From IMG/VR virus record IMGVR_UViG_3300046005_000547, positions 62,001-126,000 of that record: DNA of 64,000 nt; one strand, given 5' to 3'. How positions within the stretch are numbered: position 1 is the first letter of the stretch; every line of letters begins with the position of its first letter. Below the pieces are notes generated by a model that saw nothing but the letters and a program-made list of their open reading frames with translations, had not been told where the DNA came from and made no database searches. This document shows, piece after piece, positions 1-64,000 of the stretch. Position numbers and translations under genes: made by a program.

Positions 1-36
1 AAATGACAATAGATTATAAATTTAAAGAGAGAATAA

Positions 37-1575
37 ATGATTATCGGAATTACAGGACCTGTCGCATCAGGCAAATCAAAAGCGATTCAGATGTTGAAAT
101 CAAGAAATGATACTACAATATCAGCAACATATCACGATTTAGATGAATATTGTAAATCATTTAATGTTGACAAAGTATCGTTCTTCCAGAAACATTTTAA
201 TGTAGATACTATGTCAAAAGAAAGAATCATTAAAGAAGTGTTTTCAGACATGAAATTGTACAATGAATATTGTCAATTATTTGAAGAAGATTTAATTGAT
301 TTGTTGAATCAATTTACAAATGGTATCCATATAGTGGAAGCATCTGCGTTGTTTTCATATCCGAATCTCATTAAGAAATTCGATAAGATTATCTGTATAG
401 ATCCAAAATCAAATCATAAAGAAAACAAATCAAAACGTAAGATTGATACAACAATTTTTGACGACATCTATTGGAGAAATTATACATGTAATTCTTTGAA
501 GAATGATTTGAATGACATAAGATTGGAAACGGGAACGTTAATGGAATTACGTTCAAAAATTGAACAAGCAATTATTTCCATTGTCGATGAAGAATCGTGT
601 ATCAATGAATTGTTCAATACAATAAATCGGTGGGAAACATTTAAAGATTTATCTCATGGATATTCAACTAATCCGTATCATAATCTTGACCATACTCGTT
701 CTGTATTAACGGATTTGTACTATCAAGATAATTACACAAGAACATTAGGCGAATTGACATTGTATCATGATTTCCAATACGATCCAAAATTGATTTGTAA
801 TGAAGATTTAGCTTCCAATTTCATCAAGTATCATTCGGATTTAATTCATGAAGATGTAGACATCGATCTTCTATGTCGTTTAATAAGATCGACTGATTAT
901 AAAGTTATTGACCCAAAGATTTCCAACTTCTTCCTTTCGGATATCTCTCATTGGATTAGAACAGATGAAGAAATCATCGAAGTTGAACAATTAATGTTTA
1001 AAGAGTATCAACATATTGATTGGGTTGATTACAGAGCAGGAAGAATTAAAATTTTAAATGGATTGATAGATAAGATAATTTCAACATATCCTACAACAAT
1101 TTCGTGTTCTTATATCAGAGGAATTGAATTATCAATTTCATGGTTGAATACATTTAATCCAAAAATTGGTTGGTTCTGTGGTTCATTTAATCCATTTACA
1201 ATTGGTCATATGGATGTATTAACTAAAGCAGAACGATTATTCGATAAGGTTGTTCTTGTACAAGGAGTGAATCCAAACAAAGATTCAAGTCAATTTAATC
1301 TGAATTCAACTAAAACATTGGTGAAATATGAACAACATTTAGATGTTAAATGTATTCCTGATTTGATTCAATCTGTTGGGTATCAACCAATTTTGATTAG
1401 AGGGATTAGAAATGTACAAGATTACAATGAATCAAGCGAATGGCATCAACAAATTAAAGAGTTTGTGTATGTTGATATGGTTCTGATTGATTCAGATTTA
1501 AGACATATTAGTTCATCGTTTGTCAGAGGAGCTGGTAAATTAAATTTGGACACCAAACGATTTATTGTAAAATAA
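37..1575 (+). CDS. Three-domain fusion: dephospho-CoA kinase (CoaE-like) + HD-domain phosphohydrolase + phosphopantetheine adenylyltransferase (CoaD-like)
   Basis: N-terminal IIGITGPVASGKS P-loop typical of CoaE; central YHNLDH...LYHDFQYDP...NE typical of HD hydrolases; C-terminal GSFNPFTIGH, ILIRGIRN..DY and ISSSFVR motifs of CoaD. Confidence 0.8.
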   Translation: MIIGITGPVASGKSKAIQMLKSRNDTTISATYHDLDEYCKSFNVDKVSFFQKHFNVDTMSKERIIKEVFSDMKLYNEYCQLFEEDLIDLLNQFTNGIHIVEASALFSYPNLIKKFDKIICIDPKSNHKENKSKRKIDTTIFDDIYWRNYTCNSLKNDLNDIRLETGTLMELRSKIEQAIISIVDEESCINELFNTINRWETFKDLSHGYSTNPYHNLDHTRSVLTDLYYQDNYTRTLGELTLYHDFQYDPKLICNEDLASNFIKYHSDLIHEDVDIDLLCRLIRSTDYKVIDPKISNFFLSDISHWIRTDEEIIEVEQLMFKEYQHIDWVDYRAGRIKILNGLIDKIISTYPTTISCSYIRGIELSISWLNTFNPKIGWFCGSFNPFTIGHMDVLTKAERLFDKVVLVQGVNPNKDSSQFNLNSTKTLVKYEQHLDVKCIPDLIQSVGYQPILIRGIRNVQDYNESSEWHQQIKEFVYVDMVLIDSDLRHISSSFVRGAGKLNLDTKRFIVK

Positions 1576-1578
1576 TTC

Positions 1579-1606
1579 TTTCGATATTCATGAATTGAAA
1601 TATAAT
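1579..1606 (+). promoter_or_regulatory. Phage promoter TTTCGA-N16-TATAAT
   Basis: tttcga at 1579, tataat at 1601 followed by aga; the same architecture recurs at several intergenic sites. Confidence 0.7.
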
Positions 1607-1624
1607 AGAACATATTATTTTTAA

Positions 1625-1966
1625 TTGGAGGAATTTAAAATGTCATTCTCAAATCCGTTGTTTGATAAATATACAGCAATCTACACCGTAGATAAAAGTA
1701 AGAAACATGATAGAGTTACCATCAGACATATTGAACAAGATGTTTACGAAGCAGTTATCATCATTGCTGGAGTTCAACAATCATCGACAAGAAGATTACC
1801 AGCATTAAAATTGTATCTATCTGAACAATTAATGACTATCTCTGATGCAATTAGTGGTAAAGAATCAAGTCTTGAATCATTGAAATCAAGATTGAAACTC
1901 CGTAAAGGAACAGATATTTTATTTGGAAAAACATATGAGACAACAAATTTTACAACAACTTGTTGA
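1625..1966 (+). CDS. Hypothetical protein (probable start at ATG 1640)
   Basis: ORF downstream of the promoter; ggagg RBS before ATG 1640. Confidence 0.6.
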   Translation: MEEFKMSFSNPLFDKYTAIYTVDKSKKHDRVTIRHIEQDVYEAVIIIAGVQQSSTRRLPALKLYLSEQLMTISDAISGKESSLESLKSRLKLRKGTDILFGKTYETTNFTTTC

Positions 1967-2108
1967 TTATTTTGGATACGAAGAAGAACCAGATGAATCT
2001 GATTTAGAATTGGATATGTCAGATTTATTTTACAAATATGGAGGGTTGAATATGTTTGTTAAAATTCATGAATATATTTTGATGAATGGATCAAAGGAAT
2101 GTATCTGA
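1923..2108 (+). CDS. Small acidic hypothetical protein
   Basis: ORF track; lies within a tightly packed operon. Confidence 0.5.
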   Translation: MEKHMRQQILQQLVDYFGYEEEPDESDLELDMSDLFYKYGGLNMFVKIHEYILMNGSKECI

Positions 2109-2244
2109 CGTTGTTCTTCTTTGTTATATCATTGATTGCCGTATTAGGTGTGTCAATCACAAATGATAGTAAATTTGTCAATTCTAAGAAGATTATGTTT
2201 ATTGGTATGTTGATTCTTTCTAGTTTGGAAATAGGTAAAACGAT

Positions 2245-2640
2245 ATGTCAGTGAAATTATGTTACAAATATTCTCATGAAGAAATGTTCCATGGTTCATT
2301 CGATTCTGTAGTTGATTCTATAGAAGATGTGATGGATGACGCAAAATTCAATTATTATGGAGATGATGGGATTGGTGATGAAATTACAGTTGAGATTGGC
2401 GAAATTGTAGATCCATTGACTTATCTAGAATCTGCAGATTATATCGCTGAGAATTTAATCGAAAGTATCAATGAATGTTTATTTGATTACATACCATGTG
2501 ACGATGACGTTATGGAATTAGATAAAGAAGATGTATCTGCGTTACATAAAATGATTATTGAATTCATCAAAGAAAAAGGAACGTTCAACGCATATGGTGT
2601 TGAAAATGTAATTGAACGAACTTTTATTTTAACGGAGTAA
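2245..2640 (+). CDS. Acidic hypothetical protein
   Basis: 131-aa ORF with aggt RBS. Confidence 0.65.
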   Translation: MSVKLCYKYSHEEMFHGSFDSVVDSIEDVMDDAKFNYYGDDGIGDEITVEIGEIVDPLTYLESADYIAENLIESINECLFDYIPCDDDVMELDKEDVSALHKMIIEFIKEKGTFNAYGVENVIERTFILTE

Positions 2641-2643
2641 TAT

Positions 2644-2996
2644 ATGAATGAAAACATTGATTGTTCTACCATTAGAATAGGAACAGGGAATGTAATTGAA
2701 CATGGAGAGAATCTGAAAAAGCTCATCTTGAATCTACATTAGATAAAATCTTCAATCTAAAACATCCTGATACGGTTCCAACAATAGGAATACCAGAAGG
2801 TGAACATTGTTATACATTTATTGATGGTAGATACAAGGTTTGCCCGTATCATCATATAAATTATGATTATCCAAAACAATCAAATGGTTGGTGTACATTA
2901 TTGCAGAAAGGAGATTTCTCTGAAGGCGAACCAACATTTGATTTATGGGATATGAATAAGAATTGTAACATTAAAATTGATTTGGAAATGTTATAG
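2644..2996 (+). pseudogene. Cys-rich hypothetical protein with an apparent 1-nt frameshift near 2700 (possibly a sequencing error)
   Basis: ATG 2644 (MNENIDCSTIRIGTGNVIE); a second frame continues WRESEKAHLE...IPEGEHCY...CPY...NGWC...LWDMNKNC to tag at 2996. Confidence 0.5.
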
Positions 2997-3003
2997 AAAA
3001 GTC

Positions 3004-3031
3004 TTTCGACATTAAAGATAATCATTATAAT
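3004..3031 (+). promoter_or_regulatory. Phage promoter TTTCGA-N16-TATAAT
   Basis: tttcga at 3004, tataat at 3026 followed by aga. Confidence 0.7.
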
Positions 3032-3069
3032 AGAATGTAAATTAAAATCTTACATAGGATGATTATAAC

Positions 3070-3219
3070 ATGTCAAACAATACACAATTAACATTTGAAC
3101 AATTTTTGAAATACGTTGATGAAGATTTATTGAAAGATCTTGATTACGAAGGAATCACTCTTCGCGAATACTACGACATTGTTGTGACTCAAATGTCTAA
3201 CGAACATTATTATCCCTAA
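3070..3219 (+). CDS. Small hypothetical protein (49 aa, MSNNTQLTFEQFLKY...)
   Basis: Read from the sequence; agga RBS; directly downstream of a promoter. Confidence 0.55.
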   Translation: MSNNTQLTFEQFLKYVDEDLLKDLDYEGITLREYYDIVVTQMSNEHYYP

Positions 3220-3247
3220 ATAATTATAAATTTTATGGAGTAAGAGA

Positions 3248-3610
3248 ATGAACACATTTGAACAATTCAAACAGACGGTGATGGAAGAATTTGCTGGTCG
3301 ATTGAATGAAGAAAAACAAACAAAATTGGTAGTCAAAAAGATTAGTCCTAAATGGTATAGAATCGTTATTGACACAGATAAATGGGATATACCAGAAACC
3401 GTTGTTGATATCCTACAGACTGAACATAAAGAATGGTCTGTATGCTATGGTGAGAAAATGTCATATTCAGTTGGTGAACAATCGCATGATACTCGTAGAT
3501 GGGTATTTGTTAAGTTAAACAATGCCAAAGTTTATGCGTTAGATCTAGCTGCTGCCATTAAAAATGATAAACCTTATCCTTCTATCTTAGACGACAAATA
3601 CGAACTTTAA
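3248..3610 (+). CDS. Internal head protein-like (capsid-targeting leader family, member 1)
   Basis: N-terminus MNTFEQFKQTVMEEFAGRLNE resembles the T4 IP leaders MKTFKEF/MKTYQEF and ends in a gp21-type LxE site; TATAAATT at 3225; terminator downstream. Confidence 0.65.
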   Translation: MNTFEQFKQTVMEEFAGRLNEEKQTKLVVKKISPKWYRIVIDTDKWDIPETVVDILQTEHKEWSVCYGEKMSYSVGEQSHDTRRWVFVKLNNAKVYALDLAAAIKNDKPYPSILDDKYEL

Positions 3611-3616
3611 TTTAAT

Positions 3617-3649
3617 ATCCTGTGAGATGATATGTCTTACGGGATTTTT
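3617..3649 (+). terminator. Rho-independent terminator (ATCC...GGAT-T tract family)
   Basis: atcctgtgaga...tcttacgggat followed by a T-run. Confidence 0.75.
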
Positions 3650-3708
3650 ATGCTAGTAGAATTCTTACTGATAAATAATTTCATCTATTAACATTAAAAT
3701 GTTTAAAC

Positions 3709-5457
3709 ATGACTATTATCAAAGTGAGAAAACTAGACGAAGCGTTTCTATACGTTACGTCAGAATTTGGAATTGAACAAGAAATGTATGAATACTTTTC
3801 ATTCATGTCACCTGGAGCAAAGTTCGATCCAAGAGTGAGGAATCGTCTATGGGATGGTAAAATTAGATTGTATTCTCAATCTAATAAAAAGATTCATGTA
3901 GGATTATTTTCTTACATAGAGAAATTTGCCAGAATAAATGATTATCAAATACAATTAGAAAATGAAATTATTGAACAAGTTGATGTAACATATTCTGATA
4001 TTGAAAGATTTGTTAACAGTTTGAATATACATTCTCGTGGCGTAAAACTTGATGTCAGAGATTATCAGCTTTCTGCTATATATGAATCAATTAAAAACAA
4101 ACGTATAATCTGCGTCTCTCCCACGTCTTGTTTAGACCCAAATACCGAAATTGAAGTTTTATTTGATAATACAAAAAAATCAATAACATTATTAGAACTC
4201 GATTCCCTAGTTAAAAATGGAGTAAATCCAAAAATTAACACCCCTTCTGGTTATGAAAAAATAACAGAAACATATAGAAAATTTGGGAATGGTATAGAAA
4301 TTCACTTCGAAGATAATTCAACACCAATAAAGGCAGCAAATAATCATTTAATGTATTTAAACGATAATTGGATAGATTCAATTGATGTTAAAATAGGAGA
4401 CGATTTTGGTAATAAAAAAGTTACCAAAATCAATAAATTGGAACCACAAGAATGGATAGATTTTTCGATAGATGCAGACCATGAATCATATTTCCATAAT
4501 GATATATTACATCACAATTCTGGAAAATCTGTGATAATATATGCGATTATACGATGGTATATTGAACACAATTTAAAATGTTTAATCATTGTCCCGAGTA
4601 CAATGTTAGTTGACCAGATGTTTGGTGATTTTAAAGATTATTCTTCCCATAATGGTTGGAATGTAGATAAACATTGTAATAAGATTTATTCTGGTCATAA
4701 ATGTCATCTTGATTTAGATTGCGCTATTTCTACATGGCAAACTTTACAGAACATAAAACATCAATTACAATTCTTTGAAAATTTGGATGTTTTAATAGGC
4801 GACGAATCACATCTATACAAAGCTGCTGTTGTAACAAAATTACTAAACAATATGCCAAACACTTCCATCAGAATAGGAACGACTGGTACATTAGATGGAA
4901 AACAAATCTCCGAATTACAATTAACGGGTTTATTTGGTAAAGTGTACAAGGTCATTACGACCAAAGAACTAATGGATGAGAATAGTGTTACTACATTAGA
5001 CATTTCATGTATCCTGTTGAATTATGATTCAGATACAAAGAAGTTATTGACCAAAACCGAATATCAGAAGGAAATTGATTGGTTGGTCCAAAATGATAAA
5101 CGTAACAAATTTATTGTTAATCTAGCTGCGTCTCAACAAGAAACAACTTTGGTGTTATTTCAATATGTTGAGAAACATGGATTACCTCTATACAAAATGT
5201 TAAAGGAAAAATGCCCCGACAGAGAGATTCATTATATTTCAGGATCTGTAGATAATTCCAAACGAGATGAAATTAGGAATTCAATGAATACATCATCTCG
5301 AATGATTAAGATATGGTTCGGTGAATTATACATATCTGTTGGCGAAAACGAAAATGTGTTATTGAGTAACGGTGATTTAATACAATCAAAATATATCAAC
5401 GAGAATCATGATATAGATAACAATTGGATTAAATCAAGAAAATTAAACAAACTATGA
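3709..5457 (+). CDS. uvsW: UvsW-like SF2 DNA/RNA helicase with mini-intein; C-terminal helicase motifs absent
   Basis: WDGKIRLY, RDYQ, Walker A SPTS|SGKS split by the intein, DESH, GTTGT, LVLFQYVEKHG; the ORF ends without motifs V/VI. Confidence 0.85.
   Translation: MTIIKVRKLDEAFLYVTSEFGIEQEMYEYFSFMSPGAKFDPRVRNRLWDGKIRLYSQSNKKIHVGLFSYIEKFARINDYQIQLENEIIEQVDVTYSDIERFVNSLNIHSRGVKLDVRDYQLSAIYESIKNKRIICVSPTSCLDPNTEIEVLFDNTKKSITLLELDSLVKNGVNPKINTPSGYEKITETYRKFGNGIEIHFEDNSTPIKAANNHLMYLNDNWIDSIDVKIGDDFGNKKVTKINKLEPQEWIDFSIDADHESYFHNDILHHNSGKSVIIYAIIRWYIEHNLKCLIIVPSTMLVDQMFGDFKDYSSHNGWNVDKHCNKIYSGHKCHLDLDCAISTWQTLQNIKHQLQFFENLDVLIGDESHLYKAAVVTKLLNNMPNTSIRIGTTGTLDGKQISELQLTGLFGKVYKVITTKELMDENSVTTLDISCILLNYDSDTKKLLTKTEYQKEIDWLVQNDKRNKFIVNLAASQQETTLVLFQYVEKHGLPLYKMLKEKCPDREIHYISGSVDNSKRDEIRNSMNTSSRMIKIWFGELYISVGENENVLLSNGDLIQSKYINENHDIDNNWIKSRKLNKL
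4129..4518 (+). mobile_element. Mini-intein (130 aa) in the UvsW Walker A motif
   Basis: Begins CLDPNTEI, block B AANNH, ends ILHHN followed by Ser; removal restores SPTSSGKS. Confidence 0.9.
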
Positions 5458-5470
5458 AAGGAAAACTAAA

Positions 5471-5752
5471 ATGAGTGCATTCGAACAATTTAAACAAACG
5501 GTGATGGAAGAATTTGCTGGTCGTATAGACGAAAGTAAAATCATGTTTGCTGTGACTGTTGATGGTGATAAGGTTGACGTGAAATCTAAAGATAAAGATT
5601 TCAAAGTTGACGTAAAGGATGTTGAAAATGAAAAAGAAGTTATCGATACGGTCGTTAAATTCTTAGAAAAACAAGGTTATAAAAATGTGAATGGACATCC
5701 AAATACATCTGAAAAAGGTGGAGTCGTTGGTGTCATCCACGTAGAGAAATAA
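5471..5752 (+). CDS. Internal head protein-like (leader family, member 2)
   Basis: MSAFEQFKQTVMEEFAGRIDE is nearly identical in DNA and protein to the 3248 leader, followed by an unrelated body. Confidence 0.65.
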   Translation: MSAFEQFKQTVMEEFAGRIDESKIMFAVTVDGDKVDVKSKDKDFKVDVKDVENEKEVIDTVVKFLEKQGYKNVNGHPNTSEKGGVVGVIHVEK

Positions 5753-5758
5753 ATTAGA

Positions 5759-5790
5759 ATCCCATCCGCTGAAAAGTTGATGGGATTTTT
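5759..5790 (+). terminator. Rho-independent terminator, identical to the one at 10496
   Basis: atcccatccgctgaaaagttgatgggattttt. Confidence 0.8.
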
Positions 5791-5863
5791 ATTGGATAAA
5801 ATTTTTATATCTTAAGATGAAATTCAAAGTATAATAAACATTCATTTTATACAGGAGAAATAT

Positions 5864-6226
5864 ATGAATAACTATGTAGGATTCTATAAAACTAAAAAAG
5901 AACGTTATGATTTAGAAACATATTGTATTGATGAAAATTGGCATCTGTTTGATTATATTGAACAAGATAATGAAGGTGTTATCGTTGCTCCGATGCGGTT
6001 GGAAGAAATTGATTATAAATTCCTTGAGATGGTATTTAAACGTAATGATATGAAATATCATGTTGATGGATATGTAAAATTCAGCATTGAACTCATCGAG
6101 GAATGGGAAGAATTTAAGAAAGATGAATTCTGTTATAATTATTCAACAGAAGACCATGAACGTAATAGGAAACTCCTTGATGAATATAACAAACAAGGTT
6201 ATAATGTATATCTAACAAGCGAATAA
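5864..6226 (+). CDS. Hypothetical protein
   Basis: 120-aa ORF; aggag RBS; tataat upstream. Confidence 0.65.
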   Translation: MNNYVGFYKTKKERYDLETYCIDENWHLFDYIEQDNEGVIVAPMRLEEIDYKFLEMVFKRNDMKYHVDGYVKFSIELIEEWEEFKKDEFCYNYSTEDHERNRKLLDEYNKQGYNVYLTSE

Positions 6227-6237
6227 GGAACAAAATT

Positions 6238-8538
6238 ATGATTGAACATTTAAAAACAATTGAACAACAATATCAAGTATTAACTGAATTAGAACATATC
6301 AGAAAACGTGTTGGTATGTATGCAGGTAGTCCTGTATTAGAAGAACATGAAGAATTCATCTATTCTATCCAAAACAATAAAATGGAATTACAAACCATTT
6401 CTTATATTCCAGCATTGATTAAGATTATCTCGGAAGGAATTGACAACGTAGTTGATGAACATAACAGAAATCCAAAAAAGATTAACGAATTGAAATTATC
6501 AATTAAAGATAATGAAATCATTATTTCTGATAATGGCGGTATTCCTGTACAAATTCATGCAGATTTCGGTAAATATGTTCCTGAAATTATATTTGGTACA
6601 TTACGTTCTGGTTCTAATTATTCAGATGATGATGCTCAATCCCTGATAGGAACAAATGGATTAGGAGCGAAATTAATTTCTGTTCTAAGTGAATACTTTA
6701 TTGTTGAGACATCTGATGGTTCTAATTATTTCCATCAAGAATATAAAAATGGAATGTCAGAACGTTCTGAACCCGTTATCACTAAATCAAAGAAACATTT
6801 TACAACATTAACATTTAAACCAGATTTAGAATATTTTGGTTTGGAATCATTTGATGAACATCATACATTAAAAATCATTAGACGATTGGTTGATGTTGCC
6901 GCCAATAATCCTTTATTGAAGGTGTATTTCAATGATGAAAAATTCAATGTATCTGCGTTCGATGATTACATTTCATTATATTCAGAAAGTTATGTATATG
7001 ATTCAACTGATGATTGGAAAATTGGTTTGTCTGCGTCTTCTGGTTTCAATCAGACCAGTTTTGTTAATAGTGTAGAAACGTATATGGGTGGAACTCATGT
7101 TAATTACGTTGTAAATCAGATTACAGAGAAACTCAGAGCTTACGTCAAAAAGAAACATAAGATTGATATTAAACCATCTGATATCAAAAGTCATTTACAT
7201 GTATTTGTTTCATGTAAAATCAATCGACCAAAGTTTTCCAGTCAGACCAAAGAAAACATGATTAGCACTATAACAGATTTTGGTTCATCATGGTCTTGTT
7301 CAGATAAATTCATCAATAAGATTATTACATTGGAAGTTGTACAATCAATTTTGGATTGGGCGGAAGCAAAGGAAAATGCTCTAAAGAATGCAGAATTACG
7401 CAAATTGAATAAATCTGTTGACAAATTGAATCCGGCAAGAGTGGACAAGTTTGAAGACGCTAATGAGAAGAAAGATAGAAGTAAGTGTACAATTTTCCTT
7501 ACAGAGGGTAACTCGGCAATGGGGGCGATAATGTCTGCCAGAGACCCTGAATTACATGGAGCTTTTGCGCTTAAAGGTAAACCATTAAATGTGACGGATA
7601 TTGATGCCAAAAAGTTAATGGAAAATAATGAATTCAAAAGTATTCTAACAATCATGGGGTTGAAACTGGGTGAACAAGTCACACCAATGACTCCATTACG
7701 TTTTGGTAAAATCTGTTTTCTAACGGATGCGGATTGTATTACAGAAGAACATTATGTGTTGACAGAATCTGGCGAAAAACTTATCTCAGATGTTAATCCG
7801 TTAGAAGATAAAGTGTTGACGCATTTGAATCAATATGCAGTAGTGGAATATGTTAACATTAAATCAACAGATGTTGTAATCAGAATCACTTCTGGTAATG
7901 ATATTGTTGAAGGTACACCTGAACATAAACATGTAATCTTTAGAGATGGTTGGGATCTTCCAAAAAAATATATGTTGAAAGAAATTCTACCAACGGATAT
8001 GATAATCAAATATATTGATGGACAACAAATCAATCATCCCATTGATTCTATTGAAACTATCGAAAAAACTATAACAACATATGATTTAACAGTTAAAGGT
8101 CATCATACATTTTATGTTAGACATAAAGATTCTGAAAATTATATCTTAACGCATAATTGTGATGGTTCTCATATCATTGGTCTGTTAATTAACATGTTTC
8201 ATTCATTCTGGCCTGAATTGTTTGAATTAGGATATATCTACAGATTCAGAACCCCATTGATTAAAGTCAATGTTGGTAAAGACGTATTAGAATTCTATGA
8301 TGAAAAAGAGTTTGATGAATGGAAATCCAAGAACACAAAAAAGTTCACATCAAAATACTTCAAAGGATTAGGTACATCCACGGCAAAGGATTTCAAAGGA
8401 TACCTAGCTAATTCCGATAAGAATATGGTACAATATACAATTGATGACATTAAAGATTCAGATTCAATTAAATTGGCATTCTCCAAGAATTCAGATTCAG
8501 CTGATTTACGCAAACAATGGTTAAACATCGAAGGTTAA
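6238..8538 (+). CDS. Type II DNA topoisomerase large subunit (gp39+gp60 fused, GyrB/ParE-like) with mini-intein
   Basis: EHIRKRVGMYAGS, GHKL motifs EGIDN / DNGG / GTNGLGAK, TEGNSA, LKGKPLN, Toprim TDAD|CDGSHI, KYFKGLGTS. Confidence 0.92.
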   Translation: MIEHLKTIEQQYQVLTELEHIRKRVGMYAGSPVLEEHEEFIYSIQNNKMELQTISYIPALIKIISEGIDNVVDEHNRNPKKINELKLSIKDNEIIISDNGGIPVQIHADFGKYVPEIIFGTLRSGSNYSDDDAQSLIGTNGLGAKLISVLSEYFIVETSDGSNYFHQEYKNGMSERSEPVITKSKKHFTTLTFKPDLEYFGLESFDEHHTLKIIRRLVDVAANNPLLKVYFNDEKFNVSAFDDYISLYSESYVYDSTDDWKIGLSASSGFNQTSFVNSVETYMGGTHVNYVVNQITEKLRAYVKKKHKIDIKPSDIKSHLHVFVSCKINRPKFSSQTKENMISTITDFGSSWSCSDKFINKIITLEVVQSILDWAEAKENALKNAELRKLNKSVDKLNPARVDKFEDANEKKDRSKCTIFLTEGNSAMGAIMSARDPELHGAFALKGKPLNVTDIDAKKLMENNEFKSILTIMGLKLGEQVTPMTPLRFGKICFLTDADCITEEHYVLTESGEKLISDVNPLEDKVLTHLNQYAVVEYVNIKSTDVVIRITSGNDIVEGTPEHKHVIFRDGWDLPKKYMLKEILPTDMIIKYIDGQQINHPIDSIETIEKTITTYDLTVKGHHTFYVRHKDSENYILTHNCDGSHIIGLLINMFHSFWPELFELGYIYRFRTPLIKVNVGKDVLEFYDEKEFDEWKSKNTKKFTSKYFKGLGTSTAKDFKGYLANSDKNMVQYTIDDIKDSDSIKLAFSKNSDSADLRKQWLNIEG
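7735..8157 (+). mobile_element. Mini-intein (141 aa) in the topoisomerase Toprim DxDxD motif
   Basis: Begins CITEEH, block B GTPEH, block F TYDLTV, ends LTHN followed by Cys. Confidence 0.9.
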
Positions 8539-8541
8539 AAT

Positions 8542-9849
8542 ATGAAAGTACAAGAATTTTTCAATAATGAATTCATCCATTTCTCAATTTATGATTGTCA
8601 ACGTTCTATTCCATCAGTCATCGATGGATTTAAGATTTCACAGAGAAAATGTATATATGGATTGATTAAACGAGGTGAGAATGCAGGTGAAGCAAAAGTG
8701 GCACAACTATCTGGTTCCATTGCATCAGTTTCTAATTATCATCACGGAGAAGACAGCCTTAACACAACTCTGGTTGGCATGGCAAGAAACTATGCTGGAT
8801 CAAACAATCTTAATTACTTGATTCCATCTGGTCAATTTGGTAGTAGATTGGATAAAGAATCCGCTGCCCCAAGATATATCTTCACTGAATTTTCACCAGA
8901 CTTCAGGAAGATATTCAAGAAAGATGATGACATCATCTTAGAATATCTAATGGATGATGGTGAACAAATTGAACCAAAATTCTATGTTCCAATTTTACCA
9001 AATGTGTTAATCAACGGAGCAACGGGTGTTGGTACGGGATTTGCTTCAACTATCCTGAATTACAATCCAGAATATCTCAGAAAAAACATCTTATCGTTAT
9101 TGGATACCAAATTTACATCTGTTGAATTATTACCATGGTATAGAGGATTCAAAGGACAGATTGTAAAAGATGAATCAAAGTTCATTGTAACAGGATGTTA
9201 TGAAATCGTTGCTCCAAATAAGATTCATATAACAGAATTACCAATTGGTGTGTTCAATGACGGATATAAGAAAGTCTTGTTCAAATTACAGGATGACGGA
9301 TTCATCAAAGATTTCAAAAATACATCAACCGAAGAATCGTTCGATTTCCTTATTACAACAGTCAAACCGATTGACAAATTAACGCATGAAGAGATTGTAA
9401 AGAAATTCAAATTGGAAACCTCTCAATCACAGAATCTTACATTATGGGATGAAAATGGTAAGATTAAAGTATTTGAGAATGTCAATCAGATTGTCAAACA
9501 TTTTGTTGATTTCAGATTACAGAAATACGATGAACGACGTATCAAACAATTAGAATTATTGACCGCTGATTTGAATTGGTCTATTGAGAAACAACGATTC
9601 ATCCAATTCTATATTGAGAATTCTAAGATGTTCTCAAGTAAATCCAAGAAGGAATTGGAATCAATGTTGATGTTTGAAGGGTTCGAGTTTGTTGATAGAT
9701 TGATGGATATTCGTATCTACAATTTAACAAAGGATGATATTGACAAATTGAATACAAGTATCGATAAATTGAATAAGGAAATCGCAGGATTGAATAAGAT
9801 GACTGCTGTTAAGATGTATATTAAAGAATTAGAGGAATTGAAACTTTAA
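8542..9849 (+). CDS. Type II DNA topoisomerase medium subunit (gp52, GyrA/ParC-like)
   Basis: RSIPSVIDGFKISQRK, YHHGEDS, GQFGSR, catalytic AAPRY, ITELP. Confidence 0.92.
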   Translation: MKVQEFFNNEFIHFSIYDCQRSIPSVIDGFKISQRKCIYGLIKRGENAGEAKVAQLSGSIASVSNYHHGEDSLNTTLVGMARNYAGSNNLNYLIPSGQFGSRLDKESAAPRYIFTEFSPDFRKIFKKDDDIILEYLMDDGEQIEPKFYVPILPNVLINGATGVGTGFASTILNYNPEYLRKNILSLLDTKFTSVELLPWYRGFKGQIVKDESKFIVTGCYEIVAPNKIHITELPIGVFNDGYKKVLFKLQDDGFIKDFKNTSTEESFDFLITTVKPIDKLTHEEIVKKFKLETSQSQNLTLWDENGKIKVFENVNQIVKHFVDFRLQKYDERRIKQLELLTADLNWSIEKQRFIQFYIENSKMFSSKSKKELESMLMFEGFEFVDRLMDIRIYNLTKDDIDKLNTSIDKLNKEIAGLNKMTAVKMYIKELEELKL

Positions 9850-10013
9850 TGGACAATCGTAATTATTTGTATAAGACAATAGAAGAATGTCAAGAAATTA
9901 GGAGTGATGCTATTGAATATCATAAGTTGAAGAAAGGAATCTTCAGAGGATATTGGAAATGTTATTATTGTTACAATACTATACATGAAGATAGGTTCAA
10001 CGGTTTTATATAA
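9849..10013 (+). CDS. Small hypothetical protein (54 aa, contains CxxC)
   Basis: Read from the sequence; start overlaps the gp52 stop (taatg). Confidence 0.45.
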   Translation: MDNRNYLYKTIEECQEIRSDAIEYHKLKKGIFRGYWKCYYCYNTIHEDRFNGFI

Positions 10014-10016
10014 ATA
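10009..10016 (+). promoter_or_regulatory. T4-type late promoter TATAAATA
   Basis: Exact consensus upstream of an IP-like gene; gp55 and gp33 are present in the window. Confidence 0.6.
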
Positions 10017-10143
10017 AAATTAGAAAGGTCTATCGACGTAATGAGAAATCGTTATAATAGATCTTAGATAAACTACTAAATAAGATTGAATCTTATTTAA
10101 AATCATTTCGTCTTAATTGACGCACAACAAAAGGAAACAAAAC

Positions 10144-10471
10144 ATGAGTACATTTAAAGAATTCCAAGCATTGGTTATGGAAGAATTCTCATCAGTTAAT
10201 GAAGCATTAGAAAACGGTAAATGGAAAGCAGGTAAATGGGTCGAAGATTTATCTATGATAGATAATTCTAAACGTAAAAAAAATTGAAGTTGAAAAAGAA
10301 AAATACACCATCCATATCAAATTGGATAATGGCGAAATCACAAAACAAAAGGTTACAATTCCGTTCGGGACTTCTGTTGCAGATAAAGCGAATTCTATTT
10401 TCCAAACAATTAAACACAATGCCGAAACATGGGGTGCCCCTGCTCCAGTAGAAATTTTAAAAATTGTTTAA
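10144..10471 (+). CDS. Internal head protein-like (leader family, member 3); frameshift in an A8 run at 10276-10283
   Basis: MSTFKEFQALVMEEFSSVNEALE...; removing one A gives a continuous ORF ending ...PVEILKIV; followed by a terminator. Confidence 0.55.
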
Positions 10472-10495
10472 TAAAAACAATCGTATTGTTTTAGA

Positions 10496-10870
10496 ATCCC
10501 ATCCGCTGAAAAGTTGATGGGATTTTTATTGCGTAAAATATACATTCTAAATGATTCTTAAAACATCCATTATTTGTCCGTTAATCCATCTTAATGATAT
10601 ATGTCAATCAACTCTACAGGACTATTTGAATCCATCTTAAAACAACAAATAATTGGACAGGATTTAATGTTAACATCGAATCAATAAATTCACTGTATCG
10701 AGAACATCTTAAAGATTCATTATCGCTATTCTAGACATCGAGTTTGTAAATATCAACATAATAATACTTCTTGACTTTTCCAGCAAATTCCATTATAGTA
10801 GACTATGTCGACGTTTCAGTTAGTGTATATTACTACTTGATTATTCTTTTATATTACTACAAGATTCTTT
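10496..10870 (+). repeat. Dispersed ~470-bp family unit 1 (terminator, conserved boxes, promoter, start motif)
   Basis: catccattatttgtcc, caatcaactctacagg, aatccatcttaaa, TTGACT-N17-TATAGT, agactatgtcgacgtttcagtta and tatattactacaaga are shared with the 41.9-44.1 kb array. Confidence 0.9.
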
Positions 10871-10941
10871 TCGATTTATCTTTCTTTTTATAATTTTTAA
10901 CATATAATTTTAATCTTTAAACAAACAATGAGGGATTTACA

Positions 10942-11583
10942 ATGACATTATCGGCAGGAACACTTAGAGCAAGACTTGAATACAAACCAGAAGCTGGAGT
11001 ATTTGTTGGTAGATTAGATAGAGCCCGTAAGGGTACATTTGACAAGAAAGGATATATGGTAATCAATATTGATGGTAAGAAATATCTAGGTCATCGATTG
11101 GCATATCTTTACATGAATGGTAAATTTCCTGAACATGAAGTGAGTTTCAAAGATAAGAATACATCAAATTGTAAATGGGATAATCTAATTGAAGTTAATC
11201 CAACACAAAGAGCTTTATTATCTAAATCTGATACAAGTTCAAAATCTGGAGTAAAGGGATTGAATTTAGATAAACGAGGGTTCTACGTGGCAAGAGTGAC
11301 TCTTGATAAGAAACCCATTCAGAAATCATTCAAGTTGGACCAAAAAGATGAAGCTGTTAAATGGTTGGAATCAATCAGAGAATCTATTGGCGTCAATAAA
11401 GTGAAATCTAAAACCAACACTGGCGGGTATTATTATGACGTCAATCATAAATGGTTGAAAGATAAAGACAAACCAGTTATATTAAAGTTGACTCCAGTGG
11501 TTAAACAAGAACAACCGAAAGTTATAACAAAATTTGAATACGGACTTTCATTGTTATCTAATCTAGTGGAACAGTATTCGTAA
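10942..11583 (+). CDS. HNH_3-AP2 homing-endonuclease-derived protein with degenerate catalytic residues
   Basis: GYMVINIDGKKYLGHRLAYLYMNGKFP is the typical HNH_3 lead-in, but the usual IDH..DN reads VSF..NC; SKSGVKG...YVARV...EAVKW is AP2-like. Confidence 0.75.
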   Translation: MTLSAGTLRARLEYKPEAGVFVGRLDRARKGTFDKKGYMVINIDGKKYLGHRLAYLYMNGKFPEHEVSFKDKNTSNCKWDNLIEVNPTQRALLSKSDTSSKSGVKGLNLDKRGFYVARVTLDKKPIQKSFKLDQKDEAVKWLESIRESIGVNKVKSKTNTGGYYYDVNHKWLKDKDKPVILKLTPVVKQEQPKVITKFEYGLSLLSNLVEQYS

Positions 11584-11591
11584 TCTAAAGA

Positions 11592-11995
11592 ATCCCAGAC
11601 GTCTTAATTGACTCTGGGATTTTTATTGGATAAAATTTACATAATTGGTTTGTTGAACTGATACAGGAACATCCATTATTTGTCCAATAATCCATCCTAG
11701 TGGAATCTTTGTATAATACGTCAATCAACTCTACAGGATACATTGAATCCATCTTAAATCAACAATATGGGCGTTTTAAATTGAACATAATCGTCGAAAC
11801 TGTAAATTCAACATATCGAAAGAGACATCGAGTATTCTTAAGATGAAATAATGTATCGAGTCTGTAAATTACAATCATCGAGAAACTCCTTTCGAAATCG
11901 ATAAAAAGACAGTATACTAGACTATGTCGACGGTTTGAGTTAGTTCTATAGATTCAATTAAGTTTTCTTTTATATTACTTCAAGACTCTTTACAT
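11592..11995 (+). repeat. Dispersed ~470-bp family unit 2
   Basis: Terminator at 11592-11624, the same boxes, TTTCGA-N17-TATACT, agactatgtcgacggtttgagtta; abuts the gp17 stop. Confidence 0.9.
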
Positions 11996-12001
11996 AATAT
12001 A

Positions 12002-13981
12002 TTAGAAATGATATACTTCCACTTTATCTTCATCCAAACCGTCATTAATATATCCTACAGGTAACATTTGTTGGTCGATATAATCCATCTGTTGATTATA
12101 CAATTCCTTTCTAATGTCGACATCTCCCATATCCTTGATAAACGACGTTGAACATAACCAAGCAAATATAACACAACACATCACTAGATCGTCATGATTA
12201 GGTGGATCCGCAGAGTAACTACCTTGTCTTTCGATAAACACAGAAAACTCCTGTATAATATCAGGATCGAATATCAACAACTTAGATTCCTCAATCAACG
12301 ACTTCAATGTCATACATCCAATTCGTTTAATCTTCTTATCCATATTCAATCCCACTTCCATTGTTCCTGAAAATGATTCACATGGTATCTGTCCCTTTGG
12401 TGTCTTCTTAATGGAAATCAAATTCTCGTATTCCAAATCATCCTGAAGTATCTGTGCCACCTCCTTCGAACAATTTATCTCCACCAAAATGAATGCCTCG
12501 TTATACTCCATACCTATTTTATACAGGATATTTGGATATAACATAGGGCTAATCTTATTATCTCTATACTTACCTACAATCTTATACGGGAAATTCGTCA
12601 CATCGAAAATAACGGCTGATGAATAATCCCCACCAACACCCTTCGATGTATCCGCCGATATAATATACTGATGCCCTTCAATAGGTGCTTCCTGTATATC
12701 TAATCCATCTCTTGAATAAATGTATGGAATCGGTGACATCGATGAAATAGATGATGAATTTATAAGTGTGGCAGATGAACCTAAGAATTCACATAACACC
12801 TCTTGATTGAATTTAATCTCACCTAATATCTTTAACTGTTCATCTGCCCAAGTTGGATCTCGTTCTGGATGTTCGCTCCAATGTACAGTGAATGGTACAA
12901 ATCCGTTAGTTCCTTGTTGAGCATCATTCCAATATTTCCAAAAATGATTGTATCCTAACGGAGTTGACGTCAATACAACTTTTGTTTCTTTACCAGAGGA
13001 AATAGTAGGATACACAGAAGCGAAGAATGCGTCGGCGACGGCATTAGGAATAATTGCCGCTTCGTCCACGTATAAGAAATTACAATTATGTGAAATTACT
13101 CCATTAGAATAATAACAATGGACATCTTCAACAGTGTCTATATCGTAAACAGTTTCTGGTGTAATCTCAACAATAGATGAAATGATTTTATCCGATAGAA
13201 TATCATTTACATTTAAATCTTCGCATCTAATCCATTCTCCATTTATTTTAAATCTATGATCCAGTGTTGAATTGATATGAATGTCATCTGTAAATTTTAA
13301 TTGTAATAATCGTTCCGGCGTTCCTTGATTCAAAACTCCTTTAAAAGATTTGAAACCATAAGGAGTTTTGATTTTGAACGATTCTTTATATGAATTGTAT
13401 AATTCCTCTATAGAAATATCAAAAACATAATCCCCGTCCAAAATGGTAACAATGGTTTCTCCTGTTACACAAGACTTACCCCTGATTCCAGATGCAGAAG
13501 TTGCGGCAGTGAATATCTTAGAACCATTTTCTAAATGCATATCACCTTTGTTCAAGGATAGTACACCGTGTTGTAACCATTTCGGTAAAGATTCATACAT
13601 TAATTGTATACGACTTAGTACCTCTCTAGCAGCCGCGGCTTTATTTGCTAAAATGGCGGTAGTCTTATGGTTATTGAATAATGTGTAATGTAATATGTAT
13701 GCTGAAGTTACCGTAGTTTTTCCGAGCTGGCGCCCAATTAATGCTAAAACCTTGCGTTCACTGTGGAGTAAGCGAACATAATCCTTTTGAAACGGATACA
13801 TTTCAAAATTCACTAATCCCCTATCCAATGAAACAACTTTACAGTATGTAACAATAAAATAACAAGGATCTTGTTTGCATTTAATGTATTCTTCTATTTG
13901 TTCTTGAGTGAAATCAACTTTATATCCAGTTGGTTTTAAATTTTCATTACCATTATAACCAAGTAATTTATTATCTGCCAT
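12002..13981 (-). CDS. Terminase large subunit (gp17) with mini-intein
   Basis: YNGNENLK, EYIKCKQDP, Walker A GRQLGKTT, RGKS|CNFLYVDE Walker B, STPLG, FNQEVLCEFLGS, HDDLVM nuclease motif. Confidence 0.95.
   Translation of the reverse strand: MADNKLLGYNGNENLKPTGYKVDFTQEQIEEYIKCKQDPCYFIVTYCKVVSLDRGLVNFEMYPFQKDYVRLLHSERKVLALIGRQLGKTTVTSAYILHYTLFNNHKTTAILANKAAAAREVLSRIQLMYESLPKWLQHGVLSLNKGDMHLENGSKIFTAATSASGIRGKSCVTGETIVTILDGDYVFDISIEELYNSYKESFKIKTPYGFKSFKGVLNQGTPERLLQLKFTDDIHINSTLDHRFKINGEWIRCEDLNVNDILSDKIISSIVEITPETVYDIDTVEDVHCYYSNGVISHNCNFLYVDEAAIIPNAVADAFFASVYPTISSGKETKVVLTSTPLGYNHFWKYWNDAQQGTNGFVPFTVHWSEHPERDPTWADEQLKILGEIKFNQEVLCEFLGSSATLINSSSISSMSPIPYIYSRDGLDIQEAPIEGHQYIISADTSKGVGGDYSSAVIFDVTNFPYKIVGKYRDNKISPMLYPNILYKIGMEYNEAFILVEINCSKEVAQILQDDLEYENLISIKKTPKGQIPCESFSGTMEVGLNMDKKIKRIGCMTLKSLIEESKLLIFDPDIIQEFSVFIERQGSYSADPPNHDDLVMCCVIFAWLCSTSFIKDMGDVDIRKELYNQQMDYIDQQMLPVGYINDGLDEDKVEVYHF
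13085..13471 (-). mobile_element. Mini-intein (129 aa) in terminase, just before Walker B
   Basis: Begins CVTGET, block B STLDH, block F VYDI, ends ISHN followed by Cys. Confidence 0.9.
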
Positions 13982-13983
13982 GT

Positions 13984-15132
13984 TTAATTCCTTTTAAACA
14001 TAATATCGAATGAAGTATAAACATGTTCTGGATTTTCTACATATCCATTAACATCTTCCATGAGTGTGTCCAAATCAATGTCATTTAAAACTTCTGTCCA
14101 ACCAAATTCACCATAATCGTCTTTTTTAATGTAATTCTTATACTTACGTTTTAATAACTGTTCGGTTTGGAATGCATGATTTATATTTTCCATCTTCTGA
14201 AACATAATTGTATTGCATGTATTCAATAAATGTAATGGATATCTATGATGTAATTTTGTTTTAAATGTAATACCAATTTTAATTTTATCGTCAAATTGTA
14301 TAACATAAAAATATCCATCTTCGGTTAATTCTTTACTCCATAACGATCTAAAATTGACTTTGGATGTTTTTATTTTAGATCTAGATTGATATAATTCATT
14401 TGCTAATTCAACATCACCATTAGTTTTATTAAGAGCCCAATCAAATGAAGATGAATCTTTTTTTCTATTAGATTCATCAATAAGATCTTGTGTTCTAGCA
14501 TTCAGAGTATTTTGCCAATTTATTTGTCTTTGTTCCCAAAATGCTTTACCTTCAATTTCTCCATATTTAGAAATACATTTTTCTAATGTAAACTTGCATG
14601 TGGTGCTAATTATTTCTAACGCTTCCTCTTCGGAACGACCTCTACTCGTGTGATACTCAATGGTGTTGAATATGTTATTATTTTCACGTTTTGTGTCACT
14701 AGCAGTTTTAAACAATTCCTGTATATGATTTTCTACATAGTCGTCAGGTAATTCTTCATATTTGATAAACTTCTTAGAATAAGGTGATAATCGACCACCG
14801 TGTTGATATGCTGGGTTCTTATCACCTTTAATTCTGTTGCATTTAGATACGCAAACTATAGGTCCATATTTCTCTCTGTATTCTAATTGAGATAATCCGT
14901 GGGTCTTAGGATGTTCTGCTAGATCTCTGGTTCTGAATCCACAGACCCCGCATTCAACATATTCGTCCTTGTCCATATCGTCTGGAAATTTAATTCTACT
15001 ACGTTCAATTGTAGTTTTCCATCTAGCATTAAATGCTGATATTTTTTTACATTTATCGGAACATAATGTGTTCAATCTATTATTGGGAATGAATGGAGTT
15101 TCGCAAACCTTACATGTAATTTCTTTAAACAT
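13984..15132 (-). CDS. Putative free-standing homing endonuclease (Zn-finger N-terminus, helical repeat module, GIY-YIG/T5orf172-like C-terminus)
   Basis: CKVC...C, ECGVCG; RGRSEEEA...TLEKCISKYGEIEG; GYFYVIQ...KIGIT...AFQTEQLL. Confidence 0.65.
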   Translation of the reverse strand: MFKEITCKVCETPFIPNNRLNTLCSDKCKKISAFNARWKTTIERSRIKFPDDMDKDEYVECGVCGFRTRDLAEHPKTHGLSQLEYREKYGPIVCVSKCNRIKGDKNPAYQHGGRLSPYSKKFIKYEELPDDYVENHIQELFKTASDTKRENNNIFNTIEYHTSRGRSEEEALEIISTTCKFTLEKCISKYGEIEGKAFWEQRQINWQNTLNARTQDLIDESNRKKDSSSFDWALNKTNGDVELANELYQSRSKIKTSKVNFRSLWSKELTEDGYFYVIQFDDKIKIGITFKTKLHHRYPLHLLNTCNTIMFQKMENINHAFQTEQLLKRKYKNYIKKDDYGEFGWTEVLNDIDLDTLMEDVNGYVENPEHVYTSFDIMFKRN

Positions 15133-15208
15133 AAATTCAAATTATCTTTTATTGTTAATGATGAAATTACATATAATAAATTTACTGTCACCCTTGAATA
15201 CCTATAAT

Positions 15209-15613
15209 TCACTTACCATCAACATAAGTTTTATATTCATCAACAAGAAAAGCGATAGCTTCTTTACCTTTAACAGATTTAAAGAAGATGGGAATATGAG
15301 AAGCAATAACAGGATCCGATAACCATTTCATTTGGTCAGGCGTTAGAACAGAAGCAGCAAAGTCATTTATTTGTTTTTCAAGTTCAGACATTGGTGGAGC
15401 AACGGGAGTTTGTTCTTGTGGTTTGACTTGAGTATTTAATAATTTTTGGATTTCATCTTGGACAGTTTTCTGGATGATTTCTTGATAATTTACAGGAGGT
15501 TGTTGAGGTGGATAATTGCCGTAGGGTGGTTGTAATGGCATTGATTGATGTTGTTTTAGAATATCCAATTGTTGTTGTAAAGAATCCAAATTTAACGTAG
15601 GCGGATTGTACAT
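15209..15613 (-). CDS. Pro/Gln-rich hypothetical protein
   Basis: 134-aa ORF; agga RBS. Confidence 0.65.
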   Translation of the reverse strand: MYNPPTLNLDSLQQQLDILKQHQSMPLQPPYGNYPPQQPPVNYQEIIQKTVQDEIQKLLNTQVKPQEQTPVAPPMSELEKQINDFAASVLTPDQMKWLSDPVIASHIPIFFKSVKGKEAIAFLVDEYKTYVDGK

Positions 15614-15761
15614 AATATAATGTCCTGTATGAAATAAAATTATTTACATGAAAATTTAGGCATTAAAAAAAGGAACTACTAGAGTCCCTTTGGTAACGAC
15701 ATTAAACCGTATCTGGATTTCGATACAATTGATTCATTGTCTTGAGAAATAAATGGGTCAA

Positions 15762-16661
15762 TTAAACAGCGACTTGACCTAATGAGTTTCCCGTCATTCT
15801 TCCAGTGTTGACAACAGTTTGCGTCTGTGTTTGGATATGAGCTAAAGCAGCAGCTAATCCACTTGAGATATTGGCAATTTGTTGTTGTTGAGATTGTTGA
15901 GCAAGAGCATTTGCTACGGCAGTTGCATTGTTATTATTGTTGATAATAATATCATGAGATGCTCTATCATGTCTACGATCGTTTAACGCTTCCGCTAATT
16001 TGTTTTCTGCAACAACGATCTGACGATTCAAATCTGCTGTGTTGATGTTAGAAATCATATCGCGGGTTCTATCACCGTCGGTTGTAATCGCTTGTAATGT
16101 TCTGTAAGCAGATTCTAATCCAGTAACTTCAGCACGATGAGTTGCATTCAAGTTGGCAACGTTCATTGCATTTAATGAATCACCTAACTGATGAATACCA
16201 GAATTGATATCAGAAGCCAATGCATTCATGTTGGTATTAATACCAGCAGCCAAAGATGCTTGACCGTTCATGATATTGGTGTGACCTGCTGCATTATTGA
16301 TTGTTGAATCCATAATGTTTTTAGTCAATACCGTTTGACCTTGAAGTGTAGCTACAGTTTGACCCAAATTCGCTGAAGCAACAGCAGCTTGCGTTTGTCC
16401 TGCGGCTTGAGAGACATCTCTAGAAGTGCGATTTACATCTTGAGTTAGAATCTGAGTGGCAGACGCTAATTGTTGTTGATTCATTGCTTGTAAAACATCA
16501 GCGTTGCGATTGATACCAACAGCTTCGGCTCCGAGTGCACCTGCTCCAGTTAATCTTGGTAACAAAGAACCTAAAAGAACAGCACCTAAAGTACCACCGC
16601 CGAACATTCCGTCGTTAGAACCAGTTTGGATGGGTAAGATTGTAGAAGCAACATCAGCCAT
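15762..16661 (-). CDS. Ala/Gln/Asn-rich late protein of unknown function
   Basis: 299-aa ORF; aggag RBS; late promoter TATAAATA at 16740-16747 on the - strand. Confidence 0.75.
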   Translation of the reverse strand: MADVASTILPIQTGSNDGMFGGGTLGAVLLGSLLPRLTGAGALGAEAVGINRNADVLQAMNQQQLASATQILTQDVNRTSRDVSQAAGQTQAAVASANLGQTVATLQGQTVLTKNIMDSTINNAAGHTNIMNGQASLAAGINTNMNALASDINSGIHQLGDSLNAMNVANLNATHRAEVTGLESAYRTLQAITTDGDRTRDMISNINTADLNRQIVVAENKLAEALNDRRHDRASHDIIINNNNNATAVANALAQQSQQQQIANISSGLAAALAHIQTQTQTVVNTGRMTGNSLGQVAV

Positions 16662-16739
16662 TTTTATTCTCCTAGAAGGATTAAAATGAGTTCCATATGA
16701 AATAGAACTCGAAGATTTGTAGATTTTACTCTACATTAT

Positions 16740-16747
16740 TATTTATA
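16740..16747 (-). promoter_or_regulatory. T4-type late promoter TATAAATA
   Basis: Exact consensus on the - strand, ~80 nt upstream of ATG 16661. Confidence 0.65.
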
Positions 16748-16759
16748 AAAATGTGTTCT

Positions 16760-17569
16760 TTAAACAGATTCTGGACAATATAGATATTGAATCAATACCT
16801 TTTTATTATCCCATTCGCCGTCGATATCCGATAAGATGAATGTTTTACCTTCTTCATCAGATTTATCAAGTTCAACTTCTGCGTCTTCTACAATCATTTC
16901 ACCTTCAACAATTTCAATACAACGAACCAATCCATAATTCAAGATACCATCTTCGCCATTGATTGGAGCATATGTCAATTTAATTTTATCATCCGAAACC
17001 AACACTCGTTCTTTCTTTGGTTTAGAACCACCTTTCGTGGCAACTAAATCTGAATATTCTTTCATGGTTTTTTCTAATTCAGAATCTGATTTAATTTTAG
17101 ATGTATTTGATTCTTCCAACAAATTCATCAATTCATTATAAGATTCAATTCGTTCGGATTTTTCTAACGAGATACCAGATGTAGCTGCAGTGGATAACGA
17201 TACAATCGTACCATTCAAATTAGAATCATTCTTTTTGAAATCCTCCAAAATCTTAGTGAGTGCTTCCAATGCCAATGGATCCGAATTAGACAGAATACTA
17301 TTAATTTGAGTTTGTAACGCAGAATCACCCGCAACCCTTTCCAATTTCTCCGACGCATCCGCATTTGTTCTTGCTTCAATTTCATCTGAAATGGTAGTTA
17401 AAATTTCATCTTCAACATTGATTGCTCTAGTTGATTCCTCTACAATATTCTTTGATAATTGAATATCTGAATCAGAACGTAAATTAGATTCTTCATGGAT
17501 GATTGATTTAACTTCATCGAATTTAGAATGTAATTTGTGAATGTTATTTGCATGATACTTGATTTTCAT
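16760..17569 (-). CDS. Coiled-coil virion/fibre-like protein
   Basis: E..RA/R..AD..L heptad-like repeats (EIEARTNAD, RVAGDSALQTQI) resembling phage fibre proteins; follows gp15. Confidence 0.5.
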   Translation of the reverse strand: MKIKYHANNIHKLHSKFDEVKSIIHEESNLRSDSDIQLSKNIVEESTRAINVEDEILTTISDEIEARTNADASEKLERVAGDSALQTQINSILSNSDPLALEALTKILEDFKKNDSNLNGTIVSLSTAATSGISLEKSERIESYNELMNLLEESNTSKIKSDSELEKTMKEYSDLVATKGGSKPKKERVLVSDDKIKLTYAPINGEDGILNYGLVRCIEIVEGEMIVEDAEVELDKSDEEGKTFILSDIDGEWDNKKVLIQYLYCPESV

Positions 17570-17655
17570 TTGTTTCTCCGCATGAATGGCGTTAGAAATT
17601 GTACAGGTTCTAACTTCCTGACATATTGTGACAGTTTAAACCTTTCATGTATTTG

Positions 17656-18378
17656 TTAAGGAGAATGTATCCAAAAATCTTCGGATAAATTATCTGGAAC
17701 ATCTGCTGGTATTAAAGCGGATGCTCTGTAACGTTCTTGTTGTAATGGTAAATTAACATTAACGTGTTTAATGATTTCAGATGTTTTAATTGAACCAAAT
17801 AGATCCACTTTTAATGTAAATGAAAATGTATGAATGATTTCGCGTCGAGTTTGGAAATCCCCTTCATAATTATCATCAACTGTAACAGAATTCAATACAA
17901 TAGGTACATCCTTTACAATATTCATTTCTGGAACAGCATTAATTGATATTGTATAATTTGGAGCAAACATTGGTAATATCTTTTCCATTACAATTAGACC
18001 GTCTTCGATTGTCTTTGTAATAAGATACAATGAAACATCTATATTATATGGAACACCAGAATACTGTGTATTTGAACTATGTGTATTAGATACACCTAAT
18101 CTATTATTCTTATTGACTTTCCTAGAGGAATCGTAAGAGTAATTTGTTATTTCAAATGCGAGTCTGGGTAACGTAATCTGCGTATTATTAGTCTGATTTG
18201 GATCTTGTTCCGTTCTAGTGACCCATTTTTCCTTATTGGAATATGCTATAGGAACATTCACTGTCTGAATTAAAGTACCAGATGTATCGTATCGTTCAAT
18301 CTGAATTCCAGAGAATAATTTACCGAAAGCAGCAATAGTCTTCTTGATGATAGCTGGATAATAATTAGTCTGAAACAT
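17656..18378 (-). CDS. Tail sheath stabiliser/completion protein (gp15)
   Basis: IIKKTIAAFGKLFS, VPIAYSNKEKW, ITLPRLAFE, YDSSRK, DDNYEGDF. Confidence 0.9.
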   Translation of the reverse strand: MFQTNYYPAIIKKTIAAFGKLFSGIQIERYDTSGTLIQTVNVPIAYSNKEKWVTRTEQDPNQTNNTQITLPRLAFEITNYSYDSSRKVNKNNRLGVSNTHSSNTQYSGVPYNIDVSLYLITKTIEDGLIVMEKILPMFAPNYTISINAVPEMNIVKDVPIVLNSVTVDDNYEGDFQTRREIIHTFSFTLKVDLFGSIKTSEIIKHVNVNLPLQQERYRASALIPADVPDNLSEDFWIHSP

Positions 18379-19028
18379 TAGAACCCCGAAAATGGATCTA
18401 AATCGTTGAACGTAACAGCAGTTCCATGTGTAATCATATTATCGTTATCTCCATACGAATCTGAAACTTCAACGGTGTTGGATGCATCATCAAATGTTTT
18501 AAGAGATTCAAATACATCAATTTCTTCAACTCCAGTGGAAAACCGTTCTGAAGCATATTGGAATAATTCAACAGATAATTTATAAACGTACAATTTACCT
18601 AATTGATAGAATGGATCCTGATGATTTACAAATTTAATTTCAAACAATCCATTGGTCAACGGGAAATAGATTAAATCACCTTCTGCTGGTCTATTTGGTA
18701 AAATAGATTGTCCGTATCTACCAACTAGATTTCTCCATTCTTTTCTTGCGATGACCAATGTAGCTGTTTGTTCTATCGATAATCCAAATTTTGATTGAAT
18801 ATAACTTGAACTCTCAAATCCATCTATACTTTCAAAATATGTTACCACAGGATATGAATTTTTAAATTCCGAAAGTCTATCTTCACCCAGTAAATCATCT
18901 TTGGCAACCAACGATCTTGGGATATAATACATGTCTAATCCATAAATGTTGATAGATTCGATAATTATATCTTCCAAGATATCCTGTTCAGGCGCTGTTC
19001 CCATCGTAAAATATGGATTTCTTGGCAT
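18378..19028 (-). CDS. Neck protein (gp14)
   Basis: MPRNPYF, ESINIYGLDMYYIPR, RPAEGDLIYFP, PFYQLGK; start adjusted to ATG 19028. Confidence 0.9.
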   Translation of the reverse strand: MPRNPYFTMGTAPEQDILEDIIIESINIYGLDMYYIPRSLVAKDDLLGEDRLSEFKNSYPVVTYFESIDGFESSSYIQSKFGLSIEQTATLVIARKEWRNLVGRYGQSILPNRPAEGDLIYFPLTNGLFEIKFVNHQDPFYQLGKLYVYKLSVELFQYASERFSTGVEEIDVFESLKTFDDASNTVEVSDSYGDNDNMITHGTAVTFNDLDPFSGF

Positions 19029-19041
19029 TGTAACTCCTTGA

Positions 19042-19770
19042 TTATCCAATAAATAATGCGGCGGGAGCTTGCTCATCCACTAATTGTTGTTCTAATTCTT
19101 TCTGTTCAGAATAAGCTGTATCGTAAATACCTTGACCGTCAATGGACACTCCGCCTGGTAATAACATATTACTGAATTTCGCTAGGTTAGAACCCCATTG
19201 TTTCTTAAACAAAGCTGTTGTATATAATTTCAACCATGGATCGTTGAACATTCTCGTTTCAATTTCAGGATCTATCAATTGGTATCCATCGATTACAATC
19301 CAAGATCCAACCGTTAATTTAGTCCAATTAGTATCCAAATACAATTTACCATTATTCTTATTGAATCTAATCATAATCTGACCAGCAAGTACGTGGTCGA
19401 TTAATTGTAAATGATTCATGGTAATCTGATAATCTGAAAGAGATGCAGTTTGTAAATTGGCAATAATATCCAAACGATATTGTGTCTCAAAATTCAGTAA
19501 TTGGTCTCTTGATGTATAATTGAATGAGAAGATTCTGGTTACACCTCTTACATCATACGGAAGATTGATATATTTTTGGTCGTAATCTTCTTGTGTAATC
19601 TGATGTTTAAGATACATCCTCTCAAGACCATCATAATGATACATAGAATAATACTGTAATGCCTCATCAATCCTGTCTTCTAACTGGGAATCATCCACAT
19701 TAATTTCAATTACAGGAGACCCTAACGTTCTAAGGCAATATTGTTTTAATTGTTCTCTTGATTGAATCAT
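19042..19770 (-). CDS. Neck protein (gp13)
   Basis: SREQLKQYCLRTLGSPVIEINVDD, KKQWGSNLAKF, LPGGVSIDG. Confidence 0.92.
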   Translation of the reverse strand: MIQSREQLKQYCLRTLGSPVIEINVDDSQLEDRIDEALQYYSMYHYDGLERMYLKHQITQEDYDQKYINLPYDVRGVTRIFSFNYTSRDQLLNFETQYRLDIIANLQTASLSDYQITMNHLQLIDHVLAGQIMIRFNKNNGKLYLDTNWTKLTVGSWIVIDGYQLIDPEIETRMFNDPWLKLYTTALFKKQWGSNLAKFSNMLLPGGVSIDGQGIYDTAYSEQKELEQQLVDEQAPAALFIG

Positions 19771-20006
19771 TTTTTAACCACACTAGATTTAATCCAAGCA
19801 ACTGCCATTGTAATCGCTAGATTCACAATATAATTGGCAATACCCTCGAAAATGAATTTAACATCTTCCGAGACTTGTTGATGTTTCTCTTGATTAGATA
19901 AATCTCTTGATTCCATATGCTGGACAAACATCTTAACATCAGACCATAATTGTTTATCTAATAAAATCTTTGCGGTAAATTCAATTGCCATTGTTTTTAA
20001 TTTCAT
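19767..20006 (-). CDS. Small protein with hydrophobic C-terminus
   Basis: 79-aa ORF; aagga RBS; overlaps the gp13 start. Confidence 0.55.
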   Translation of the reverse strand: MKLKTMAIEFTAKILLDKQLWSDVKMFVQHMESRDLSNQEKHQQVSEDVKFIFEGIANYIVNLAITMAVAWIKSSVVKK

Positions 20007-20139
20007 GTTTGTTCCTTACAGTTAATCCCGATAATCGCTCCTTCTATAGATCTAAACTCTTGATTTGGTTGTAGATCTATAGAAGGATTACAATTGTAGG
20101 AACATCCTGTTAATATTATAATTAACAGGAAAATTCTTA

Positions 20140-20340
20140 TCATTTAGAAAAACCTTCGATCTTTGATTCAGGTGAACCTTCTGCAGTAAATACAGCTAGA
20201 ATACCAAACATCATTGTCGCTACATTCATCCAATCATTGTATGTTTCTTCTTGTACATGGAATGTTGTCAATAAGAACATAATGGCAATATGCGATGACG
20301 GTTCTTTTAAACGATTGAAAATATATAATAATTTTCCCAT
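20140..20340 (-). CDS. Small two-TM membrane protein (holin-like)
   Basis: RLKEPSS followed by two hydrophobic segments. Confidence 0.5.
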   Translation of the reverse strand: MGKLLYIFNRLKEPSSHIAIMFLLTTFHVQEETYNDWMNVATMMFGILAVFTAEGSPESKIEGFSK

Positions 20341-20358
20341 GTTATAATCTCACATTTA

Positions 20359-20913
20359 TTAAAATCCAAGTTCCAACATCAACTCTGGCACCGAATGTGG
20401 ACAAGATCCAATCATAGAGAAATCTGTGTCAATAGATCCAGAATCCTTTCTTGTATAGTATTCTGACCAAATCGATTTAATCCAATTCTGAACGACAATG
20501 GATTTTGGTAATGATTGAATACAACCCATGGTAATCAAACCAATAGCGGATCCAGAGATAAATCGTTGTTCATAATCATGAGCAGATTGCCATAATGATT
20601 GAATTCGATTTGAATCCTTTTGTTCTAGATCCTTTGTTTTTCTTTCTTGGGATAAAGTTAATGATTCGCCAGTTAAACCTTCAACGATCCATGTTTGTTC
20701 ATAGATACCCTTGGATGTTTTAATTGGAGTTGTTTCCAAACAGGATTGCGAGTATTCATCGAAATCTGGTCTAGGGGTATCGAACACTGGTTGAAAATCG
20801 TATTGTTGGTAAAATTCCGTTGGAATGGAAATCGGAAAACTGACATTTGGATGTCTTGATTTGAATTCATCAACAGAAATCATTTCCAATGTTTTTGTAT
20901 TGAATAATTTCAT
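20359..20913 (-). CDS. Tail-fibre-associated/assembly protein
   Basis: FKSRHPNVSFP...F.PVFDTPRP...EQTW pattern; lies directly after the fibre genes; start adjusted to ATG 20913. Confidence 0.55.
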   Translation of the reverse strand: MKLFNTKTLEMISVDEFKSRHPNVSFPISIPTEFYQQYDFQPVFDTPRPDFDEYSQSCLETTPIKTSKGIYEQTWIVEGLTGESLTLSQERKTKDLEQKDSNRIQSLWQSAHDYEQRFISGSAIGLITMGCIQSLPKSIVVQNWIKSIWSEYYTRKDSGSIDTDFSMIGSCPHSVPELMLELGF

Positions 20914-21011
20914 TTGGTTTTTCCTTATATGTTTCAATTATTTATTAAGCAAAGATAAATGTAACCATTAACATTGATGTTAGTATCTGTACCAATAATG
21001 TTGATTTATAC

Positions 21012-22910
21012 TCATGAGTAAGCTAATCCAATATAAACATTACCAGTTACATTTAAATTGGTCGATGCGTTTTGGTTGATTGTAAAACCTACATTCAAAG
21101 GATCTATTGAATCATCAGTTGTAACTTCCACCTCACTTGTATTAAGAGATAAATGATGATCGTTGGCAGAAACAATACCTCTAGTGCTATCAAATATAAA
21201 AATATCCTGAGATTGTCCGACAGTTGTTCTAATAATCATCACGAATCTTGCACCAGTTGTGAATCCACAATTAATGTCTTGCGAAGAACCATTTCCGGTA
21301 TAAGTGAACACTTTAGAAACGCCAATTAATGAAGCCCACATATAACATACATAATTTGCCGAATTACCGTTTGTATTAGAAGAATTTCCAAACGAAAATG
21401 CGGTTTTTGATGGATATGTTTGATTCCATAAAGTTGAATCTACCAATTTACCCGTAGGTGATGGACACGTTATATATTCATTATTATTTAATAATGATGA
21501 ACCAAAAGACCATCCAGTCGCAGAATTTCTGGATTTAACTAACCACAATTCCGGATTAGAACCTAAATCATGAGGTTCCGTTTTACTTACACCAGTTCCA
21601 GTGTAACATAGAATTGAGAATACTCCAGGCGCTCGTTTGAAGAAGTGGTTAATAAAAAGATCTGTATTGTTATTCATAGATCTATAATATATGTCAGTTC
21701 CAGTTTTATACCCATCCATTTCGAAACTCACTATCATTTTTTGCCCCAATGATCCTTCGTCAGTTTTTTCAGTTTCGATTGATTCGGAATATAAAAAAAC
21801 ATCTTGTCCTCTCAATTTATCGTGCCAAGTTGGCCTCCTTGCCGTCATAAGTGCTGAACTCGTCGAACGATGTATAATTAAATCAGGCGCAAACCCAACT
21901 CCAGTTACAGTAGTAAGCGCACCAGTTCCAGTTCTCGCAATCGCATTATAAACTGCCGCGCCTGTTGTGGGCGGTTTGTTTGGTCGGCGGATTGCCATGT
22001 AGATGTAGGTTGCGGAACTACCCGAAGATACATTAAATCCTGTACTAGTGGGTAAAGTTTGTCCAGATCCATTACTCTCCGCGTTGGACAAGTTCGGCGA
22101 TAATATTGAGTTAGATGAGTGCGATAATCCTCGCATGGAGTCGAGGATTATCCAATCCTCTGTATAATTGCGCTTAACCATCAAATACTGAGGTTCCCAT
22201 CCTAAATTCACCGTAGCTTTACCACTCGCATCAGTTGTATAAATACCACATTGAATAATCCCATCCGTACTTGTATCGTGTGCGAATATGTAAGCAATGT
22301 ATGAAACGCCATTAGTATTAGCCACGCCTGTAACTGTGAATGTTGAATTTGTCGCACCCGTAACAATTGTGTGACCACCCGTTTGTACCGCCGGTGTATT
22401 TAAAATCAAATCGCCTGTTGCGCTTCGATGGTAGGTATTCCAGTCACCAGTTGTCGAGGTCGATTTAGTCATCACCATACCAGGAGTAATACCCAAATTA
22501 TGCGTTATCTGACGGTTGGATGTTCCGTCCCCATTGTATATTACGATGTCGAAGAATTTTGGAGCTTTGCGGAATGTCCATGAAACAAAGGATCCATCAT
22601 TCTGATTAGTTAATCCACCAGAAACAGAAAATCCATTGTTATAAAACCCAGAAACACCGGAATTATTTGTATTACCGGAATTATTATTTGAACTTAATAA
22701 AAAATTTCCACCATAATTTGTGTTACAAAGTGTGTGATTGGATTCGTTATTGCGTTGTTTTATCCAAACCATCCCACCTTTACCAGCGTAATCAATCCCA
22801 TTATTGATAAATAGTAGTGAACTATTCCCCACGTATGTCGTCGTAGAGAAGACATCGTCCACGTACAATTTATCTTCGGATGCGCACATTAATATATTTT
22901 TAGCACTCAT
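21012..22910 (-). CDS. Tail fibre/receptor-binding protein with repeated YTGNG-type beta modules
   Basis: Repeats such as FFDIVIYNGDG..ITHNLG, YTGTG..PHDLG, YTGNGSSQDINCGF. Confidence 0.7.
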   Translation of the reverse strand: MSAKNILMCASEDKLYVDDVFSTTTYVGNSSLLFINNGIDYAGKGGMVWIKQRNNESNHTLCNTNYGGNFLLSSNNNSGNTNNSGVSGFYNNGFSVSGGLTNQNDGSFVSWTFRKAPKFFDIVIYNGDGTSNRQITHNLGITPGMVMTKSTSTTGDWNTYHRSATGDLILNTPAVQTGGHTIVTGATNSTFTVTGVANTNGVSYIAYIFAHDTSTDGIIQCGIYTTDASGKATVNLGWEPQYLMVKRNYTEDWIILDSMRGLSHSSNSILSPNLSNAESNGSGQTLPTSTGFNVSSGSSATYIYMAIRRPNKPPTTGAAVYNAIARTGTGALTTVTGVGFAPDLIIHRSTSSALMTARRPTWHDKLRGQDVFLYSESIETEKTDEGSLGQKMIVSFEMDGYKTGTDIYYRSMNNNTDLFINHFFKRAPGVFSILCYTGTGVSKTEPHDLGSNPELWLVKSRNSATGWSFGSSLLNNNEYITCPSPTGKLVDSTLWNQTYPSKTAFSFGNSSNTNGNSANYVCYMWASLIGVSKVFTYTGNGSSQDINCGFTTGARFVMIIRTTVGQSQDIFIFDSTRGIVSANDHHLSLNTSEVEVTTDDSIDPLNVGFTINQNASTNLNVTGNVYIGLAYS

Positions 22911-24361
22911 TATTTTGAATCCTTACTTAGAACCAATCCTCTCCAAGTTGTACCACCATCACTAGTGAAAAATCCTAGAATATCTACTCCAGAAGTAATC
23001 AACGACGGAACAGTTCCTCCAGCCCATTTAATACCCGACCACCAAGTTATAATTGAACTCCCACCATTTGTTAATTCAATAACGAATGAACTCGTGTATC
23101 CAGATGTTGCTACATTACTAACAGTAAATGTAGTTGCACCAGAAATAGTTTTAGTGAAGAACGAACCTAAAGATAAATCGATATTGGCAGCAGCAACTGT
23201 GGTTTTAACGTCTCTGATACCAGAAAATGTATTGATACCAGAAAATGTATTATTTGATGTGAATAGATTAAACCAACTGTTATCCCCTTTCAAGAACGTA
23301 CTTGCACTTGGAGTTCCGGTAGAACCCATTCTGGATGGATTGATTGTTCCAGACAATAATGTAGCGGCAATGTTACCAGATGTTACAGTTCCTAATGTCG
23401 TTATACTAGCAGATCCAGCAGATGGAGCATAAGATGTCGATGACGTGTAAGCGGCTGTTCCTAATGCACCGCCAGAACCGATGTTTAATGTAGATCCATC
23501 TGTTCCAATTAAACCTAACGTGTTAGATACAGTTAATGTTTTTGATGTAGTGCCACCAGCAACTGAGAATCCAGTTGTAAAAGATGAAAATGAAACACCA
23601 TTAATAGTTTTACCAGTTAATGCTGAAGCAATGTTACTAGAAGCAATTGTTCCTGAAATTAAATTTCCTGGAATGTTACCAGTAGATACAGTTCCTAATG
23701 TCGTTATACTAGCAGATCCAGCAGATGGAGCATAAGATGTCGATGACGTGTAAGCGGCTGTTCCTAATGTACCACCAGAACCGATGTTTAATGTAGATCC
23801 ATCTGTTCCCATTAAACCTAACGTGTTAGATACAGTTAATGCTTTTGATGTATTTCCTCCGGAAACAGAGAATCCGGTTGTAAAAGATGAAAATGAAACA
23901 CCATTGATAGTTTTACCAGTTAATGCTGAAGCAATGTTACTAGAAGCAATTGTTCCTGAAATTAAATTTCCTGGAATGTTACCAGTAGATACAGTTCCTA
24001 ATGTAATTATACTAGCAGATCCTGTTGCTGGGGCATAAGATGTCGATGACGTGTAAGCGGCAGTCCCTAATGTACCACCAGAACCGATGTTTAATGTAGA
24101 TCCATCTGTTCCCATTAAACCTAGCGTGTTAGCTACAGTTAATGCTTTTGATGTATTTCCTCCGGAAACAGAGAATCCGGTTGTAAAAGATGAAAATGAA
24201 ACACCATTGATAGTTTTACCAGTTAATGCTGATGTGATATTATCAGAAGCAACTGTCCCTAATGTAATGTTTGATGCATTTAAAGAAGTTATACCAGAAC
24301 CATTACCAAGCAAAATCGAATTCGGAACTCCAATTTTATTTGTATTGCGTAAATAAGACAT
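22910..24361 (-). CDS. Gly/Ser/Thr-rich tail fibre protein with 101-aa tandem repeats
   Basis: Three near-identical repeats; C-terminal domain IDLSLGSFF...WAGGTVPSL...DILGFFTSDGGTTWRG. Confidence 0.75.
   Translation of the reverse strand: MSYLRNTNKIGVPNSILLGNGSGITSLNASNITLGTVASDNITSALTGKTINGVSFSSFTTGFSVSGGNTSKALTVANTLGLMGTDGSTLNIGSGGTLGTAAYTSSTSYAPATGSASIITLGTVSTGNIPGNLISGTIASSNIASALTGKTINGVSFSSFTTGFSVSGGNTSKALTVSNTLGLMGTDGSTLNIGSGGTLGTAAYTSSTSYAPSAGSASITTLGTVSTGNIPGNLISGTIASSNIASALTGKTINGVSFSSFTTGFSVAGGTTSKTLTVSNTLGLIGTDGSTLNIGSGGALGTAAYTSSTSYAPSAGSASITTLGTVTSGNIAATLLSGTINPSRMGSTGTPSASTFLKGDNSWFNLFTSNNTFSGINTFSGIRDVKTTVAAANIDLSLGSFFTKTISGATTFTVSNVATSGYTSSFVIELTNGGSSIITWWSGIKWAGGTVPSLITSGVDILGFFTSDGGTTWRGLVLSKDSK
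23380..24232 (-). repeat. 303-bp tandem repeat (about 3 copies) inside the fibre gene
   Basis: Equivalent positions at 23481, 23784 and 24087; nearly identical at DNA level. Confidence 0.9.
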
Positions 24362-24370
24362 GATTATTCC

Positions 24371-24706
24371 TTACGCAGACATTTCTAAAATAGATAAGAT
24401 TGCGTCCAATGATGATGCTGTGTTTGATTTTAAACGTAATGAATCGCCCGTAATCATAACCAATTTTTGGTCACCACCAACCGGGATTGTAGTTGAACCG
24501 ACTGGTAATTCTGCGTTCTTAAAAATAAACGTATCAATTACTCCATCAAATAAAGATAGATCTGCGGTGACAGTTGTTCCAGAAGTGTTGGCGATTGTTA
24601 AACCGATTACAGTTGTTTTAGTTGAAACAGGAACTGTGTAAGAACCAATAGGGGTTGTTGCTGTTCCTACATTTTTAGATATTTTTCTGTTGAAAACGTT
24701 TGCCAT
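24371..24706 (-). CDS. Small virion structural protein
   Basis: MANVF...YTVP...TVIGLTIAN...KLVM..GD.L...DAILSILE pattern; lies in the virion operon. Confidence 0.6.
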   Translation of the reverse strand: MANVFNRKISKNVGTATTPIGSYTVPVSTKTTVIGLTIANTSGTTVTADLSLFDGVIDTFIFKNAELPVGSTTIPVGGDQKLVMITGDSLRLKSNTASSLDAILSILEMSA

Positions 24707-24710
24707 AGTT

Positions 24711-24914
24711 TTATCCCAATGCGATTGCGTAGATTACAGGATCTTGTATATTAAGAGCGATTTGGGCTCCAGCAAGAGTTGTTGCTCCAGTTCCGCCGTT
24801 AGCGATACCAACAGTTCCCTCTAATTTATCATTATTCAAATTAGTGAAGTTTTGGTCGATTTCTGCGTTGGTTAATGGAGAACCTTTCACTAATCTGTAC
24901 GTTAATGAACTCAT
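24711..24914 (-). CDS. Small fibre-related protein
   Basis: KGSPLTNAEIDQNF tail-fibre N-terminal motif and NGGTGATT. Confidence 0.6.
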   Translation of the reverse strand: MSSLTYRLVKGSPLTNAEIDQNFTNLNNDKLEGTVGIANGGTGATTLAGAQIALNIQDPVIYAIALG

Positions 24915-24960
24915 ATGATTTCCTTTTTAATGTTTTGTATGTATTTATTTATCATCGAAT

Positions 24961-25167
24961 TCATAGTTTGTTGATAATCATATTCAACATGGATTTGATG
25001 TCAGACATTTCAGATTGTAAATGAGATACATCATTTTTCAATGAATGGACAAGATGTTGATTATCGCGTTCTCTTTTGAATTTAGTCATTTCCTGTAAAT
25101 TGGAATTGATGATGGCATGTGAATGAGGATCCCTCAATAATGATTCTTCATTTTGTACTTTTAACAT
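24961..25167 (-). CDS. Small coiled-coil protein typical of T4-like neck/tail regions
   Basis: KV...LLRD..S.AIIN...EMSDIKSML; start adjusted to ATG 25167. Confidence 0.55.
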   Translation of the reverse strand: MLKVQNEESLLRDPHSHAIINSNLQEMTKFKRERDNQHLVHSLKNDVSHLQSEMSDIKSMLNMIINKL

Positions 25168-25184
25168 ATTTCCTTCTATAAAAT

Positions 25185-25215
25185 AAATGGGATGCGTCAA
25201 GTATGCATCCCATTT
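25185..25215. terminator. Hairpin terminator after the giant structural gene
   Basis: aaatgggatgc-gtcaagtat-gcatcccatttt inverted repeat. Confidence 0.65.
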
Positions 25216-25220
25216 TCAAT

Positions 25221-28200
25221 TTAAGACGTAGCAATCGCTCTTAGGTTTCTCACTCTAGGAACTTTCGCTGGATTATCAGAATACATAACAACTTTGACCG
25301 CAAATGATTTAAATGATTCAAATGTTTTATCGCCATATACATAAGAGATATTATCCAATTTGTATTCATCAATGATAAAATCATCATTGTTTCTTGAATA
25401 AGATTTTGTTCCAGTTAATGGTAATAGAATGTAATCTTTACCTTTGAAATTAGAATAATCTTCATTTTGAATCAATTTAACATAAACTTCAATTTCAGTA
25501 CCATATTGTCTATTTACATCCAAGATAACGCGAACGCCGGTTGCATCAAATCCTTCTGACAACGTTACTTTTTTGGTTACATATTTAGATAACGCATCAC
25601 CATCAGATGGGTCTGTTTCCTGTTTAATTAAATTCATTTTTGGATTTATTAAATTATGGATGAACTTGGTATTGATTTTCTGTTTTTGAATAATAGGTGA
25701 TACGTTATTATCCGTTGACGACAACACAGTTTTCAATTTATAAGCAGAAGCAGGTTTTGTTCTTGATGACAATAGAACATCTTTGTTATTATCAACTTCA
25801 TGATAATCAATGAAATTGCCAGTTAATGAAACTGAATACTTAGATGATGTTCCTGGAATAACATTTTCTGGAGAATTCAAATGTACAATATCCGTTTCGA
25901 AATTTGTATTGTTTGGTTTCATTTCCAATACAATTTCTTGATTTGTGTTTGTATCAAATTCGCATTTGTATAATCTAAACATCAAATCTTTTAGTTGGTC
26001 TGCGTTCCATGTTCTGGCATTTTGTGACATAAAGAAAGAACCAACAGAACCATCTGGATTATTTTCAGAAATGATTTTACCATTCGATACATCAATTTGA
26101 CCTAATTCGCCAACAAACACTTTATATTCTTTAGAAGAAGACCCGATGATAATAGAGTATTCTCCTGGAGGAATATAAATTGGATCTGAGAACGTAAAGG
26201 TCGTTGGAACAGGAGTAATTACACCAACCAAAGATGAAGGAACATTAACAGATGAATTCTGTAATTCAACTCTAGAAAATTCAAGTTTAGAATCCGATTT
26301 AGGATACCCATTAACAGTTTTTCTTAATTCAATCCATACAGGAATATTGGTATCAGATGGTTTAGAGTAAAAGAAAATATCCGTTTTACTCAAAAACAAA
26401 CCATTTGGGTAATCATCTGGCGACACATAAAACGTTTGAGCAACTGGATCCAATGAGAATGGTTTACCAATATCAGATTTAAATGAACCCGTTGTCGTTT
26501 TTCCATCATCCAATGTAGCAGTCAATTTAATGTCAAAATCTCCATGGAATCCTTTAGATAAAGTGATTACACCTTGACGGAAATCCCCATTGAATGACGT
26601 TACATCTAATGTAGCAGTACCTCTTGATACAACATTACCCGCAGAAGGAACATCAACAGATAAAGAAACAGAACCCGTGTATTTTTTAGCACCAACAGCC
26701 GATCTTGCATCAATATCTAAAACACCAATTGTATATGGAATATGATATTCATATTTGTATCCTAATGCCAATGTTTTCTTTTCTGCCGCAGATATATCTG
26801 AGAATACGATAATTGGAGCAAAATTCGCAGGTTTATCTTTATTCAATACATTCTCTGAACCCGTTAATTTATTACCAGAACTCGATGGAGATACATTCAC
26901 TGGAATTGTAATAGAATTAGAAGTGTTTGATTTAACAGAAGAACCATTAACAAACACCGTTATATCAGCACTTTTGCTTATAGAGTAATTTGCATTGAAT
27001 TTAAGTTTTATGGTGGTAGAATATGTTTTGTTTGCGCCAGATACAGTTCCAACCGTTAATGCAGGAGATGTATTATTTTTATAATCCGTTCCATTAACAA
27101 GAACCGAAGTTAAATTAACAACATTATCTCCGATTGTCCAACCAAATGGTATAATAGTACCAGTATCCAAATACGTTGTATCAACTCTAAATGAAATCTC
27201 ACCTGATGTTTCATATACATCAGTCGTTTGTAATGATGTTATATTGATAGTGGCAGCCGAAGCAGGAGCTTCTTTAATGATAATCGAATTACTAACATCA
27301 CCAACAGAGAATATGGCAGAAGAAGATGTCGTATTAGATACATTATCATTTACTGCAACAACTGGAACAATATAAGAATCAATAAAATCTTTTCTTAATG
27401 TAATCAATTCATTATTGGATGCAGTTGAACAACTAATCAAATTTGGATTGAAAATCAATTTAGAAGAAGTCTCTGTTTTATAAGTGTCCGTCACCTTTAC
27501 ATTGAATTTTTCACCTTCAACAACCTCTGTTATTGGACTACCATTAGATTCAAACGAAATGCTTCTATATGGTACAGATACATTTATGAAATTGGCGGTT
27601 GTTGTAGATTTTGTTGATAGAATACTGGCATCAGATGCTCTACCACTAACAGATAATGTCATGACTTCATTTAAAATAATTTTATCCGCTGGAGTGGCAT
27701 TTTTAAAATAAAATGTTTTAGATGAATTTCCTTTTGGTAATGTATAAGAAACAATCGTTGGTTGGTTCGAAATTAAAGAACCATCCACATTACAAGGGGT
27801 TATGTTTGCAGAAGAAACGTTAAATGTTAAATTTAAAATAGATCCATCATTAGAGATGTTTGATGATTTCACTGTTACACTAGCAATAGATTTCAACGAT
27901 CCATCATTTTGTTTTGTACCAACCGCAGTAGATAACGTATCGCAATCTGAACTTATTTCATAAGAACCTGTTTCAGAAACGCCCAATGAACATTTTCTAA
28001 CCGTTTTGGTTTCCGTTGAACCTGCATCTTTTGTGTAGAATTTAATATCTTTACTTGTGGATACAATGTAACCGGCAGTTATTTTGTAATAGAAATCAAA
28101 TCTTCTTTCACCATTAACATCTTTGTAATTTTGTAATTTTACGTATCCACTTGGTAAAACAGTTAAAGTGTTTTGGAATGCATCATAATATGTTATTCCA

Positions 28201-31200
28201 GTTCCAATAGCAGCTGATGTAGCATTATCCCAAATCTTCAATAAGAAATAATCATCAACCATCGTTCCCAGTGTTGTAATACTTCCAGAAGATATTTTAT
28301 CTTGGATAGTGTCTTCTGCATTTATATAGAACCCAGAATCACCTTTAGTGTTTATACTAATACCACCCGTAGTGCTACCATTCGATACACTAATTTTAAA
28401 ATCTCCAGTTTTACCAGAAATGTTTTTAATGTTAACGGAAGCAACGCCTCTAAAGTTTATTGCTGGTGTTAAATTACCACTGACGTCTATAGATGTTATA
28501 TTAGTTGTTGAAGCCACTTCTGATGTATTAACATAAAATACATCAATTTTAACATCTGTTGATAAATTCAATGAATTAGAATTGATAATCTTTAATGAAT
28601 GATTATCTACGTATCTATCAAAATTATTTGGATTAATACTAACCAATCCAGTTGAATATTTTGGAACTGGATTGATTGAATTTGATAATGTATACGATTT
28701 CACCCCATTTTTAAATACAACAGATTGAATTTCATTTGAGAAAGCAATGTTTGTGTTATCTGATTTAATTTGAATGATTCTAATATAAAATGTATCATTC
28801 GCATTTTTAGAATCTGTATTCAAATTAACGGAAAATCCATTATTGAAATTAGGGACAGAATAATACAATACGTTACTTGTACCAAATTTAGAAACAATGT
28901 TTGAATTGGTTGGAGTGACATTTGTTAATGTATTGTAATTACTAGATACAACAAAATTACTTGGAACTACGGTCAATAAAGAATACGGATCGTTTGGTGA
29001 AATTAAAACGTAAGTCGTTGTAGTTCCACTAATGTTACTTGACACTTTATAATTTTCAACAACATTATATTTCATCTGAACAGAAGCATTATTTGTAACA
29101 TCATTACTCAACGTAATCGTATCAACAAAAGATGGAGCATTCTGTAATTTAAGAACACCGACACCGGGAACATAACTTGGTGTATCATCAAAAGATTGTT
29201 CATTCTGTAATTTAAGAACACCGACACCGGAAACATAACTTGGTGTATCATTATATGTCGATTTGTAACTAATACATTCTACTTTAATGGGAGCAACCAA
29301 AGAAGAACTTGAAACAGGAGTAGAAGTGTTATTCTGAACATAAACAGTTCTTGTTACAAATTTACTGGAATCAAATGAATCTTCAACTGTAATAGGAGAT
29401 GTTATTCTTACTCCATTAACATCCGTGGACAAATCAACCAAATCAGATGAAATTCTATATTTCAAAGAAGACGTTGCCGTGGCAGAAGATGCTCTAATTT
29501 TGATTTCAATTTTCTTAGGTTTATCTGAATCCGTTACGTTGACGACTGTTTGGAATTCTTCTTTTGTTGTTGCATCATAAAATTTAACTACAAACGAAAT
29601 ATCCAATTTCTTTAACGTAATTTCTTGGTCAGTTTTTGTTGCTAATTTAGTTGTACCAGTAGTGTTATCCGTTACAGTCAAAGCTAATTGATGGTCCGTG
29701 GATAATCCTGATATAACATTTCTAGCGAAAGTAACTGATGTATTTCCACCAACAGATAATGTAGCAGAACCCGTTAGATTTGAACTAGACAACTTATTCA
29801 ACGCAACAGAATTATTGACGCTTGATAACACCCAAGAGATATTTCTAGATACATAATTATCTAATGCAGCAATGATGTACGTTACAGTTTCTCCATCATC
29901 TAAGATTTTATCATCACATCCAGATTTAGAAATACCGAAAGAGGGTGTTGTCGCATTTACATTTAATGTATCTTCACCATTTGTTAATGGATGTTTAACA
30001 CCTGCAACAATTCTCAAATTATTTGGAGCAGTTGATTTTAATGTAAATGTCTTAGGAGTTGCCAATGACGTTAAAGTAGCGGATCCAGATAAAATTTGAC
30101 CATCAGCGAATACAGAAGAACCACTTGTTGCTATCTCGCTTGTTCCATCTAATCCCTCCACTATTGTACCAGAACCACCAACGACCTTCAAATACCAATT
30201 TACGATATCCGCTGGATTAACATTGGTTGATGTAAATTTAACTTTGAATGTTTGAGTTGTCGTAGAAGATAATGAAGGTAAATCCACACCACCAGTATTT
30301 GTAAATTGAGTACCAACACTTTTCTTTGCTGCTTTTAATAATGTTAAATGTACAGAATTCTTTGTATTACCATTACAATCCGTTACGATATTAAACAATG
30401 AATCGTCTAAATTACCAATGTAATTCTTAATGGTTACAGTGAAAGTAGCGACACCAGAACCATCTAGATAAACTGTTGAATTTGATAAACTATACAAACT
30501 AGAAACCAAATTTGAAACAGAAACTTTAACTTGTTTTTCAGAATTTGTTTTAGATGCATATGCACTACCATAAGAAGAAGTCAACGTACAAGTTAAAATA
30601 TCTCCTGATACAATAGTAGACCCTTCAGCAACTTCACTACCAGCGCGTTTTACAGATAATGTAAAGTTCTCTTGAGTTTTATCAACGTACAATAATGTTT
30701 GAGCACCACCACCTTTATTGTCATCAGATAATGTCAATCTAATCGTATAAGGTTTATCTAATGTTCCGATTGTCGTGACAGAAACATTTTTGCTTGTTTT
30801 TGTGAAATAACCAGCACCACTAGAAACAGAGAACTTACTCGAGTAAGAAGCAATTGGACTAAAACTATTTCCACTCTCACTCACTTCCAATAGATATGGA
30901 ACTTGTTCTGCAGCATATACAGGAAAATCGTAATAATTTGTGTTTAAAATAAACGATGCAGATTGATTTGGTATAATATGACCAAAAATATCACCAGATG
31001 TAGCAACATTAAAGTTTTTCTTTACATATTTACCAACAACCAATGTCTTTTTAGAAATAGAAACACCTAGATCGTCTCCGAAGATGAATTCAAATGAACC
31101 ATTTTTATCTAAGAAATCACCAACTGAAATTGGGTATTTAATAGATTGAGTTGGAGTTGATGTATTTGTATGGAATGAATCTACGTTCGCTCCAGTTACA

Positions 31201-34200
31201 ATCATTCCATCTTTTTTGACTGTTAATGTGATTACTCTATCTGTTTCGCAATTTGTTGATGTAAATGTCAAATCAATTGTATTGTTTGTATCTACATCAA
31301 CTTTAATTGGAGACTCAACAGAGTATTCCGTATTAACAGGATTCAATAATTTAATCGATTCTGTTACAACACTACCATAAGAGAATTCTGGGTAATCAAT
31401 TGCTGGTTTAGATGTATCAGAACCAACTGTAATTGTTAAATTAATCACTCTTTCAGATTGAAAGATTAAATCTTCATGTGGTTTAAGATTTATAACAGCG
31501 TCACCTAATGCATCTACAGAAAATGTAAATGAATTCAAATTTGAAATTGGAGTAATTACACTACCAACTGTTACATTTGAAATACCAAATCCAGAAGATG
31601 TTCCACCAGTTACATTAATAGAACCTGTATACGTAACCTTTGGATTCCCATTTTGGACATTAAATTTGAACGAAACCAATTCACCTTCTTTAACAATATA
31701 TGTCGAAGGTAAAACGTTATAAACGGCAGATGGTCTAGTTTTTTTAATTTTGGTCAATGGATTAACGGATACAACTTCATCGGTGATAACTGGAATCGGA
31801 GATTCATCTGTATATCGTAACGATTGAGCAATGTTATATGTTGTTTCAGCAGTTGATGATGAATACTGAATACCAGCTGGTGTGTCTGTAAATGTTACAT
31901 TAAATTTAGATCCCAAGAACATTGCTGGAATATAAATGTATCCTTCATAAGATCCTTTAGAATCAGTGAATTGTTCGGCACTCGATTTTTGACCAGCAAC
32001 TTGCCACCCTTTTTCTTGTATTTCACCTTCAAAGAAATAATAGATTTTTACATTTGGTAACATTCCAGTTAATTTAACTTTTACTACATTTTCTCTTGTA
32101 GTCCCTTGAATCAATTTAACTACATTATATGTTTGACCTTGAACCACTTGATTTTTCTGAGAATTTAATTCCAAGAAATCTTGAGTGTCGGTTATTCCAG
32201 TTGTAATATCAGCAGTTTCACCACCAGGTTTCCAAGAGCCAAAAATAGTAACTTTGGTTCTTTCTGTATTTTCATTACCAATCAATAATTGTCTTGCTGT
32301 ATTTGTGTCTATTGCTTCTTCTTGGAATACAGTGTAATCTGAATCAGGAGTAAGAACAGCGTTACCTTTTGAATTATAAACACTATATGGATTCGCCGAT
32401 ACAGCAGTAGAAGCCATCATTTGTGAATATAAAACTCGTTCCGTGTATGGTAATGTTATTGTATTCTCATGCACACTTGTTGTAATTGGATTATTCGAAG
32501 GACTCAATCCACCCGTATCCAATAAGAACCCAGGACGTAATTCATTATTTTCAAAATCAATTGAGAATTTGAAATTTGAATTATCATTAGAAGGAGCTCC
32601 AATTAGAACTTCTGGATTTGTTACGTCCGCAATGTTATATCCTTTGAACGAATCAACTAAAAAACCATTGTTGAATAACGGAACACCATTATCATCTGTA
32701 AATGTTTTTGTTGATGTTTCCTTTTCAAGTAAAGATAATGAAGTGTAGTATTCAACATTTTCTAAACGTTTATCCAATGTACCAATATCTCTCATGGTAT
32801 ATCGTTTATTTTTGTACAACAATGTTTTTACGTTTGAACTATTGTCTGTGAATGGTTCAAACGTGAATGAACAAATATCCATGACATCTTTACCACTCGA
32901 AGGAGTGATTGGAGAATCATAAGAAGGTTGTCCTTTCAATAACGTAAATGTACCATTTTTATCTAATACCAATTTATCAATACGTTGTAGATAATAATCC
33001 ACATTCACTGTTATGACTTGATTAGATAACGGTAATGTAAATGTATCGAATTCCAAAGAATCTTTACGTTGGACTGGTCTAAAATCAATACAATTTCTCA
33101 ATTTGTATTCAATACCATATCCATCTGTATATTTTGGTAATGATGGATATGGAACAGCAACGTCGTATGAATTTACATAAATTGGACCATCACCAGAATG
33201 TTCAAAATAATCAACAACAATTAAGATATTTTCAGAAACATTAGCATCTTTAATTTTTTTAATGGTTGCATGTAGATAAGAAGAATTAGTTTGACCTTTA
33301 TCAATAGAATATTTGTATGAAACATCCGTCAATTCTACACCTAAAGTAGTGCCTGTGATGTAATATGCTTTGTTATCTTTAATTACAATAGAATTACTTG
33401 GATAATTGTATCCATCAATATAAGTCAATGAATCTCTTGTAATAGGATCCCCTGAATACAAATAGACGCCGACAACTCTGTTAACATCAGACACACCAAT
33501 AGAATTGTTTAATGCGGACGAACTATATTCAAATGCAATACCATAATCTTTTCTTAGAATTTTCGTTCTTGATGCGTTACCAGAATTATAGATTGTTGTC
33601 GTTACACTAACGGTTCCATTGAAAGAAGAATCATTGAAATTCAATTCTGCTGTTGAACTAGAACCAATAGGATTATTAACAGTCAACGTTGAATTTGATG
33701 CATCAATAATACTACCAACAGGGAAGTTGGTTTCATTAGATGATGTCAATACGTTGATGATGTAATGTTCATTGATAGAAGAACCAGTTGATGCATCGAA
33801 ATCTTTATACGCAGAACCAGAAGAAAGAGTACAAACACCATTATATACATTCGCTGAATTGTATGTAATCTTAGAGGTGTATCTTAAATTGTTAATTGAT
33901 TTAACAGTGATATTTGGAACCTGGAAAACCAATAATTGTTTATTTGTATCTTTAATGGTTTCACTAACTGGTTTCAAATGTGATGTTACATTAGAAGCAT
34001 TGGTCCATGTAATATCAGAAACATCTTTGAATTTGTATCCTTTGGTATCAACATCATCCAAGAACAATTTGAATACACCTAATGTTGAATAATCAACACC
34101 AATACAGATTGCAGTTCCAATGATTCTTGAAGCTGAATCAAAGAATGTTAATTCCGTTCTTTTATTTGCCGTTGGTAAGAATCCAGGCGTAATTAAACTC

Positions 34201-35489
34201 ACTTCGATGTAATTGCCATATTGTGATGATATGATATGGTCATTTTCTGTTGAGAATTCTCTTGATTTATCTAATTCAATGAATGATGTTCTATTCTTAT
34301 CAACTTCATATCCTTTGATATATGCTTTACCGGCAGAGATTGATAATTGTAATTTATTCTCATCCGCATCATCATAGATTGTTGGTAGTAATCCTTCTAC
34401 AATATAATTACCTGATTCATCGTATGTTCTTCTGGCGAATTCTTCTGCGATGTTCGAATAGATAGGTTTTCTATTGTCAACAGTTACAACACCATTGCTG
34501 ATGTGAGATAAATCAATGAAATCTTGACTTGATAATAATTTGTCTTGATATGATTTTGTTTCCAACTTCAACGAAATCATATATCTATCTGCGCCTGGAG
34601 CAGCGAAATTGTTTGAACCAAAAGAAGGATCCAATAAAGAAGGATCTTCATCTGATGTAACAATAGATTCAACTGGAGTCAATCCAATTACAGCAGACAC
34701 ACCAATTTTATAGAAATTATTGGTTGCTGTATCTAATTGGATAATCTTTTCTAATGTCAATGATACATTAGATTCAATAGAAGCAACTGTACCAACGTAT
34801 TTTGATGTGAAAATATCATCACCAACTTTTACGTCAGTTAAGAATGTTGTTTCGATACCTGTTACAACTGTTCCACCTTTTGTGAATGAGATAGAACCAT
34901 TTAAAAATGTATCGTATTTCTTTACAACAGTAGTTTGAGGTGGACAATAGACGAATGTATTTTTTGTATAGAATACACCTTCATTGATATGGAACAATAC
35001 CGATTTACCTGGAACTTCCGCTGTTTCCGCTGTATACAATAACACATCAGTTTTTGTGTAAATTCTAATGGTAGAATTTGGATCCAAATCAACATCGCTG
35101 AATTTTGTATCACCACCAGAAACTAAGATGGCAAAAATTGTGACGTAATCGGCACCAGAAACTGGAGTTGCGTGTTTAATCAAAAAACTTCTGTTATCAG
35201 AAGTTTTGAATGTCATATCAACTAATGATGTTATATCAACTGGTAATGAAGTATTTGTTTTGATTTTGAAATATGTAACAAAATCATAGAAATGTTCACC
35301 ACCAGATACAACAGAACCGTCTTGGAAGATATGATTGGCAAACTTTGCTGTTTGATTTTTAAGAATTGATTGGATCTGAGAGAATTCTCTTGCTTGGCAA
35401 GCTACGCCAGGTTTGAATAGAATTTTATGGAAATTCTTTGTTTCATCAAAATCATCGAAGTATGGAGATACATTGTGATTCATTGTCAT
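25221..35489 (-). CDS. Giant baseplate/tail-associated structural protein (DUF4815/VrlC-like) with a long beta-rich insertion
   Basis: NVSPYFDDFD..KILFKPG..QARE, APGADR, FARRTYDESGNY, KRYTMRDIG.L.KR.ENVEYYTSLSLLE, DPVAQTF, FMSQNARTW..DQ..DL.F, C-terminal PRVRNLRAIA. Confidence 0.8.
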   Translation of the reverse strand: MTMNHNVSPYFDDFDETKNFHKILFKPGVACQAREFSQIQSILKNQTAKFANHIFQDGSVVSGGEHFYDFVTYFKIKTNTSLPVDITSLVDMTFKTSDNRSFLIKHATPVSGADYVTIFAILVSGGDTKFSDVDLDPNSTIRIYTKTDVLLYTAETAEVPGKSVLFHINEGVFYTKNTFVYCPPQTTVVKKYDTFLNGSISFTKGGTVVTGIETTFLTDVKVGDDIFTSKYVGTVASIESNVSLTLEKIIQLDTATNNFYKIGVSAVIGLTPVESIVTSDEDPSLLDPSFGSNNFAAPGADRYMISLKLETKSYQDKLLSSQDFIDLSHISNGVVTVDNRKPIYSNIAEEFARRTYDESGNYIVEGLLPTIYDDADENKLQLSISAGKAYIKGYEVDKNRTSFIELDKSREFSTENDHIISSQYGNYIEVSLITPGFLPTANKRTELTFFDSASRIIGTAICIGVDYSTLGVFKLFLDDVDTKGYKFKDVSDITWTNASNVTSHLKPVSETIKDTNKQLLVFQVPNITVKSINNLRYTSKITYNSANVYNGVCTLSSGSAYKDFDASTGSSINEHYIINVLTSSNETNFPVGSIIDASNSTLTVNNPIGSSSTAELNFNDSSFNGTVSVTTTIYNSGNASRTKILRKDYGIAFEYSSSALNNSIGVSDVNRVVGVYLYSGDPITRDSLTYIDGYNYPSNSIVIKDNKAYYITGTTLGVELTDVSYKYSIDKGQTNSSYLHATIKKIKDANVSENILIVVDYFEHSGDGPIYVNSYDVAVPYPSLPKYTDGYGIEYKLRNCIDFRPVQRKDSLEFDTFTLPLSNQVITVNVDYYLQRIDKLVLDKNGTFTLLKGQPSYDSPITPSSGKDVMDICSFTFEPFTDNSSNVKTLLYKNKRYTMRDIGTLDKRLENVEYYTSLSLLEKETSTKTFTDDNGVPLFNNGFLVDSFKGYNIADVTNPEVLIGAPSNDNSNFKFSIDFENNELRPGFLLDTGGLSPSNNPITTSVHENTITLPYTERVLYSQMMASTAVSANPYSVYNSKGNAVLTPDSDYTVFQEEAIDTNTARQLLIGNENTERTKVTIFGSWKPGGETADITTGITDTQDFLELNSQKNQVVQGQTYNVVKLIQGTTRENVVKVKLTGMLPNVKIYYFFEGEIQEKGWQVAGQKSSAEQFTDSKGSYEGYIYIPAMFLGSKFNVTFTDTPAGIQYSSSTAETTYNIAQSLRYTDESPIPVITDEVVSVNPLTKIKKTRPSAVYNVLPSTYIVKEGELVSFKFNVQNGNPKVTYTGSINVTGGTSSGFGISNVTVGSVITPISNLNSFTFSVDALGDAVINLKPHEDLIFQSERVINLTITVGSDTSKPAIDYPEFSYGSVVTESIKLLNPVNTEYSVESPIKVDVDTNNTIDLTFTSTNCETDRVITLTVKKDGMIVTGANVDSFHTNTSTPTQSIKYPISVGDFLDKNGSFEFIFGDDLGVSISKKTLVVGKYVKKNFNVATSGDIFGHIIPNQSASFILNTNYYDFPVYAAEQVPYLLEVSESGNSFSPIASYSSKFSVSSGAGYFTKTSKNVSVTTIGTLDKPYTIRLTLSDDNKGGGAQTLLYVDKTQENFTLSVKRAGSEVAEGSTIVSGDILTCTLTSSYGSAYASKTNSEKQVKVSVSNLVSSLYSLSNSTVYLDGSGVATFTVTIKNYIGNLDDSLFNIVTDCNGNTKNSVHLTLLKAAKKSVGTQFTNTGGVDLPSLSSTTTQTFKVKFTSTNVNPADIVNWYLKVVGGSGTIVEGLDGTSEIATSGSSVFADGQILSGSATLTSLATPKTFTLKSTAPNNLRIVAGVKHPLTNGEDTLNVNATTPSFGISKSGCDDKILDDGETVTYIIAALDNYVSRNISWVLSSVNNSVALNKLSSSNLTGSATLSVGGNTSVTFARNVISGLSTDHQLALTVTDNTTGTTKLATKTDQEITLKKLDISFVVKFYDATTKEEFQTVVNVTDSDKPKKIEIKIRASSATATSSLKYRISSDLVDLSTDVNGVRITSPITVEDSFDSSKFVTRTVYVQNNTSTPVSSSSLVAPIKVECISYKSTYNDTPSYVSGVGVLKLQNEQSFDDTPSYVPGVGVLKLQNAPSFVDTITLSNDVTNNASVQMKYNVVENYKVSSNISGTTTTYVLISPNDPYSLLTVVPSNFVVSSNYNTLTNVTPTNSNIVSKFGTSNVLYYSVPNFNNGFSVNLNTDSKNANDTFYIRIIQIKSDNTNIAFSNEIQSVVFKNGVKSYTLSNSINPVPKYSTGLVSINPNNFDRYVDNHSLKIINSNSLNLSTDVKIDVFYVNTSEVASTTNITSIDVSGNLTPAINFRGVASVNIKNISGKTGDFKISVSNGSTTGGISINTKGDSGFYINAEDTIQDKISSGSITTLGTMVDDYFLLKIWDNATSAAIGTGITYYDAFQNTLTVLPSGYVKLQNYKDVNGERRFDFYYKITAGYIVSTSKDIKFYTKDAGSTETKTVRKCSLGVSETGSYEISSDCDTLSTAVGTKQNDGSLKSIASVTVKSSNISNDGSILNLTFNVSSANITPCNVDGSLISNQPTIVSYTLPKGNSSKTFYFKNATPADKIILNEVMTLSVSGRASDASILSTKSTTTANFINVSVPYRSISFESNGSPITEVVEGEKFNVKVTDTYKTETSSKLIFNPNLISCSTASNNELITLRKDFIDSYIVPVVAVNDNVSNTTSSSAIFSVGDVSNSIIIKEAPASAATINITSLQTTDVYETSGEISFRVDTTYLDTGTIIPFGWTIGDNVVNLTSVLVNGTDYKNNTSPALTVGTVSGANKTYSTTIKLKFNANYSISKSADITVFVNGSSVKSNTSNSITIPVNVSPSSSGNKLTGSENVLNKDKPANFAPIIVFSDISAAEKKTLALGYKYEYHIPYTIGVLDIDARSAVGAKKYTGSVSLSVDVPSAGNVVSRGTATLDVTSFNGDFRQGVITLSKGFHGDFDIKLTATLDDGKTTTGSFKSDIGKPFSLDPVAQTFYVSPDDYPNGLFLSKTDIFFYSKPSDTNIPVWIELRKTVNGYPKSDSKLEFSRVELQNSSVNVPSSLVGVITPVPTTFTFSDPIYIPPGEYSIIIGSSSKEYKVFVGELGQIDVSNGKIISENNPDGSVGSFFMSQNARTWNADQLKDLMFRLYKCEFDTNTNQEIVLEMKPNNTNFETDIVHLNSPENVIPGTSSKYSVSLTGNFIDYHEVDNNKDVLLSSRTKPASAYKLKTVLSSTDNNVSPIIQKQKINTKFIHNLINPKMNLIKQETDPSDGDALSKYVTKKVTLSEGFDATGVRVILDVNRQYGTEIEVYVKLIQNEDYSNFKGKDYILLPLTGTKSYSRNNDDFIIDEYKLDNISYVYGDKTFESFKSFAVKVVMYSDNPAKVPRVRNLRAIATS
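29120..29251 (-). repeat. 63-bp in-frame tandem duplication (DTPSYVxGVGVLKLQN x2)
   Basis: cattctgtaatttaagaacaccgacaccgg at 29138 and 29201. Confidence 0.85.
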
Positions 35490-35510
35490 TTGTTATTCCT
35501 TTAAAAATAA

Positions 35511-37100
35511 TTAAAATTTAATTATTGTTCGTAAATTTATAGATTGTTCGTCTGTCTTGAGGAATGCATCTCTGTTATCAACATACAAAATGTCACCACT
35601 CATTCTATCCAAATTTGGTTGTGTTATTGTATCGCAAGAATAGCTTTTTGTTGTATCCAACGATTTCAATACAATTTCTTTGGTCAATTCAAAATTATCC
35701 AATGATTGTAATAATAATCCATTATCATCTGATGATATAACTAAGAATCGTTTGCCCGCATGTTCTGGATTATATACATAAAGAATCATATCGTCTGGAA
35801 AATCAGAACGATTAAAAGATCCACTAGCCGATGTTCCGTAACAAGTAGATCCGATGGTAGCACTAAATGATTTTCCCGATAAATCGGTTGGTGATTTCAT
35901 GACACCAAATTGTCTGAAATCATTATTAACCGAAAATCCTTCAACCTTATCTTCCCTAACATTACAGAAGAACATCAATCTGGATGCAACCATTTCTTTA
36001 ACTGCATTTTTACCATGACCAGAAACAGGAGATACAATAGGTCTAACGATAGCGTTTGTCCCACCACCAGCATCTGTAATAGTCGCAGTTGCGTAAGAAT
36101 AACCAGAACCTTTATTTGTTATAACAATCTTGGAAATTTGATTACTTGAATTTATTTGTACAATTCCTGTACATCCAGCACCATCTCCTGATATAGTTAC
36201 AACTGGTTCCGAGTAATTATTACCACCATTTTCTATTTTACAAAATTCTATGCTACCTGGAATTGTGTTTAATTCAACATTAGATTGAAACGATTGTACA
36301 TCACCTTTATCTAAAGAACAACTAATGGAAGCACCAGTTCCCGCTCCAAAAATATCTAAAATCAAAAAGTTGACATTGATATACCCTTCTCCTGGATTAT
36401 CAATTCTAACACCCACCAACACCCCACTTTCAATTAATGGAACTAATACAGCACCTGTTCCAGTTTCCGAGTAAGCAGTAATTGTAGTTGTATTAGAATA
36501 TCCAGAACCACCGTTAATGATAATGATGTTATCAATACCACCATTATTATAGTGTCTAGATGTTATGGCAGTTGTAACGGGAAAGAATGCTTCTGTTAAG
36601 AATTTGTTTCTAAGAATCAACGGAATGGTCATGATGAATTTCCATCTATAACCATCTGATGTAACAAATGATTCATAACCTGTATCTAATGGTTCGATTG
36701 TTGATTCTTTATTGTTATTATTATCTAAACAAAAATAGACATCATAATGAGAATTTACAACATAGAATTTGGCATTTTCTAATGAAGAAGAACCGGAGTA
36801 AGATAAATTGTTTGGTGAATATGAATCGTCATAATGGTCAAAAATTACACCAGAACTCCAATTTACTCTTGGAACAACAAACGATACGTCATTGAAATTG
36901 ATACGTTTCAACATAATCATATCATTTCTAATTTTGTTTTCATACTTCGGATTGTTGTATGGAGTTTCAACAACAGAAGACCCATTATTTGCGATTGTCT
37001 TACCTAGATAATAATAGAATTTCGATGAATTGGTTCTAATTTCTCGTAGGATAGAATCCGCAATAGTATTGTGGAAATTTGATGTAATTGAATATGACAT
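35511..37100 (-). CDS. Baseplate wedge subunit (gp8-like)
   Basis: VVPRVNWSSG, FYVVNSHYDVYFCLDN, DGYRWKF, GHGKNA..E, NDFRQFG, SGDILYVDNR. Confidence 0.85.
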   Translation of the reverse strand: MSYSITSNFHNTIADSILREIRTNSSKFYYYLGKTIANNGSSVVETPYNNPKYENKIRNDMIMLKRINFNDVSFVVPRVNWSSGVIFDHYDDSYSPNNLSYSGSSSLENAKFYVVNSHYDVYFCLDNNNNKESTIEPLDTGYESFVTSDGYRWKFIMTIPLILRNKFLTEAFFPVTTAITSRHYNNGGIDNIIIINGGSGYSNTTTITAYSETGTGAVLVPLIESGVLVGVRIDNPGEGYINVNFLILDIFGAGTGASISCSLDKGDVQSFQSNVELNTIPGSIEFCKIENGGNNYSEPVVTISGDGAGCTGIVQINSSNQISKIVITNKGSGYSYATATITDAGGGTNAIVRPIVSPVSGHGKNAVKEMVASRLMFFCNVREDKVEGFSVNNDFRQFGVMKSPTDLSGKSFSATIGSTCYGTSASGSFNRSDFPDDMILYVYNPEHAGKRFLVISSDDNGLLLQSLDNFELTKEIVLKSLDTTKSYSCDTITQPNLDRMSGDILYVDNRDAFLKTDEQSINLRTIIKF

Positions 37101-37101
37101 A

Positions 37102-37551
37102 TTATGCTATCGTAATTACCCAAGAAATTGTAATAGAATCACCAGATGCTTTATTGATTACAGGAAATGTCGTTCTGGATAACATATTAGTTGTTGTACC
37201 AGTAATATCATTGAATAATCCTGCTTCTGTGATTGCTCCAGCAGAAACACCAGCTCCAAAAGACGCAGTGAACGTAATACTGTTATCCGTGACAGTCGAA
37301 GAAGACAAAGCAATTCTTGAACCAATTTGAGTTTGTAATACCAAATCGTTGACTGTCGGGGTATTTGTTCCAGATCCTACAGCCATATGCGAAATAGGTT
37401 GAGTGTTGGTAACTAATCTATTGGCAATTAGATTCTTACCGGTTGTTACAACTAAATTTGGAATAAAACGATTGTCGGTGATAATACCTAATTCATTTGT
37501 TTTTGTAATGGTCAATGAACCATTTATGGTTGCTGATGAATTGATTTTCAT
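37102..37551 (-). CDS. Baseplate-region virion protein
   Basis: NLVVTTG..IA.RL, MAVGSG, AITEAGLFN, FPVINK...ITISW. Confidence 0.7.
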   Translation of the reverse strand: MKINSSATINGSLTITKTNELGIITDNRFIPNLVVTTGKNLIANRLVTNTQPISHMAVGSGTNTPTVNDLVLQTQIGSRIALSSSTVTDNSITFTASFGAGVSAGAITEAGLFNDITGTTTNMLSRTTFPVINKASGDSITISWVITIA

Positions 37552-37557
37552 AAATTC

Positions 37558-39066
37558 CTAGAATGAGTAAATTGTTGTTCCTTCAGAATAATCTGTTAGG
37601 AAATAATCTTCAACAGTGTATGATAGAATCCCGTCGTGTAATCTAATTACACCAGATTCAGTTGCATTTATTGTATCAGTTAAAGACTTCGTAATATATG
37701 TTGTTATTGTATCTAAATTATTTATTGTGTCTAATAACGGTTTTACAATTTCACTAAATGTTTGGTCATTTAACGTAGACACCAAATCTTGTACAAATAA
37801 TTTATAATCAAAAATAGCACTATTCACGGATGCCGACATATCTATTTCATTTGTAATAGAATATTCAGAGAACATCGCATATCCGGCCGGATTTAAAATT
37901 CTCTTGACGACATCTTTAAATTTATCAATGTTTTCAGATATTTGGATTACATATGAAAACAATTGGTAATAATGATTGTCTTGTAATACAAACGTATCGG
38001 AAAGGAATCCGTTTGTTGAAGCGTAATATCCTGGATACCGTTGTAATACACCATCATTAAATTCAACGAATGCTACATCAGCGTCGTCGAATGTTCCTTT
38101 ATCGGAAGATAGATCGAAATAAGATTCAGCGATTACTTCACCAGCATAATCATCCATTGAGTAATTTACAGAATACCATTGTTTGGTAAATTGTAATTGT
38201 TCAATGAATCCATTTGTGGTATCAGATAAATTGGGGAAATCAGATACAATAACTTCATCAAATTTTGAGATAACACTGGTGGAGAAATTAGATTTAAACC
38301 CTCTACCAAAATCAAATATCTGAATCTTTTGGATAGCACCCAAATTGTCTGTTCTTATAATTTTAATTTTGGCAAGTTCACCTTCACCACCCTTTACGTT
38401 GAAGATTTGACCTTCTTTGAATCCAGCACCAGGTTTCAATAATTTACAAGAAGATAGACAAGGTTGTATATTACATACAGTATTTTCATGAGAAATTAAA
38501 TCACCAATACTAACATCTGAATAATAAAATGGTTCAAAAAATACTTCGAAACTACCGTTTTGTAAATCTTTTACTCTGGTTACAAACACTTCGAAACTTT
38601 TCTGAGGTGTTGTTATTGTTACGTAATTACCAGAAAATGTATTTGGGTCTCCAGACATAACGGAAACGACAACCGATACGGGTTGAATCCATTTACCATC
38701 AGAAGGTTTCAGAATCAAATCTTTTGGATACGAGATTGTAATTTCTTTACCAAACATATGTCTGAATAGAATCCTGAATGCTTCTTCCGTACCCTTGGAT
38801 GAATAGAATTCCTTTAGATGATGCGTAATGAAATGGTCGTCTTTTGTATTGACACTAGGTATAGACGATCCTAATTGATATTTCAAATGTTCAACAAATA
38901 CATCTAAATTGTCATCCAATGATTTTATGTTATCAAATGTTTTGAATTTAGATTGTTCATTGAATTTGTAATACAATTCCAAGAATGAAATGAATTTAGA
39001 ATACGTTGGGTACGAAAATTCTGGGAATTGAGATAATAACACGGAAGATAATGGTACATTATGCAT
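37558..39066 (-). CDS. Baseplate wedge initiator (gp7-like)
   Basis: QFPEF, FLELYY, FYSSKGTEEAFRILFR, LQDNHYYQLFSYVI, NPAG; start adjusted to ATG 39066. Confidence 0.8.
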   Translation of the reverse strand: MHNVPLSSVLLSQFPEFSYPTYSKFISFLELYYKFNEQSKFKTFDNIKSLDDNLDVFVEHLKYQLGSSIPSVNTKDDHFITHHLKEFYSSKGTEEAFRILFRHMFGKEITISYPKDLILKPSDGKWIQPVSVVVSVMSGDPNTFSGNYVTITTPQKSFEVFVTRVKDLQNGSFEVFFEPFYYSDVSIGDLISHENTVCNIQPCLSSCKLLKPGAGFKEGQIFNVKGGEGELAKIKIIRTDNLGAIQKIQIFDFGRGFKSNFSTSVISKFDEVIVSDFPNLSDTTNGFIEQLQFTKQWYSVNYSMDDYAGEVIAESYFDLSSDKGTFDDADVAFVEFNDGVLQRYPGYYASTNGFLSDTFVLQDNHYYQLFSYVIQISENIDKFKDVVKRILNPAGYAMFSEYSITNEIDMSASVNSAIFDYKLFVQDLVSTLNDQTFSEIVKPLLDTINNLDTITTYITKSLTDTINATESGVIRLHDGILSYTVEDYFLTDYSEGTTIYSF

Positions 39067-39067
39067 A

Positions 39068-40870
39068 TTATCTACTCGAGGTGAATATGTGATTATACAC
39101 TCCATTATTACCAGACGATGAATCAATAATGGCATTAGTTGTTATGTTTGCTGGTAAAATTTGTAATATACCATTTCTAACACCAACAATATCATTCGAT
39201 TTTGGTATAATTATCAATTCAAAAGTAGGAGAATTCAATTTAGATATTGACATCCCATCAATATAGATTTTACCAGTTGAATAATTTACGGTTCCTTGAT
39301 TTAATACAACATAATCTTTATTGCCGTCTTTATCCAATTTATATCTTCTGATGTTTCCTTTGGTATCATCATCTAAGAAATAAACAGTGTCATCTCCAGT
39401 CATATAGAATCCAGTTGATTCCACGGAAACGCTTTTATTGTTTATTGGATTACCAATTTCAATGTTATATGGAGTCAATGTATTGAAATATAATGTAACA
39501 GGTTTTCTTATTTTTACGGTTGTAATGTTACCAAATACTGAATTATCAATATCATCTAATTGTTTGGATAATTTAGAGAATCTGAAAATTGAATCAAATT
39601 GATTTAATTCTTTTGAATTGTAATTTAGGATCTCGTTAAATGCCAATAAAGATATATCGGAAACAGTTCTACTAGTCTTTAATACATCAAAGTAGATTGT
39701 CGTATTTACTTCAACATTAACGTAAGAAGGATCCACAAATTCTGGTACAATACCAATAATGTTTTTATTCTTAACGATTTCAGAACGAATGTAATTCTTC
39801 TCAGGAGTCGTTAATTTTAAAGATTGTTTTGGTTTGATACAGATAAACACTTTACCATAAACTGGTGGTACATTATCTTCACCACCCCAAACCTTCACAA
39901 TATCGATATTGGCAAAATTATGTTTAATCAAAATGTTATAATCATCAACTGTAACCGCTCTATTGTTTGAATTTAACAATTTCGGAGCATTGAATTTTAT
40001 TTCTTCGATAGATTCCGGTTCATCACCGCCAATAGAAGGTTGGACTACATAACAAACCGAAGTTCCTGAAATGATTTGATTATCGAACGAAAAATACTTT
40101 ACACCATTTGCCGCAGATTTGTTTGTAACAAAGTATTCTAATATAACGATGTTACCATTATCTAAAGAAGTGCCAATTTTATCATTACCAAAATAGACTT
40201 CAAATTTGTTGTCGTAAATCTCTTTGATGAAGAACACTCTATCAGTTGATTTGGTGTCAATTATATCGGAAGCTAGATTGAACGTTGTTATCACATCACT
40301 TGATGAATTTTCTTTGACGTAAACTTTTAAAGAAGAAAGATCTACGTTTGCGTTTTGTATAATGTATCTTTGATTATCAGAAACAGGTATCGTTTGAATC
40401 AACGGGACACCTTCTTTCAGTTCAACATTATTGGTTCGATATTGACCATTAACCAATGGAATGGAAACAGATTGTAAATTATAGAAAGAGAATGTTCTAT
40501 TGTTGACTGTTCCAGTGAATTGGGAGTATTTGGGTAATGTAATTGTTGCAGGTTGAGAAACTGTATCTTTAATGATTAAATCGACAATCGCAGTTGATGC
40601 TCTAGCAGATCTAGGAGTATACCCCAATGAATTAGAGATAGATACAACATTTTGGCGTTTAGATGCCGTATCTAAAAATGATTCATTTAACGCAAAATTT
40701 GTATATAACGAATTGTAATGAGTATTATACGCAAGAATGTCTAATAACATAGACATACCAGCACCCTCGAAATTGTAATCTGATACAACAGATTGTCCTT
40801 TCAAGAATTGTTTCAAGTTGTCTTTAATGGATTCAAAATCTAAATCAGACACTGTTATTTGTTTATTCAT
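39068..40870 (-). CDS. Baseplate wedge subunit (gp6)
   Basis: LDFESIKDNLK, DYNFEG, LLDILAYNTHYN, NESFLD, NRAVT..DY, WGGEDN.PP.YGKVFI. Confidence 0.92.
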   Translation of the reverse strand: MNKQITVSDLDFESIKDNLKQFLKGQSVVSDYNFEGAGMSMLLDILAYNTHYNSLYTNFALNESFLDTASKRQNVVSISNSLGYTPRSARASTAIVDLIIKDTVSQPATITLPKYSQFTGTVNNRTFSFYNLQSVSIPLVNGQYRTNNVELKEGVPLIQTIPVSDNQRYIIQNANVDLSSLKVYVKENSSSDVITTFNLASDIIDTKSTDRVFFIKEIYDNKFEVYFGNDKIGTSLDNGNIVILEYFVTNKSAANGVKYFSFDNQIISGTSVCYVVQPSIGGDEPESIEEIKFNAPKLLNSNNRAVTVDDYNILIKHNFANIDIVKVWGGEDNVPPVYGKVFICIKPKQSLKLTTPEKNYIRSEIVKNKNIIGIVPEFVDPSYVNVEVNTTIYFDVLKTSRTVSDISLLAFNEILNYNSKELNQFDSIFRFSKLSKQLDDIDNSVFGNITTVKIRKPVTLYFNTLTPYNIEIGNPINNKSVSVESTGFYMTGDDTVYFLDDDTKGNIRRYKLDKDGNKDYVVLNQGTVNYSTGKIYIDGMSISKLNSPTFELIIIPKSNDIVGVRNGILQILPANITTNAIIDSSSGNNGVYNHIFTSSR

Positions 40871-40874
40871 GAAT

Positions 40875-41828
40875 TTACCTCATTCTTTCTAATGATAGAT
40901 CTAATGTAATTGGAACAGTCGATTCTGTAATATAATACGTTATAGTTATGTTATAATTGTGTTCGATGGAATCGACTGATATATCCATGACATTTGCTCT
41001 AGGTTCATAATTCCTTATTACGTCGGAGATTGTTCTTTTAATCAATAGATTAGTGATTAAAGATGGATTATCAAATAATAAATTCATACATTGAGAACCA
41101 AGTTTTGAATTAAACGGTCTTTCAAAATTGATTGTTTGGATTAAATGTTTGATAGATGTCGATACAGCATTATTATTAGTCTTGAACATAATATCTGCCG
41201 GAGTAGCAAATCTGTATTCCATGTTATTTGAATGAATCGTTCTACCAACTAGATACATGATTACATTTTGTACAATTTGGGTAATATCATCACTTCTAGT
41301 TTTCAATCTAACGTAATCCATATTGTTATAGATTACCATTTCGCCTTCTAACGGTTCAAAATATACACTAGAAGGATCGATGCCAATTATGTTATACGGG
41401 ATGATGGTTCCATCTGGTATATTTTCTGTAATCAAAGTGAAGATGATTTCCGCGCCTTCTTGTATAATATCGGCATTTATGGATAAAGTGTATTTCTCAT
41501 CTAAATTGTTCAATTTGGTAGAAGAAGTCGATTCTGGTTTAGAGGATATTTCTTTGTCAATTTTATCATACATGGTAACGGATGTTGAGAATAATGCGGT
41601 TGCATATAATTCTAATTCAGTGTCCGATATAATTGTTTTAATTTTACCAATAAACGAATTACTAACATAAAGATTATCGTCTATCGTAAGATATCGAGTA
41701 AATTCAGTACCAGAACCTATTACAATTGTAGAATGAGTATTATATGAAATAACACCAACGCCCTTATATCTTTCCAAAGAAGATGGATTTGGCATTAAAG
41801 TTAAATCTAAATCTTTATATCTTGTCAT
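40875..41828 (-). CDS. Baseplate wedge subunit (gp25) with a large internal insertion
   Basis: N-terminal YKDLDL..P and C-terminal AVSTSIKHLI...ERPF...IRNYEPRA...LERMR, separated by ~190 extra residues. Confidence 0.75.
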   Translation of the reverse strand: MTRYKDLDLTLMPNPSSLERYKGVGVISYNTHSTIVIGSGTEFTRYLTIDDNLYVSNSFIGKIKTIISDTELELYATALFSTSVTMYDKIDKEISSKPESTSSTKLNNLDEKYTLSINADIIQEGAEIIFTLITENIPDGTIIPYNIIGIDPSSVYFEPLEGEMVIYNNMDYVRLKTRSDDITQIVQNVIMYLVGRTIHSNNMEYRFATPADIMFKTNNNAVSTSIKHLIQTINFERPFNSKLGSQCMNLLFDNPSLITNLLIKRTISDVIRNYEPRANVMDISVDSIEHNYNITITYYITESTVPITLDLSLERMR

Positions 41829-42131
41829 ATGTTTATTCTGTATGTATTGTTTATATTATTTAATGGCATAGTGAAACGTCAATAATAATCCATCTATTAT
41901 CATCGTTAAATGTTTTTTAATGTTATGTTCAATCAACTCTACAGGATATTCTGAATCCATCTTATATTGGCGAATATCCATGTAGGATTAAATGTTAACA
42001 TCGAATCAACTATAATCATGTATCGAGGATGTCTTAATATAATCCTTTCGATGTATATTGTATCGAGTTTGATTATTGCAAGTTAAAGATTTCTCTTGAC
42101 TTTTCGAGGAAATATCGTTATAGTAGACTAT

Positions 42132-42302
42132 GTCGACGTTTCAGTTATTGCCTTTAAGGTCATTTTTATATTCTTTAATGTCTTCTATATTACTTCAAGA
42201 CTCTTTATCGACAATAATATACTCTATTCTAAACAATAATTCATCATTAAAATCTCTGCGTCTCAGATCCCGATAGAATGTAAAAGTTCTGTTGGGATTT
42301 TT
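42132..42302 (+). ncRNA. Predicted ~170-nt small RNA, unit 3
   Basis: TTGACT-N17-TATAGT promoter, conserved 5' end, terminator at 42267-42302; transcription is inferred. Confidence 0.45.
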
Positions 42303-42604
42303 ATTGGATAAAAATTTACATTATATTCAATTCCATCTTAACATCAAACCATCCATTATTTGTCCAATAATCCACCTTAATGGAATCTTTCCAATATACA
42401 TCAATCAACTCTACAGGATATAACCATTCCATCTTAAAATCCAAATATGGATTTCTATATTAAACAAGAACATCGAAGTTGTAAATTCAACATATCGAAA
42501 GAGTCTTAAAGATGGTGTTCGATAACATTAGACATCGAACTTGTAATAATCATGTATCGAGAAACTCCTTTCGAAATGATAAAAAAGACAGTATACTAGA
42601 CTAT

Positions 42605-42778
42605 GTCGATGTTTCAGTTATTGCCTTTACTTCAATTTTAATATTCTTCTATATCATTATTAGATTCTTTATAGACATTACTACAAGAACATAATATTGT
42701 CTTTATCGAGTAATTATTCATCATAAAATCTCTGCTCCTCAGATCCTGACATGAACTAAACATTATGTCAGGATTTTT
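42605..42778 (+). ncRNA. Predicted ~175-nt small RNA, unit 4
   Basis: TTTCGA-N17-TATACT promoter, terminator at 42743-42778; transcription is inferred. Confidence 0.45.
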
Positions 42779-43077
42779 ATTGGATAAAATTTACATAATC
42801 GGTTTGTTGAACTGATACTGGAACAACCATTATTTGTCCAATAATCCATCCTAGTGGAATCTTCTTGTAATATGTCAATCAACTCTACGAGATATATTGA
42901 TTCCATCTTAAAACAACAATATGGATGTCTATATTAAACAAGAACATCGAAGTTGTAAATTCAACATATCGAAAGACTATTGATAACATCGAAACGGAAT
43001 CTTAGACATCGAGTATGTAAACAACAACGATTAGAAACTCCTTTCGAAATGTCAGAAACTCGGATATACTAGACTAT

Positions 43078-43244
43078 GTCGACGTTTCAGTTAGTGTATC
43101 TATTGTTTTTCTAATATTCTTTATTGTCTTCTATATTACTACAAGACATTATCCTATTCTTTATCGAGTATATTCTATACAATAATCCAACATTAAAATC
43201 TCTGACATTCAGATCCCACCAGATTTATTCTGAGTGGGATTTTT
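43078..43244 (+). ncRNA. Predicted ~165-nt small RNA, unit 5
   Basis: TTTCGA-N17-TATACT promoter, terminator at 43213-43244; transcription is inferred. Confidence 0.45.
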
Positions 43245-43545
43245 ATTGTTTAAAATTTACAATATAACAATCCTATGTTGAATCATTAACATCCATTATT
43301 TGTCCGTTAATCCATCCTAGTGGAATCTTTGTATAATATGTCAATCAACTCTCTGCATGATATTCTGAATCCATCTTAAAACAACAAATATCCACGTTAA
43401 ATCAAACGTAATCATCGAAACAATAAACATCATGTATCGAAAGAGTCTTAAGAACATCGAAACAGAATATCGTTCATCGAGTCTGTATATTACAGGTTAA
43501 GAATACTCCTTTCGAAATGGTAGAAAATGTAGTATAGTAGACTAT

Positions 43546-43706
43546 GTCGACGTTTCAGTTATTACCTTTACTTTCATTAAGTGTTCTTCTATATTACTAC
43601 AAGACTCTTTATAGAGTATAATAATGTCTTTATCGAGCAATTATTCAACATTAAAATCTCTGTCATTCATATCCCGATGAGAACCAATCATTTCATCGGG
43701 ATTTTT
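43546..43706 (+). ncRNA. Predicted ~160-nt small RNA, unit 6
   Basis: TTTCGA-N17-TATAGT promoter, terminator at 43671-43706; transcription is inferred. Confidence 0.45.
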
Positions 43707-44099
43707 ATTGGATTCAATTTACAATATATCAGTTCTGTATTAGTTTGATAACATCCATTATTTTGCTCGTTAATGGACTCTAATGGAACGTTTCCAATAT
43801 ACATCAATCAACTCTACAGGATATAACCAATCCATCTTAAATCAACAATATAGACTGTTAAATTAAACATTAACATCGGAATCAATTATAATCATGTATC
43901 GAAAGAGTCTTAAGAACATCGAAGGATAATCTTTAACATCGAATGTGTAAATTACAATCATCTAGAAACTCCTTTCGAAATCGATAAAAAGACAGTATAC
44001 TAGACTATGTCGACGGTTTGAGTTAGTTCTATTAATATGTTTTAGTATTTTTCTATATTACTTCAAGACTCTTTATAGACTTTATTCTTTTATTATTCC

Positions 44100-44127
44100 T
44101 TTCGATTAACATTTTATTCACTATAAT
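44100..44127 (+). promoter_or_regulatory. Phage promoter TTTCGA-N16-TATAAT for ligase
   Basis: tttcga at 44100, tataat at 44122 followed by aga. Confidence 0.7.
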
Positions 44128-44164
44128 AGAACTCGTTACTTAACTTTATACAGGAAACTTTAAT

Positions 44165-45541
44165 ATGTCAGTCACTAGAATCATCAATGAATTACGTTCA
44201 ACCAATTCAAGAAATGACAAAATCGCCATCTTAACAGAAAACAAAGATAATGAAACGTTAAAACGAGTATTGGTTCTTGCGTTAGATCCAACAATTCAAT
44301 TCTATCAACGTAAGATTCCATCATTCACATTTTCTGGTAATCTTATTGAATTCAACAACGCATTAGATCTTCTGTCAACATTATCCAGTAGAGAATTAAC
44401 GGGAAATGCTGCTGTTGAATTCTTATCAACATTATTATCTGATGTTTCAAACGATGAAGCTGAAATCATCAAATTGATTATCCAGAAAGACTTGAAATGT
44501 GGAGTCAATGAATCAACTGTTAATAAAGTTTGGGGTAACTTAATTCCTGATTACCCTTATCAAAGATGTTCGTCTATCTCTAGTGTCAAATTAGATAAAT
44601 GGAATTTACAGGATGGAATCTTCTCTCAATTGAAAGCAGATGCTCTATACTGTAACCTTAATCATGATGAATTTGGCGATGTTAAGATGTTATCTCGAAA
44701 TGGTAAAGAATTCCCATTAGACAAATTCCAGGACATTGTATACCAAACCAAATTACATTTACAGACCAACACTCAGACACAAGGTGAGTTGATGGTTAAA
44801 CGAGATGGGATTATCTTACCGCGCGAACAATCTAATGGATCTATCAATAGTGTTTCAAAAGGTGGAGATTTTGGTGTTGGTGAAGAACCTTATTTTGTTG
44901 TATGGGATCAAGTTCCATTAGATGAAGTTGGATCTAAATGTTCAATCAAAATTCCATACAAAGATAGATTCGTTACATTAACAAGTCAAGTATCTAATGT
45001 AAATGGTTGTATCGAATTGATTGAAACAAGAATTGTACATTCTATCGATGAGATGATTGAACATTTTGAACATAATCTGAAATTGGGATTAGAAGGTTCT
45101 GTTGTCAAAAATCCAAATGGATTCTGGGAAGATAAGACAAGCAAAGACCAAGTGAAATTGAAATTGGAAGTTGATTCAATTGAACTTGAAGTCATTGGAT
45201 TCAAAGAAGGTAAAGGTAAGAACGCAAATACATTTGGTTCAATTATCTGTCAATCATCTTGCGGTCAATTGAAAGTTGCTATCTCGGGAATGCCTGACAA
45301 CAAACGAATGGAAATCCATAAGAAACGTGATGAAATGATTGGTTCCATTATTTCTGTCAAAGCAAATGCAATCACAGAACCAAATAAAGGTAATCCATTG
45401 TATTCTTTATTCTTGCCTAGATTCGAAGAAGAACGATATGATAAGAACACTGCTGATAGTCTTGATGAAATTCAATTGAAATTTGAAAGTGCTATCTCAG
45501 ACATTAAAGATAAATTGTTGAAACAATATAAAGGTAAATGA
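44165..45541 (+). CDS. ATP-dependent DNA ligase (gp30)
   Basis: QKDLKCG, motif I QLKADA, SRNGK, GELMV, EGSVVK, KLKLE, SLFLPRF. Confidence 0.9.
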   Translation: MSVTRIINELRSTNSRNDKIAILTENKDNETLKRVLVLALDPTIQFYQRKIPSFTFSGNLIEFNNALDLLSTLSSRELTGNAAVEFLSTLLSDVSNDEAEIIKLIIQKDLKCGVNESTVNKVWGNLIPDYPYQRCSSISSVKLDKWNLQDGIFSQLKADALYCNLNHDEFGDVKMLSRNGKEFPLDKFQDIVYQTKLHLQTNTQTQGELMVKRDGIILPREQSNGSINSVSKGGDFGVGEEPYFVVWDQVPLDEVGSKCSIKIPYKDRFVTLTSQVSNVNGCIELIETRIVHSIDEMIEHFEHNLKLGLEGSVVKNPNGFWEDKTSKDQVKLKLEVDSIELEVIGFKEGKGKNANTFGSIICQSSCGQLKVAISGMPDNKRMEIHKKRDEMIGSIISVKANAITEPNKGNPLYSLFLPRFEEERYDKNTADSLDEIQLKFESAISDIKDKLLKQYKGK

Positions 45542-45542
45542 T

Positions 45543-46031
45543 ATGCCAAACGTTATAACAGATCTGGAAATTAAACAGTTTGTTAAATCAATAATGAGCT
45601 GTAGTATTAACGATATCGAATCTGTATCCAAGAAATGGTGTGACGATGTTAATACCAAACAAATTGTAGTTGACCTTGGTAAGAAAGAACTTAATGACTT
45701 ATGGAAATATGTTATACAACATACAAATTGGGACAGATATCTAAGTTCCATTGAATTTAAAGATGTTATACAGAAATGGCAATTGACTCAACAATTCGAT
45801 TCAATCGATAAAGCAGAAGAACGACATACAATTGAACCAAAACAAATTTGGAATCATAATGAATTTAATACAGACCATGAAATTGTATCCGTAGGCGAAA
45901 TTGTATCCGTAGGCAAATCGTTTTTGAATGTACAAGAAGATATATTTGATTGCGTTACATATAAAACGTCTGAATTCGATGCAACCGTTAAATTAGATTA
46001 TTTCCTAAGGAATTTCAAGAGAAAATCTTGA
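45543..46031 (+). CDS. Hypothetical protein (18-bp duplication EIVSVG x2 at 45879-45914)
   Basis: 162-aa ORF in the ligase operon. Confidence 0.6.
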   Translation: MPNVITDLEIKQFVKSIMSCSINDIESVSKKWCDDVNTKQIVVDLGKKELNDLWKYVIQHTNWDRYLSSIEFKDVIQKWQLTQQFDSIDKAEERHTIEPKQIWNHNEFNTDHEIVSVGEIVSVGKSFLNVQEDIFDCVTYKTSEFDATVKLDYFLRNFKRKS

Positions 46032-46032
46032 A

Positions 46033-46061
46033 TTGACTTAGATACAAATAATCATTATAAT
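46033..46061 (+). promoter_or_regulatory. Sigma70-like promoter TTGACT-N17-TATAAT upstream of gp55
   Basis: Near-consensus -35 and -10 with 17-bp spacing. Confidence 0.7.
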
Positions 46062-46144
46062 GTGTTGTAGAATTATCGTTTAAATCATCCATCTTAAATC
46101 AACAAATAAATGGATAAAATCAATGTAATTATCGGAGAACTATC

Positions 46145-46792
46145 TTGACAGAAGAAACAAACCAAGTGACGCCAGAAGAAATTCAAAAACGAGAATATGT
46201 CAACAAGGAAGAATTATACAATTCAATTGTTGAACGTAAGCGACTAATTAAAGAAGCAGAACTTGATGGTAAACCAAAACCAGCGATTACTCGATACCAA
46301 GCAGAATGTATCATTAAGATTGCTCACAAATATGTCAACAGACCTGGATTCTTTAGCTATTCATTTAAAGATGAAATGATTCAAGACGCTATCTTAAATG
46401 GTATCAAGTATTTCGATTCATTCGATCCAGAACGTTCTACTCAACCGTTTTCATATATCACGGCATCCGTTCATAATACATTTGTACAACGTATTTTGAA
46501 GGAACGAAAACAGACTTACGTTAGACAACAATTAATTAAGAATGTTGATTTGTCTTCTATCCTCGAATCAGAAACTGATAATCAAGATATTGTAACAGAA
46601 TATGTTGAAATCATTAAAGGGTATCAACAATCTGATTATTCAGAGTATTATGAAAAGAAGATTAAAGAGAAAGTCGTCAAGGAACATCGAAATGCATTAA
46701 TGGATTTCCTGGATGAACCTAATACAACAATTCAAGAAATCCCTGAATTGGAATTAGATGAATCTGAAATTGAAAAATTATTACAGGAATAA
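46145..46792 (+). CDS. Late-transcription sigma factor (gp55)
   Basis: YVNKEEL, IIKIA..Y..RPGFFSYSFKDEMIQDA, FDPERSTQPFSYIT, FVQRILKERKQ. Confidence 0.9.
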   Translation: MTEETNQVTPEEIQKREYVNKEELYNSIVERKRLIKEAELDGKPKPAITRYQAECIIKIAHKYVNRPGFFSYSFKDEMIQDAILNGIKYFDSFDPERSTQPFSYITASVHNTFVQRILKERKQTYVRQQLIKNVDLSSILESETDNQDIVTEYVEIIKGYQQSDYSEYYEKKIKEKVVKEHRNALMDFLDEPNTTIQEIPELELDESEIEKLLQE

Positions 46793-46793
46793 C

Positions 46794-47045
46794 ATGAAAA
46801 CCATTATTGTAAGTTCAAACAAATTGTTATTGAGTAACGGTAAAATTGTAATCTCTATCTTAGAATCATTGGACCTTAAAACTATTACAGAAATGATTGA
46901 TTATATTGTAGATAACAATTTTGATTATTCATCTTATACAATTTTTGCCAATCATAAATCAAGAGGTGTTGTATTCCATATGAAAAATAAAGATAATGTT
47001 GAATTAACATTTACTGATAACGTAGCAACCATCGAGATTAAATAA
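46794..47045 (+). CDS. Hypothetical protein
   Basis: ORF from ATG 46794 (MKTIIVSS) with agga RBS. Confidence 0.55.
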   Translation: MKTIIVSSNKLLLSNGKIVISILESLDLKTITEMIDYIVDNNFDYSSYTIFANHKSRGVVFHMKNKDNVELTFTDNVATIEIK

Positions 47046-47362
47046 TGGACATTGAAATTAAAGGTGATGTAAATTTAATCAATAGAACTACCCCAGAAAT
47101 TGATTTTCTAGCTAGAACTTTCGATGACAAAGAATTTATCTTTGAACTCAGAAGAAATCATAATGAAGAAATGTTATCTGATTGGTTGACAAAATGGTTC
47201 AATTCATTAGATAAAACGACATTCCAAAACATTGAAATGTATAAAATTGAAAATGCTGGTATTTTCGTAACCAAAATGAAAGCAATCACAAAATTGGATG
47301 TAAAAATTAAAATTCGAATTGGATATAGTTCAATCAGAATCAATATCAAACAAGGTAATTAA
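47045..47362 (+). CDS. Hypothetical protein
   Basis: 105-aa ORF, translationally coupled. Confidence 0.6.
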   Translation: MDIEIKGDVNLINRTTPEIDFLARTFDDKEFIFELRRNHNEEMLSDWLTKWFNSLDKTTFQNIEMYKIENAGIFVTKMKAITKLDVKIKIRIGYSSIRINIKQGN

Positions 47363-47365
47363 TAC

Positions 47366-47647
47366 ATGATTAAAATAGAATTAAATGGGGATTCGGATTC
47401 AATTAAAGGCGACAAATATGTAATCGATAAAATTATTACAATTTTTGACAACGATACGTTAAAATTTGGTTCATATGATTTCGAAGATACATTTGATAAA
47501 TTTTGGAATGTTGATTCCATGATTCATTCTTATCAGTTAATGTTATTAGATTCTCATTATGAATTTGAACTAAAGACATACAACAAACATAAAATCAAAT
47601 GTACTCTGGTTCCAGATAAACTTAAAATCGAGGTTGTCGATGGATAA
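47366..47647 (+). CDS. Hypothetical protein, possibly paralogous to the preceding ORF
   Basis: IELNGD..ID..IFDN versus IEIKGD..ID..TFDD. Confidence 0.55.
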   Translation: MIKIELNGDSDSIKGDKYVIDKIITIFDNDTLKFGSYDFEDTFDKFWNVDSMIHSYQLMLLDSHYEFELKTYNKHKIKCTLVPDKLKIEVVDG

Positions 47648-48704
47648 AGTTATTATACTTGGTGATTTACATTACGGTGCAAGAAACAATTCCATTGTAT
47701 TCCATAGACAAATGGATCTGTTTGCCAATAATGTTTTAATTCCATACATGAATGAACATAATATCAAAACCATCTTCCAATTAGGAGATTGTTGGGACAT
47801 TAGAAAGAACGTCAATTTTCTTACATTATATGAAGCCAAAAACAACTTCTTTGATAAATTAAAGGAAAATGATATTACATTTCATACTCTAGCTGGTAAT
47901 CATGATAGTTACTTCAGGGAAACATTGGAAATCAATTCCTCTAACCTCTTGTTAAGAGAATATGATAACGTAATTGTATATGATAAACCTATTACAATAG
48001 AATATAACGGAACTCCTATTGATATCATTCCATGGGTCTGCGCAGATAATCGAAATGATGTTAATACAATTTTACAAGAAAGTCCCAGTAAATTGTGCTT
48101 CGGACATTTTGAATTTTCTGGTTTCCCGATGTACAAGGGAGTAGAGAGTCATGGTGGAGTGACTGTTGATACATTTTATAAGAAATACGATTTAATTGAA
48201 ACAGGACATTTCCATACGCAATCTGAAAATGGCAACGTACATTATACAGGAACTCCGTTAGAATTCACATGGAGTGATTTTAATGACCAGAAATACTTCC
48301 ATGTACTTGATATTAAAACACTTGATAGACTGTCTATACCAAATCCATATAAAGTATTTGCCAGAATTGAATATGATGATTCAAACACTGATTATACAAA
48401 AGAATCAGTTGCTGAGTATTCTGGGAAATATGTTAAAGTTATTGTAATCAATAAGAAAGACTTATATGCATATGATACATTCATGAAAAGATTGTATTCT
48501 GCAGGGTGTAATGATATTAAAGTCATGGAAGATCTAACTGAATACCAAGAAGGAATAATCGATGAGAAGATTGATTTGACGGATACAAGAGTAATCATGA
48601 GTAATTACGTTGATTCCATTGATTCAAAATGCGATAAACAAAAAATCAAAAATCTATTATCGGGATTGTTTAATGAAGCAATTAATGTATCTGACAAAGG
48701 ATGA
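47640..48704 (+). CDS. Recombination endonuclease subunit (gp47, Mre11/SbcD-like)
   Basis: GDLHYG, LGDCWD, GNHD, GHFE, GHFH phosphoesterase motifs. Confidence 0.92.
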   Translation: MDKVIILGDLHYGARNNSIVFHRQMDLFANNVLIPYMNEHNIKTIFQLGDCWDIRKNVNFLTLYEAKNNFFDKLKENDITFHTLAGNHDSYFRETLEINSSNLLLREYDNVIVYDKPITIEYNGTPIDIIPWVCADNRNDVNTILQESPSKLCFGHFEFSGFPMYKGVESHGGVTVDTFYKKYDLIETGHFHTQSENGNVHYTGTPLEFTWSDFNDQKYFHVLDIKTLDRLSIPNPYKVFARIEYDDSNTDYTKESVAEYSGKYVKVIVINKKDLYAYDTFMKRLYSAGCNDIKVMEDLTEYQEGIIDEKIDLTDTRVIMSNYVDSIDSKCDKQKIKNLLSGLFNEAINVSDKG

Positions 48705-50085
48705 TGTATATGATTTTGAGTGAAAAACGGCCCAGAAGTTTTGAAGATAAAATAAACAATGCATTAGATGAAGTTTCTAATATCGAACCATCGTTAAGAG
48801 AAAAATTATTCATTGAAATTTCAGAATTGCATACAATTAATGATGTATCAAAAATTATATTATTGATACGTTCTAAAATCGGAATCAATAAATCTGTTAG
48901 TAGAAACGGTATAGATTATTGGATTTTTCGAGGTTGGAGTTTATTAGAAGCAACCACTAAATGTAATGCATATAAAAGAGAAAATCCTCGTAACATTAAA
49001 TCTGCATTTGGTAAAGAACATTGGATTGAAAAAGGATTCACAGAGGAAGAAGCAGAATATATGAGAAATTCAAAACGTCCAATACGTAAAGAATATTGGA
49101 TGGAAAAAGGATTTTCTGAAGAAGAATCTGTTAAATTGGCTCTTGATAAAAAACAATCCAATAATAAAAAAGGTGCTAAAAATTCAAAATTGAAGTCTGA
49201 ATCTAAAACTGATATTGAAAAGAAGATGGCAAATTTCTACAACGTTGAATTCTGGTTGGTTAGAGGATATACTGAAGAAGAATCTTTAATTAAAATTAAA
49301 GAAATGGATTGTTCGTTTAATTTAGAAAAATGTAAATTGAAACACGGGGACGAAGAAGGATACATAGTATGGAAGAATCGCCAAGAACGTTGGCAGGAAA
49401 CTATGAAATCAAAACCCAAGATGAAATTGACAGAATCAATAAAGCCAAAGGTGTTTCTTATGAGAATTATATAATTTCTGGTCATACCCATGAAGAAGCT
49501 ATTGAAAAATGTGTGAAGTATTATACAAACAAAAATTGTACATATGCATTGAGTAAAGAGCAATTAATTGACGTTATATCTAAAGATTTTGAAGATTATC
49601 CAGAATATGAATTCTTTGCGTTATCTAAATTGGAAGAAAAATATACATCGCCTCAATTTTTATGCGGTTGGTCTTTAGATTGTAATTTTTCTGAATTTAT
49701 ATTGGATAATTTTAAAACTGCCAGACATTATAATACAATGTACGAATCAAATATCCGCACCAATTATTATAACATGTTAAAATTAGATAATGATTCTATA
49801 TTACGATCTTCATTAGAAATTTATTTTTATTATTTGTTAGTTCACAAATTCAATAAAAAATTAGACATAGATTTTGAAGTGGAGAAAACATATAAAGGAA
49901 CTTCATATAGATGTGATTTCTACTTAAAGGAAAAAGATTTGTATATAGAAATTTGCGGTAAAGGTGAATCTGGGGATTACGCCGATCATATGAATTTTAA
50001 ACATCGAACATTCGGATCTGTATTGTTATGGAAAACTAAAGAGTATTATTCTTACTTGGAAAGTTTATATGGAGATAATGTATGA
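48701..50085 (+). CDS. Putative homing endonuclease with (Y/H/F)W..(K/R)G..EEE repeats and a C-terminal PD-(D/E)xK-like domain; split by an apparent 1-nt frameshift near 49415
   Basis: ORFs 48701-49474 and 49369-50085 join at ...QETMKSK/QDEIDRIN; RSSLE...YRCDFYL...LYIEICG. Confidence 0.6.
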
Positions 50086-51797
50086 TTACATTTCATAAAG
50101 TAAGATGGAAGAATTTATTATCTACTGGTAATAATTTTACAGAAATAAGATTAGATGCACAAACAACAACACTTTCCATGGGTCTCAACGGATCAGGCAA
50201 AACTACTTTTTGTGATGCTATCACATTCGCGTTGTTCGGAGTCGCATATAGGAACATCCCAAAAGGACAATTAATAAATTCTGTTAATCAGAAGGCATTA
50301 TTGGTTGAGATTGAATTTTCAGAAGCTGGTGTAAGATATTTGGTTCGTAGAGGTATGAAACCAAACATATTTGAAATTTATCAGAATGATGTATTGTTAA
50401 ATCAAGAATCAGCCGTTAAAGATTATCAGACAATCCTTGAACAACAGATTCTGAAGATGAATCGTAAGACATTCTGTCAGGTTGTAATCTTGGGTGCTTC
50501 ATCTTACATTCCATTCATGTTATTGTCTTCATCTCAACGACGAGAAATTGTGGAAGATATCCTTGACATCAGGATCTTCTCTATTATGAATACATTGTTG
50601 AAGGAACAATCCCAGAAGACCAAAGAAGAAATCAAATACATTGATACCAATTTGACGTTGGCAAAGAATAAAGTTGAATCTCAACAGAAGATTATCAAAC
50701 ACCTTGAGACCAACAAACAATCTGAGATTGATTTTATCCAAGCCAAAATTGATGAACATGAGATATCTAATACCAAGAAGAAAAATGTATTAAGTTTGAT
50801 GTTGAATGAAATTGAAACAAAGAGATTGTTGATTGTGGATAAAGAATCATTATCCACCAAATATACAAATCTGAATAATTCAATTAGAAAAATCAAACAT
50901 GAGATTGATTCGTTATCAAAATCAAAGAACTTCTTCACGGATAATCAAGAATGTGAATTATGTAAACAGGAAATCACTCATGAACATTCTGGTTCAATCC
51001 TAAAAACATTATCCGAATCGGTTGCTATTTTAAATGAATCGTTATATAATTTTAATGTTGAATTTGAAACGGTTGACAAACAACTTAATGAATTGTTATC
51101 CGTCGAAACTTTGATTGGTAGATTAACTTCTGAAAAATCTAAACTTGAAACTGAAATCAAATTTGAAGATAATCAGATTCAGAAATTCAACAAAGATTTA
51201 CAGGATGCTGCGGGTTCTGTTGGTGATATTGATAAAGAAAAATCATTGTTGAAAGAATTGGTTGATGCGGCTATCTCTTGGATTAACAGAAAGAATGAAT
51301 TACTTGAGAAAGCATCTATCGAAGAAGCTGGTCTAATGTTATTGAAAGATGGAGGCATTAAATCTTCTATCATCAAAGAATATATACCAGCAATGAATAA
51401 CATTATCAACAAGTATTTACATATCATGGATTTCTATGTTGGGTTTACGTTGGATGAGAATTTCAATGAGACCATCAAATCAAGATATAGAGATACAATG
51501 ACATTCTCAAACTTCTCGGAAGGTGAGAAATTCAGAATCAATATTGCGTTGTTGTTCTGCTGGAGAGAAATTGCTAGATTGAAGAATTCAGCTAACACTA
51601 ATCTATTGATATTGGATGAAGTGTTAGATGCATCATTGGATGCTGAAGGTAATGAATTCATCCTTAATCTATTGAAGGAATTGAAGGGTTCAAACATTTT
51701 TGTAATCTCTCATAATCCAGCAAACGTTGAAAAGATACCGAATGTAATTAAATTTGAAAAACGTAATGACTTCTCCGTCATCGTTAATGATGAATAA
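50082..51797 (+). CDS. Recombination ATPase subunit (gp46, Rad50/SbcC-like)
   Basis: GLNGSGKTT Walker A, CELC zinc hook, FSEGEK signature, LILDEVLD. Confidence 0.95.
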   Translation: MITFHKVRWKNLLSTGNNFTEIRLDAQTTTLSMGLNGSGKTTFCDAITFALFGVAYRNIPKGQLINSVNQKALLVEIEFSEAGVRYLVRRGMKPNIFEIYQNDVLLNQESAVKDYQTILEQQILKMNRKTFCQVVILGASSYIPFMLLSSSQRREIVEDILDIRIFSIMNTLLKEQSQKTKEEIKYIDTNLTLAKNKVESQQKIIKHLETNKQSEIDFIQAKIDEHEISNTKKKNVLSLMLNEIETKRLLIVDKESLSTKYTNLNNSIRKIKHEIDSLSKSKNFFTDNQECELCKQEITHEHSGSILKTLSESVAILNESLYNFNVEFETVDKQLNELLSVETLIGRLTSEKSKLETEIKFEDNQIQKFNKDLQDAAGSVGDIDKEKSLLKELVDAAISWINRKNELLEKASIEEAGLMLLKDGGIKSSIIKEYIPAMNNIINKYLHIMDFYVGFTLDENFNETIKSRYRDTMTFSNFSEGEKFRINIALLFCWREIARLKNSANTNLLILDEVLDASLDAEGNEFILNLLKELKGSNIFVISHNPANVEKIPNVIKFEKRNDFSVIVNDE

Positions 51798-51821
51798 ACA
51801 ATTTTAAAATAAGGAAACAAA

Positions 51822-52405
51822 ATGAAAAAGTTGGTGTTAGTTGTATCAATCGCATCATTGTTGGTTGCTTGTTCTGATAACAAACAAAATCAGAATTATC
51901 AACAACCGTATCCACAACAAGCTGCTCCTGCATATATTCAACAACCAGTTGTCCAACCTCAGGTGGTTGCCTCTCCGGCTCCTGTTGTTGTAAATCAACA
52001 AGATAACACGATGATGAATATGGCGACTGGTGCGTTATTGGGTCATGTAATTTCAAACGCAATGACTTCTAATGATAGACCAGTAGAAAGAGTTGTTGAA
52101 CATAAAACTGTTATCATTGATAATCGTCAACCGAATGTTCCCACCCCCAACAAATTACTCCCACTACACAATCAGTTGCTCCAGTACAACCAATTCCAAC
52201 TGTTGTCCCTAAAACATCTGCAATGGATATGAATAAATTGAGTCAATCTGCCTCTTATAAACCACCATCAAGTGTACAGACAGTCGCTTCGGTTGTTCCA
52301 GTTAAATCTGGTATGGATATGACAAAACTATCTTCAACATCTAAACCGACTGTTTCATTGAATAAGAAACCTTCAATGGATATGAATAAATTGTCTAAAA
52401 AATAA
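51822..52405 (+). CDS. Pro/Gln-rich lipoprotein; apparent frameshift in the C-run near 52140-52148
   Basis: Lipobox LLVAC; an alternative frame gives ...TPQQITPTTQSVAPVQPIPTVVPKTSAMDMNKLS and joins ORF 52223-52405. Confidence 0.6.
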
Positions 52406-52408
52406 TTC

Positions 52409-52436
52409 TTTCGATTTGACGGATAACCTTTATAAT
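52409..52436 (+). promoter_or_regulatory. Phage promoter TTTCGA-N16-TATAAT
   Basis: Exact motif; leader shared with the copy at 53306. Confidence 0.75.
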
Positions 52437-52476
52437 AGAATTCAAGTTTGTTAATTTTATTTTTAGAGGTTATTTT

Positions 52477-52650
52477 ATGTGTGTTATTAAATATAATGGT
52501 AAAAGATATTCAATTGAAGACGTTGATGGTGTTAAGGTTAATCTAAGTGTTCAAGTTGGAAATCAACCAAAGAAATTGTTGGATGTATTTGATTCTGTAC
52601 AACAAGCATTTGAACACATCCAATCAAAATATGGATTGGTGTCGTTATGA
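52477..52650 (+). CDS. Small hypothetical protein (57 aa, MCVIKYNGKRYSIE...)
   Basis: Read from the sequence; gaggt RBS after the promoter. Confidence 0.55.
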   Translation: MCVIKYNGKRYSIEDVDGVKVNLSVQVGNQPKKLLDVFDSVQQAFEHIQSKYGLVSL

Positions 52651-52838
52651 CCAGAAATGAATACAAATCGTTAAGAAGTAAATACAGATTTGAAAGAAGT
52701 AACGGTATGGATGATTGTTTTCAAGATTCTAATGTATTGATGATGGGGCAATTTAATCCAATTAAACAAAAAGTGATGTCAACAAAATTGTTTTATGCGT
52801 TAGTTGACTATTTTATTTTCAAAACATTTAAAGGATGA
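52647..52838 (+). CDS. Small hypothetical protein
   Basis: 63-aa ORF coupled by atga overlap. Confidence 0.55.
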   Translation: MTRNEYKSLRSKYRFERSNGMDDCFQDSNVLMMGQFNPIKQKVMSTKLFYALVDYFIFKTFKG

Positions 52839-52842
52839 TTTT

Positions 52843-53295
52843 ATGAGTGATACGTATAGTTTTGGTAACGCAGATTTCTCTTTGAATAACGACAGAGTTG
52901 AAATCGAACAAGAACTTGAATATGGGTCGGCAATTTCGTCGTTCCATATAAATGAAATTGATGAAGTCATCGATATGTTGAATACATTTAAGAAAGATTA
53001 TCGACGCAATAAACGTTCTGTATTAGAATCTAAGATTGTCGAATTACAGAATGAATTGAACGCATTATCATCTTCTTATCTTGGTGCGTTAAAAATAGAT
53101 GATAAAGTGTTTGTTAAAGATTTTGATGATCCAACATGGTCAATTAGATATTTTGCTGGATTAACATGCGATGGTAGACCAACTGCATACACGTATGGGG
53201 ATAAATCAGATTCAAAGGATCCTACTACATTTCCATGGGATGAATGTATTCGTTGGGAAGATATAACAGACGATATGATTATTGACGATGAATAG
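52843..53295 (+). CDS. Hypothetical protein
   Basis: ORF from ATG 52843; C-terminal DDKVFVKD...WSIRYFA...W motif of a kind seen in phage proteins. Confidence 0.6.
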   Translation: MSDTYSFGNADFSLNNDRVEIEQELEYGSAISSFHINEIDEVIDMLNTFKKDYRRNKRSVLESKIVELQNELNALSSSYLGALKIDDKVFVKDFDDPTWSIRYFAGLTCDGRPTAYTYGDKSDSKDPTTFPWDECIRWEDITDDMIIDDE

Positions 53296-53305
53296 AAAAT
53301 AATTC

Positions 53306-53333
53306 TTTCGAAATCTATAACAACCTTTATAAT
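53306..53333 (+). promoter_or_regulatory. Phage promoter TTTCGA-N16-TATAAT
   Basis: Exact motif. Confidence 0.75.
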
Positions 53334-53377
53334 AGAATTCAAGTTAGTTAATTTTAAATTCTATTTGAGAGGTTGTT

Positions 53378-53617
53378 ATGTTATTCTTCATTATCGCATC
53401 TATGATTAAATCTGGTGTATTAGATTCAATCTTCATTAAAACTTCTATTTCAAAAACATTAAAAGTTTTAAGAGAACAAATGCATTTGATTCAAGAAGTT
53501 AATATTTATTCAATGGACAAATCAGATGAAACAAAATATGTAATCGCGGTTTCATCTGATACAGAAGAAGTTAAATTCGTCATTGATTTCAACGACAAAA
53601 ACATTTACATGATGTAA
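53378..53617 (+). CDS. Hypothetical protein
   Basis: gaggt RBS; downstream of the promoter. Confidence 0.55.
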   Translation: MLFFIIASMIKSGVLDSIFIKTSISKTLKVLREQMHLIQEVNIYSMDKSDETKYVIAVSSDTEEVKFVIDFNDKNIYMM

Positions 53618-53661
53618 TTTTTACATTAAGTAATTTAACACAAACAATTTTATGAGGAAAC

Positions 53662-53892
53662 ATGTCTAGGTCTAAAAAATTAACCGAGAAACTAAAATGG
53701 ATGGCAACTGTTGTGTCGTTGTTTGGTGCCATCCTAACTTCAGTCGGTTTGACTCCATTAAACATTATTGTATTGAACATTGGTTCGTTATTGTTCACCA
53801 TCTGGGCTCTAAGGATTAAAGATAAAGCCATGATAACAGTTAATGCTGGGATGTTAACAATTTACGGATTTGGTACAATGTTAAACATTTAA
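53662..53892 (+). CDS. Small three-TM membrane protein
   Basis: LKWMAT...PLNI...W...DKAMITVN hydrophobic pattern; gagga RBS. Confidence 0.65.
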   Translation: MSRSKKLTEKLKWMATVVSLFGAILTSVGLTPLNIIVLNIGSLLFTIWALRIKDKAMITVNAGMLTIYGFGTMLNI

Positions 53893-53906
53893 CAAAAGGA
53901 TAAACA

Positions 53907-54326
53907 ATGTCGTTAGATTTAACACAAGAAGAAACAATTGATTCAACTGAAGAAAAGAAAACTCCTAAATCCGTTAAGAGTAAAATTTCACCAAAAGAAG
54001 AAACGGTTGAAATCAAAGAAGAACAATATTTGGATAATAAACAAATCATTGCCATTGATGGTATTTTGTATGAAATCATTCAAAATGATGAATTGATGAC
54101 ATGGCATGATTCTATAACGAATTCTGTTAATTTGAATGCTGTGTTGCCGACAAAAGAAACATTATTGATGATTTTATCTTCTAAGGAAAAATGGATTAAA
54201 GAAGGTTGGTATTGGTCTTCTACGTTATCTGATAGAGAAGTTTGGATTCAGAATTATATTGATTCTAAACGTAAATCTGTACCAAAATCTGATAAATGTA
54301 AATCAATCTATCTTAAACAAATTTAA
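53907..54326 (+). CDS. Protein with a DUF1566/Lcl-like C-terminal domain
   Basis: MTW.D...LPTKETL...WYWSST motif. Confidence 0.5.
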   Translation: MSLDLTQEETIDSTEEKKTPKSVKSKISPKEETVEIKEEQYLDNKQIIAIDGILYEIIQNDELMTWHDSITNSVNLNAVLPTKETLLMILSSKEKWIKEGWYWSSTLSDREVWIQNYIDSKRKSVPKSDKCKSIYLKQI

Positions 54327-54330
54327 ACAT

Positions 54331-54579
54331 ATGCCATTCTATACGTTTAAAAATGTTAATACTGAAGAGATTACAGAGAAGTTTATGTCAATCTCATCAT
54401 TAGATGATTTCAAACAATCTAATCCAGATTTACAAGTTGTTATTTCGGGTGGGATGGGTTTGATTGATTCTCATAAATTAGATGCATCCAGAAAGAAAGA
54501 TAATGGATTTAAGGAAGTCCTCCAAAAGATTCATTCAAGAACTCCTGGATCCGTTCTAAACAGAACATCTAATATATAA
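54331..54579 (+). CDS. Conserved T4-like protein (FmdB-like N-terminus)
   Basis: MPFYTFKN..TEE..EKFMSIS...NP...GFKEVLQKI...PGS. Confidence 0.65.
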   Translation: MPFYTFKNVNTEEITEKFMSISSLDDFKQSNPDLQVVISGGMGLIDSHKLDASRKKDNGFKEVLQKIHSRTPGSVLNRTSNI

Positions 54580-54609
54580 TGACATATGTAAATTTTAATT
54601 GAGAACATA

Positions 54610-55260
54610 ATGTTTAATCATATACATCATGAATTACCACAGGCTGATAGAATTGTAATCAATGGTTCTAGATTCTATCAAACTTCTAATGGTAAAAGAT
54701 ATCCAAGTGTAACATCAGTGACAAGTTATGCTTCTCGACAATCGATAAATGAATGGAGGGAAAAAGTTGGTGAAGTAGAAGCCGATAAGATTTCTTCAAG
54801 AGCATCTAATCGGGGAACAAGAATTCATTCTTTATGTGAAGATTATATTAACAACAAAGAAGTTATTCCATCTGATTTTGATACAGAAAATTGGAATCGT
54901 TTTAAACCCATTTTACACGACATTGATAATGTACATGGTTTAGAATTAAGATTATTTTCTGATTTATTGGAAGTAGCTGGAACTGCCGATTGTATTGGTG
55001 AATATAAAGGAGTTTTATCTGTAATTGATTTTAAAACTTCTGGTAAATTAAAACGTAAGGAATGGATTACAAATTATTTTCAACAGTGTGCATTTTATGG
55101 ATTATCATTTAGGGAATTAACAGGAATCAACATTAAGCAAATTGTTGTGTTAATCGCAGTCGACGATGAAGAACCTCAAATCTTTATTGAACCGATTCTC
55201 CCTTGGATAGCGTCCGCTAAAGAATGTAGAGAACATTATAGATTATCTACAGGAATTTAA
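54610..55260 (+). CDS. PD-(D/E)xK exonuclease (Cas4-like fold)
   Basis: YPSVT, RGTRIH, AGTADC, IDFKTS, YFQQCAFY. Confidence 0.85.
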   Translation: MFNHIHHELPQADRIVINGSRFYQTSNGKRYPSVTSVTSYASRQSINEWREKVGEVEADKISSRASNRGTRIHSLCEDYINNKEVIPSDFDTENWNRFKPILHDIDNVHGLELRLFSDLLEVAGTADCIGEYKGVLSVIDFKTSGKLKRKEWITNYFQQCAFYGLSFRELTGINIKQIVVLIAVDDEEPQIFIEPILPWIASAKECREHYRLSTGI

Positions 55261-55371
55261 TGTAAAATGCACCTTGTCCAAATCGCAGCAAAGAGTTAAG
55301 ATATAACGCTGATTTGGAAAGTATATTAACATAGATGTACGTTAATATGCGCCAAAAAAGGAACGCAAATT

Positions 55372-55854
55372 ATGCTTATAAAGATTCTAGCTACTATTCT
55401 AATCTCATTTTTATCCATGAGTAATATTGTTCATGGTAAATCTAACGGACACAATGTTATCTCTTTTGAACAAAAAGAAATAAATTGTCTTGGTGAAGCA
55501 ATTTACAGAGAAGCAAGAGGTGAACCTGTAACGGGTATGGCTTCTGTTGGTCTTGTGGTAATGAATAGAGTGAAATCTGAGAAATTTCCAAACTCAGTTT
55601 GTGAAGTGACTCATCAAAAAACGAATGGTATGTGTCAATTCTCTTATGCTTGTATGAAGAATCTACCAAAAATAAAAGAATCTGAAAAATTCAATTCGTT
55701 TTACATGGCAAAAATGATTTACCGTAATCAGGTTAAAGACATTACTCGAGGTTCAACCTTCTTTGATATGGGTAGAATGTCTCACAACAAAAAGATGCAT
55801 ATATCTAAATCAATTAAAGTTGGTCCACACCAATTTTATAAAGAACGGGTTTAA
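55372..55854 (+). CDS. SleB/Hydrolase_2 cell-wall hydrolase with signal peptide
   Basis: CLGEAIYREARGE, VVMNRV, FPNSVCEV, CQFS, VGPHQFY. Confidence 0.88.
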   Translation: MLIKILATILISFLSMSNIVHGKSNGHNVISFEQKEINCLGEAIYREARGEPVTGMASVGLVVMNRVKSEKFPNSVCEVTHQKTNGMCQFSYACMKNLPKIKESEKFNSFYMAKMIYRNQVKDITRGSTFFDMGRMSHNKKMHISKSIKVGPHQFYKERV

Positions 55855-55892
55855 GAGTTTCGTTAAGATTAAAATGTAGTATAATAAAGGAG

Positions 55893-56081
55893 TTGTATAT
55901 GAGAACACCAATTACAATAAATTCATTTGAAACTACAAAGAATAATGAAAAAGCTGTAGTTCATGTAGTTTTATGTGATGATGGTTCGATGTGGCAAATA
56001 CTTGGTAATATCCGTGGAGTAACAACGGATTCTGTCTGGACTAGAATACCAGATATCCCTCAAGAACAACAAAAGGTTTAA
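55893..56081 (+). CDS. Small hypothetical protein
   Basis: LCDDGSMW...W..IPDIP motif; aggag RBS; promoter variant TTTCGT-N16-TATAAT at 55858. Confidence 0.6.
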   Translation: MYMRTPITINSFETTKNNEKAVVHVVLCDDGSMWQILGNIRGVTTDSVWTRIPDIPQEQQKV

Positions 56082-56082
56082 A

Positions 56083-56298
56083 ATGTTTAATACAATCAAC
56101 GAGTTCTCAATCTTCATTGAATCGAAAGCCAAAGAAATGAAGATTTCAATCATTGATACAATTTTAGAATATTGTGAAGAACATCTACTTGAAATAACGG
56201 ATATTACTCCAATGTTAAATCGTTCTATCAAAGATAAAATAGAACAAGAATATATTGATTCTGGTATGTTACCCAGAAAAACAACTATTGAGTTATAA
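56083..56298 (+). CDS. Late-promoter transcription coactivator (gp33)
   Basis: EFS.FIE...S.IDTILEYCEE...KDKIEQE...MLP; gene order gp33-gp59-gp32. Confidence 0.8.
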   Translation: MFNTINEFSIFIESKAKEMKISIIDTILEYCEEHLLEITDITPMLNRSIKDKIEQEYIDSGMLPRKTTIEL

Positions 56299-56299
56299 C

Positions 56300-56893
56300 A
56301 TGAATGGATTTTCCTTATATTGCTATCATCATTCAATAAAATTACATTTCACCAAAGAAAAATATAACATCTTTACCCATAACGGTAAATCAAATTGTTC
56401 TTATGAATCTTACTTGAAACGTAATGATTATAAAATATATGAAGCAGCTGGTAAATACTTCAAAACTGATATTGAAGCAATTCAATTCATTGCGGCAAAC
56501 GTTGCTTATGGTAACGTAAATTTTATCTACGACTTAGACAAATCTGTTGACAATTATTTGATGTTCCTGAAAAGAAAACAATCAATAACTCACACATTCA
56601 AAGAGGATATAGATAAAATAGAGCTTGAAATAGATAAATTGAATAATCCTGATGTAAATTTATTTGATTTCTCTAAGAAAGCTCTACCTTTAATTTGGAA
56701 TATGTATCTATGTAATCAAATTACAACGGAAACTTTAAACATTCTAAATAACATTAATGGATTCTTAAATGATGTCAATTTAAAACAATTCGACAAAGAT
56801 ATCTTACGAATTAAAAAGTTCAACGGATTCTTTGATATGAATATCGATAAAATGTCAATCATCTATACAAATTCATTGTTAAATCGCGTCTAA
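56300..56893 (+). CDS. Helicase loader (gp59)
   Basis: MNGFS.Y....IKLHF...YNIF..NGK, KRND, ETL.IL; synteny with gp33 and gp32. Confidence 0.8.
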   Translation: MNGFSLYCYHHSIKLHFTKEKYNIFTHNGKSNCSYESYLKRNDYKIYEAAGKYFKTDIEAIQFIAANVAYGNVNFIYDLDKSVDNYLMFLKRKQSITHTFKEDIDKIELEIDKLNNPDVNLFDFSKKALPLIWNMYLCNQITTETLNILNNINGFLNDVNLKQFDKDILRIKKFNGFFDMNIDKMSIIYTNSLLNRV

Positions 56894-56924
56894 AATAACT
56901 TTTTTAAAATCACAGGAATAAAAT

Positions 56925-57848
56925 ATGAACATTGAATCTTTACGTAAAATGCGCAACGCTGACTTCTCTACAATCACAGCTGAATTAGAAAAAATTGTAT
57001 CTCCATCAACAAATCGTTCTGACGATGATGAACGTTATTGGAAACCAACTCGTGATAAAGTTGGTAACGGTTCTGCTGAAATTCGTTTCTTACCTCGTTT
57101 GGAAGGTGATGATTTACCTTGGGTTCGTGTTTATTCTCACGCATTTAAAGGCCCAACAGGTAAATGGTATATTGAAAATTCATTAACTACAATCGGTCAA
57201 GACGATCCAGTTGGTAAAATCAATCAAGATCTTTGGAACACTGGTTTAGAATCAGATAAAAATAAAGCTCGTGACCAAAAACGTAGAACGTCGTTTATCG
57301 CAAATGTATACATTGTTAATGATCCAGCTAATCCAGATAACAATGGTACTGTACGTTTATTCAAATTTGGTAAAAAGATTTTTGATAAAATCATGGATAA
57401 AGCCAAACCGGCATTTGCCGAAGATAAAAGTGTAAATGTATTTGATTTGTGGGATGGAGCAAACTTTAAATTACGTGTGAAAAACGTTGAAGGATTCCCA
57501 AATTATGACCAATCATTCTTTGATTCTCAATCTGAATTATTGGGCGGTGATGAAAACAAATTATTATCTGTTATTCAAAAACAACACCCACTTCGTGAAT
57601 TCTTGGATCCTAAGAATTTCAAATCGTTTGAAGAATTATCTCGTAAGGTTAATTCTGTGTTGTATCCTAATCAACAACAAGAAACTCCAACAGCTGCATC
57701 TATGACTGAAAGTTATAAAGCACCAGAAATTAAATCTGCTACTCCGTCATTTGAATCTAAAATGCCATCTACCCCGAATCCAATGAGTTCTGGTGATGAA
57801 GAGACTGACCTCATGTCGTACTTTAATTCATTAGCTTCTGATTTATAA
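56925..57848 (+). CDS. Single-stranded DNA-binding protein (gp32)
   Basis: DERYWKP, GNGSAEIRFLP, WYIENSLTT, FGKKIFDKI, GANFKL, NYD; acidic tail ending YFNSLA. Confidence 0.95.
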   Translation: MNIESLRKMRNADFSTITAELEKIVSPSTNRSDDDERYWKPTRDKVGNGSAEIRFLPRLEGDDLPWVRVYSHAFKGPTGKWYIENSLTTIGQDDPVGKINQDLWNTGLESDKNKARDQKRRTSFIANVYIVNDPANPDNNGTVRLFKFGKKIFDKIMDKAKPAFAEDKSVNVFDLWDGANFKLRVKNVEGFPNYDQSFFDSQSELLGGDENKLLSVIQKQHPLREFLDPKNFKSFEELSRKVNSVLYPNQQQETPTAASMTESYKAPEIKSATPSFESKMPSTPNPMSSGDEETDLMSYFNSLASDL

Positions 57849-57875
57849 CAAGTTTTTTGATGTAAAATAAACTGA

Positions 57876-57909
57876 TGGAATAGTTCTTAATTGAACTATT
57901 CCATTTTTT
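57876..57909 (+). terminator. Terminator after gp32
   Basis: atggaatagttc-ttaatt-gaactattccat followed by a T-run. Confidence 0.8.
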
Positions 57910-57929
57910 GTAGATAAAAATATGCATCT

Positions 57930-57937
57930 TATAAATA
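57930..57937 (+). promoter_or_regulatory. T4-type late promoter TATAAATA
   Basis: Exact consensus ~30 nt before the PEP-CTERM gene. Confidence 0.65.
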
Positions 57938-57960
57938 TCTACAACAACAGGAGAAATTAA

Positions 57961-58818
57961 ATGAAAAAATTATTACTAGGAATGATGTTAATTGGTTCAA
58001 TCAATTATGCATCAGCTAATACGGTCAATGGGGTTTATTGGAATCCAACAGATGGTTCTGATTTAACTATTGATGGTGGGTTATTTGAAACCATAGCAGG
58101 ACATGTAGGTGACCATATCGTTGGTTATGGTGAAGTGAACAAATTCAACGGAAGATACCAAAATGAATTTTGTCCTGGATGCGAATTAACATATACATTT
58201 TCTTATCAAATGTTATCGTCTAGTTCCAATGCAGTGACATATGATGGTTCTAATACGTATTTCAAAACATTTGAACAAGTATGGAATGGAACATCTATTG
58301 ATTATATTAACAATTCGTTTTTGATAGGTTCTGGTGATAAACGGTCATTTTTCCCCACTATCAATCCATTAGAATATACATTTACGTTTGGTGATGGTAT
58401 TGTTGAATTTTTTGCCGATTCAACTCCAGATTTCACTGAAAATGCGCCAACACTTGCTTCGGCTTCTGATGGTATTAGTTTCTTGAAATTAAAAAGTAAT
58501 GGATTATTGAGAGGGACTGGATATGATATTTTTAATCCAGGCGCAATTTACGGATCTGGTTCGGGATTCTTGGATGCAGTTTCCGGTTCAGCGTTTGAAT
58601 TTTTCAATACAAATTCAATGAATGGTGCAGATTTACAATTTACGTCATCTTTCCATATCAATAATTCGGCAAGAGAATCTGATTATCTATTGGGAGGAAC
58701 CGTTCATGTAACAGGTGATACGGTCGACGTACCAGAACCTTCTTCTATTCTAATTTTCTTGTCTGGAATCTTAGGGGTGTTCTATTTTGTATCCAATACC
58801 AGAAATATGGTAGCTTAA
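57961..58818 (+). CDS. Secreted PEP-CTERM sorting-domain protein
   Basis: Signal peptide MKKLLLGMMLIGSINYASA; C-terminal VPEPSS + TM helix + short tail with Arg. Confidence 0.85.
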   Translation: MKKLLLGMMLIGSINYASANTVNGVYWNPTDGSDLTIDGGLFETIAGHVGDHIVGYGEVNKFNGRYQNEFCPGCELTYTFSYQMLSSSSNAVTYDGSNTYFKTFEQVWNGTSIDYINNSFLIGSGDKRSFFPTINPLEYTFTFGDGIVEFFADSTPDFTENAPTLASASDGISFLKLKSNGLLRGTGYDIFNPGAIYGSGSGFLDAVSGSAFEFFNTNSMNGADLQFTSSFHINNSARESDYLLGGTVHVTGDTVDVPEPSSILIFLSGILGVFYFVSNTRNMVA

Positions 58819-58825
58819 ATTATTA

Positions 58826-58860
58826 AATCCAATTTAGATTAAATTCTAAATTGGATTTTT
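58826..58860 (+). terminator. Rho-independent terminator
   Basis: aatccaatttaga...tctaaattggatt followed by a T-run. Confidence 0.75.
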
Positions 58861-59017
58861 ATTGGATAAAATTTCATACGCAATTTATAATCCTCATAAT
58901 TTGTTAATTACGGACGATTTAAGATGTTTTAATTAAATGTTAATGTAACTGTACAACATTATATTGAATCCGTCTTAAAACAACAAATTTCCATGTTTAA
59001 ATTGATTTTAAAATATC

Positions 59018-59045
59018 TTTCGAAACATCGAATACTCGTTATAAT
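59018..59045 (+). promoter_or_regulatory. Phage promoter TTTCGA-N16-TATAAT
   Basis: Exact motif followed by aga. Confidence 0.7.
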
Positions 59046-59079
59046 AGATCTCAATACAAATTTATTATGAGGAATTAAA

Positions 59080-59358
59080 ATGGCAACTTACCTAACATCC
59101 AAACGTCAATTTGACAAATTGAATGAATTTGAACGTAAAGATGTTCAACAAATTTTAGACAACTTCTTACATAAATCTCATACATTCGTTTCCATTGAAT
59201 TGAGAAAACCTCCAAAAGGTATTCAGATGTCGGTTGTTTATGGATCGTTGGGTATTTGCGAATTTAATATGAAAGAATATATAAGAATGAATAGTAAAAT
59301 CGTTAAACAATCGGTTGCCGTTGAAACCGTTAAATCTTGGTTAAATGAAAAAGGATAA
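59080..59358 (+). CDS. Hypothetical protein
   Basis: 92-aa ORF; gagga RBS. Confidence 0.6.
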   Translation: MATYLTSKRQFDKLNEFERKDVQQILDNFLHKSHTFVSIELRKPPKGIQMSVVYGSLGICEFNMKEYIRMNSKIVKQSVAVETVKSWLNEKG

Positions 59359-59361
59359 ATT

Positions 59362-60159
59362 ATGATTGGTGCTGTAATTGGAGACGTAATAGGATCCGTC
59401 TATGAGTTCGATAATGTAAAGACAAAAGAGTTTGAATTATTTCAAAAGGATTCAATATACACAGATGATTCTGTATTAACATTTGCTATAGCAAAATCTA
59501 TCTTGGATGAAGAATCTTATATTGATAATGTAAAGGATTTCGGTAGAAGATATTCGGACGCCGGATATGGTGGTATGTTTAAACAATGGTTGTTCTCCGA
59601 AGACGTTGAACCATATAACAGTTACGGTAATGGTTCGGCAATGCGAGTGTCATCAGTTGGATTCTTATTTGATACCATAGAAGATGTTTTATATCAAGCT
59701 GAATTATCCGCTGCGATTACCCATAATCACCAAGAAGGAATCAAAGGTGCTCAAGCAACTGCTCTTTCGATCTTCTTGGCAAGAACGGGTAATTCTAAGG
59801 AACAAATCAAACATGAAATTGAAACTCGATTTGGATATGATTTAAACAGAACATTGGATGAAATCAGACCAACATATAAATTCAATGAAACATGTCAGAA
59901 GACTGTCCCTGAATCAATCATATCTTTCCTTGAATCGACAGATTTCGAAGATGCCATTAGAAACGCAATTAGTCTAGGTGGAGACAGCGATACATTAGCT
60001 TGTATCTGCGGTGGTATAGCGGAAGCATTTTATGGGGAGATTCCTGATTATATCTTATCGGAAACATTGATTAGATTACCGCAAGAATTTATTGATATTT
60101 TAAATTTATTTGATGATAAAGTGTATAAATACAATAAATCAAATAAGGAATCGCAATGA
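59362..60159 (+). CDS. ADP-ribosylglycohydrolase (DraG/ARH family)
   Basis: GAVIGDVIGS.YE, YTDDS, NSYGNGSAMR, THNH.EG, GGDSDT. Confidence 0.9.
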   Translation: MIGAVIGDVIGSVYEFDNVKTKEFELFQKDSIYTDDSVLTFAIAKSILDEESYIDNVKDFGRRYSDAGYGGMFKQWLFSEDVEPYNSYGNGSAMRVSSVGFLFDTIEDVLYQAELSAAITHNHQEGIKGAQATALSIFLARTGNSKEQIKHEIETRFGYDLNRTLDEIRPTYKFNETCQKTVPESIISFLESTDFEDAIRNAISLGGDSDTLACICGGIAEAFYGEIPDYILSETLIRLPQEFIDILNLFDDKVYKYNKSNKESQ

Positions 60160-60388
60160 AAACATTTAAAGAATTCCATGAATTGGTCATGGAATCACTC
60201 AACCGATTGATGTAGATAAATTGGAAGAAGCTGTTAAGATGACTGACAAATATCTACAATCAACTGTTAAACGATTGATGATTAATCTAACCAAGTTGGA
60301 CCCAACCAATCAAGTTGATTCTGCATCTTATTACAAATTAGCAAAAATGTTAAATGATAACTTAACTGAATTGTTAAGTCGCAAATAA
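60156..60388 (+). CDS. Internal head protein-like (leader family, member 4); apparent 1-nt deletion near 60197
   Basis: MKTFKEFHELVMES, then in another frame QPIDVDKLEEAVKM...LLSRK; late promoter TATAAATA at 60124-60131. Confidence 0.55.
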
Positions 60389-60396
60389 AATGTATT

Positions 60397-60432
60397 AAAA
60401 ATCCCAGAGTGAATTAACGCTCTGGGATTTTT
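60397..60432. terminator. Bidirectional terminator between convergent genes
   Basis: aaaaatcccagag...ctctgggattttt. Confidence 0.8.
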
Positions 60433-60437
60433 ATTGT

Positions 60438-60920
60438 TTAAAATTTAACAATTCCTTCTTCTAAAATATGGAGTTTCAATTCATAAATCATTTTATCAAA
60501 TAGTTCACCAGGAGATAATTTGGTTTCATCTAATTTAAAACATTTCGATACAAATTCTGAACATATCTCACCAGAATAATCTTTAACTTTAATTTGTACA
60601 CCAAATCGCCTCAACAATGATTTAACACCAACAGCAATGAAATCCATGTATCCATATCTAACTGGAGAAATCATGGGAATAATATTGTCTTTATGTTGAT
60701 TCCATAAAATAGATGTATCAACAATTGTGTATCTTCTGTTTTCGTAATTAGACATAAAATTCATATTTCTATTGGATCCCATTGTTGATTCCAAAATGAA
60801 TTTACCATCATCAGAAATTATCCCAACATGTATATATTCACTACCACTAAACGTTTTTATTATCAAATCCAATAATTTGTAATCCCCGTCTTTGAAGAAA
60901 ATTGTTTGACCTGTTTTCAT
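60438..60920 (-). CDS. Permuted papain-like (NlpC/P60 YiiX-type) amidase
   Basis: YIHVGI...ILES...Y.Y...ICSEFV..LSP.EL. Confidence 0.7.
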   Translation of the reverse strand: MKTGQTIFFKDGDYKLLDLIIKTFSGSEYIHVGIISDDGKFILESTMGSNRNMNFMSNYENRRYTIVDTSILWNQHKDNIIPMISPVRYGYMDFIAVGVKSLLRRFGVQIKVKDYSGEICSEFVSKCFKLDETKLSPGELFDKMIYELKLHILEEGIVKF

Positions 60921-60923
60921 AAT

Positions 60924-63900
60924 CTATCCATTAAAATTAAATCTGTTTTGAAAATAATTCAATACAGTGTTATCATCGTTCTTAACTGTCTTGGAGATAA
61001 CAGTCGTTGAATTATTGTTAACATTGGTTGGCGCGTTGACTATATTATTACCATTTGATACATTATTTTTATTGGTATTCTCTAATCTAGCGGTTTCCGT
61101 TTTCGCTGAATTTTCATATAATGCGTTAGAAATATCTCTTATCGGTTTTTCTGGCGTTTTGAAAAGAGCTTGCCCAATAGGTTCAATCTTAGTGACATCT
61201 ATTGGTAACTTTGTTTCAATAGACATATTAGATAATGTATCTGTTATGCTTGAATTAACAATTGGTATTATCTTAGAGGGTTCAATACGTTCTCCGTTAA
61301 TTGTAACATCTGGTATTATATTATTAAGGAGTTCTTCTGCTTTATTATCAATAGAAGAAGGAATATCCATTATCGGATTAATAATATCATCAATTGGTTT
61401 TGTAACAGATTGAATGTTTTGATTGACGATATTCTTCACTTCATTTATCGGATTACCAATCAACGGGTCTATTTGATTTGCTAATTGAACTACTTCATCT
61501 ATTGGATTATCATTTATTGTTACAACAGGTTCAGGAATAGATACTTCATTTGGTGGTAATGGAGTTTCCACCGTAACAGGAACTTGTTGAATCACACCCA
61601 CCGGTTTAACAATAGGTTCTTCTGATTTCAAATTTGGAAATTCAGATTCAACAGAAGGTATTGTTGATTCATTTATTGTTACAACAGGTTCAGGAATAGA
61701 TACTTCATTTGGTGGTAATGGAGTTTCTTTAGATTGTTCCTGTTTAATTTGTTCTACTGGTTTAGATTGAACATCATTTAACGGAGCTTTGCTAAGAGAT
61801 GTTAAATCGATTTCTGGTTTAGAGAATTCAGGAACAGGTTCTATCTTGTTTTCTATTTTAACAGGTTCAATCTTTGGTATTTCTTTATTTTCAGGTTCTA
61901 CTGGTTTTGGTTCTTCCGATTTACCGTTAATGAATTTCGTTGCTTCTTCTTCGACATTCTTTTTGATTTCGGTCATTCGTTCACCAACCAATGGATCTGA
62001 CATTGGTGAAATACCATACACATCTTCATAAACATCATTTGCCAATAATGCGATTGCCGCAGGTACAGCAGTGGCAACTGAACCTAAACCAGATACGGCA
62101 GCCAATCCTGCTCCAGCGATATCTCCTTTTACCAATCTACTGATACCTTCCCCAACACCTAATGCAGCACCAATCAATGGAATAGATTTACCCAACATCC
62201 CGCCCATGGCAGCAGGTAATCTTTTGGCAATAGAGGTTCCAATCAATGCAGAAGCACTTCCTTTCAATTTATTTCCAACACCGCCCAATACTTTACCGCC
62301 AACAGATTTAACTACTCCACCCATCTTACCAACAACTGTTGATTCCTTTACTCCATTAACAACATTAGACGCTAAATTTCCAATAGAAGAACCAGCAACC
62401 ATGGCAGCAGTAGCTCCACCAATCGCCTTTACTCCAGTTGATAATGGTTTGAATTTACCTCCGATTTTGGAGGCAATATCTTTTGTTGATTTTCCAAAGG
62501 ATTTAGCTTTGTTCTTTAATTTACCACCTTCTTTCTTAGCGTTACCACCAAACAACCCACCCAATAATGATGTATCGGATTCTTCTTTCTCATTGACCCC
62601 AAATTTACCCATTTTCAACAATTTGAAAATTTCTGTTTGAACATTCAATTGATTTTGTAATACATCAAATGTTTTGGATTTCTGTAAATTATCTTCAATT
62701 TGAGATTCGGAAACTTCATTCGATATATTAGTTGATTCTTTAGAGGTTTCTTTAATTGAATCAGATAACGATTTGATTTCATCTTGTGTATTGGAAACGA
62801 CAGTTGTTATCTTAGAGGACTCTTTAATTGAATCAGATAACGATTTGATTTCATCTTGTGTATTGGAAACGACAGTTGTTATCTTAGAGGTTTCTTTAAT
62901 TGAATCAGATAATGATTTATTTTCATCTTGAACTTTAGATTCAACAGTTGTTATCTTAGAGGACTCTTTAATTGAATCAGATAATGATTTGATTTCATCT
63001 TGAACTTTAGATTCAACAGTTTCCTTTTTAATTGGAGATTCAACTGGAGTCGATTGAGATGGAATATCTTTAACTGGCTCTTCTTTGACAAATGTTTTAT
63101 CCGTATCCTCTATCTGTTTTCTTAGAGAGGAAAGTTCTTCAGATAATGTTTTAAACACTTCATTGGATTCATCCGTTTTTGGTAAATCTTTAAATGTATT
63201 AAGTTTATCAAACAATTCATTGTATGATTGTTTCATATTCAATAACATTTTGGATTCTTTAATTAGATCTTTCTCAACATCAGAACGTTTTTTATCTTTC
63301 AATAATTCTGGATTTTGTTCTATTGCTTGTTGTGCATATTCTAAATGAGTTTCTTTTACATTTTGTGATTGTAATAATACATCTTTCAAACCAACAATGT
63401 CCGCAAGTTTCTGTATATTTTCATTGGACCCAAACGACAATCCTTTTGTACCAATTTGTTTTATCACAGAAGAGGTTTTGAATTCATTATATCTTGGATC
63501 TTCTTTTACATTATACTTTGGGTTGATTCGTTTAGCTTCTTTAATGTAATCTTTGAACGATTCTCTATTGGATAGATATTTTCCTAATTTTGAATCTTCT
63601 TTTACACCAATAACATTTGTTGCGAATTTCTTTAATGAAGAAAGATTACCAATTGCTGATTTTTTAAACAATGATGAGATTACATTATCCGATTTATCAA
63701 CATCATATTTACCAGAAGGTTTATTTGTTGGTTGTTCTTTTGGTTTTGATTCTGGTGCGTTATCTTTCAAAACGGGTTTCGATTCAATTCTATCTTTAAT
63801 CTCAGATAACAAATCTATCATCTTCATGGAATTGTTGAATTGTTTCTCTTCCGCGAACCTTTCTTCAAATTGAATTTCTTTATCGGATTTACCGCCTGAA

Positions 63901-63998
63901 AATCTATTTGTTTCGTTTAATGAGATTTCTATATATTGTATCGCATCGGCAATAGTCGTTGTGTTATCATCTAATGACGATAAATGTTGTAATTGTTT
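60924..63998 (-). CDS. Large gp29-like baseplate hub/tape-measure protein, 5' end outside the window
   Basis: The frame stays open upstream of 63827 to the window edge; Gly/Ala-rich KSIPLIGAALG..GDIAGA segment; C-terminal IVNAPTNVNN. Confidence 0.6.
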   Translation of the reverse strand, partial: KQLQHLSSLDDNTTTIADAIQYIEISLNETNRFSGGKSDKEIQFEERFAEEKQFNNSMKMIDLLSEIKDRIESKPVLKDNAPESKPKEQPTNKPSGKYDVDKSDNVISSLFKKSAIGNLSSLKKFATNVIGVKEDSKLGKYLSNRESFKDYIKEAKRINPKYNVKEDPRYNEFKTSSVIKQIGTKGLSFGSNENIQKLADIVGLKDVLLQSQNVKETHLEYAQQAIEQNPELLKDKKRSDVEKDLIKESKMLLNMKQSYNELFDKLNTFKDLPKTDESNEVFKTLSEELSSLRKQIEDTDKTFVKEEPVKDIPSQSTPVESPIKKETVESKVQDEIKSLSDSIKESSKITTVESKVQDENKSLSDSIKETSKITTVVSNTQDEIKSLSDSIKESSKITTVVSNTQDEIKSLSDSIKETSKESTNISNEVSESQIEDNLQKSKTFDVLQNQLNVQTEIFKLLKMGKFGVNEKEESDTSLLGGLFGGNAKKEGGKLKNKAKSFGKSTKDIASKIGGKFKPLSTGVKAIGGATAAMVAGSSIGNLASNVVNGVKESTVVGKMGGVVKSVGGKVLGGVGNKLKGSASALIGTSIAKRLPAAMGGMLGKSIPLIGAALGVGEGISRLVKGDIAGAGLAAVSGLGSVATAVPAAIALLANDVYEDVYGISPMSDPLVGERMTEIKKNVEEEATKFINGKSEEPKPVEPENKEIPKIEPVKIENKIEPVPEFSKPEIDLTSLSKAPLNDVQSKPVEQIKQEQSKETPLPPNEVSIPEPVVTINESTIPSVESEFPNLKSEEPIVKPVGVIQQVPVTVETPLPPNEVSIPEPVVTINDNPIDEVVQLANQIDPLIGNPINEVKNIVNQNIQSVTKPIDDIINPIMDIPSSIDNKAEELLNNIIPDVTINGERIEPSKIIPIVNSSITDTLSNMSIETKLPIDVTKIEPIGQALFKTPEKPIRDISNALYENSAKTETARLENTNKNNVSNGNNIVNAPTNVNNNSTTVISKTVKNDDNTVLNYFQNRFNFNG
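62740..63020 (-). repeat. 72-bp in-frame tandem repeat x4 (QDE(I/N)KSLSDSIKE(S/T)SK...)
   Basis: ttagagg anchors at 62740, 62812, 62884 and 62956. Confidence 0.9.
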
Positions 63999-64000
63999 CT

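Follow-up and report, generated by a model that had tools for sequence, protein, structure and literature searches.

A distant, uncultured T4-like phage carries a dispersed family of genes that open with one short leader and continue into unrelated cargo sequences, and we conclude that these leader genes probably encode internal proteins, packaged in the head and injected. The genes were found in a window of 64,000 nucleotides, bases 62,001-126,000 of a 234,735-bp virus record (~234.7 kb) with direct terminal repeats and a G+C content of 31.5%, and the analysis covered the whole genome. A sequencing-run search found near-identical sequence in lake-water DNA metagenome runs only. Positions refer to the window unless they are given as genome positions.

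A dispersed gene family shares a short N-terminal leader

The first-pass annotation had described four genes in the window (a, b, c and d; Table 1) with a common leader. All four ORFs open M-x-x-F-x-x-F-x-x-x-V-M-E, their N-termini being MNTFEQFKQTVMEEF (a), MSAFEQFKQTVMEEF (b), MSTFKEFQALVMEEF (c) and MKTFKEFHELVMESL (d). An HMM of the first 14 residues, run on six-frame pieces of the whole genome, gave seven matches at E values of 2e-8 to 2e-6 and one at 0.003, with noise above 0.5. The four leader starts are thus genuine, but the count of four genes was wrong, since c and d are disrupted by frameshifts. Genome-wide, the strict set comprises about nine copies, namely the seven clear matches, the weaker one and a nonsense-mutated remnant (p). 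Six members are intact and three of the nine copies (c, d and p) are broken. Every HMM match begins at the ATG that opens its ORF, so that the leader is the extreme N-terminus of the protein.

Alignment of eight leaders left M1, F4, F7 and V11 as invariant columns, F4 and F7 being present in 8/8. V-M-E occupies residues 11-13 in seven of the eight members, P3 being Val and not Leu or Ile, and is replaced by V-Q-S in member h. A second site follows as (L/I)xE at residues 19-21 in a, b and e and as VNE in c and g, with none in h. The annotation had listed RLNE, RIDE, VNE/ALE and KLEE as the sites of the four window genes; the first three do lie behind their leaders, but the KLEE of d sits in the -1 frame. 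The codons at the invariant residues vary, V11 being encoded by GTA, GTC, GTG or GTT and F4 and F7 by TTT or TTC, and this synonymous variety places the constraint on the protein.

The leader also stands out statistically among the called ORFs. Of these 368, 13 show the N-terminal pattern [KSLNQ][TSAD]F..[FYWI], where 0.31 would be expected (P 2e-17), and [LIV]xE falls inside residues 8-25 in 12 of these 13 proteins, which resemble those with a capsid targeting sequence (CTS-like), compared with 94 of the 355 others (P 2e-6). Looser versions of the leader open six further proteins, including one of 933 aa, a 122-aa GNAT acetyltransferase and proteins of 114-115, 156, 220 and 488 aa. The hydrophobic moment of the leader, a measure of helical amphipathicity, was no better than that of shuffled sequences.

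Remnant p is in frame with a 120-aa ORF and is preceded by a composite of terminator and early promoter; its stop occupies the position held by Phe, Tyr or Trp in its relatives. We considered read-through of this TGA by a suppressor tRNA, which is unlikely as the only tRNA gene in the whole genome is for Met.

Table 1. Positions of the leader genes, their flanking signals and the late sigma factor gene (window positions, except where marked as genome positions)
Feature	Position	Strand	Description
Early promoter, sigma70-like	3004..3031	+	TTTCGA-N16-TATAAT; among the ~24 early-motif copies of the genome; ahead of the 49-aa ORF 3070-3219 that precedes gene a
TAAATAA late-type motif	3217..3223	+	31 nt upstream of the gene a ATG
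Gene a	3248..3610	+	ORF, 120 aa; leader HMM E 5e-7
Terminator after gene a	3619..3650	+	stem-loop and T-run; genome-wide terminator type
Gene b	5471..5752	+	93 aa; leader MSAFEQFKQTVME then RIDE
Terminator after gene b	5758..5792	+	identical to gene c terminator
Gene c promoter block	10031..10083	+	early-type TATCGA-N16-TATAAT (10031-10058) and TAAATAA (10077-10083)
Gene c, first frame	10144..10287	+	leader MSTFKEFQALVME then VNE/ALE; stop after 47 codons
A8 run at gene c frameshift	10276..10283	+	only coding-region A8/T8 run in the genome
Gene c, body	10277..10471	+	+1 frame, 64 codons
Terminator after gene c	10495..10530	+	genome-wide terminator type
gp55-type late sigma factor homologue	46184..46582	+	E 4e-27 vs cyanophage S-WAM1 gp55
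Gene d, leader ORF	60156..60215	+	MKTFKEFHELVMESLNRLM then stop; 19 codons, TAG at 60213-60215
Gene d, body	60182..60388	+	-1 frame, 68 codons; holds KLEE followed by A
Terminator after gene d	60400..60435	.	bidirectional; genome-wide terminator type
Remnant p	genome 136303-135896	-	ATG AAA ACA TTT AAA GAA TGA (MKTFKE-stop), stop at codon 7
Gene g	genome start 136900	-	159 aa; outside window
Gene e	genome start 152208	-	54 aa, acidic; outside window
Gene h	genome start 153753	-	108 aa, weak ParB-like signal; outside window
Gene f	genome start 233690	-	100 aa; outside window

The leader matches the capsid targeting sequence of T4

The internal proteins of T4 carry a capsid targeting sequence, or CTS (Mullaney & Black 1996, reviewed in PMC9026906 and PMC3012670), and we compared the leaders with T4 genes translated from NC_000866. 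T4 IPI opens MKTFKEFTSTTTPVSTITE, while IPII and IPIII open MKTYQEFIAE. Members d and h begin MKTFKEF, the same as IPI over seven residues, and identity to the T4 CTS spans only these ~7 residues. Suppressor analysis of T4 IPIII assigned residues 4 and 7 to targeting and residues 8 and 10 to processing (PMC9026906). The likeness to T4 internal proteins that the annotation had drawn is stronger than first stated, because F4 and F7 are invariant, d matches IPI and homologues of gp21 and gp22 are encoded.

The family and IPI-III have in common the N-terminal M-K/S-T-F/Y-x-E/Q-F, aromatic at positions 4 and 7, small and mutually unrelated mature parts, a dispersed placement in variable regions, and the gp21, gp22 and gp23 genes; a Glu-terminated motif as candidate gp21 site and a combination of putative early and late signals also recall T4. 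The second (L/I/V)xE near residue 20, present in most members, is comparable to I-T-E19 of IPI. In contrast to T4, the leader is longer here, its Glu-terminated motif (V11-M12-E13) coming three residues later than the I-A-E at 8-10, and there are ~9 strict and ~6 looser copies rather than three. The cargos show no similarity to IPI, IPII or IPIII, nor are they notably basic (pI 4.4-9.7), three copies are disrupted, and the capsid protein is nearer to those of T4-like cyanophages than to those of T-evens.

Searched against T4 and three cyanophages, the leader profile found nothing at E<=1 and missed even T4 IPI; as the profile is too short to be sensitive, it was replaced by a regular-expression scan. 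In T4 the pattern picks out exactly IPI, IPII and IPIII together with one spurious ORF, and in cyanophage S-WAM1 it yields one good candidate, an 83-aa protein opening MKTFKQYIGE followed by A.

The genome encodes the head proteins with which such a tag would work. These include a gp21-type prohead protease (Pfam Peptidase_S77, 114 bits; 35% identity to T4 gp21) in which the catalytic His and Ser motifs GELxHP and GVSSRG are kept, a gp22 scaffold homologue with 28% identity to T4 gp22, and a gp23 capsid homologue (470 bits). The latter has FLQE followed by A near residue 44, a position that we take to be comparable to the maturation site of T4 gp23. The capsid protein is nearest to those of T4-like cyanophages (61% amino-acid identity to S-WAM1). 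The core T4-type machinery and this capsid affinity therefore identify the virus as a distant, uncultured T4-like myovirus. A related phage of 249 kb (G002) aligns over 72% of the genome at ~74.5% nucleotide identity. Separately, the portal ORF (genome 46842-49727) is oversized at 961 aa. An ORF at 57961-58818 (+) carries a signal peptide and a PEP-CTERM-like C-terminus (VPEPSS, a hydrophobic stretch and basic residues), which would be unusual in a phage and may be a hint to the host group.

Putative early and late signals precede leader genes

In the annotation, TATAAATA had been taken as a common upstream element. The sites exist, exact at 10009 and 60124 and with one mismatch at 3225 and 5412, but the sequence is not a promoter motif of this phage: it is depleted, with 11 copies in 235 kb against ~40 expected on both strands, and so is not the late promoter motif here. 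TAAATAA is the predicted late-type motif of this genome. Where 5.9 genes would be expected to have it upstream, 38 do, among them those for sheath, tube and scaffold, and its distance to the ATG is usually 25-45 nt. A sigma70-like early motif, TC-TTTCGAT-N15-TTATAAT, occurs in ~24 near-identical copies genome-wide.

TAAATAA precedes a, c, g, i, k and l, with an additional copy at 10011-10017 upstream of c. An early-type promoter precedes the unit containing a as well as c, f and p, of which f and p have the early type only. Genes b, d, e and n come immediately behind other genes, b and n lying in units headed by TAAATAA. T4 internal proteins are abundant both early and late (PMC6071114), and the mix of early and putative late signals fits this timing.

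The same signals bear on a different role for the leader, as a helix that docks onto some other cytoplasmic partner of host or phage, the proteins then being early take-over factors that are never packaged. The sigma70-like promoters ahead of c, f, p and, via the upstream ORF, a are in keeping with such a role, the early abundance of T4 internal proteins has been taken to suggest extra early functions (PMC6071114), and IPIII lacking its CTS functions from the cytoplasm (PMC9391042). We nevertheless think it unlikely. Six of the candidates share TAAATAA with the sheath, tube and scaffold genes and two more are in units that it heads; moreover, both the positions of the determinants and the pattern of Glu sites agree specifically with the T4 CTS, and in T4 the N-terminal pattern identifies, apart from the spurious ORF, nothing but internal proteins.

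Each of the four window genes had also been described as followed by a terminator of one family. Stem-loops with a T-run do follow all four, as well as f and g, but the type (aatccc-loop-gggatttttattg) is strikingly uniform throughout the genome in ~30 copies, one of them after gp23, and is therefore not a mark of the leader family.

Cargos are unrelated and are exchanged behind a constant leader

We found no significant pairwise similarity among the cargo parts, as the annotation had claimed. Pfam and PHROGs gave nothing for cargos a-g and a weak ParB-like signal for h alone, a PDB sequence search with h gave nothing, and a word-indexed protein search with a, g and h returned only the query itself or one relative.

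Gene a provides the clearest view of a cargo. Its leader covers residues 1-21 (nt 3248-3310; MNTFEQFKQTVME then RLNE) and its cargo residues 22-120. An exhaustive HMMER search with protein a yielded 13 credible homologues, which align to residues ~27-118 only; most are stand-alone proteins of 79-116 aa without the leader. Cargo a is thus a member of a small, uncharacterised and mostly leaderless domain family. One homologue (P0007), from a 164-kb phage-like JGI contig (L067) whose other genes include those for a family-B DNA polymerase, PhoH and HSP20, bears a different CTS-like leader, MLSYTEFKNLNE followed by A. One homologue has three tandem copies of the domain, and in one the domain seems to be joined to an N-terminal region bearing a ParB-like motif, although no Pfam family was found in that protein. 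Two further proteins from the search, P0008 (lipocalin repeats) and P0013, look spurious and were set aside. Contig L067 additionally encodes a homologue of AmoC, subunit C of ammonia monooxygenase.

An AlphaFold2 model of protein a built on the homologue alignment reached a pLDDT of 86.8. In the model the leader stands apart as a helix (residues 3-19), and a linker connects it to the remainder, a five-stranded sheet with a C-terminal helix (90-105) packed on it. Foldseek found no match for the model at E<0.001 in the PDB or BFVD, and the ESM Atlas gave sub-threshold leads only, for example Tad6 at 0.77 for a. A likeness to T4 IPI* or another GmrSD inhibitor was therefore not seen, neither as a Pfam or PHROGs family in a-g nor as a Foldseek match for cargo a.

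The leaderless homologues of cargo a, together with a cassette swap at the c locus, bear out the annotated arrangement of a constant leader with a variable cargo. At this locus the early promoter, TAAATAA, 5'UTR and 15 leader codons of G002 are near-identical to those of the present genome (G000). Similarity is lost at codon 16, an unrelated 95-aa cargo follows, and similarity is regained in the terminator, the 3' boundary of the swapped cassette, and beyond. In G002, d, g, i, j, k, m and n all have orthologues, as does e judging by its leader, and amino-acid identity is 48-85% for g, j, k, m and n. Members a, b, c, f and h are missing from G002, some of whose leader genes are its own; turnover of the set is fast.

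Two precedents can be set beside this swap. The IP1 locus of T-even phages is polymorphic according to Repoila et al. 1994 as cited in PMC3012670 (ref 23), with different ORFs in each phage at one locus and the leader and regulatory flanks alone in common. Compared with that citing description only, the present case concerns two uncultured lake phages and has exact boundaries, at codon 16 and in the terminator. PeSL cassettes of T4-like phages combine an early promoter with a stem-loop, and relatives swap genes at such motifs (PMC2839356, PMC4122927). Gene replacement of this type, with break-points in conserved flanks, is seen at the c locus between G000 and G002, but a stem-loop stands right beside the promoter in only 2 of 26 cases of an early promoter here, and the block of homology reaches into the coding leader.

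Such an exchange could also mean that the conserved 5' block (promoter, 5'UTR and ~15 codons) is a linker at the DNA level, serving recombination and an efficient start of translation, and that the peptide has no targeting role. The swap is bounded by this block and the terminator, the leaders of a and b are 93% identical in DNA over 46 nt, the terminators of b and c are identical, and PeSL-mediated shuffling is documented in T4-like phages (PMC2839356, PMC4122927). A DNA linker does not, however, account for invariant residues resting on differing synonymous codons (four for V11, two for F4 and F7), for the same residues in T4 IPI despite a lack of DNA similarity, for the leader being kept by b, d and e, which have no promoter block of their own, or for the enrichment of (L/I/V)xE, and we regard it as quite improbable.

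Gene b starts 13 nt past a gene for the N-terminal part of the UvsW helicase, which appears to be encoded in two distant pieces. The N-part (3709-5457, +) contains UvsW_N and the helicase core, and its P-loop holds an intein-like insert; the C-part (genome ~152000, -) contains the last helicase motifs (..QSIGRGLR..) and lies just downstream of leader gene e, an order also found in G002. On inspection, no obvious split-intein signatures were seen at the break. The topoisomerase large-subunit ORF (6238-8538, +; 766 aa) likewise has an intein-like insertion, with Cys...HNC boundaries.

Three copies of the leader are uncoupled from their cargo

In gene c the reading frame is broken at an A8 run, in gene d a frameshift comes right after the leader, and in p a stop stands at codon 7. 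The breaks in c and d were found with 0 mismatches and 0 gaps in contigs of four runs (X1-X4), three of them near-complete holders from different studies (word depth ~1000x, 18x and 240x), and that in c also in a second IMG/VR contig (G001). An assembly error is ruled out by this agreement, and the breaks are therefore real features of the population consensus, a contig-level statement that leaves room for minority variants. G002 has an intact orthologue of d, 78 aa long, with its leader. The start of gene d is overlapped by an ADP-ribosylglycohydrolase gene (59362-60159, +; PF03747, 114 bits).

Slippage from A7 to A8 is the commonest inactivating mutation in such AT-rich DNA. In G002 the e orthologue (L030, G002 87656..) appears frameshifted at an A8 run and, like gene c, would need one A fewer; the orthologue of the 220-aa CTS-like protein i (G002 119549-120131) appears to lie in three frames, as judged from the assembly alone.

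With three of nine copies disrupted, at least those are not delivered as leader-cargo fusions. Such breaks may reflect plain decay or a way of taking a protein out of the injected set; at the A8 run, expression that depends on slippage is a further candidate. That the family as a whole consists mostly of decaying, non-functional remnants of duplicated genes we hold to be highly improbable. Besides c, d and p in this genome, the e and i orthologues of G002 appear frameshifted and most cargos have no homologues, as decay would predict; but the other six members are unbroken, G002 conserves g, j, k, m and n, cargo a has a confident fold and 13 homologues, and the leader is under constraint at the protein level.

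A probable set of packaged and injected proteins

Together these data support the reading that the leader genes probably encode internal proteins, and we infer scaffold binding, cleavage, presence in the virion, injection and cargo action by analogy with T4. The N-terminal 13-21 residues would act as the CTS, F4 and F7 docking the new protein on the gp22 prohead core. During maturation the gp21-type protease would cut after the Glu of V-M-E13 and, in most members, also at the second (L/I/V)-x-E near residue 20, freeing the cargo in the head. The cargo would then pass with the DNA into the next host cell and act at once, with host defences or the take-over of the host as the most plausible targets. 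Each gene, from promoter through leader and cargo to terminator, would form a self-contained cassette whose cargo is exchanged by recombination anchored in the promoter-leader block and the terminator. In T4, IPI is an inhibitor of GmrSD, and infection of E. coli ECOR17 needs IPIII (PMC3012670, PMC9391042).

Other phages offer partial parallels. The heads of phiKZ, 201phi2-1 and SPN3US contain many internal proteins that undergo gp21-related cleavage after Glu and are ejected (PMC5694885, PMC7411985), but their propeptides are long and lack a common short tag, and they belong to another lineage. T4 Alt is a packaged, gp21-processed ADP-ribosyltransferase. The 933-aa protein k (genome 230365-233166, +, outside the window), which opens MKTFTDIRKQINE, is likewise large with a CTS-like N-terminus and has ADP-ribosyltransferase motifs of PARP type (HG[ST] and G.GIYF; 23.6 bits against a Pfam cut-off of 26.7). 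Its conservation in G002 is 71%, and it may be the functional counterpart of Alt, although its domain is PARP-like (H-Y-E type) and without sequence homology to Alt.

Enzyme-like cargos among the candidates are this PARP-like ADP-ribosyltransferase, the GNAT acetyltransferase and the ParB-like domain. A bolder reading would be an arsenal of ~15 capsid-targeted, injected effectors with fast turnover, some of them enzyme-like, in which the uncoupling of leader and cargo, as by the A8 slippage tract in c, the frameshift behind the leader of d and the early stop in p, is a recurrent switch between injected and not injected rather than mere decay; we consider this rather unlikely.

Diverse internal proteins that share only a CTS have been known in T-even phages since the 1990s (PMC3012670, PMC9026906). 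The concept is unchanged, and the present genes are therefore a new set of members of a known system. What is notable is the distance of the lineage, the unusually large size of the set, the clean cassette swap and the three disrupted copies.

Injected internal proteins are a phage's first responders to host defences. The T4 tag can be recognised, its determinant residues unchanged, in a lineage nearest to the cyanophage-type T4-like phages, and a simple N-terminal pattern can therefore be used to mine uncultured phages for candidate injected effectors. This genome yields ~15 such candidates, together with a natural example of leader-anchored cargo swapping.

What the first reader, a model, noticed from the sequence alone, without database searches (positions are those of the whole stretch)
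5270..5457. UvsW lacks helicase motifs V/VI and ends in a HINT-like fragment: possible split gene
Seen: after ...SKRDEIRNSM the expected IIVASYG.FSTG...QSIGR segment is missing. In its place is MIKIWFGELYISVGENENVLLSNGDLIQSKYINENHDI and a stop, followed by an IP-like cassette. The tail loosely resembles the block-B region of the three inteins in this window (e.g. LLQLKFTDDIHINSTLDHRFKINGEWIRCEDLNVNDI) but has no catalytic His or Cys1. I did not find the missing half in the window. Inference: a split helicase completed in trans by a gene elsewhere, using an intein-derived docking fragment, or a truncated remnant.
Basis: partly seen in the sequence, partly recalled or inferred. Interest (0 to 1): 0.6.

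Follow-up and report, generated by a model that had tools for sequence, protein, structure and literature searches.

The report
Two-gene UvsW helicase with intein-like tail
This lake phage encodes its UvsW repair helicase as two genes 84 kb apart, and the larger piece ends in a small dead intein-like domain; the same arrangement occurs in many phages and seems to have been spread by a homing-endonuclease cassette that splits the gene but probably leaves it working.

Summary
ORF 3709-5457 is a UvsW helicase that stops after motif IV and ends in a ~51-residue non-helicase tail (5302-5454). Three independent assemblies and contigs from three runs show the same junction.

The missing half exists outside the window, at G000:C1:151671-151988 on the minus strand. 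It is a 105-aa gene with its own ribosome-binding site and carries motifs V and VI.

The split is conserved and widespread. The tail profile finds 90 protein clusters, nearly always at the very C-terminus; the 32 full-length ones checked are all UvsW-type. At least 14 stand-alone C-halves start with MKP/MKA, mostly MKPTK. In relatives the halves are adjacent, often with an HNH homing endonuclease between them. The same layout occurs in cultured Dickeya Limestonevirus and Vibrio phages.

The tail folds alone at pLDDT 95. In three structure libraries it matches almost only inteins, in the block-B half of the N-intein. It lacks residue-1, block-B and C-terminal catalytic residues, so protein splicing is not expected.

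A complex model supports binding of the two halves (ipSAE 0.71; best control 0.00), with tail and head in the interface.

Verdict: a two-subunit UvsW made by a mobile gene-splitting cassette with an inactive HINT-derived module. The docking role is inferred.

The parts
3709..5457 (+). uvsW-N: the large piece of a two-gene UvsW helicase. It holds the N-terminal domain, RecA1 with motifs I-III, the first half of RecA2 with motif IV, and a tail. The precursor is 582 aa.
   Evidence: Pfam UvsW_N, ResIII and DEAD, with no Helicase_C. tblastn to UvsW of marine T4-like phages covers residues 1-523. Aligned in A1. The partner gene lies outside the window at G000:C1:151671-151988 (-), which is L002 1348-1665 (-).
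4129..4518 (+). 130-residue mini-intein inside the Walker A motif (..SPTS | C...HHN | SGKS..). It is presumably removed by ordinary cis protein splicing.
   Evidence: It is an exact 130-aa insertion relative to the intein-less N-half of the related phage G001 and to intact UvsW. Weak PT-HINT hit. It aligns with the other inteins of the genome.
5302..5454 (+). HINT-like tail (M532-L582): a small beta-rich domain equivalent to the block-B half of an N-intein, without catalytic residues. It is conserved at the C-terminus of all split UvsW-N proteins.
   Evidence: Alignments A3 and A7. The profile finds 90 clusters, with the tail at the very C-terminus in all but three repeat proteins. AF2 pLDDT 94.8. 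Fold hits are almost only inteins. hhalign to local inteins aligns columns 50-92. pN/pS is 0.23, with changes mostly at third codon positions. Tail residues 531-538, 563-569 and others lie in the predicted interface with the C-half.
3617..3645 (+). Terminator-like hairpin followed by a T run, ending the upstream gene just before uvsW-N.
   Evidence: Consensus scan only.
5471..5752 (+). Small gene directly downstream of uvsW-N. Its first ~18 codons are repeated at window 3248-3610 and directly upstream of the C-half gene. This is context, and possibly a recombination substrate.
   Evidence: The motif occurs only three times in the genome. DNA alignment A4.
3248..3610 (+). Second copy of the small-gene family with the shared 5' repeat, directly upstream of uvsW-N.

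Best explanation
UvsW of this phage is made from two separately encoded polypeptides. UvsW-N (window 3709-5457) carries the N-terminal domain, RecA1, the first beta-alpha-beta-alpha of RecA2 (motif IV) and a ~51-residue tail. Its Walker-A mini-intein is presumably removed by normal protein splicing. UvsW-C is 105 aa, lies 84 kb away on the other strand, and carries a short conserved head (MKPTKVE..), the rest of RecA2 (motifs V and VI) and the C-terminal helices. The two chains are proposed to assemble non-covalently and rebuild the RecA2 domain, giving an active two-subunit helicase. The split was created by a mobile cassette made of tail, HNH homing endonuclease gene and head, which sits at exactly this site in related phages. 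In this lineage the endonuclease gene is gone and the C-half gene has moved to another early-gene cluster. The tail is a catalytically dead half of a HINT (intein) fold. It cannot splice. The most likely role is to hold or cap the interface with the C-half and its head. Shown: the split, the partner gene, conservation, selection, the link to the cassette and the HINT-like predicted fold. Inferred: assembly, helicase activity, the docking role, and descent from a real intein.
For: Partner gene: a Helicase_C hit in a 119-aa frame at C1:151824-151955. The ORF carries the motif V and VI sequences. Its real start is MKPTK, behind an AAGGA ribosome-binding site. The N-half aligns to residues 1-523 of intact UvsW and the C-half from residue ~18 onward, leaving a 3-codon gap in phage Melnitz. 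Conservation: phage G001 (249 kb) has an N-half with the same tail and a C-half ~68 kb away on the opposite strand. pN/pS is 0.11-0.23 for body, tail and C-half. Family: 90 clusters carry the tail, at the extreme C-terminus in all but three repeat proteins. Of 32 full-length members, all have ResIII, 27 have UvsW_N and none has Helicase_C. 14 stand-alone C-halves start MKP/MKA, mostly MKP(T/S)K. Cassette: the halves are adjacent in canonical UvsY-UvsW-gp55-gp47 synteny in L019 and L023. An HNH endonuclease sits between them in L022, L025, L027 and Dickeya phage PP35. A near-identical intact allele has 38 nt where the split allele has a 935-nt cassette. On the tree the split state changes at least 3 and most parsimoniously 8 times. 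Tail fold: pLDDT 94.8. About 29 of 32 chains with Z>=2 are inteins or Hint domains; the best are PI-PfuI at Z 5.0 and Npu DnaE-N residues 52-99 at Z 4.9, rmsd 2.3 A over 46 residues. The Foldseek top hit is the VidaL intein. Five of ten ESM Atlas rows carry Intein_splicing, and the rest are gyrase-, RNR-, PolB- or HNH_3-type clusters of the kind inteins invade. hhalign gives the same register, P 0.009. Binding: ipSAE 0.71 in three runs against a best control of 0.00. That mark was reached by 58 of 80 solved complexes and 2 of 110 mismatched pairs. Runs agree in >=86% of contacts and partner pLDDT is >=73. The interface includes head residues 1-21 and tail residues 531-538 and 563-569.
Against: No experiment shows assembly or helicase activity. 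The complex model may simply reproduce the intact UvsW fold from memory, and my own alignments were used, so its calibration holds only roughly. Structural Z scores for the tail are modest (5.0 or less) because the domain is small. Sequence support for HINT homology is weak: no Pfam HINT hit in 58 tails and hhalign probability 4.5%. Only half a HINT fold is present, and no intermediate with a complete split intein at this site was found. The coordinates of the complex model could not be inspected, so tail-head contacts are not resolved.
Confidence: 0.75

Rival explanations
1. The two halves assemble purely by complementation of the RecA2 domain. The HINT-like tail does something else, for example binding DNA or another recombination protein, mediating dimerisation, or serving the endonuclease cassette.
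For: The lowest-error contacts in the complex model are RecA2 strand-strand pairs, not tail contacts. A half-HINT could pair with itself because the HINT fold is pseudo-symmetric; this is an inference. The tail folds confidently on its own.
Against: The tail is kept under purifying selection in lineages that lost the endonuclease. About 22 tail residues, including the two most conserved motifs, lie in the predicted interface with the C-half. The tail and the MKPTK head occur together in every locus where both could be seen.
Confidence: 0.17
2. The gene is interrupted by a self-splicing group I intron with a homing endonuclease, as was proposed for uvsW of Dickeya phage LIMEstone1 (PMC3296691). 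The tail would then be read-through into intron RNA.
For: A homing endonuclease gene lies between the halves in several relatives. The published LIMEstone1 annotation calls it a putative intron.
Against: Here the halves are 84 kb apart on opposite strands. There are no Rfam hits at E<=1 in the window region or L002, apart from chance sRNA-level rows. There is no intron family at E<=10 in L019. Six split loci, including PP35 and D506, give no hit of any family. In Vibrio phage D506 the N stop and the C start overlap, and in L023 the gap is 35 nt. The tail is a conserved protein domain: differences fall mainly at third codon positions (28 against 11 and 10) and pLDDT is 95.
Confidence: 0.02
3. 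Tail and head form an active, unusually divided split intein that ligates the two halves by protein trans-splicing.
For: HINT-like fold of the tail. The layout resembles the fractured genes with split inteins described in PMC2677866.
Against: No column at or before the tail holds a conserved Cys, Ser or Thr that could serve as residue 1. The block-B Thr..His positions are variable. The head is about 12 residues, with no His-Asn plus nucleophile before the helicase sequence. Only about half of a HINT fold is present.
Confidence: 0.02
4. The ORF is a decaying remnant or pseudogene, and the phage has no working UvsW.
For: The ORF lacks motifs V and VI, and the canonical neighbourhood is disrupted.
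Against: pN/pS is 0.11 for the body, 0.23 for the tail and 0.14 for the C-half between two phages with saturated synonymous change. Tail length and stop position are identical in the relative. The architecture is conserved in 90 clusters and in cultured lytic phages.
Confidence: 0.03
5. The junction is an assembly artefact.
For: None found.
Against: Independent records and contigs agree.
Confidence: 0.01

Closest known systems
Fractured genes: split inteins with a free-standing homing endonuclease between the gene halves (Dassa et al. 2009, PMC2677866)
   Same: A phage DNA-metabolism enzyme is encoded as two ORFs. The upstream ORF ends in HINT-fold sequence, and in relatives a free-standing endonuclease gene sits between the halves. 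The cassette is polymorphic among close relatives.
   Different: In fractured genes the N- and C-intein fragments are complete and catalytically competent, and the halves are ligated. Here only about 50 residues of HINT fold remain, all catalytic positions are missing, the C-side piece is about 12 residues, and the halves must stay non-covalent. UvsW is not among the eight host enzymes listed there.
Genes in pieces made by free-standing homing endonucleases in T4-like phages: nrdA/mobE of Aeh1, genes 39/60 with mobA of T4, split gene 43 of phages 25 and 44RR (review PMC2988022)
   Same: An endonuclease-associated insertion splits a conserved enzyme gene into two polypeptides that reassemble non-covalently. 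Activity was shown for Aeh1 NrdA and the split polymerase.
   Different: In those cases the review mentions no added, conserved fold at the break, and the two genes stay adjacent. Here a conserved HINT-like domain and a conserved head travel with the break, and in this phage the pieces are 84 kb apart on opposite strands.
uvsW of Dickeya phage LIMEstone1, annotated as interrupted by a putative intron with endonuclease I-LimI (PMC3296691)
   Same: It is the same family. Limestonevirus PP35 has UvsW-N with the same tail, then an endonuclease gene, then UvsW-C starting MKPTK.
   Different: The paper treats it as an intron without RNA evidence. No intron model matches, and the tail is a protein domain. 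The HINT likeness and the two-subunit reading are not in that paper.
Phage T4 UvsW (single-chain SF2 helicase)
   Same: Same domain order and motifs I-VI when the two pieces are taken together. It lies a few kb downstream of uvsY.
   Different: T4 UvsW is one polypeptide with no intein and no HINT-like insertion.
Naturally split inteins with short fragments (VidaL, AceL) and canonical Npu DnaE
   Same: These are among the best structural matches of the tail. In split inteins, fragment association is the first step.
   Different: They splice. The tail family has no catalytic residues and covers only the block-B half.

Membership tests
UvsW-type SF2 helicase | N-terminal UvsW_N domain | tested here: met
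   PF21241, E 1.1e-14, residues 4-83.
UvsW-type SF2 helicase | RecA1 with motifs I-III (Walker A, DExH, TGT) | tested here: met
   ResIII and DEAD hits. The motifs align with intact UvsW. Walker A is interrupted by a mini-intein, so it is complete only after splicing, which is inferred.
UvsW-type SF2 helicase | RecA2 with motifs IV, V and VI in one polypeptide | tested here: not met
   Motif IV is in the window ORF. Motifs V and VI are in a separate 105-aa gene at C1:151671-151988.
UvsW-type SF2 helicase | ATP-dependent branch migration or R-loop unwinding | not testable with these tools
   Needs biochemistry.
Split intein / fractured gene | Host gene in two ORFs, with HINT-fold sequence at the end of the first | tested here: met
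Split intein / fractured gene | Nucleophile (Cys or Ser) at intein residue 1, and block-B Thr..His | tested here: not met
   These columns are variable in the 58-member alignment A7 and in the hhalign register.
Split intein / fractured gene | C-intein with blocks F and G, a terminal Asn and a +1 nucleophile | tested here: not met
   The head is about 12 residues (MKPTKVE...) and runs straight into helicase strand sequence.
Split intein / fractured gene | Free-standing homing endonuclease between the halves | tested here: inconclusive
   Present in relatives L022, L025, L027 and PP35 (phrog_655, E 5e-49). Absent at both halves in this genome.
Homing-endonuclease 'genes in pieces' | Presence/absence polymorphism of the insertion among close relatives, with conserved flanks | tested here: met
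   L030 against L022: flanks are 83-86% identical, and 38 nt in one stand against 935 nt in the other. At least 3 state changes on the tree.
Homing-endonuclease 'genes in pieces' | The two polypeptides reassemble into an active enzyme | tested here: inconclusive
   The complex model gives ipSAE 0.71 against 0.00 for controls. There is no experiment.
Group I intron with endonuclease | Structured intron RNA between contiguous exons | tested here: not met
   No intron model matches in the eight loci scanned. The halves are on opposite strands 84 kb apart.

The most novel reading that the evidence does not exclude
The tail and the MKPTK head are the two parts of a minimal, catalytically dead split-HINT heterodimerisation module carried by a homing-endonuclease cassette. 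On this reading the element invades the conserved core of an essential helicase gene and repairs the damage at the protein level by non-covalent docking. [quoted passage not shown] Once the module is in place the two halves can be encoded anywhere in the genome, as they are here.
Probability: 0.35. Interest if true: 0.85.

Novelty: new variant of a known kind. Interest (0 to 1): 0.68.

Why it matters
Phage genes split by homing endonucleases are known, and the 2010 review calls the question of how the pieces find each other an open structure-function problem (PMC2988022). Here a conserved, foldable, intein-like module travels with the break. It occurs in at least 90 protein clusters and in cultured Dickeya and Vibrio phages, so the question can be tested directly: keep or remove about 50 residues and about 12 residues, then ask whether the helicase still assembles. 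If the module docks, it would show inteins being reused as non-covalent assembly domains. It would also explain how an endonuclease cassette can sit inside a RecA-like domain, and it would offer a very small natural heterodimerisation pair. The result also corrects an annotation habit. Truncated UvsW genes and small "superfamily II helicase" ORFs in metagenomic T4-like phages are two halves of one enzyme. The LIMEstone1 "putative intron" in uvsW is more likely this cassette.

Tried and rejected
1. One large inversion between the repeated small-gene 5' ends as the cause of the separation. Rejected: gp55 and gp47 lie between the halves and keep the + orientation, and G001 has the separation without those genes next to its N-half.

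2. The tail as a decayed copy of the motif V/VI region, as a MAFFT alignment suggested. Rejected by the shuffle test and by hhalign.

3. Family scans of the tail. Pfam and PHROGs gave nothing. A PDB sequence profile gave nothing. The word-based protein search found only the query itself.

4. A true split intein or a longer N-intein at this site. Longer C-halves (about 129-156 aa) and longer N-halves (500-516 aa) proved to be 5'-truncated or internally started pieces of intact uvsW genes, proteins with inteins at Walker A, or proteins with other insertions. No intermediate was found. That is not evidence that none exists.

5. Intron search with Rfam in eight loci. No intron family matched.

6. 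Promoter and terminator consensus scans. Counts were at chance level and uninformative, apart from one hairpin upstream of uvsW-N.

7. A second tail-like domain elsewhere in the genome as a possible partner. None was found.

8. The repeat finder on a minus-strand reference returned an input error. It was replaced by a DNA alignment.
Full report
**What is in the window**

The window is positions 62001-126000 of a 234,735-bp virus record with direct terminal repeats. It is AT-rich (31% G+C) and T4-like. Contigs of several lake-water metagenome runs hold the sequence.

ORF 3709-5457 (+) encodes 582 residues. Pfam finds UvsW_N, ResIII and DEAD but no Helicase_C. Against intact UvsW proteins of marine and freshwater T4-like phages it aligns from residue 1 to about 523-531.

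There is an exact 130-residue insertion inside Walker A. This is a mini-intein with Cys at its start and His-Asn followed by Ser at its end (window 4129-4518). It is absent from the orthologue of a related phage.

After motif IV the helicase sequence stops. About 51 residues of other sequence follow (window 5302-5454), then a stop codon.

**The junction is real**

- A second IMG/VR record is 99.99% identical over 12.9 kb across the junction.
- A third phage, G001 (249 kb), has an orthologue at 77% identity with the same tail and the same stop position.
- Logan contigs of three runs bridge the junction without a difference. Two of those runs may be the source sample. The third is independent.

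**The missing half**

A search of the whole record with the Helicase_C model found a weak hit in a 119-residue open frame at C1:151824-151955 on the minus strand. It matches the C-terminal ~100 residues of UvsW in thousands of phage records at up to 57% identity.

In phage Melnitz the matches of the two pieces lie only 9 nt apart, so together they cover a whole UvsW.

The true start is the second Met (MKPTK...), which follows an AAGGA ribosome-binding site. Gene callers and relatives use this start as well. The gene is therefore C1:151671-151988 (-), 105 aa. It lies 84 kb from the N-half, on the other strand and outside the window.

**The split is old, selected and widespread**

G001 has the same arrangement, with the halves about 68 kb apart on opposite strands. 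Between the two phages synonymous sites are near saturation, but pN/pS stays low:

| Region | pN/pS |
|---|---|
| Helicase body | 0.11 |
| Tail | 0.23 |
| C-half | 0.14 |

Tail differences fall mainly at third codon positions (28, against 11 and 10 at positions 1 and 2).

A length-restricted protein search with the C-half found 14 stand-alone proteins of 105-108 aa that begin MKP/MKA, mostly MKP(T/S)K.

A profile of seven tails, searched against 1.84 billion representative proteins, found 90 clusters at E<=0.001. The tail sits at the very C-terminus in all but three repeat proteins. Of 32 full-length members, all have ResIII, 27 have UvsW_N and none has Helicase_C.

The same tail and the same MKPTK head occur in cultured phages:

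- **Dickeya Limestonevirus** (for example PP35): two "putative UvsW" CDS flank a homing endonuclease.
- **A group of Vibrio phages** (D506): the two helicase ORFs overlap by ATGA.

**How the split arose**

In relatives with intact UvsW the order is gp3, UvsY, UvsW, a small gene, gp55, gp47. Split relatives keep that place and show a series of states:

| Locus | Arrangement |
|---|---|
| L023 | N-half, 35-nt gap, C-half |
| L019 | N-half, 244-nt gap with a near-consensus promoter, C-half |
| L022, L025, L027, PP35 | N-half, HNH homing endonuclease gene, C-half (overlapping the endonuclease gene's end in L022, L025 and PP35) |

The intervening protein matches phrog_655, "homing endonuclease", at E 5e-49.

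An intact allele (L030) and a split allele (L022) are 83-86% identical in DNA on both flanks. They differ by 38 nt in one against a 935-nt cassette in the other, made of tail, endonuclease gene and head.

On a tree of the C-terminal 94 columns (14 split and 77 intact sequences), the split state needs 8 changes. Well-supported branches force at least 3. That is the pattern of a mobile endonuclease cassette, not of a single ancient accident.

In the clade that holds this phage (seven C-halves, SH-aLRT 94) the C-half gene sits in another early-gene cluster with RNase H, endonuclease V and dCMP deaminase. No endonuclease gene lies next to either half.

A single inversion does not explain the move, because gp55 and gp47 lie between the halves in the original orientation.

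**What the tail is**

Sequence methods say little:

- No Pfam or PHROG family matches.
- No HINT family matches in any of 58 tails.
- There is no likeness to the motif V/VI region.

Structure prediction says more. With a 58-sequence alignment the tail alone folds at mean pLDDT 94.8 (pTM 0.72) into four strands, a short helix and a final strand.

- **Exhaustive PDB search.** Alignment to 48,161 representative PDB chains gave 32 chains with Z>=2, and about 29 of them are inteins or Hint domains. The best are PI-PfuI at Z 5.0 and Npu DnaE N-fragment residues 52-99 at Z 4.9 (rmsd 2.3 A over 46 residues). VidaL, MchDnaB-1, gp41-1, NrdJ-1 and hedgehog Hint follow.
- **Foldseek.** The top hit is the VidaL intein, and 7 of the first 18 rows are HINT proteins. 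E-values are not significant for so small a domain.
- **ESM Atlas.** Ten rows reach TM 0.63-0.70 by the query. Five carry Intein_splicing. The others are gyrase-, RNR-, PolB- or HNH_3-type clusters, the kinds of protein that inteins invade.
- **hhalign.** A profile comparison with five inteins from this data set aligns tail columns 5-47 to intein columns 50-92. That is the block-B region and the same register as the structural match (P 0.009, probability only 4.5%).

The tail is therefore half of a HINT fold. It ends where canonical N-inteins end and where endonuclease domains are inserted; that last point is from general knowledge of inteins.

The catalytic positions are not conserved. There is no nucleophile at any candidate residue 1 and no Thr..His in block B. 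The head has no His-Asn plus nucleophile. Protein splicing is not expected.

**Do the halves bind?**

I asked for a complex of N-half residues 273-582 with the 105-aa C-half, using family alignments and controls. The result was ipSAE 0.70, 0.71 and 0.72 against a best control of 0.00. That mark was reached by 58 of 80 solved complexes and 2 of 110 mismatched pairs.

The runs agree in at least 86% of contacts, and partner pLDDT is at least 73.

The lowest-error contacts pair the first RecA2 strands of the N-half with strands of the C-half, which is a rebuilt RecA2 sheet. The interface also lists C-half residues 1-21 (head and first strand) and tail residues 531-538, 541, 546, 553, 561, 563-569, 571 and 574.

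The tool warns that such a pass may reflect memory of the intact fold, and that my own alignments weaken its calibration. This is support, not proof.

**Rivals**

- **Intron.** This was published as a "putative intron" for LIMEstone1 uvsW. It fails here. The halves are on opposite strands. No intron model matches in eight loci. The N stop and the C start overlap in D506. The tail behaves as coding sequence.
- **Active split intein.** It fails on all catalytic features.
- **Pseudogene.** It fails on selection and conservation.
- **Another role for the tail.** Assembly by RecA2 complementation alone, with the tail doing something else, remains open.

**Comparison with known systems**

The system works like the endonuclease-made "genes in pieces" of T4-like phages (nrdA/mobE, 39/60/mobA, split gene 43). 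It looks like the "fractured genes" with split inteins. It differs from the former by carrying a conserved HINT-like module. It differs from the latter by lacking splicing chemistry and most of the intein. It differs from both in that the pieces here are dispersed.

I found no paper describing the tail, its HINT likeness or a two-subunit UvsW. The library searched is incomplete.

I rate this a new variant of a known kind.

Noticed in passing
window 3248-3610 and 5471-5752; G000:C1:152044-152208 (-); also L017 9303-9953, L029 545-706, L005 5813-5900: A family of small genes shares a ~55-nt 5' repeat coding M-x-x-F-E-(Q/K)-F-K-Q-x-V-M-E-E-F, followed by different, often highly charged, sequences. 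The genome has only three copies: two flank uvsW-N and one directly precedes uvsW-C. Relatives have tandem copies upstream of their C-half. Whether these repeats played a part in moving the C-half is unknown.
   Followed up: partly
window 4129-4518: The mini-intein in the Walker A motif of UvsW-N is present in this phage and its near-identical twin record but absent from the 77%-identical orthologue in G001. Other tail-bearing UvsW-N proteins (P0141, P0187 and the L027 fragment) also carry inteins at or near this motif.
   Followed up: partly
window 7735-8157 (+), window 13085-13471 (-), G000:C1:47823-49235 (+): There are further inteins in the gp39-type topoisomerase, the large terminase and, outside the window, the portal protein. 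The portal intein is 471 residues and holds an HNH-like endonuclease region.
   Followed up: partly
window about 10490-10895 (G000 72490-72895): A stretch of ~350-400 nt has about 25 diverged copies (67-77% identity) scattered over the genome, for example near 42-44 kb, 104-106 kb, 140-142 kb, 162-163 kb and 229-230 kb. This is a multi-copy gene or repeat family of unknown nature.
   Followed up: no
window 5754-5802 and 10491-10539: A 49-nt hairpin-containing repeat (96% identical) lies downstream of the small gene after uvsW-N. Logan contigs of all runs break there.
   Followed up: no
proteins P0112, P0099, P0120, P0103: P0112 is a C-half with a different, 44-residue head at the same split site. 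Several 145-153-aa proteins start at the beginning of RecA2. P0120 at least is explained: it begins 22 nt from the end of an 848-nt contig that I otherwise treat as an intact allele. The others may be similar artefacts or a second kind of UvsW split.
   Followed up: no
L022 386-970: A GIY-YIG endonuclease gene lies directly upstream of a split uvsW-N that also has the HNH gene inside the split, so two different homing endonucleases sit at one locus.
   Followed up: no

What the first reader, a model, noticed from the sequence alone, without database searches (positions are those of the whole stretch)
10496..11995. Nuclease-dead HNH-AP2 gene between two copies of the repeat unit: candidate cognate protein of the array
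Seen: ORF 10942-11583 keeps the HNH_3 scaffold and an AP2-like domain, but the catalytic positions are replaced (usual IDH reads VSF, DN reads NC, no final Asn/His). The frame is intact with a GAGG RBS. It is the only gene between repeat units 1 and 2, and the unit-1 promoter reads into it with no terminator I could see. Known: HNH-AP2 proteins are phage homing endonucleases and AP2 is a sequence-specific DNA-binding domain. Inference: a domesticated endonuclease that binds the repeat boxes (initiator, regulator or RNA partner) and may autoregulate. Protein plus array would form an undescribed two-part system.
Basis: partly seen in the sequence, partly recalled or inferred. Interest (0 to 1): 0.8.

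Follow-up and report, generated by a model that had tools for sequence, protein, structure and literature searches.

The report
Conserved nuclease-dead HNH-AP2 phage gene
A lake-water T4-like jumbo phage carries a homing-endonuclease-like gene that lost its catalytic residues long ago yet is still kept by selection, so it probably binds DNA without cutting it, but nothing shows that it is the dedicated partner of the repeat units around it.

Summary
ORF 10942-11583 (213 aa) is an I-HmuI-like HNH_3 protein with an AP2-like domain. The catalytic positions read S68 and F69 in place of Asp and His, and R90 in place of the metal-binding Asn. The structural Asn (N81) is kept. The gene lies between two real ~470-bp repeat units.

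The gene is not decaying. It belongs to a well-supported clade of five proteins from freshwater T4-like phages. All five have Phe at the general-base His, and all share a ~60-aa C-terminal extension. dN/dS against the nearest relative is about 0.19; the neighbouring topoisomerase gene gives 0.14.

The "cognate protein of the array" idea is not supported:
- The units are promoter plus leader plus terminator cassettes, with about 30 copies in at least seven arrays of the 234.7-kb genome.
- Their promoters drive several other genes, and another array encloses a conserved 44-aa ORF.
- Three of the five clade members are not next to units.
- Synteny with the relative breaks at this array.

Best reading: a domesticated, non-cleaving DNA-binding derivative of a free-standing homing endonuclease, carried as cargo of a PeSL-like cassette. 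Its target is unknown.

The parts
10491..10530 (+). Intrinsic-terminator hairpin with a T run. It ends the upstream operon and marks the start of unit 1.
   Evidence: Folds at -19.1 kcal/mol, z -6.0. Member of repeat family D10.
10491..10941 (+). Repeat unit 1. It holds the terminator, the conserved boxes (ATCCAT boxes, TCAATCAACTCTACAGGA, ACATCGA boxes), the promoter and the conserved leader. Its usual 3' spacer is replaced by the HNH gene.
   Evidence: Alignment A1 of seven units, mean column identity 67%. nhmmer E 1.4e-97.
10771..10799 (+). Sigma-70-like promoter of unit 1 (TTGACT, 17 nt, TATAGT).
   Evidence: 10 of 12 consensus matches. The same promoter is conserved in unit 3 and in units elsewhere in the genome. 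Function is inferred.
10799..10822 (+). Conserved near-palindromic element at the transcription start (TAGACTATGTCGAC...), shared by all units.
   Evidence: Five matches with at most 3 mismatches, against 0 expected. The core 13 bp is found exactly inverted in one unit of the relative (L021 6985-6997).
10866..10894 (+). Possible gene-proximal promoter of the phage-specific class (CTTTTCGA, 14 nt, TATAAT).
   Evidence: Read directly from the sequence. The relative has a clean CTTTCGA-N16-TATAAT at the same place before its orthologue. The class is enriched in the window. A weak inference.
10930..10933 (+). Shine-Dalgarno GAGG.
   Evidence: 8 nt upstream of the ATG.
10942..11583 (+). HNH_3-AP2 gene (213 aa), catalytically degenerate: S68 at 11143-11145, F69 at 11146-11148, N81 at 11182-11184, R90 at 11209-11211.
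10942..11091 (+). N-terminal beta-sheet domain (aa 1-50) with the clade-specific basic motif EYKPE.G..VG..DR.RKG.
   Evidence: Model pLDDT above 90. Invariant columns in A4.
11092..11223 (+). Beta-beta-alpha (HNH) core, aa 51-94, without the general base and one metal ligand.
   Evidence: Pfam HNH_3. Alignment to I-HmuI. Foldseek to 1u3e.
11248..11388 (+). AP2-like domain (aa 103-149): three strands and a helix.
   Evidence: A sub-threshold Pfam AP2 match in clade member P0007.
11389..11580 (+). Clade-specific C-terminal extension: a low-confidence linker (aa 154-171) and a terminal helix (aa 197-212).
   Evidence: Present only in the five Phe-clade proteins. Model. No Pfam family matches it.
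11590..11630 (+). Intrinsic-terminator hairpin after the gene. It also marks the start of unit 2.
   Evidence: -21.8 kcal/mol, z -6.5.
11588..12001 (+). Repeat unit 2. It is truncated at its 3' end by the terminase gene, which lies on the minus strand.
   Evidence: A1. nhmmer E 1e-115. The terminase ORF is 12002-13981 on the minus strand.
11889..11918 (+). Unit-2 promoter of the CTTTCGA...TATACT class. It points antisense into the 3' end of the terminase gene.
   Evidence: No terminator-like site was found on the + strand downstream, up to 12500.
41829..44164 (+). Five-unit tandem array (units 3-7) between the baseplate genes (minus strand) and the DNA ligase gene (plus strand). Context for the finding, not part of the gene.
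   Evidence: Flanking genes.

Best explanation
The gene encodes a domesticated, non-cleaving derivative of a free-standing I-HmuI-type HNH-AP2 homing endonuclease.

Shown:
- It keeps the DNA-contacting parts of that family (N-terminal beta sheet, beta-beta-alpha core, AP2-like sheet plus helix) and has gained a clade-specific C-terminal extension.
- It lacks the general-base His (Phe69), one metal ligand (Arg90 for Asn) and the Asp next to the His (Ser68).
- The His-to-Phe change arose once, before the five known members diverged. Purifying selection has kept the protein since.

Inferred:
- It binds a long asymmetric DNA site as a monomer, like I-HmuI, without cutting.
- It acts as a site-specific DNA-binding factor: a regulator, a blocker of cleavage by related active endonucleases, or an architectural protein.

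Its place between two repeat units is best read as cargo position. The ~470-bp units are promoter plus leader plus terminator cassettes, an enlarged analogue of the PeSLs of T4-type phages. They occur about 30 times in the genome, drive other genes as well, and mark a rearrangement boundary. In this phage the gene is read from the sigma-70-like unit-1 promoter, and perhaps also from a proximal CTTTTCGA-TATAAT promoter. Transcription ends at the hairpin that starts unit 2. The DNA target of the protein is not established.
For: - Domain identity.
- Catalytic substitutions mapped on I-HmuI D74, H75, N87, N96.
- His is present in 146 of 157 related domains, and Phe only in this clade plus one unrelated protein.
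- The five Phe proteins form one clade (99/99) with terminal branches of 0.43-0.56 changes per site (sister-pair stems 0.26).
- All five frames are intact, with conservation spread over all domains.
- dN/dS is 0.19 for this gene and 0.14 for the adjacent topoisomerase gene.
- Units act as general promoter/terminator cassettes.
- Only the terminator hairpin is conserved as RNA structure.
- Other cargo ORF inside an array.
- Clade members outside arrays.
- Synteny break at the array.
- PeSL concept and Campylobacter phage repeat regions that enclose ORFs: PMC2839356, PMC4546147.
- Precedents for co-option of homing-endonuclease DNA-binding domains (plant AP2 factors, CapR): PMC10448857.
Against: - No experiment or RNA data. 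No RNA run was listed, and the DNA reads laid were uninformative.
- dS is near saturation (1.86), so the ratio is rough.
- dS of this gene is twice that of its neighbour. The two copies may therefore not be strict orthologues of the same age.
- Loss of activity is inferred from residues alone.
- The contigs of three clade members are short (0.9-8.9 kb). Their phages may carry unit arrays elsewhere, and then the link with the units would be undervalued here.
Confidence: 0.6

Rival explanations
1. The dead HNH-AP2 protein is the trans-acting partner of the repeat units. It binds their conserved boxes (ATCCAT, TCAATCAACTCTACAGGA or ACATCGA boxes, or the palindromic start-site element). It regulates unit transcription, replication or recombination, and autoregulates through unit 1.
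For: - The gene is embedded in a unit array in both phages known to have arrays.
- The units hold about 270 bp of conserved non-coding boxes with no identified binding protein.
- The protein keeps three DNA-binding modules under selection.
- A nuclease whose site lay in a 30-copy repeat of its own genome would be under pressure to lose cleavage. This point is an inference.
- The P0005 contig ends 8 nt after the stop codon with GCAATCAA, which resembles the start of the TCAATCAACTC box. A weak hint.
Against: - The two array-embedded copies are syntenic, so they count as one event.
- At least six other arrays have no such gene.
- Unit promoters drive unrelated genes, and another ORF is embedded in an array.
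- P0005 and P0154 have their own promoter-like sequences upstream, and none of P0005, P0007 and P0154 has a unit motif nearby.
- The start-site element is palindromic, which suits a dimeric repressor better than a monomeric I-HmuI-like protein.
- No additional array-bearing relatives were found to test co-occurrence.
Confidence: 0.18
2. The protein is still an active homing or nicking endonuclease that uses other residues for catalysis, and the gene is an ordinary mobile homing-endonuclease gene.
For: - Clade members lie at different loci in different phages: after the topoisomerase genes, after nrdA, and after a DUF7206 gene. Mobility would explain this.
- The region is rich in selfish elements: intein-like insertions in the topoisomerase and terminase genes, and a T5orf172-like ORF.
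- It sits at a synteny boundary, as reported for nuclease genes in PMC10448857.
Against: - The general-base His is Phe in all five members.
- The Asp position is Ser, Thr or Glu in three of five, and the metal-binding Asn is lost in four of five.
- To my knowledge, no beta-beta-alpha-metal nuclease works without this His (established knowledge of I-HmuI, colicin E9 and I-PpoI).
- No conserved replacement His is specific to the clade.
Confidence: 0.07
3. A decaying relic of a homing endonuclease gene with no function, kept only by chance or by hitch-hiking inside the cassette.
For: - Protein identity to the relative is lower (55-57%) than for the neighbouring topoisomerase (82%).
- The gene is rare in databases: five sequences.
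Against: - Five intact frames of 213-233 codons in AT-rich genomes after branches of about 0.5 changes per site.
- dN/dS is 0.19.
- Invariant residues lie in every domain, including the clade-specific C-terminus.
Confidence: 0.05

Closest known systems
I-HmuI-type HNH_3 homing endonucleases with an AP2 domain (HNH-AP2 or 'IPA-HNH' genes of phages; T5-like phage HNH endonucleases, PHROG 99)
   Same: Same order of domains: N-terminal beta sheet, beta-beta-alpha HNH_3 core, AP2-like domain. Free-standing gene with its own promoter and terminator in an intergenic, plastic region of a T4-like phage (PMC10448857).
   Different: The general-base His is Phe and metal ligands are eroded. There is a conserved ~60-aa C-terminal extension. 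The five proteins form a separate clade under purifying selection.
PeSLs (promoter-early stem-loop cassettes) of T4-type phages
   Same: Repeated composite terminator plus promoter motifs between genes. They flank accessory ORFs, lie in plastic regions and mark recombination boundaries (PMC2839356, PMC4122927).
   Different: The units here are about 470 bp, not tens of bp. They carry about 270 bp of extra conserved boxes and a conserved leader. They form tandem arrays of 2-5 units, many of them 'empty'. They use both sigma-70-like and phage-specific promoter types.
Repeat regions of Campylobacter group II T4-related phages (CP21, CP220, CPt10)
   Same: Repeat regions of 1-3 kb split a large T4-related genome into modules of about 30-55 kb. 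Some enclose ORFs, and module order differs between relatives at these regions (PMC4546147). Here the arrays lie 22-36 kb apart, and synteny breaks at one of them.
   Different: No sequence relationship. The Campylobacter units are 72-86 bp with a 13-nt core and are not described as promoter/terminator cassettes.
Domesticated homing-endonuclease DNA-binding proteins (plant AP2/ERF factors, PLE CapR from T5orf172 genes, I-TevI as autorepressor)
   Same: A DNA-binding scaffold of homing-endonuclease origin used without cleavage (PMC10448857; I-TevI autorepression is from my own knowledge).
   Different: Those cases keep only the binding domain, or keep an active nuclease. Here the whole HNH scaffold is retained with a dead active site, and no target or function has been shown.

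Membership tests
HNH_3 / I-HmuI-like homing endonucleases | Sequence match to the HNH_3 profile and the beta-beta-alpha fold | tested here: met
   Pfam HNH_3 scores 42.6 bits against a cut-off of 24.8. Foldseek's best hit is 1u3e, probability 1.0. The family profile hits 1u3e at 9.5e-6.
HNH_3 / I-HmuI-like homing endonucleases | Catalytic residues: general-base His, adjacent Asp and metal-binding Asn | tested here: not met
   S68, F69 and R90 stand at I-HmuI positions D74, H75 and N96. Only the structural Asn (N81) is kept.
HNH_3 / I-HmuI-like homing endonucleases | Site-specific DNA cleavage and homing | not testable with these tools
   Needs a nuclease assay. The different loci of clade members are compatible with past mobility but do not show it.
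HNH-AP2 architecture | AP2 domain C-terminal to the HNH domain | tested here: met
   The family profile hits AP2 domains of WRI1 (2.5e-6), TEM1 and ERF096. The model has three strands plus a helix. Foldseek gives weak AP2 hits. Pfam AP2 is below threshold on single sequences.
PeSL-like promoter-terminator cassette (for the flanking units) | A repeated motif that joins a stable stem-loop terminator and a promoter in intergenic position | tested here: met
   Hairpins of -19 and -22 kcal/mol with T runs and co-varying stems. Conserved promoters. Activity was not measured.
PeSL-like promoter-terminator cassette (for the flanking units) | Small size (tens of bp), one motif directly upstream of each ORF | tested here: not met
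   Units are about 470 bp, carry extra boxes and a leader, and are mostly tandem without an ORF.
   Two array-bearing phages both have the gene, but at the same syntenic place. Three other clade members lie on short contigs without units. No further array-bearing relatives were found.
   Needs EMSA, footprinting or DAP-seq.

The most novel reading that the evidence does not exclude
The dead HNH-AP2 protein is the trans-acting factor that recognises the roughly 30 copies of the ~470-bp unit. It might work as an architectural, transcription or origin-organising protein. A domesticated homing endonuclease and its multiplied former target would then form a phage-specific cis/trans system that organises a jumbo T4-like genome into modules of about 32 kb.
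Probability: 0.15. Interest if true: 0.75.

Novelty: new variant of a known kind. Interest (0 to 1): 0.42.

Why it matters
Homing endonucleases are usually treated as selfish genes that either cut or decay. Here a whole HNH-AP2 scaffold has lost its general base once and then been kept under purifying selection through long divergence in several freshwater T4-like phages. That points to a second life as a DNA-binding protein inside phages themselves. It parallels the origin of plant AP2 transcription factors and of the satellite repressor CapR.

The finding gives a small, testable protein for asking what such domesticated nucleases do. It also draws attention to an unusually elaborate promoter-terminator repeat family that takes up about 5% of a jumbo phage genome.

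Tried and rejected
1. Small minus-strand ORF across the unit boxes (peptide motifs YPVELID and DYWTNNG). It recurs, but stops or frameshifts break it in most units, so I rejected it as coding.
2. Unit transcript as a structured small RNA. There are no Rfam hits and no tRNAs. RNAalifold on 25 unit transcripts from two phages finds only the terminator hairpin.
3. Leaderless peptide starting at the conserved ATG of the leader. Frame length varies from 11 to 48 codons between units, so I rejected it.
4. Near-identical DNA in sequenced phages: none. The DNA ligase's best match among sequenced phages is about 42% identical.
5. Wider search for arrays.
   - A 16-nt box pattern was too unspecific.
   - A two-box pattern found only the window phage and one relative in IMG/VR, plus chance hits in coding DNA.
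   - The single metagenome scan gave two chance hits.
6. RNA evidence: no RNA run was listed.
7. Reads of four lake metagenomes gave only short low-depth pieces, with joints that come from cross-mapping between units. They show no allele lacking the gene.
8. Paralogues of the gene in the window and in about 80 kb of further loci of the same genome: none.
9. The LAGLIDADG_1 Pfam hit on residues 124-169 is below threshold and overlaps the AP2-like helix. I treated it as spurious.

Full report
**Where the window comes from.** The window is identical to bases about 62001-126000 of IMG/VR contig 3300046005_000547 (234.7 kb). Runs that hold the region are lake-water metagenomes. Gene content is that of a T4-like myovirus: helicase, two topoisomerase II subunits, large terminase, baseplate wedge proteins and DNA ligase. 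GC content is about 31%. No sequenced phage is close at the DNA level.

**The gene.** ORF 10942-11583 encodes 213 aa and is preceded by GAGG.
- It matches Pfam HNH_3 (E 4.7e-11) and PHROG 99 (9e-32). T5-like phage HNH endonucleases are 36-38% identical over the first two thirds.
- An AlphaFold model built on 40 homologues has mean pLDDT 85. It shows an N-terminal sheet, a beta-beta-alpha core, a three-strand plus helix domain at residues 107-149, a disordered linker and a terminal helix.
- Foldseek ranks I-HmuI first, with weaker AP2-domain hits.
- The family profile hits I-HmuI and plant AP2 domains by sequence. The ESM Atlas neighbours are viral HNH_3 clusters, some of them with AP2.

**The active site.** The alignment to I-HmuI gives these correspondences:

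| I-HmuI residue | Role | Window protein |
|---|---|---|
| D74 | next to the general base | S68 |
| H75 | general base | F69 |
| N87 | structural Asn | N81 (kept) |
| N96 | metal ligand | R90 |

Among the best 150 representatives, His occupies the general-base position in 146 of 157 domains.

**A conserved dead clade.** Exhaustive and word-based searches found only four close full-length relatives: P0002, P0005, P0007 and P0154.
- All have Phe at the His position. The other ligand positions vary: the adjacent Asp is D, D, E and T, and the metal-binding Asn is N, I, R and I in P0002, P0005, P0007 and P0154 respectively. All share a ~60-aa C-terminal extension.
- In a maximum-likelihood tree the five form one clade (99/99), with terminal branches of 0.43-0.56 changes per site (sister-pair stems 0.26). 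A sixth His-to-Phe protein, from Bradyrhizobium, is unrelated.
- dN/dS between the window gene and P0002 is 0.19 (dS 1.86, near saturation). The neighbouring topoisomerase gene gives 0.14 (dS 0.91).
- The loss of the general base is therefore old, and the protein has been kept.

**The repeat units.** Seven units of about 470 bp lie in the window: two around the gene and five at 41829-44164. Each unit contains, in order:
- a hairpin terminator whose stems co-vary;
- about 270 bp of conserved boxes;
- a promoter, either TTGACT-17-TATAGT or CTTTCGAAAT...TATACT;
- a near-palindromic element at the start site;
- a conserved leader, then a variable ~60 nt before the next terminator.

A profile of the unit finds about 30 copies in the parts of the genome I fetched. 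The arrays lie near 41.6, 72.5, 103.8, 140.2, 161.9, 196.3 and 228.7 kb. The three arrays whose flanking ORFs I could read on both sides (41.6, 103.8 and 228.7 kb) lie between divergent gene blocks, and every array fires into the downstream genes.

The last unit of several arrays reads directly into a protein gene. In another array a conserved 44-aa ORF is embedded in both phages. The CTTTCGA-N-TATAAT promoter type is general in this phage, with 11 copies in the window against 0.11 expected. Partial units precede ordinary genes, for example at 58960-59045. The unit transcript has no conserved structure beyond the terminator, and nothing matches Rfam.

**Gene and units together.** In the window the gene replaces the variable spacer of unit 1. 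The unit-1 promoter therefore reads into it through an unstructured 137-nt leader, and transcription should end at the hairpin that opens unit 2.

In the only other array-bearing phage (contig 3300046008_000242), the orthologue lies at the same place after the topoisomerase genes. There it follows a complete unit with its own terminator, has its own CTTTCGA-N16-TATAAT promoter, and is followed by three units. Synteny between the two phages holds up to the gene and stops at the array.

The three other clade members sit elsewhere, none with unit motifs:
- P0007 lies downstream of nrdA, separated from it by a 52-aa ORF, in a gene-dense 8.9-kb contig.
- P0005 follows a DUF7206 gene.
- P0154 is a stand-alone promoter-ORF-terminator cassette.

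**Interpretation.** The evidence supports a nuclease-dead, selected, DNA-binding derivative of a homing endonuclease. It does not single the protein out as the partner of the arrays. The units behave as enlarged PeSL-like cassettes (PMC2839356, PMC4122927). They also resemble the module-separating repeat regions of Campylobacter group II phages, some of which enclose ORFs (PMC4546147). The gene's position is what cassette cargo would look like. Nuclease genes at exchange boundaries and co-option of their binding domains are documented (PMC10448857).

**Limits.**
- There are no expression or binding data.
- There are only two array-bearing genomes.
- The contigs of three clade members are short.
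- dS is saturated.

Noticed in passing
Contig 3300046005_000547: arrays near 41.6, 72.5, 103.8, 140.2, 161.9, 196.3 and 228.7 kb (window 10491-12001 and 41829-44164; loci L003, L005, L006, L009, L014): About 30 copies of the ~470-bp unit form at least seven arrays spaced 22-36 kb apart, roughly 5% of the genome. Those checked on both sides lie between divergent gene blocks, with the units oriented toward the downstream operon.
   Followed up: partly
L021 6985-6997, compared with L021 5757-5769: The 13-bp start-site element TAGACTATGTCGA is present as its exact reverse complement in one unit of the relative, with unchanged flanks. This suggests a symmetric protein-binding site acting at the DNA level.
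   Followed up: partly
L006 6140-6274 (-) and L138 1487-1615 (+): A conserved 42-44-aa ORF (MNMFKNQYYGLFDDRIV...) is embedded between units of another array in both phages and is driven by a unit promoter.
   Followed up: partly
window 11585-11752 (-), 42763-42906 (-), 42316-42444 (-): A recurring minus-strand reading frame (YPVELID...DYWTNNG) spans the conserved boxes but is broken in most units. It may be the remnant of an old gene start, or coincidental.
   Followed up: yes
window 6238-8538 (+) and 12002-13981 (-): The topoisomerase II large subunit and the large terminase both carry insertions that begin with Cys and end with His-Asn followed by Cys, so they look like mini-inteins. The terminase has sub-threshold Intein_splicing and HINT hits. 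In the relative the topoisomerase gene is split by an extra 413-aa ORF.
   Followed up: partly
window 13984-15132 (-): A 382-aa ORF next to the terminase gene has weak T5orf172 and MucR-like zinc-finger matches. It may be another free-standing homing-endonuclease-like gene.
   Followed up: no
window 11889-12100 (+): The unit-2 promoter points into the 3' end of the convergent terminase gene, and no terminator was detected downstream. It may produce an antisense transcript of a late gene.
   Followed up: no
window 3248, 5471, 10144, 60156 (+): A family of small paralogous genes with conserved 5' ends (M.TF.EFK..VMEEF). One copy lies directly upstream of unit 1.
   Followed up: no
window 25221-35489 (-), 23343-24248, 62658-63089: A 3422-aa ORF lies in the structural block. 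In-frame tandem repeats of 303 bp (three copies) and 72 bp (five to six copies) lie inside two other large minus-strand ORFs.
   Followed up: no
L234 40-70; window 52430-52450 and 53327-53347: The promoter/leader motif TATAATAGA(A/T)TTCAAGTT is shared between the window phage and the unrelated short contig that carries clade member P0154. This hints that these phages share regulatory signals.
   Followed up: no

What the first reader, a model, noticed from the sequence alone, without database searches (positions are those of the whole stretch)
41870..44095. Tandem array of five ~470-bp promoter-RNA-terminator cassettes: candidate small-RNA array or multi-copy origin
Seen: 2.3 kb without genes in an otherwise dense genome, made of five units with a fixed order of elements. 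The order is CATCCATTATTTGTCC, CAATCAACTCTACAGGA, ATCCATCTTAAA, phased TCGA motifs, promoter (TTTCGA or TTGACT-N17-TATA(C/G)T), near-invariant AGACTATGTCGA(C)G(T/G)TT(C/T)..GTTA, a variable T-rich tract, TATATTACT(A/T)CAAGA, AAAATCTCTG, then a terminator. The first unit is degenerate at its 5' end and the last lacks the terminator. Terminator stems differ between units but stay paired, so the copies have diverged while keeping structure. This is not CRISPR-like and has no conserved ORF. Known: T4 origins are a promoter plus a downstream unwinding element primed by an R-loop, and oriE has iterons; phages also make decoy RNAs (ToxI mimics, RNA anti-CRISPRs). Inference: either a family of ~160-175-nt RNAs with constant scaffold and variable segments, or repeated transcription-primed origins.
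Basis: partly seen in the sequence, partly recalled or inferred. Interest (0 to 1): 0.88.

Follow-up and report, generated by a model that had tools for sequence, protein, structure and literature searches.

The report
Arrays of promoter–terminator cassettes, T4-like phage
The gene-free 2.3 kb is a real tandem array of five ~470-bp cassettes (regulator-box field, promoter, short non-coding transcript, terminator), one of about seven such arrays in an uncultured T4-like phage; it looks like an oversized version of the known "PeSL" promoter–terminator cassettes, and whether its short RNAs do anything is unknown.

Summary
Window 41876-44164 holds five head-to-tail units of 412-474 bp. An assembly from another sample reproduces them at 99.98% identity.

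There are two more units at 10.5-12.0 kb, about 30 units in at least 7 arrays in the 235-kb source genome, and about 27 in a 249-kb relative whose ligase is 75% identical. Nothing similar turned up in isolated phages, the metagenome scan or Rfam.

Each unit has, in order:
- far-upstream boxes;
- 4-6 ATCGA boxes about 21 bp apart;
- a sigma70-type promoter;
- an invariant start-site box, AGACTATGTCGA;
- a G-poor, unstructured, non-coding body of about 165-177 nt;
- a strong terminator whose stem covaries.

The last unit of each array examined has no terminator and leads into genes, here the DNA ligase operon.

My best reading is that these are enlarged, regulator-controlled relatives of the PeSL cassettes of T4-type phages. 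They sit at the heads of early-type operons and at synteny breakpoints between the two phages. A constant RNA scaffold is not supported, and a multi-copy replication origin is unlikely. It remains open whether the short RNAs are the functional product. I rate this a new variant of a known kind, of moderate to high interest.

The parts
41876..42349 (+). Unit 1. Its 5' boxes are degenerate and its promoter is the TTGACT-N17-TATAGT variant.
42350..42823 (+). Unit 2, a complete cassette.
42824..43289 (+). Unit 3, a complete cassette.
43290..43752 (+). Unit 4, a complete cassette.
43753..44164 (+). Unit 5, the terminal unit. It has no terminator, and its promoter and roughly 160-nt leader run into the DNA ligase gene.
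42473..42574 (+). ATCGA-box field of unit 2, with TCGA cores at 42473, 42495, 42519, 42535, 42557 and 42571. The equivalent fields lie at 42001-42107, 42947-43047, 43415-43515 and 43899-43984.
   Evidence: fixed offsets, 20-22 bp spacing, 5-fold TCGA enrichment
42096..42124 (+). Promoter of unit 1: TTGACT, 17 bp, TATAGT.
42569..42597 (+). Promoter of unit 2: TTTCGA, 17 bp, TATACT.
43042..43070 (+). Promoter of unit 3: TTTCGA, 17 bp, TATACT.
43510..43538 (+). Promoter of unit 4: TTTCGA, 17 bp, TATAGT.
43973..44001 (+). Promoter of unit 5: TTTCGA, 17 bp, TATACT.
42598..42609 (+). Invariant start-site box AGACTATGTCGA, shown for unit 2. The other copies are at 42125, 43071, 43539, 44002, 10800 and 11919.
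   Evidence: identical in all 29 aligned RNAs and in every unit of both genomes whose match spans the box
42129..42302 (+). Predicted short non-coding transcript 1, about 174 nt. The start is inferred from the -10 element.
42602..42778 (+). Predicted short non-coding transcript 2, about 177 nt.
43075..43244 (+). Predicted short non-coding transcript 3, about 170 nt.
43543..43706 (+). Predicted short non-coding transcript 4, about 164 nt.
42268..42297 (+). Terminator hairpin of unit 1 (-18.2 kcal/mol), followed by TTTTTATTGG.
42744..42773 (+). Terminator hairpin of unit 2 (-16.6 kcal/mol).
43214..43239 (+). Terminator hairpin of unit 3 (-18.4 kcal/mol).
43671..43702 (+). Terminator hairpin of unit 4 (-16.9 kcal/mol).
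44100..44127 (+). Second, simple promoter of the phage's general class (CTTTCGA, 16 bp, TATAAT, then AGA), just upstream of the ligase gene.
44165..45541 (+). DNA ligase gene, the first gene fed by the array. It is followed by a gp55-like late sigma factor and gp47/gp46-like SbcCD nuclease genes.
40875..41828 (-). gp25-like baseplate wedge gene, the divergent left neighbour of the array.
10565..10940 (+). Sixth unit in the window. It acts as promoter and leader of an HNH endonuclease gene (10942-11583).
11671..12003 (+). Seventh unit in the window. It has no terminator and points into the 3' end of the convergent large-terminase gene (12002-13981, minus strand).

Best explanation
The array is one of at least seven arrays, about 30 copies per 235-kb genome, of a 460-475-bp composite cassette. 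The cassette runs terminator, box field, sigma70-type promoter, short non-coding leader. It is an enlarged relative of the PeSL (promoter-early stem-loop) cassettes of T4-type phages.

Shown from sequence:
- Every unit carries a -35 (TTTCGA or TTGACT), a 17-bp spacer, TATA(C/G)T and an invariant AGACTATGTCGA box over the expected start site.
- Units 1-4 then carry a body of about 110-135 nt that is G-poor, unstructured and has no ORF, followed by a strong hairpin-plus-T5 terminator.
- Unit 5 has no terminator and runs into the ligase operon.
- In the four other arrays of the source genome whose downstream end I read, the array points the same way as the small-gene operon that follows it, and its last unit leads into those genes. 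Two units flank a homing-endonuclease gene.
- Arrays share identical blocks of 50-95 bp and coincide with synteny breakpoints between the two phage genomes.

Inferred:
- Host RNA polymerase fires at each promoter early in infection.
- The internal units release terminated RNAs of about 165-177 nt, and each terminator shields the next promoter from upstream transcription.
- The 4-6 ATCGA boxes, spaced about 21 bp apart on one face of the helix, together with the start-site box, bind a regulator that is not yet identified. That regulator would switch all of these promoters together.
- The shared blocks make the arrays recombination junctions that shuffle gene modules, as proposed for PeSLs.
For: - Unit anatomy and phasing.
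- Promoter class enriched in the window: 14 matches against 2.1 expected. Simple versions sit in front of ordinary genes.
- Terminators: 35 hairpins with 20 distinct stems. The stem positions just above the conserved ATCC/GGAT base (positions 5-6) are 100% paired with 4-6 pair types.
- Genome-wide family.
- Arrays sit at the heads of operons of small, mostly unannotated ORFs.
- The cargo between two units is an HNH endonuclease.
- The strongest conservation lies in the untranscribed boxes and at the start site.
- No RNA structure in the body or in the upstream half. No conserved ORF.
- Arrays share exact blocks of 50-95 bp, and the same body and terminator modules recur in different arrays.
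- Flanks are exchanged at arrays between the two genomes. The source has baseplate|array|ligase. The relative has baseplate|array|another operon, and a different left flank|array|ligase.
- The phage is a T4-type phage: gp25, gp6, gp55, gp46/47, UvsW, topoisomerase II, large terminase and ligase.
- PeSL definition and behaviour: PMC2839356 and PMC4122927.
Against: - PeSLs are short and have the hairpin just upstream of the promoter and a Shine-Dalgarno/ATG at the 3' end. Here the hairpin is about 290 bp upstream of the -35, and the internal units carry no gene at all.
- Cargo-less units share motifs that gene-end terminators lack: ACATAAAATCT before the hairpin and TATATTAC..AAGAC. These are conserved in both genomes, so the unit looks like a designed RNA gene, not a deletion scar.
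- G depletion of the body, 8% against 12-18% elsewhere, suggests selection on the transcript.
- No regulator has been identified, there are no expression data and the host is unknown.
- The relative's gene order rests on one assembly, and repeats of up to 95 bp could in principle cause a mis-join.
Confidence: 0.55

Rival explanations
1. The short RNAs are the functional product. On this reading the phage carries a multi-copy gene family (at least 15 genes read in each genome) for abundant early non-coding RNAs that are G-poor and unstructured. They would act in bulk, for example as a sponge for a host RNA-binding factor such as Rho, Hfq, RNase E or S1. Alternatively they could act as decoys that share the first ~85 nt with the leaders of the phage's own early mRNAs.
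For: - Own promoter and own strong terminator in every internal unit.
- A conserved 5' 24 nt, inner motif and 3' ACATAAAATCT motif in both genomes, the last absent from gene-end terminators.
- Composition of U 44, A 32, C 17, G 8%.
- Copy number and persistence of the arrays in two species.
- The same leader heads the operon mRNAs.
Against: - No conserved secondary structure apart from the terminator.
- Length and sequence of the body vary through sub-repeat gain and loss.
- No complementary targets in the 64-kb window beyond chance.
- No Rfam family matches.
- The most conserved positions of the unit are untranscribed DNA.
- The U tail is only 5 long.
Confidence: 0.25
2. The array is a promoter stack gated by antitermination. 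The internal terminators would stop transcription only until a phage antiterminator appears. After that, all five promoters would read through into the ligase operon, stepping up expression. This is the logic of the lambda PR'-tR' cassette with its 6S RNA.
For: - Architecture of promoter, short terminated transcript, then operon.
- The conserved initial transcribed sequence is shared by all units, including the terminal ones.
- The same terminator type recurs between genes inside the early operons.
Against: - No put-like or boxB-like conserved RNA hairpin in the leader.
- No Q-like or N-like gene was recognised among the neighbours scanned.
- The terminal units, which need no antitermination of their own, carry the same boxes.
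Confidence: 0.1
3. The arrays are repeated replication origins, either transcription-primed (T4 oriF/oriG type) or iteron-type (T4 oriE, lambda, P1).
For: - Boxes phased at about 21 bp resemble iteron spacing.
- A promoter is followed by a body that is 76% A+T.
- The array lies between divergent modules next to replication genes.
- From my own knowledge, T4 uses several origins.
Against: - About 30 copies per genome, each oriented with and feeding an operon.
- The RNA is G-poor and U-rich and ends at a strong intrinsic terminator, so a persistent R-loop is disfavoured.
- The box cores are only about 8 bp long.
- No initiator-like gene was found next to any array.
- The GC-skew turns at the arrays simply follow gene orientation.
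Confidence: 0.05
4. The arrays have no function of their own. They would be selfish or neutral amplifications of a regulatory cassette by unequal recombination, kept intact by exchange with functional copies.
For: - Modules are shared mosaically among arrays, with identical blocks of 50-95 bp.
- Unit-by-unit orthology between the two genomes is blurred.
Against: - Units within a genome are only about 70% identical, and about 64% between genomes, so they are old and not recently amplified.
- The boxes, promoters and terminators are intact in nearly all ~58 copies.
- Both genomes devote about 13 kb to them.
Confidence: 0.05

Closest known systems
PeSL (promoter-early stem-loop) cassettes of T4-type phages RB49/phi1, T4/PST and KVP40/nt-1 (PMC2839356, PMC4122927)
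   Same: A repeated composite of a stem-loop terminator with a conserved stem base and a sigma70-like early promoter. It occurs in many copies between small, mostly unannotated ORFs of a T4-type genome, flanks mobile or variable genes, and is associated with rearrangements between related phages.
   Different: The units here are about five times larger. They carry about 290 bp of conserved boxes between hairpin and promoter, an invariant start-site box, and in most copies no gene. In place of a gene there is a conserved non-coding body of about 110-135 nt. They also form tandem arrays of 3-5 units. The parts of the two PeSL papers I read describe none of these features.
Lambda PR'-tR' cassette with its 6S RNA (own knowledge)
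   Same: A strong promoter followed by a short terminated non-coding transcript, placed directly upstream of an operon.
   Different: The lambda cassette is single-copy and depends on Q and a sigma-dependent pause. No Q-like gene or pause element was identified here.
Long repeat regions of Campylobacter group II T4-related phages CP21, CP220 and CPt10 (PMC4546147)
   Same: Kilobase-sized, mostly gene-free repeat regions that separate genome modules in T4-related phages and mark module rearrangements between relatives.
   Different: Those units are 72-86 bp with a 13-bp core, often lie in inverted arms, and were not described as promoter-terminator cassettes. There is no sequence similarity.
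Multi-copy bacterial small-RNA genes such as Qrr1-5, LhrC1-5 and OmrA/B (own knowledge)
   Same: Several paralogous short RNA genes, each with its own promoter and intrinsic terminator. They have a conserved 5' part and more variable remainder.
   Different: Those RNAs have defined structures and known targets. Here no structure, no targets and no expression data are available, and the copy number is far higher.
Iteron-type origins and T4 oriE/oriF/oriG (own knowledge)
   Same: Short boxes phased at about two helical turns, next to a promoter and an AT-rich stretch.
   Different: The units occur about 30 times per genome, no initiator gene is adjacent, and the transcripts are terminated and G-poor.

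Membership tests
PeSL cassettes (T4-type phages) | A conserved repeated element that combines a stem-loop terminator with a sigma70-like early promoter | tested here: met
   Every complete unit has a hairpin plus T5 and a -35/17 bp/-10 promoter.
PeSL cassettes (T4-type phages) | Compact: the stem-loop lies just upstream of the promoter, and a Shine-Dalgarno sequence and start codon of a gene lie at the 3' end (figure legends in PMC4122927) | tested here: not met
   The hairpin is about 290 bp upstream of the -35. Units 1-4 have no Shine-Dalgarno sequence, start codon or gene. Short PeSL-like versions do exist elsewhere in the window, at 5759-5860 and 58827-59080.
PeSL cassettes (T4-type phages) | Many copies in hyperplastic regions of a T4-type genome, next to variable or mobile ORFs | tested here: met
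   There are about 30 copies. Downstream genes are mostly small and unannotated, and an HNH endonuclease lies between two units.
PeSL cassettes (T4-type phages) | Association with insertions, deletions or exchanges between closely related genomes | tested here: met
   Flanking gene blocks are exchanged at arrays between the 235-kb and the 249-kb genome, and an ORF is inserted in one unit. Caveat: the relative's gene order comes from one assembly.
PeSL cassettes (T4-type phages) | Formation of mini-circles by recombination between neighbouring cassettes | not testable with these tools
   This needs inverse PCR or split-read analysis of raw reads.
Trans-acting small RNA gene family | Independent transcription unit with its own promoter and intrinsic terminator | tested here: met
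   Predicted from sequence only. There are no expression data.
Trans-acting small RNA gene family | Conserved secondary structure or covariation outside the terminator | tested here: not met
   MFE z-scores of the bodies range from -0.6 to +0.6. RNAalifold on 29 copies returns only 3 invariant pairs.
Trans-acting small RNA gene family | A conserved seed with complementary targets | tested here: inconclusive
   The 5' 24 nt are conserved, but no complementary site beyond chance was found in the window. The host genome is unknown.
T4-type transcription-primed origin (oriF/oriG) | A promoter plus a downstream unwinding element that holds a persistent RNA-DNA hybrid | tested here: inconclusive
   The body is 76% A+T. 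However, the RNA is 8% G and ends at a hairpin of -16.6 to -18.4 kcal/mol plus a U tract, which argues against a stable hybrid.
Iteron-type origin | Phased iterons next to the gene of the initiator that binds them | tested here: not met
   Phased ATCGA boxes are present. No Rep- or initiator-like gene lies next to any array scanned, and there are about 30 copies per genome.
Known RNA families (ToxI, CRISPR-type, riboswitches and others in Rfam 15) | A match to a curated covariance model | tested here: not met
   No match at gathering score over the whole window. No match at E<=1 over 41800-44200.
Lambda-type antitermination cassette | An antiterminator gene or a cis-acting antiterminator RNA structure | tested here: inconclusive
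   The leader has no conserved hairpin. No recognisable N or Q gene appeared among the neighbours scanned, but most early ORFs have no annotation.

The most novel reading that the evidence does not exclude
The cargo-less units may be true genes for a new class of highly multi-copy early phage RNAs, with at least 15 genes read in each genome. These RNAs would be G-poor, unstructured transcripts of 140-200 nt, made from promoters governed by a dedicated system of phased boxes. They would act in bulk on a host RNA-handling factor, as a sponge for Rho, Hfq, RNase E or S1. Alternatively they would act as decoys for whatever recognises the shared 5' leader of the phage's early mRNAs.
Probability: 0.2. 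Interest if true: 0.8.

Novelty: new variant of a known kind. Interest (0 to 1): 0.6.

Why it matters
About 5% of a 235-kb T4-type genome is spent on some 30 copies of one elaborate regulatory cassette, and most copies transcribe nothing but a short non-coding RNA. If the cassettes are regulator-controlled early promoters, they define a new and easily testable transcription-control system in a deep branch of T4-like phages. That system has a -35 element of CTTTCGA, phased ATCGA boxes and an invariant start-site box.

If the arrays really are the breakpoints of module exchange, the PeSL idea extends from single-gene shuffling to large-scale genome rearrangement. If the RNAs themselves are functional, they would be an unusually high-copy family of phage non-coding RNAs.

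Tried and rejected
- Tandem Repeats Finder did not report the array because the copies are too diverged. The repeat finder, MAFFT and nhmmer did.
- Rfam gave no match at gathering score or at E<=1. No tRNA or tmRNA genes were found.
- Isolated phage genomes showed no DNA similarity in near or distant mode.
- The metagenome scan with the -10 plus start-box pattern returned 66 single hits. None matched the unit profile, so they are chance hits.
- The only further ligase relatives found (25-38% identity) are on short contigs. The two whose upstream DNA I checked show no such arrays.
- Coding was rejected.
  - The ORF starting at the ATG of the start box ends at different places: 4, 12, 12, 25 and 48 codons by my own reading of the sequences.
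  - A minus-strand frame across the far-upstream boxes is open in some units but stopped or frameshifted in units 4 and 5, again by my own reading.
  - The best stop-free frame is shared by only 21 of 30 units, and it lies over the promoter.
- An RNA scaffold was rejected for the bodies and for the upstream half.
- The antisense-target search of the four RNA bodies against the rest of the window gave only chance-level matches, 367 on the minus strand against 331 on the plus strand.
- I looked for a second conserved promoter after the terminator (TTTACA) and for minus-strand promoters in the box field. The -10 positions are not conserved across units (and my own reading).
- Unit-by-unit orthology between the two genomes was not recoverable. 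All best matches are 0.6-0.72 identical.
- I tried to confirm the relative's gene order in independent assemblies. Only Logan contigs that break at the array edges were found.
Full report
**What is there.** Window 41876-44164 contains five head-to-tail direct repeats of 474, 474, 466, 463 and 412 bp, with mean column identity of 73%. Tandem Repeats Finder misses them because they are too diverged. A profile built from the five units scores each at 315-422 bits. No ORF longer than 60 codons lies in the stretch, and no reading frame is open in all units.

- far-upstream boxes ATCCATTATTTG, CAATCAACTCTA and TCCATCTTAAA;
- four to six ATCGA boxes;
- a -35 (TTTCGA, or TTGACT in unit 1), a 17-bp spacer and TATA(C/G)T;
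- the invariant box AGACTATGTCGA;
- a T-rich body;
- a hairpin followed by TTTTTATTG.

Unit 1 is degenerate at its 5' end. Unit 5 has no terminator and continues, past a second simple promoter at 44100-44127, into the ATG of a DNA ligase gene at 44165.

**It is real, and it is a genome-wide family.** A 4,986-bp contig assembled from a different sample spans ligase, five units and gp25 with one mismatch. K-mer based Logan contigs break exactly at the array edges, as expected for a repeat.

The start box occurs twice more in the window. A unit at 10565-10940 drives an HNH endonuclease gene. A unit at 11671-12003 abuts the 3' end of the convergent large-terminase gene.

Pattern scans of IMG/VR show that the window is positions 62001-126000 of a 234,735-bp contig. 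That contig carries about 30 units, in arrays of 3-5 plus some single and partial copies. A 249-kb relative, whose ligase is 75% and baseplate proteins 81-87% identical, carries about 27 units in comparable arrays, one of them in front of its ligase gene.

Nothing similar exists in isolated phage genomes, in the metagenome scan or in Rfam. The only more distant ligase relatives found (25-38% identity) are on short contigs, and the two checked show no such arrays.

**The phage.** Neighbouring genes identify a deep-branching T4-type myovirus of about 31% G+C. They include:
- baseplate genes: gp25, gp6 and other baseplate wedge proteins;
- a 3,422-residue virion protein and the large terminase;
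- replication and recombination genes: UvsW, topoisomerase II subunits, DNA ligase and gp47/gp46;
- a gp55-like late sigma factor.

The closest isolates, pelagimyophages and cyanomyophages, are only about 35-40% identical in gp6.

**What is conserved.** A conservation profile over all 58 unit hits from both genomes shows that the best-kept positions are DNA elements outside the transcript or at its very start:
- the three far-upstream boxes;
- the ATCGA boxes;
- ACTCCTTTCGAAAT at -35;
- the -10 element;
- the 12-bp start box, which is identical in every copy whose match spans it.

TCGA is five times enriched in the array. Relative to the start-site box (which begins at the last base of the -10 element), TCGA sits at -123, -101, -81, -61, (-40) and -26. 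That is about two helical turns apart, so the boxes lie on one face of the helix.

The -35 element CTTTCGA, with a 16-17 bp spacer and TATAAT followed by AGA, also heads ordinary genes at 1579, 3004, 44100, 52409, 53306 and 59018. Those sites lack the box field. The units are therefore an elaborated subclass of the phage's general promoter.

**The transcripts.** The predicted RNAs of units 1-4 are 164-177 nt long. Across both genomes, 29 distinct copies measure 137-201 nt from the start box to the terminator.
- Apart from the terminator they fold no better than dinucleotide shuffles, with z between -0.6 and +0.6.
- RNAalifold finds no common structure.
- The upstream halves of the units are likewise unstructured.
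- The body is U 44, A 32, C 17, G 8%, the reverse of the skew of coding strands.
- The body is built from short degenerate sub-repeats that come and go.
- Its "variable" tracts and its terminator stems fall into a limited set of modules that recur in different arrays.

Conserved islands do exist in the body in both genomes. They are the first 24 nt, TATATTAC..AAGAC, and ACATAAAATCT before the hairpin. The last of these is absent from gene-end terminators.

The terminators themselves are sound. There are 35 hairpins of -12 to -19 kcal/mol with 20 different stems. The stem positions just above the conserved ATCC/GGAT base are 100% paired while using four to six pair types. However, it reflects a pool of terminator variants shared across the genome and not independent drift within this array.

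**Context and evolution.** In the four other arrays of the source genome whose downstream end I read, the array points the same way as the genes that follow it, and its last unit leads into them. Those genes are mostly small and unannotated, as in the hyperplastic early regions of T4-type phages.

Units within one genome are about 70% identical, and about 64% identical between genomes. The family is therefore old and only weakly homogenised. Unit-by-unit orthology cannot be traced. Even so, different arrays share exact blocks of 50-95 bp.

Comparing gene neighbours shows that arrays coincide with synteny breakpoints:
- In the source genome the baseplate block is joined through the array to the ligase operon.
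- In the relative the baseplate block is joined through an array to a different operon. That operon lies behind another array in the source genome.
- The relative's ligase operon lies behind an array whose left flank matches yet another locus of the source genome.
- The unit-HNH-unit locus is similarly joined to different right-hand partners in the two genomes.

The source arrangement is independently confirmed. The relative's arrangement rests on one assembly.

**Interpretation.** The closest known thing is the PeSL cassette of T4-type phages. A PeSL is a conserved stem-loop terminator plus a sigma70-like early promoter, repeated between small, variable early genes and implicated in modular shuffling (PMC2839356, PMC4122927).

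The units share the following with PeSLs:
- the composite nature;
- the conserved stem base;
- the genomic setting;
- the association with a mobile gene;
- the association with rearrangements.

They differ from PeSLs in these ways:
- size;
- the 290-bp box field between hairpin and promoter;
- the invariant start-site box;
- the absence of a gene in most copies, with a conserved non-coding body in its place;
- the formation of tandem arrays.

I therefore treat them as a new variant that works like PeSLs, not as plain members of that family.

The mechanism I commit to, with confidence of about 0.55, has four parts:
- Each unit is a regulator-controlled early promoter.
- The terminator insulates the next unit.
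- The terminal unit feeds the operon.
- The phased ATCGA boxes and the start box bind a factor that switches all units together.

Recombination at the shared blocks is a consequence that has reshaped the genomes.

The main rival (0.25) is that the short RNAs are themselves the product and act in bulk. This is compatible with the same anatomy, and only expression and binding data can separate the two. An antitermination-gated promoter stack (0.1), replication origins (0.05) and functionless amplification (0.05) fit less well, for the reasons given under the rival explanations.

**Verdict.** The cassette reading is right, the RNA-scaffold reading is not supported, and the origin reading is unlikely. 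This is a lineage-specific, conserved and so far undescribed elaboration of a known kind of phage regulatory element. Its function is testable with ordinary transcription assays and with the raw reads of the source samples.

Noticed in passing
window 11671-12003 (+) against 12002-13981 (-): A terminator-less unit fires straight into the 3' end of the convergent large-terminase gene. The relative has the same layout (L134 units 7739-8495 abut its terminase homologue). This would produce early antisense RNA to a late gene, reminiscent of T4 'anti-late' RNA.
   Followed up: partly
window 10942-11583 (+): An HNH homing-type endonuclease gene sits between two units. A 55% identical homologue lies between units in the relative (L130 8085-8756).
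   Followed up: partly
window 1579, 3004, 44100, 52409, 53306 and 59018 (+): This is the phage's general promoter class: AATAATTCTTTCGA, 16 bp, TATAAT, then AGAAT. The -35 is CTTTCGA and not TTGACA. That points either to an unusual host sigma specificity or to a phage factor acting at -35.
   Followed up: partly
window 3617-3645, 5759-5786, 10496-10523, 11592-11620, 58827-56 and 60401-28: Gene-end terminators all have the form ATCC..GGAT plus TTTTATTG(G/T), often followed by ATAAAATTT. Two of them (5759 and 10496) are identical hairpins behind different genes.
   Followed up: partly
window 46080-46110 (+): A lone copy of the far-upstream box ATCCATCTTAAATCAACAA lies about 40 nt before the start of the gp55-like late sigma gene (46145).
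   Followed up: no
window, whole: The T4 late-promoter motif TATAAATA occurs only 5 times against 12.5 expected by chance. Late promoters of this phage may therefore have a different consensus.
   Followed up: no
window 23369-24260, inside ORF 22910-24361 (-): There are 2.9 tandem copies of a 303-bp repeat at 94% identity inside a 483-residue structural-region gene. This amounts to repeated ~101-residue domains, and Pfam gives no hit. The region has the highest G+C of the window (39%).
   Followed up: partly
window 25221-35489 (-): A 3,422-residue ORF (with a DUF4815 hit on record) lies next to the baseplate genes. The relative has a 3,389-residue homologue.
   Followed up: no
window 12002-13981 (-): The large-terminase homologue shows a weak, below-threshold intein-splicing-domain hit between its N- and C-terminal domains.
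   Followed up: no
start boxes, e.g. window 44007-44021; L063 8401-8415: The putative 5'-terminal AUG opens a 4-codon mini-ORF (AUG UCG ANN NUU UGA) in all units of the relative and in the terminal units of the source genome. The stop is lost in the internal units of the source genome.
   Followed up: partly
units, about -101 and -4..+8 (e.g. window 42495-42506 and 42598-42609): The box TCGAAAGAGTCT upstream and the start box AGACTATGTCGA are inverted copies of a composite motif, TCGA-N4-GTCT. They lie about 100 bp apart. Related AAGACTCTTTAT(C/A)GA copies occur in the transcribed body (I15/I16). They could be an operator pair.
   Followed up: no
L134 with L132, joined coordinates 11365-11885: The relative carries 1.2 extra units inside its structural block, between the homologues of window genes 13984-15132 and 15209-15613. 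The source genome has only a 77-bp gap at that position.
   Followed up: no
window 45879-45918: There are 2.3 copies of an 18-bp tandem repeat inside the ORF of unknown function at 45543-46031, just downstream of the ligase gene.
   Followed up: no
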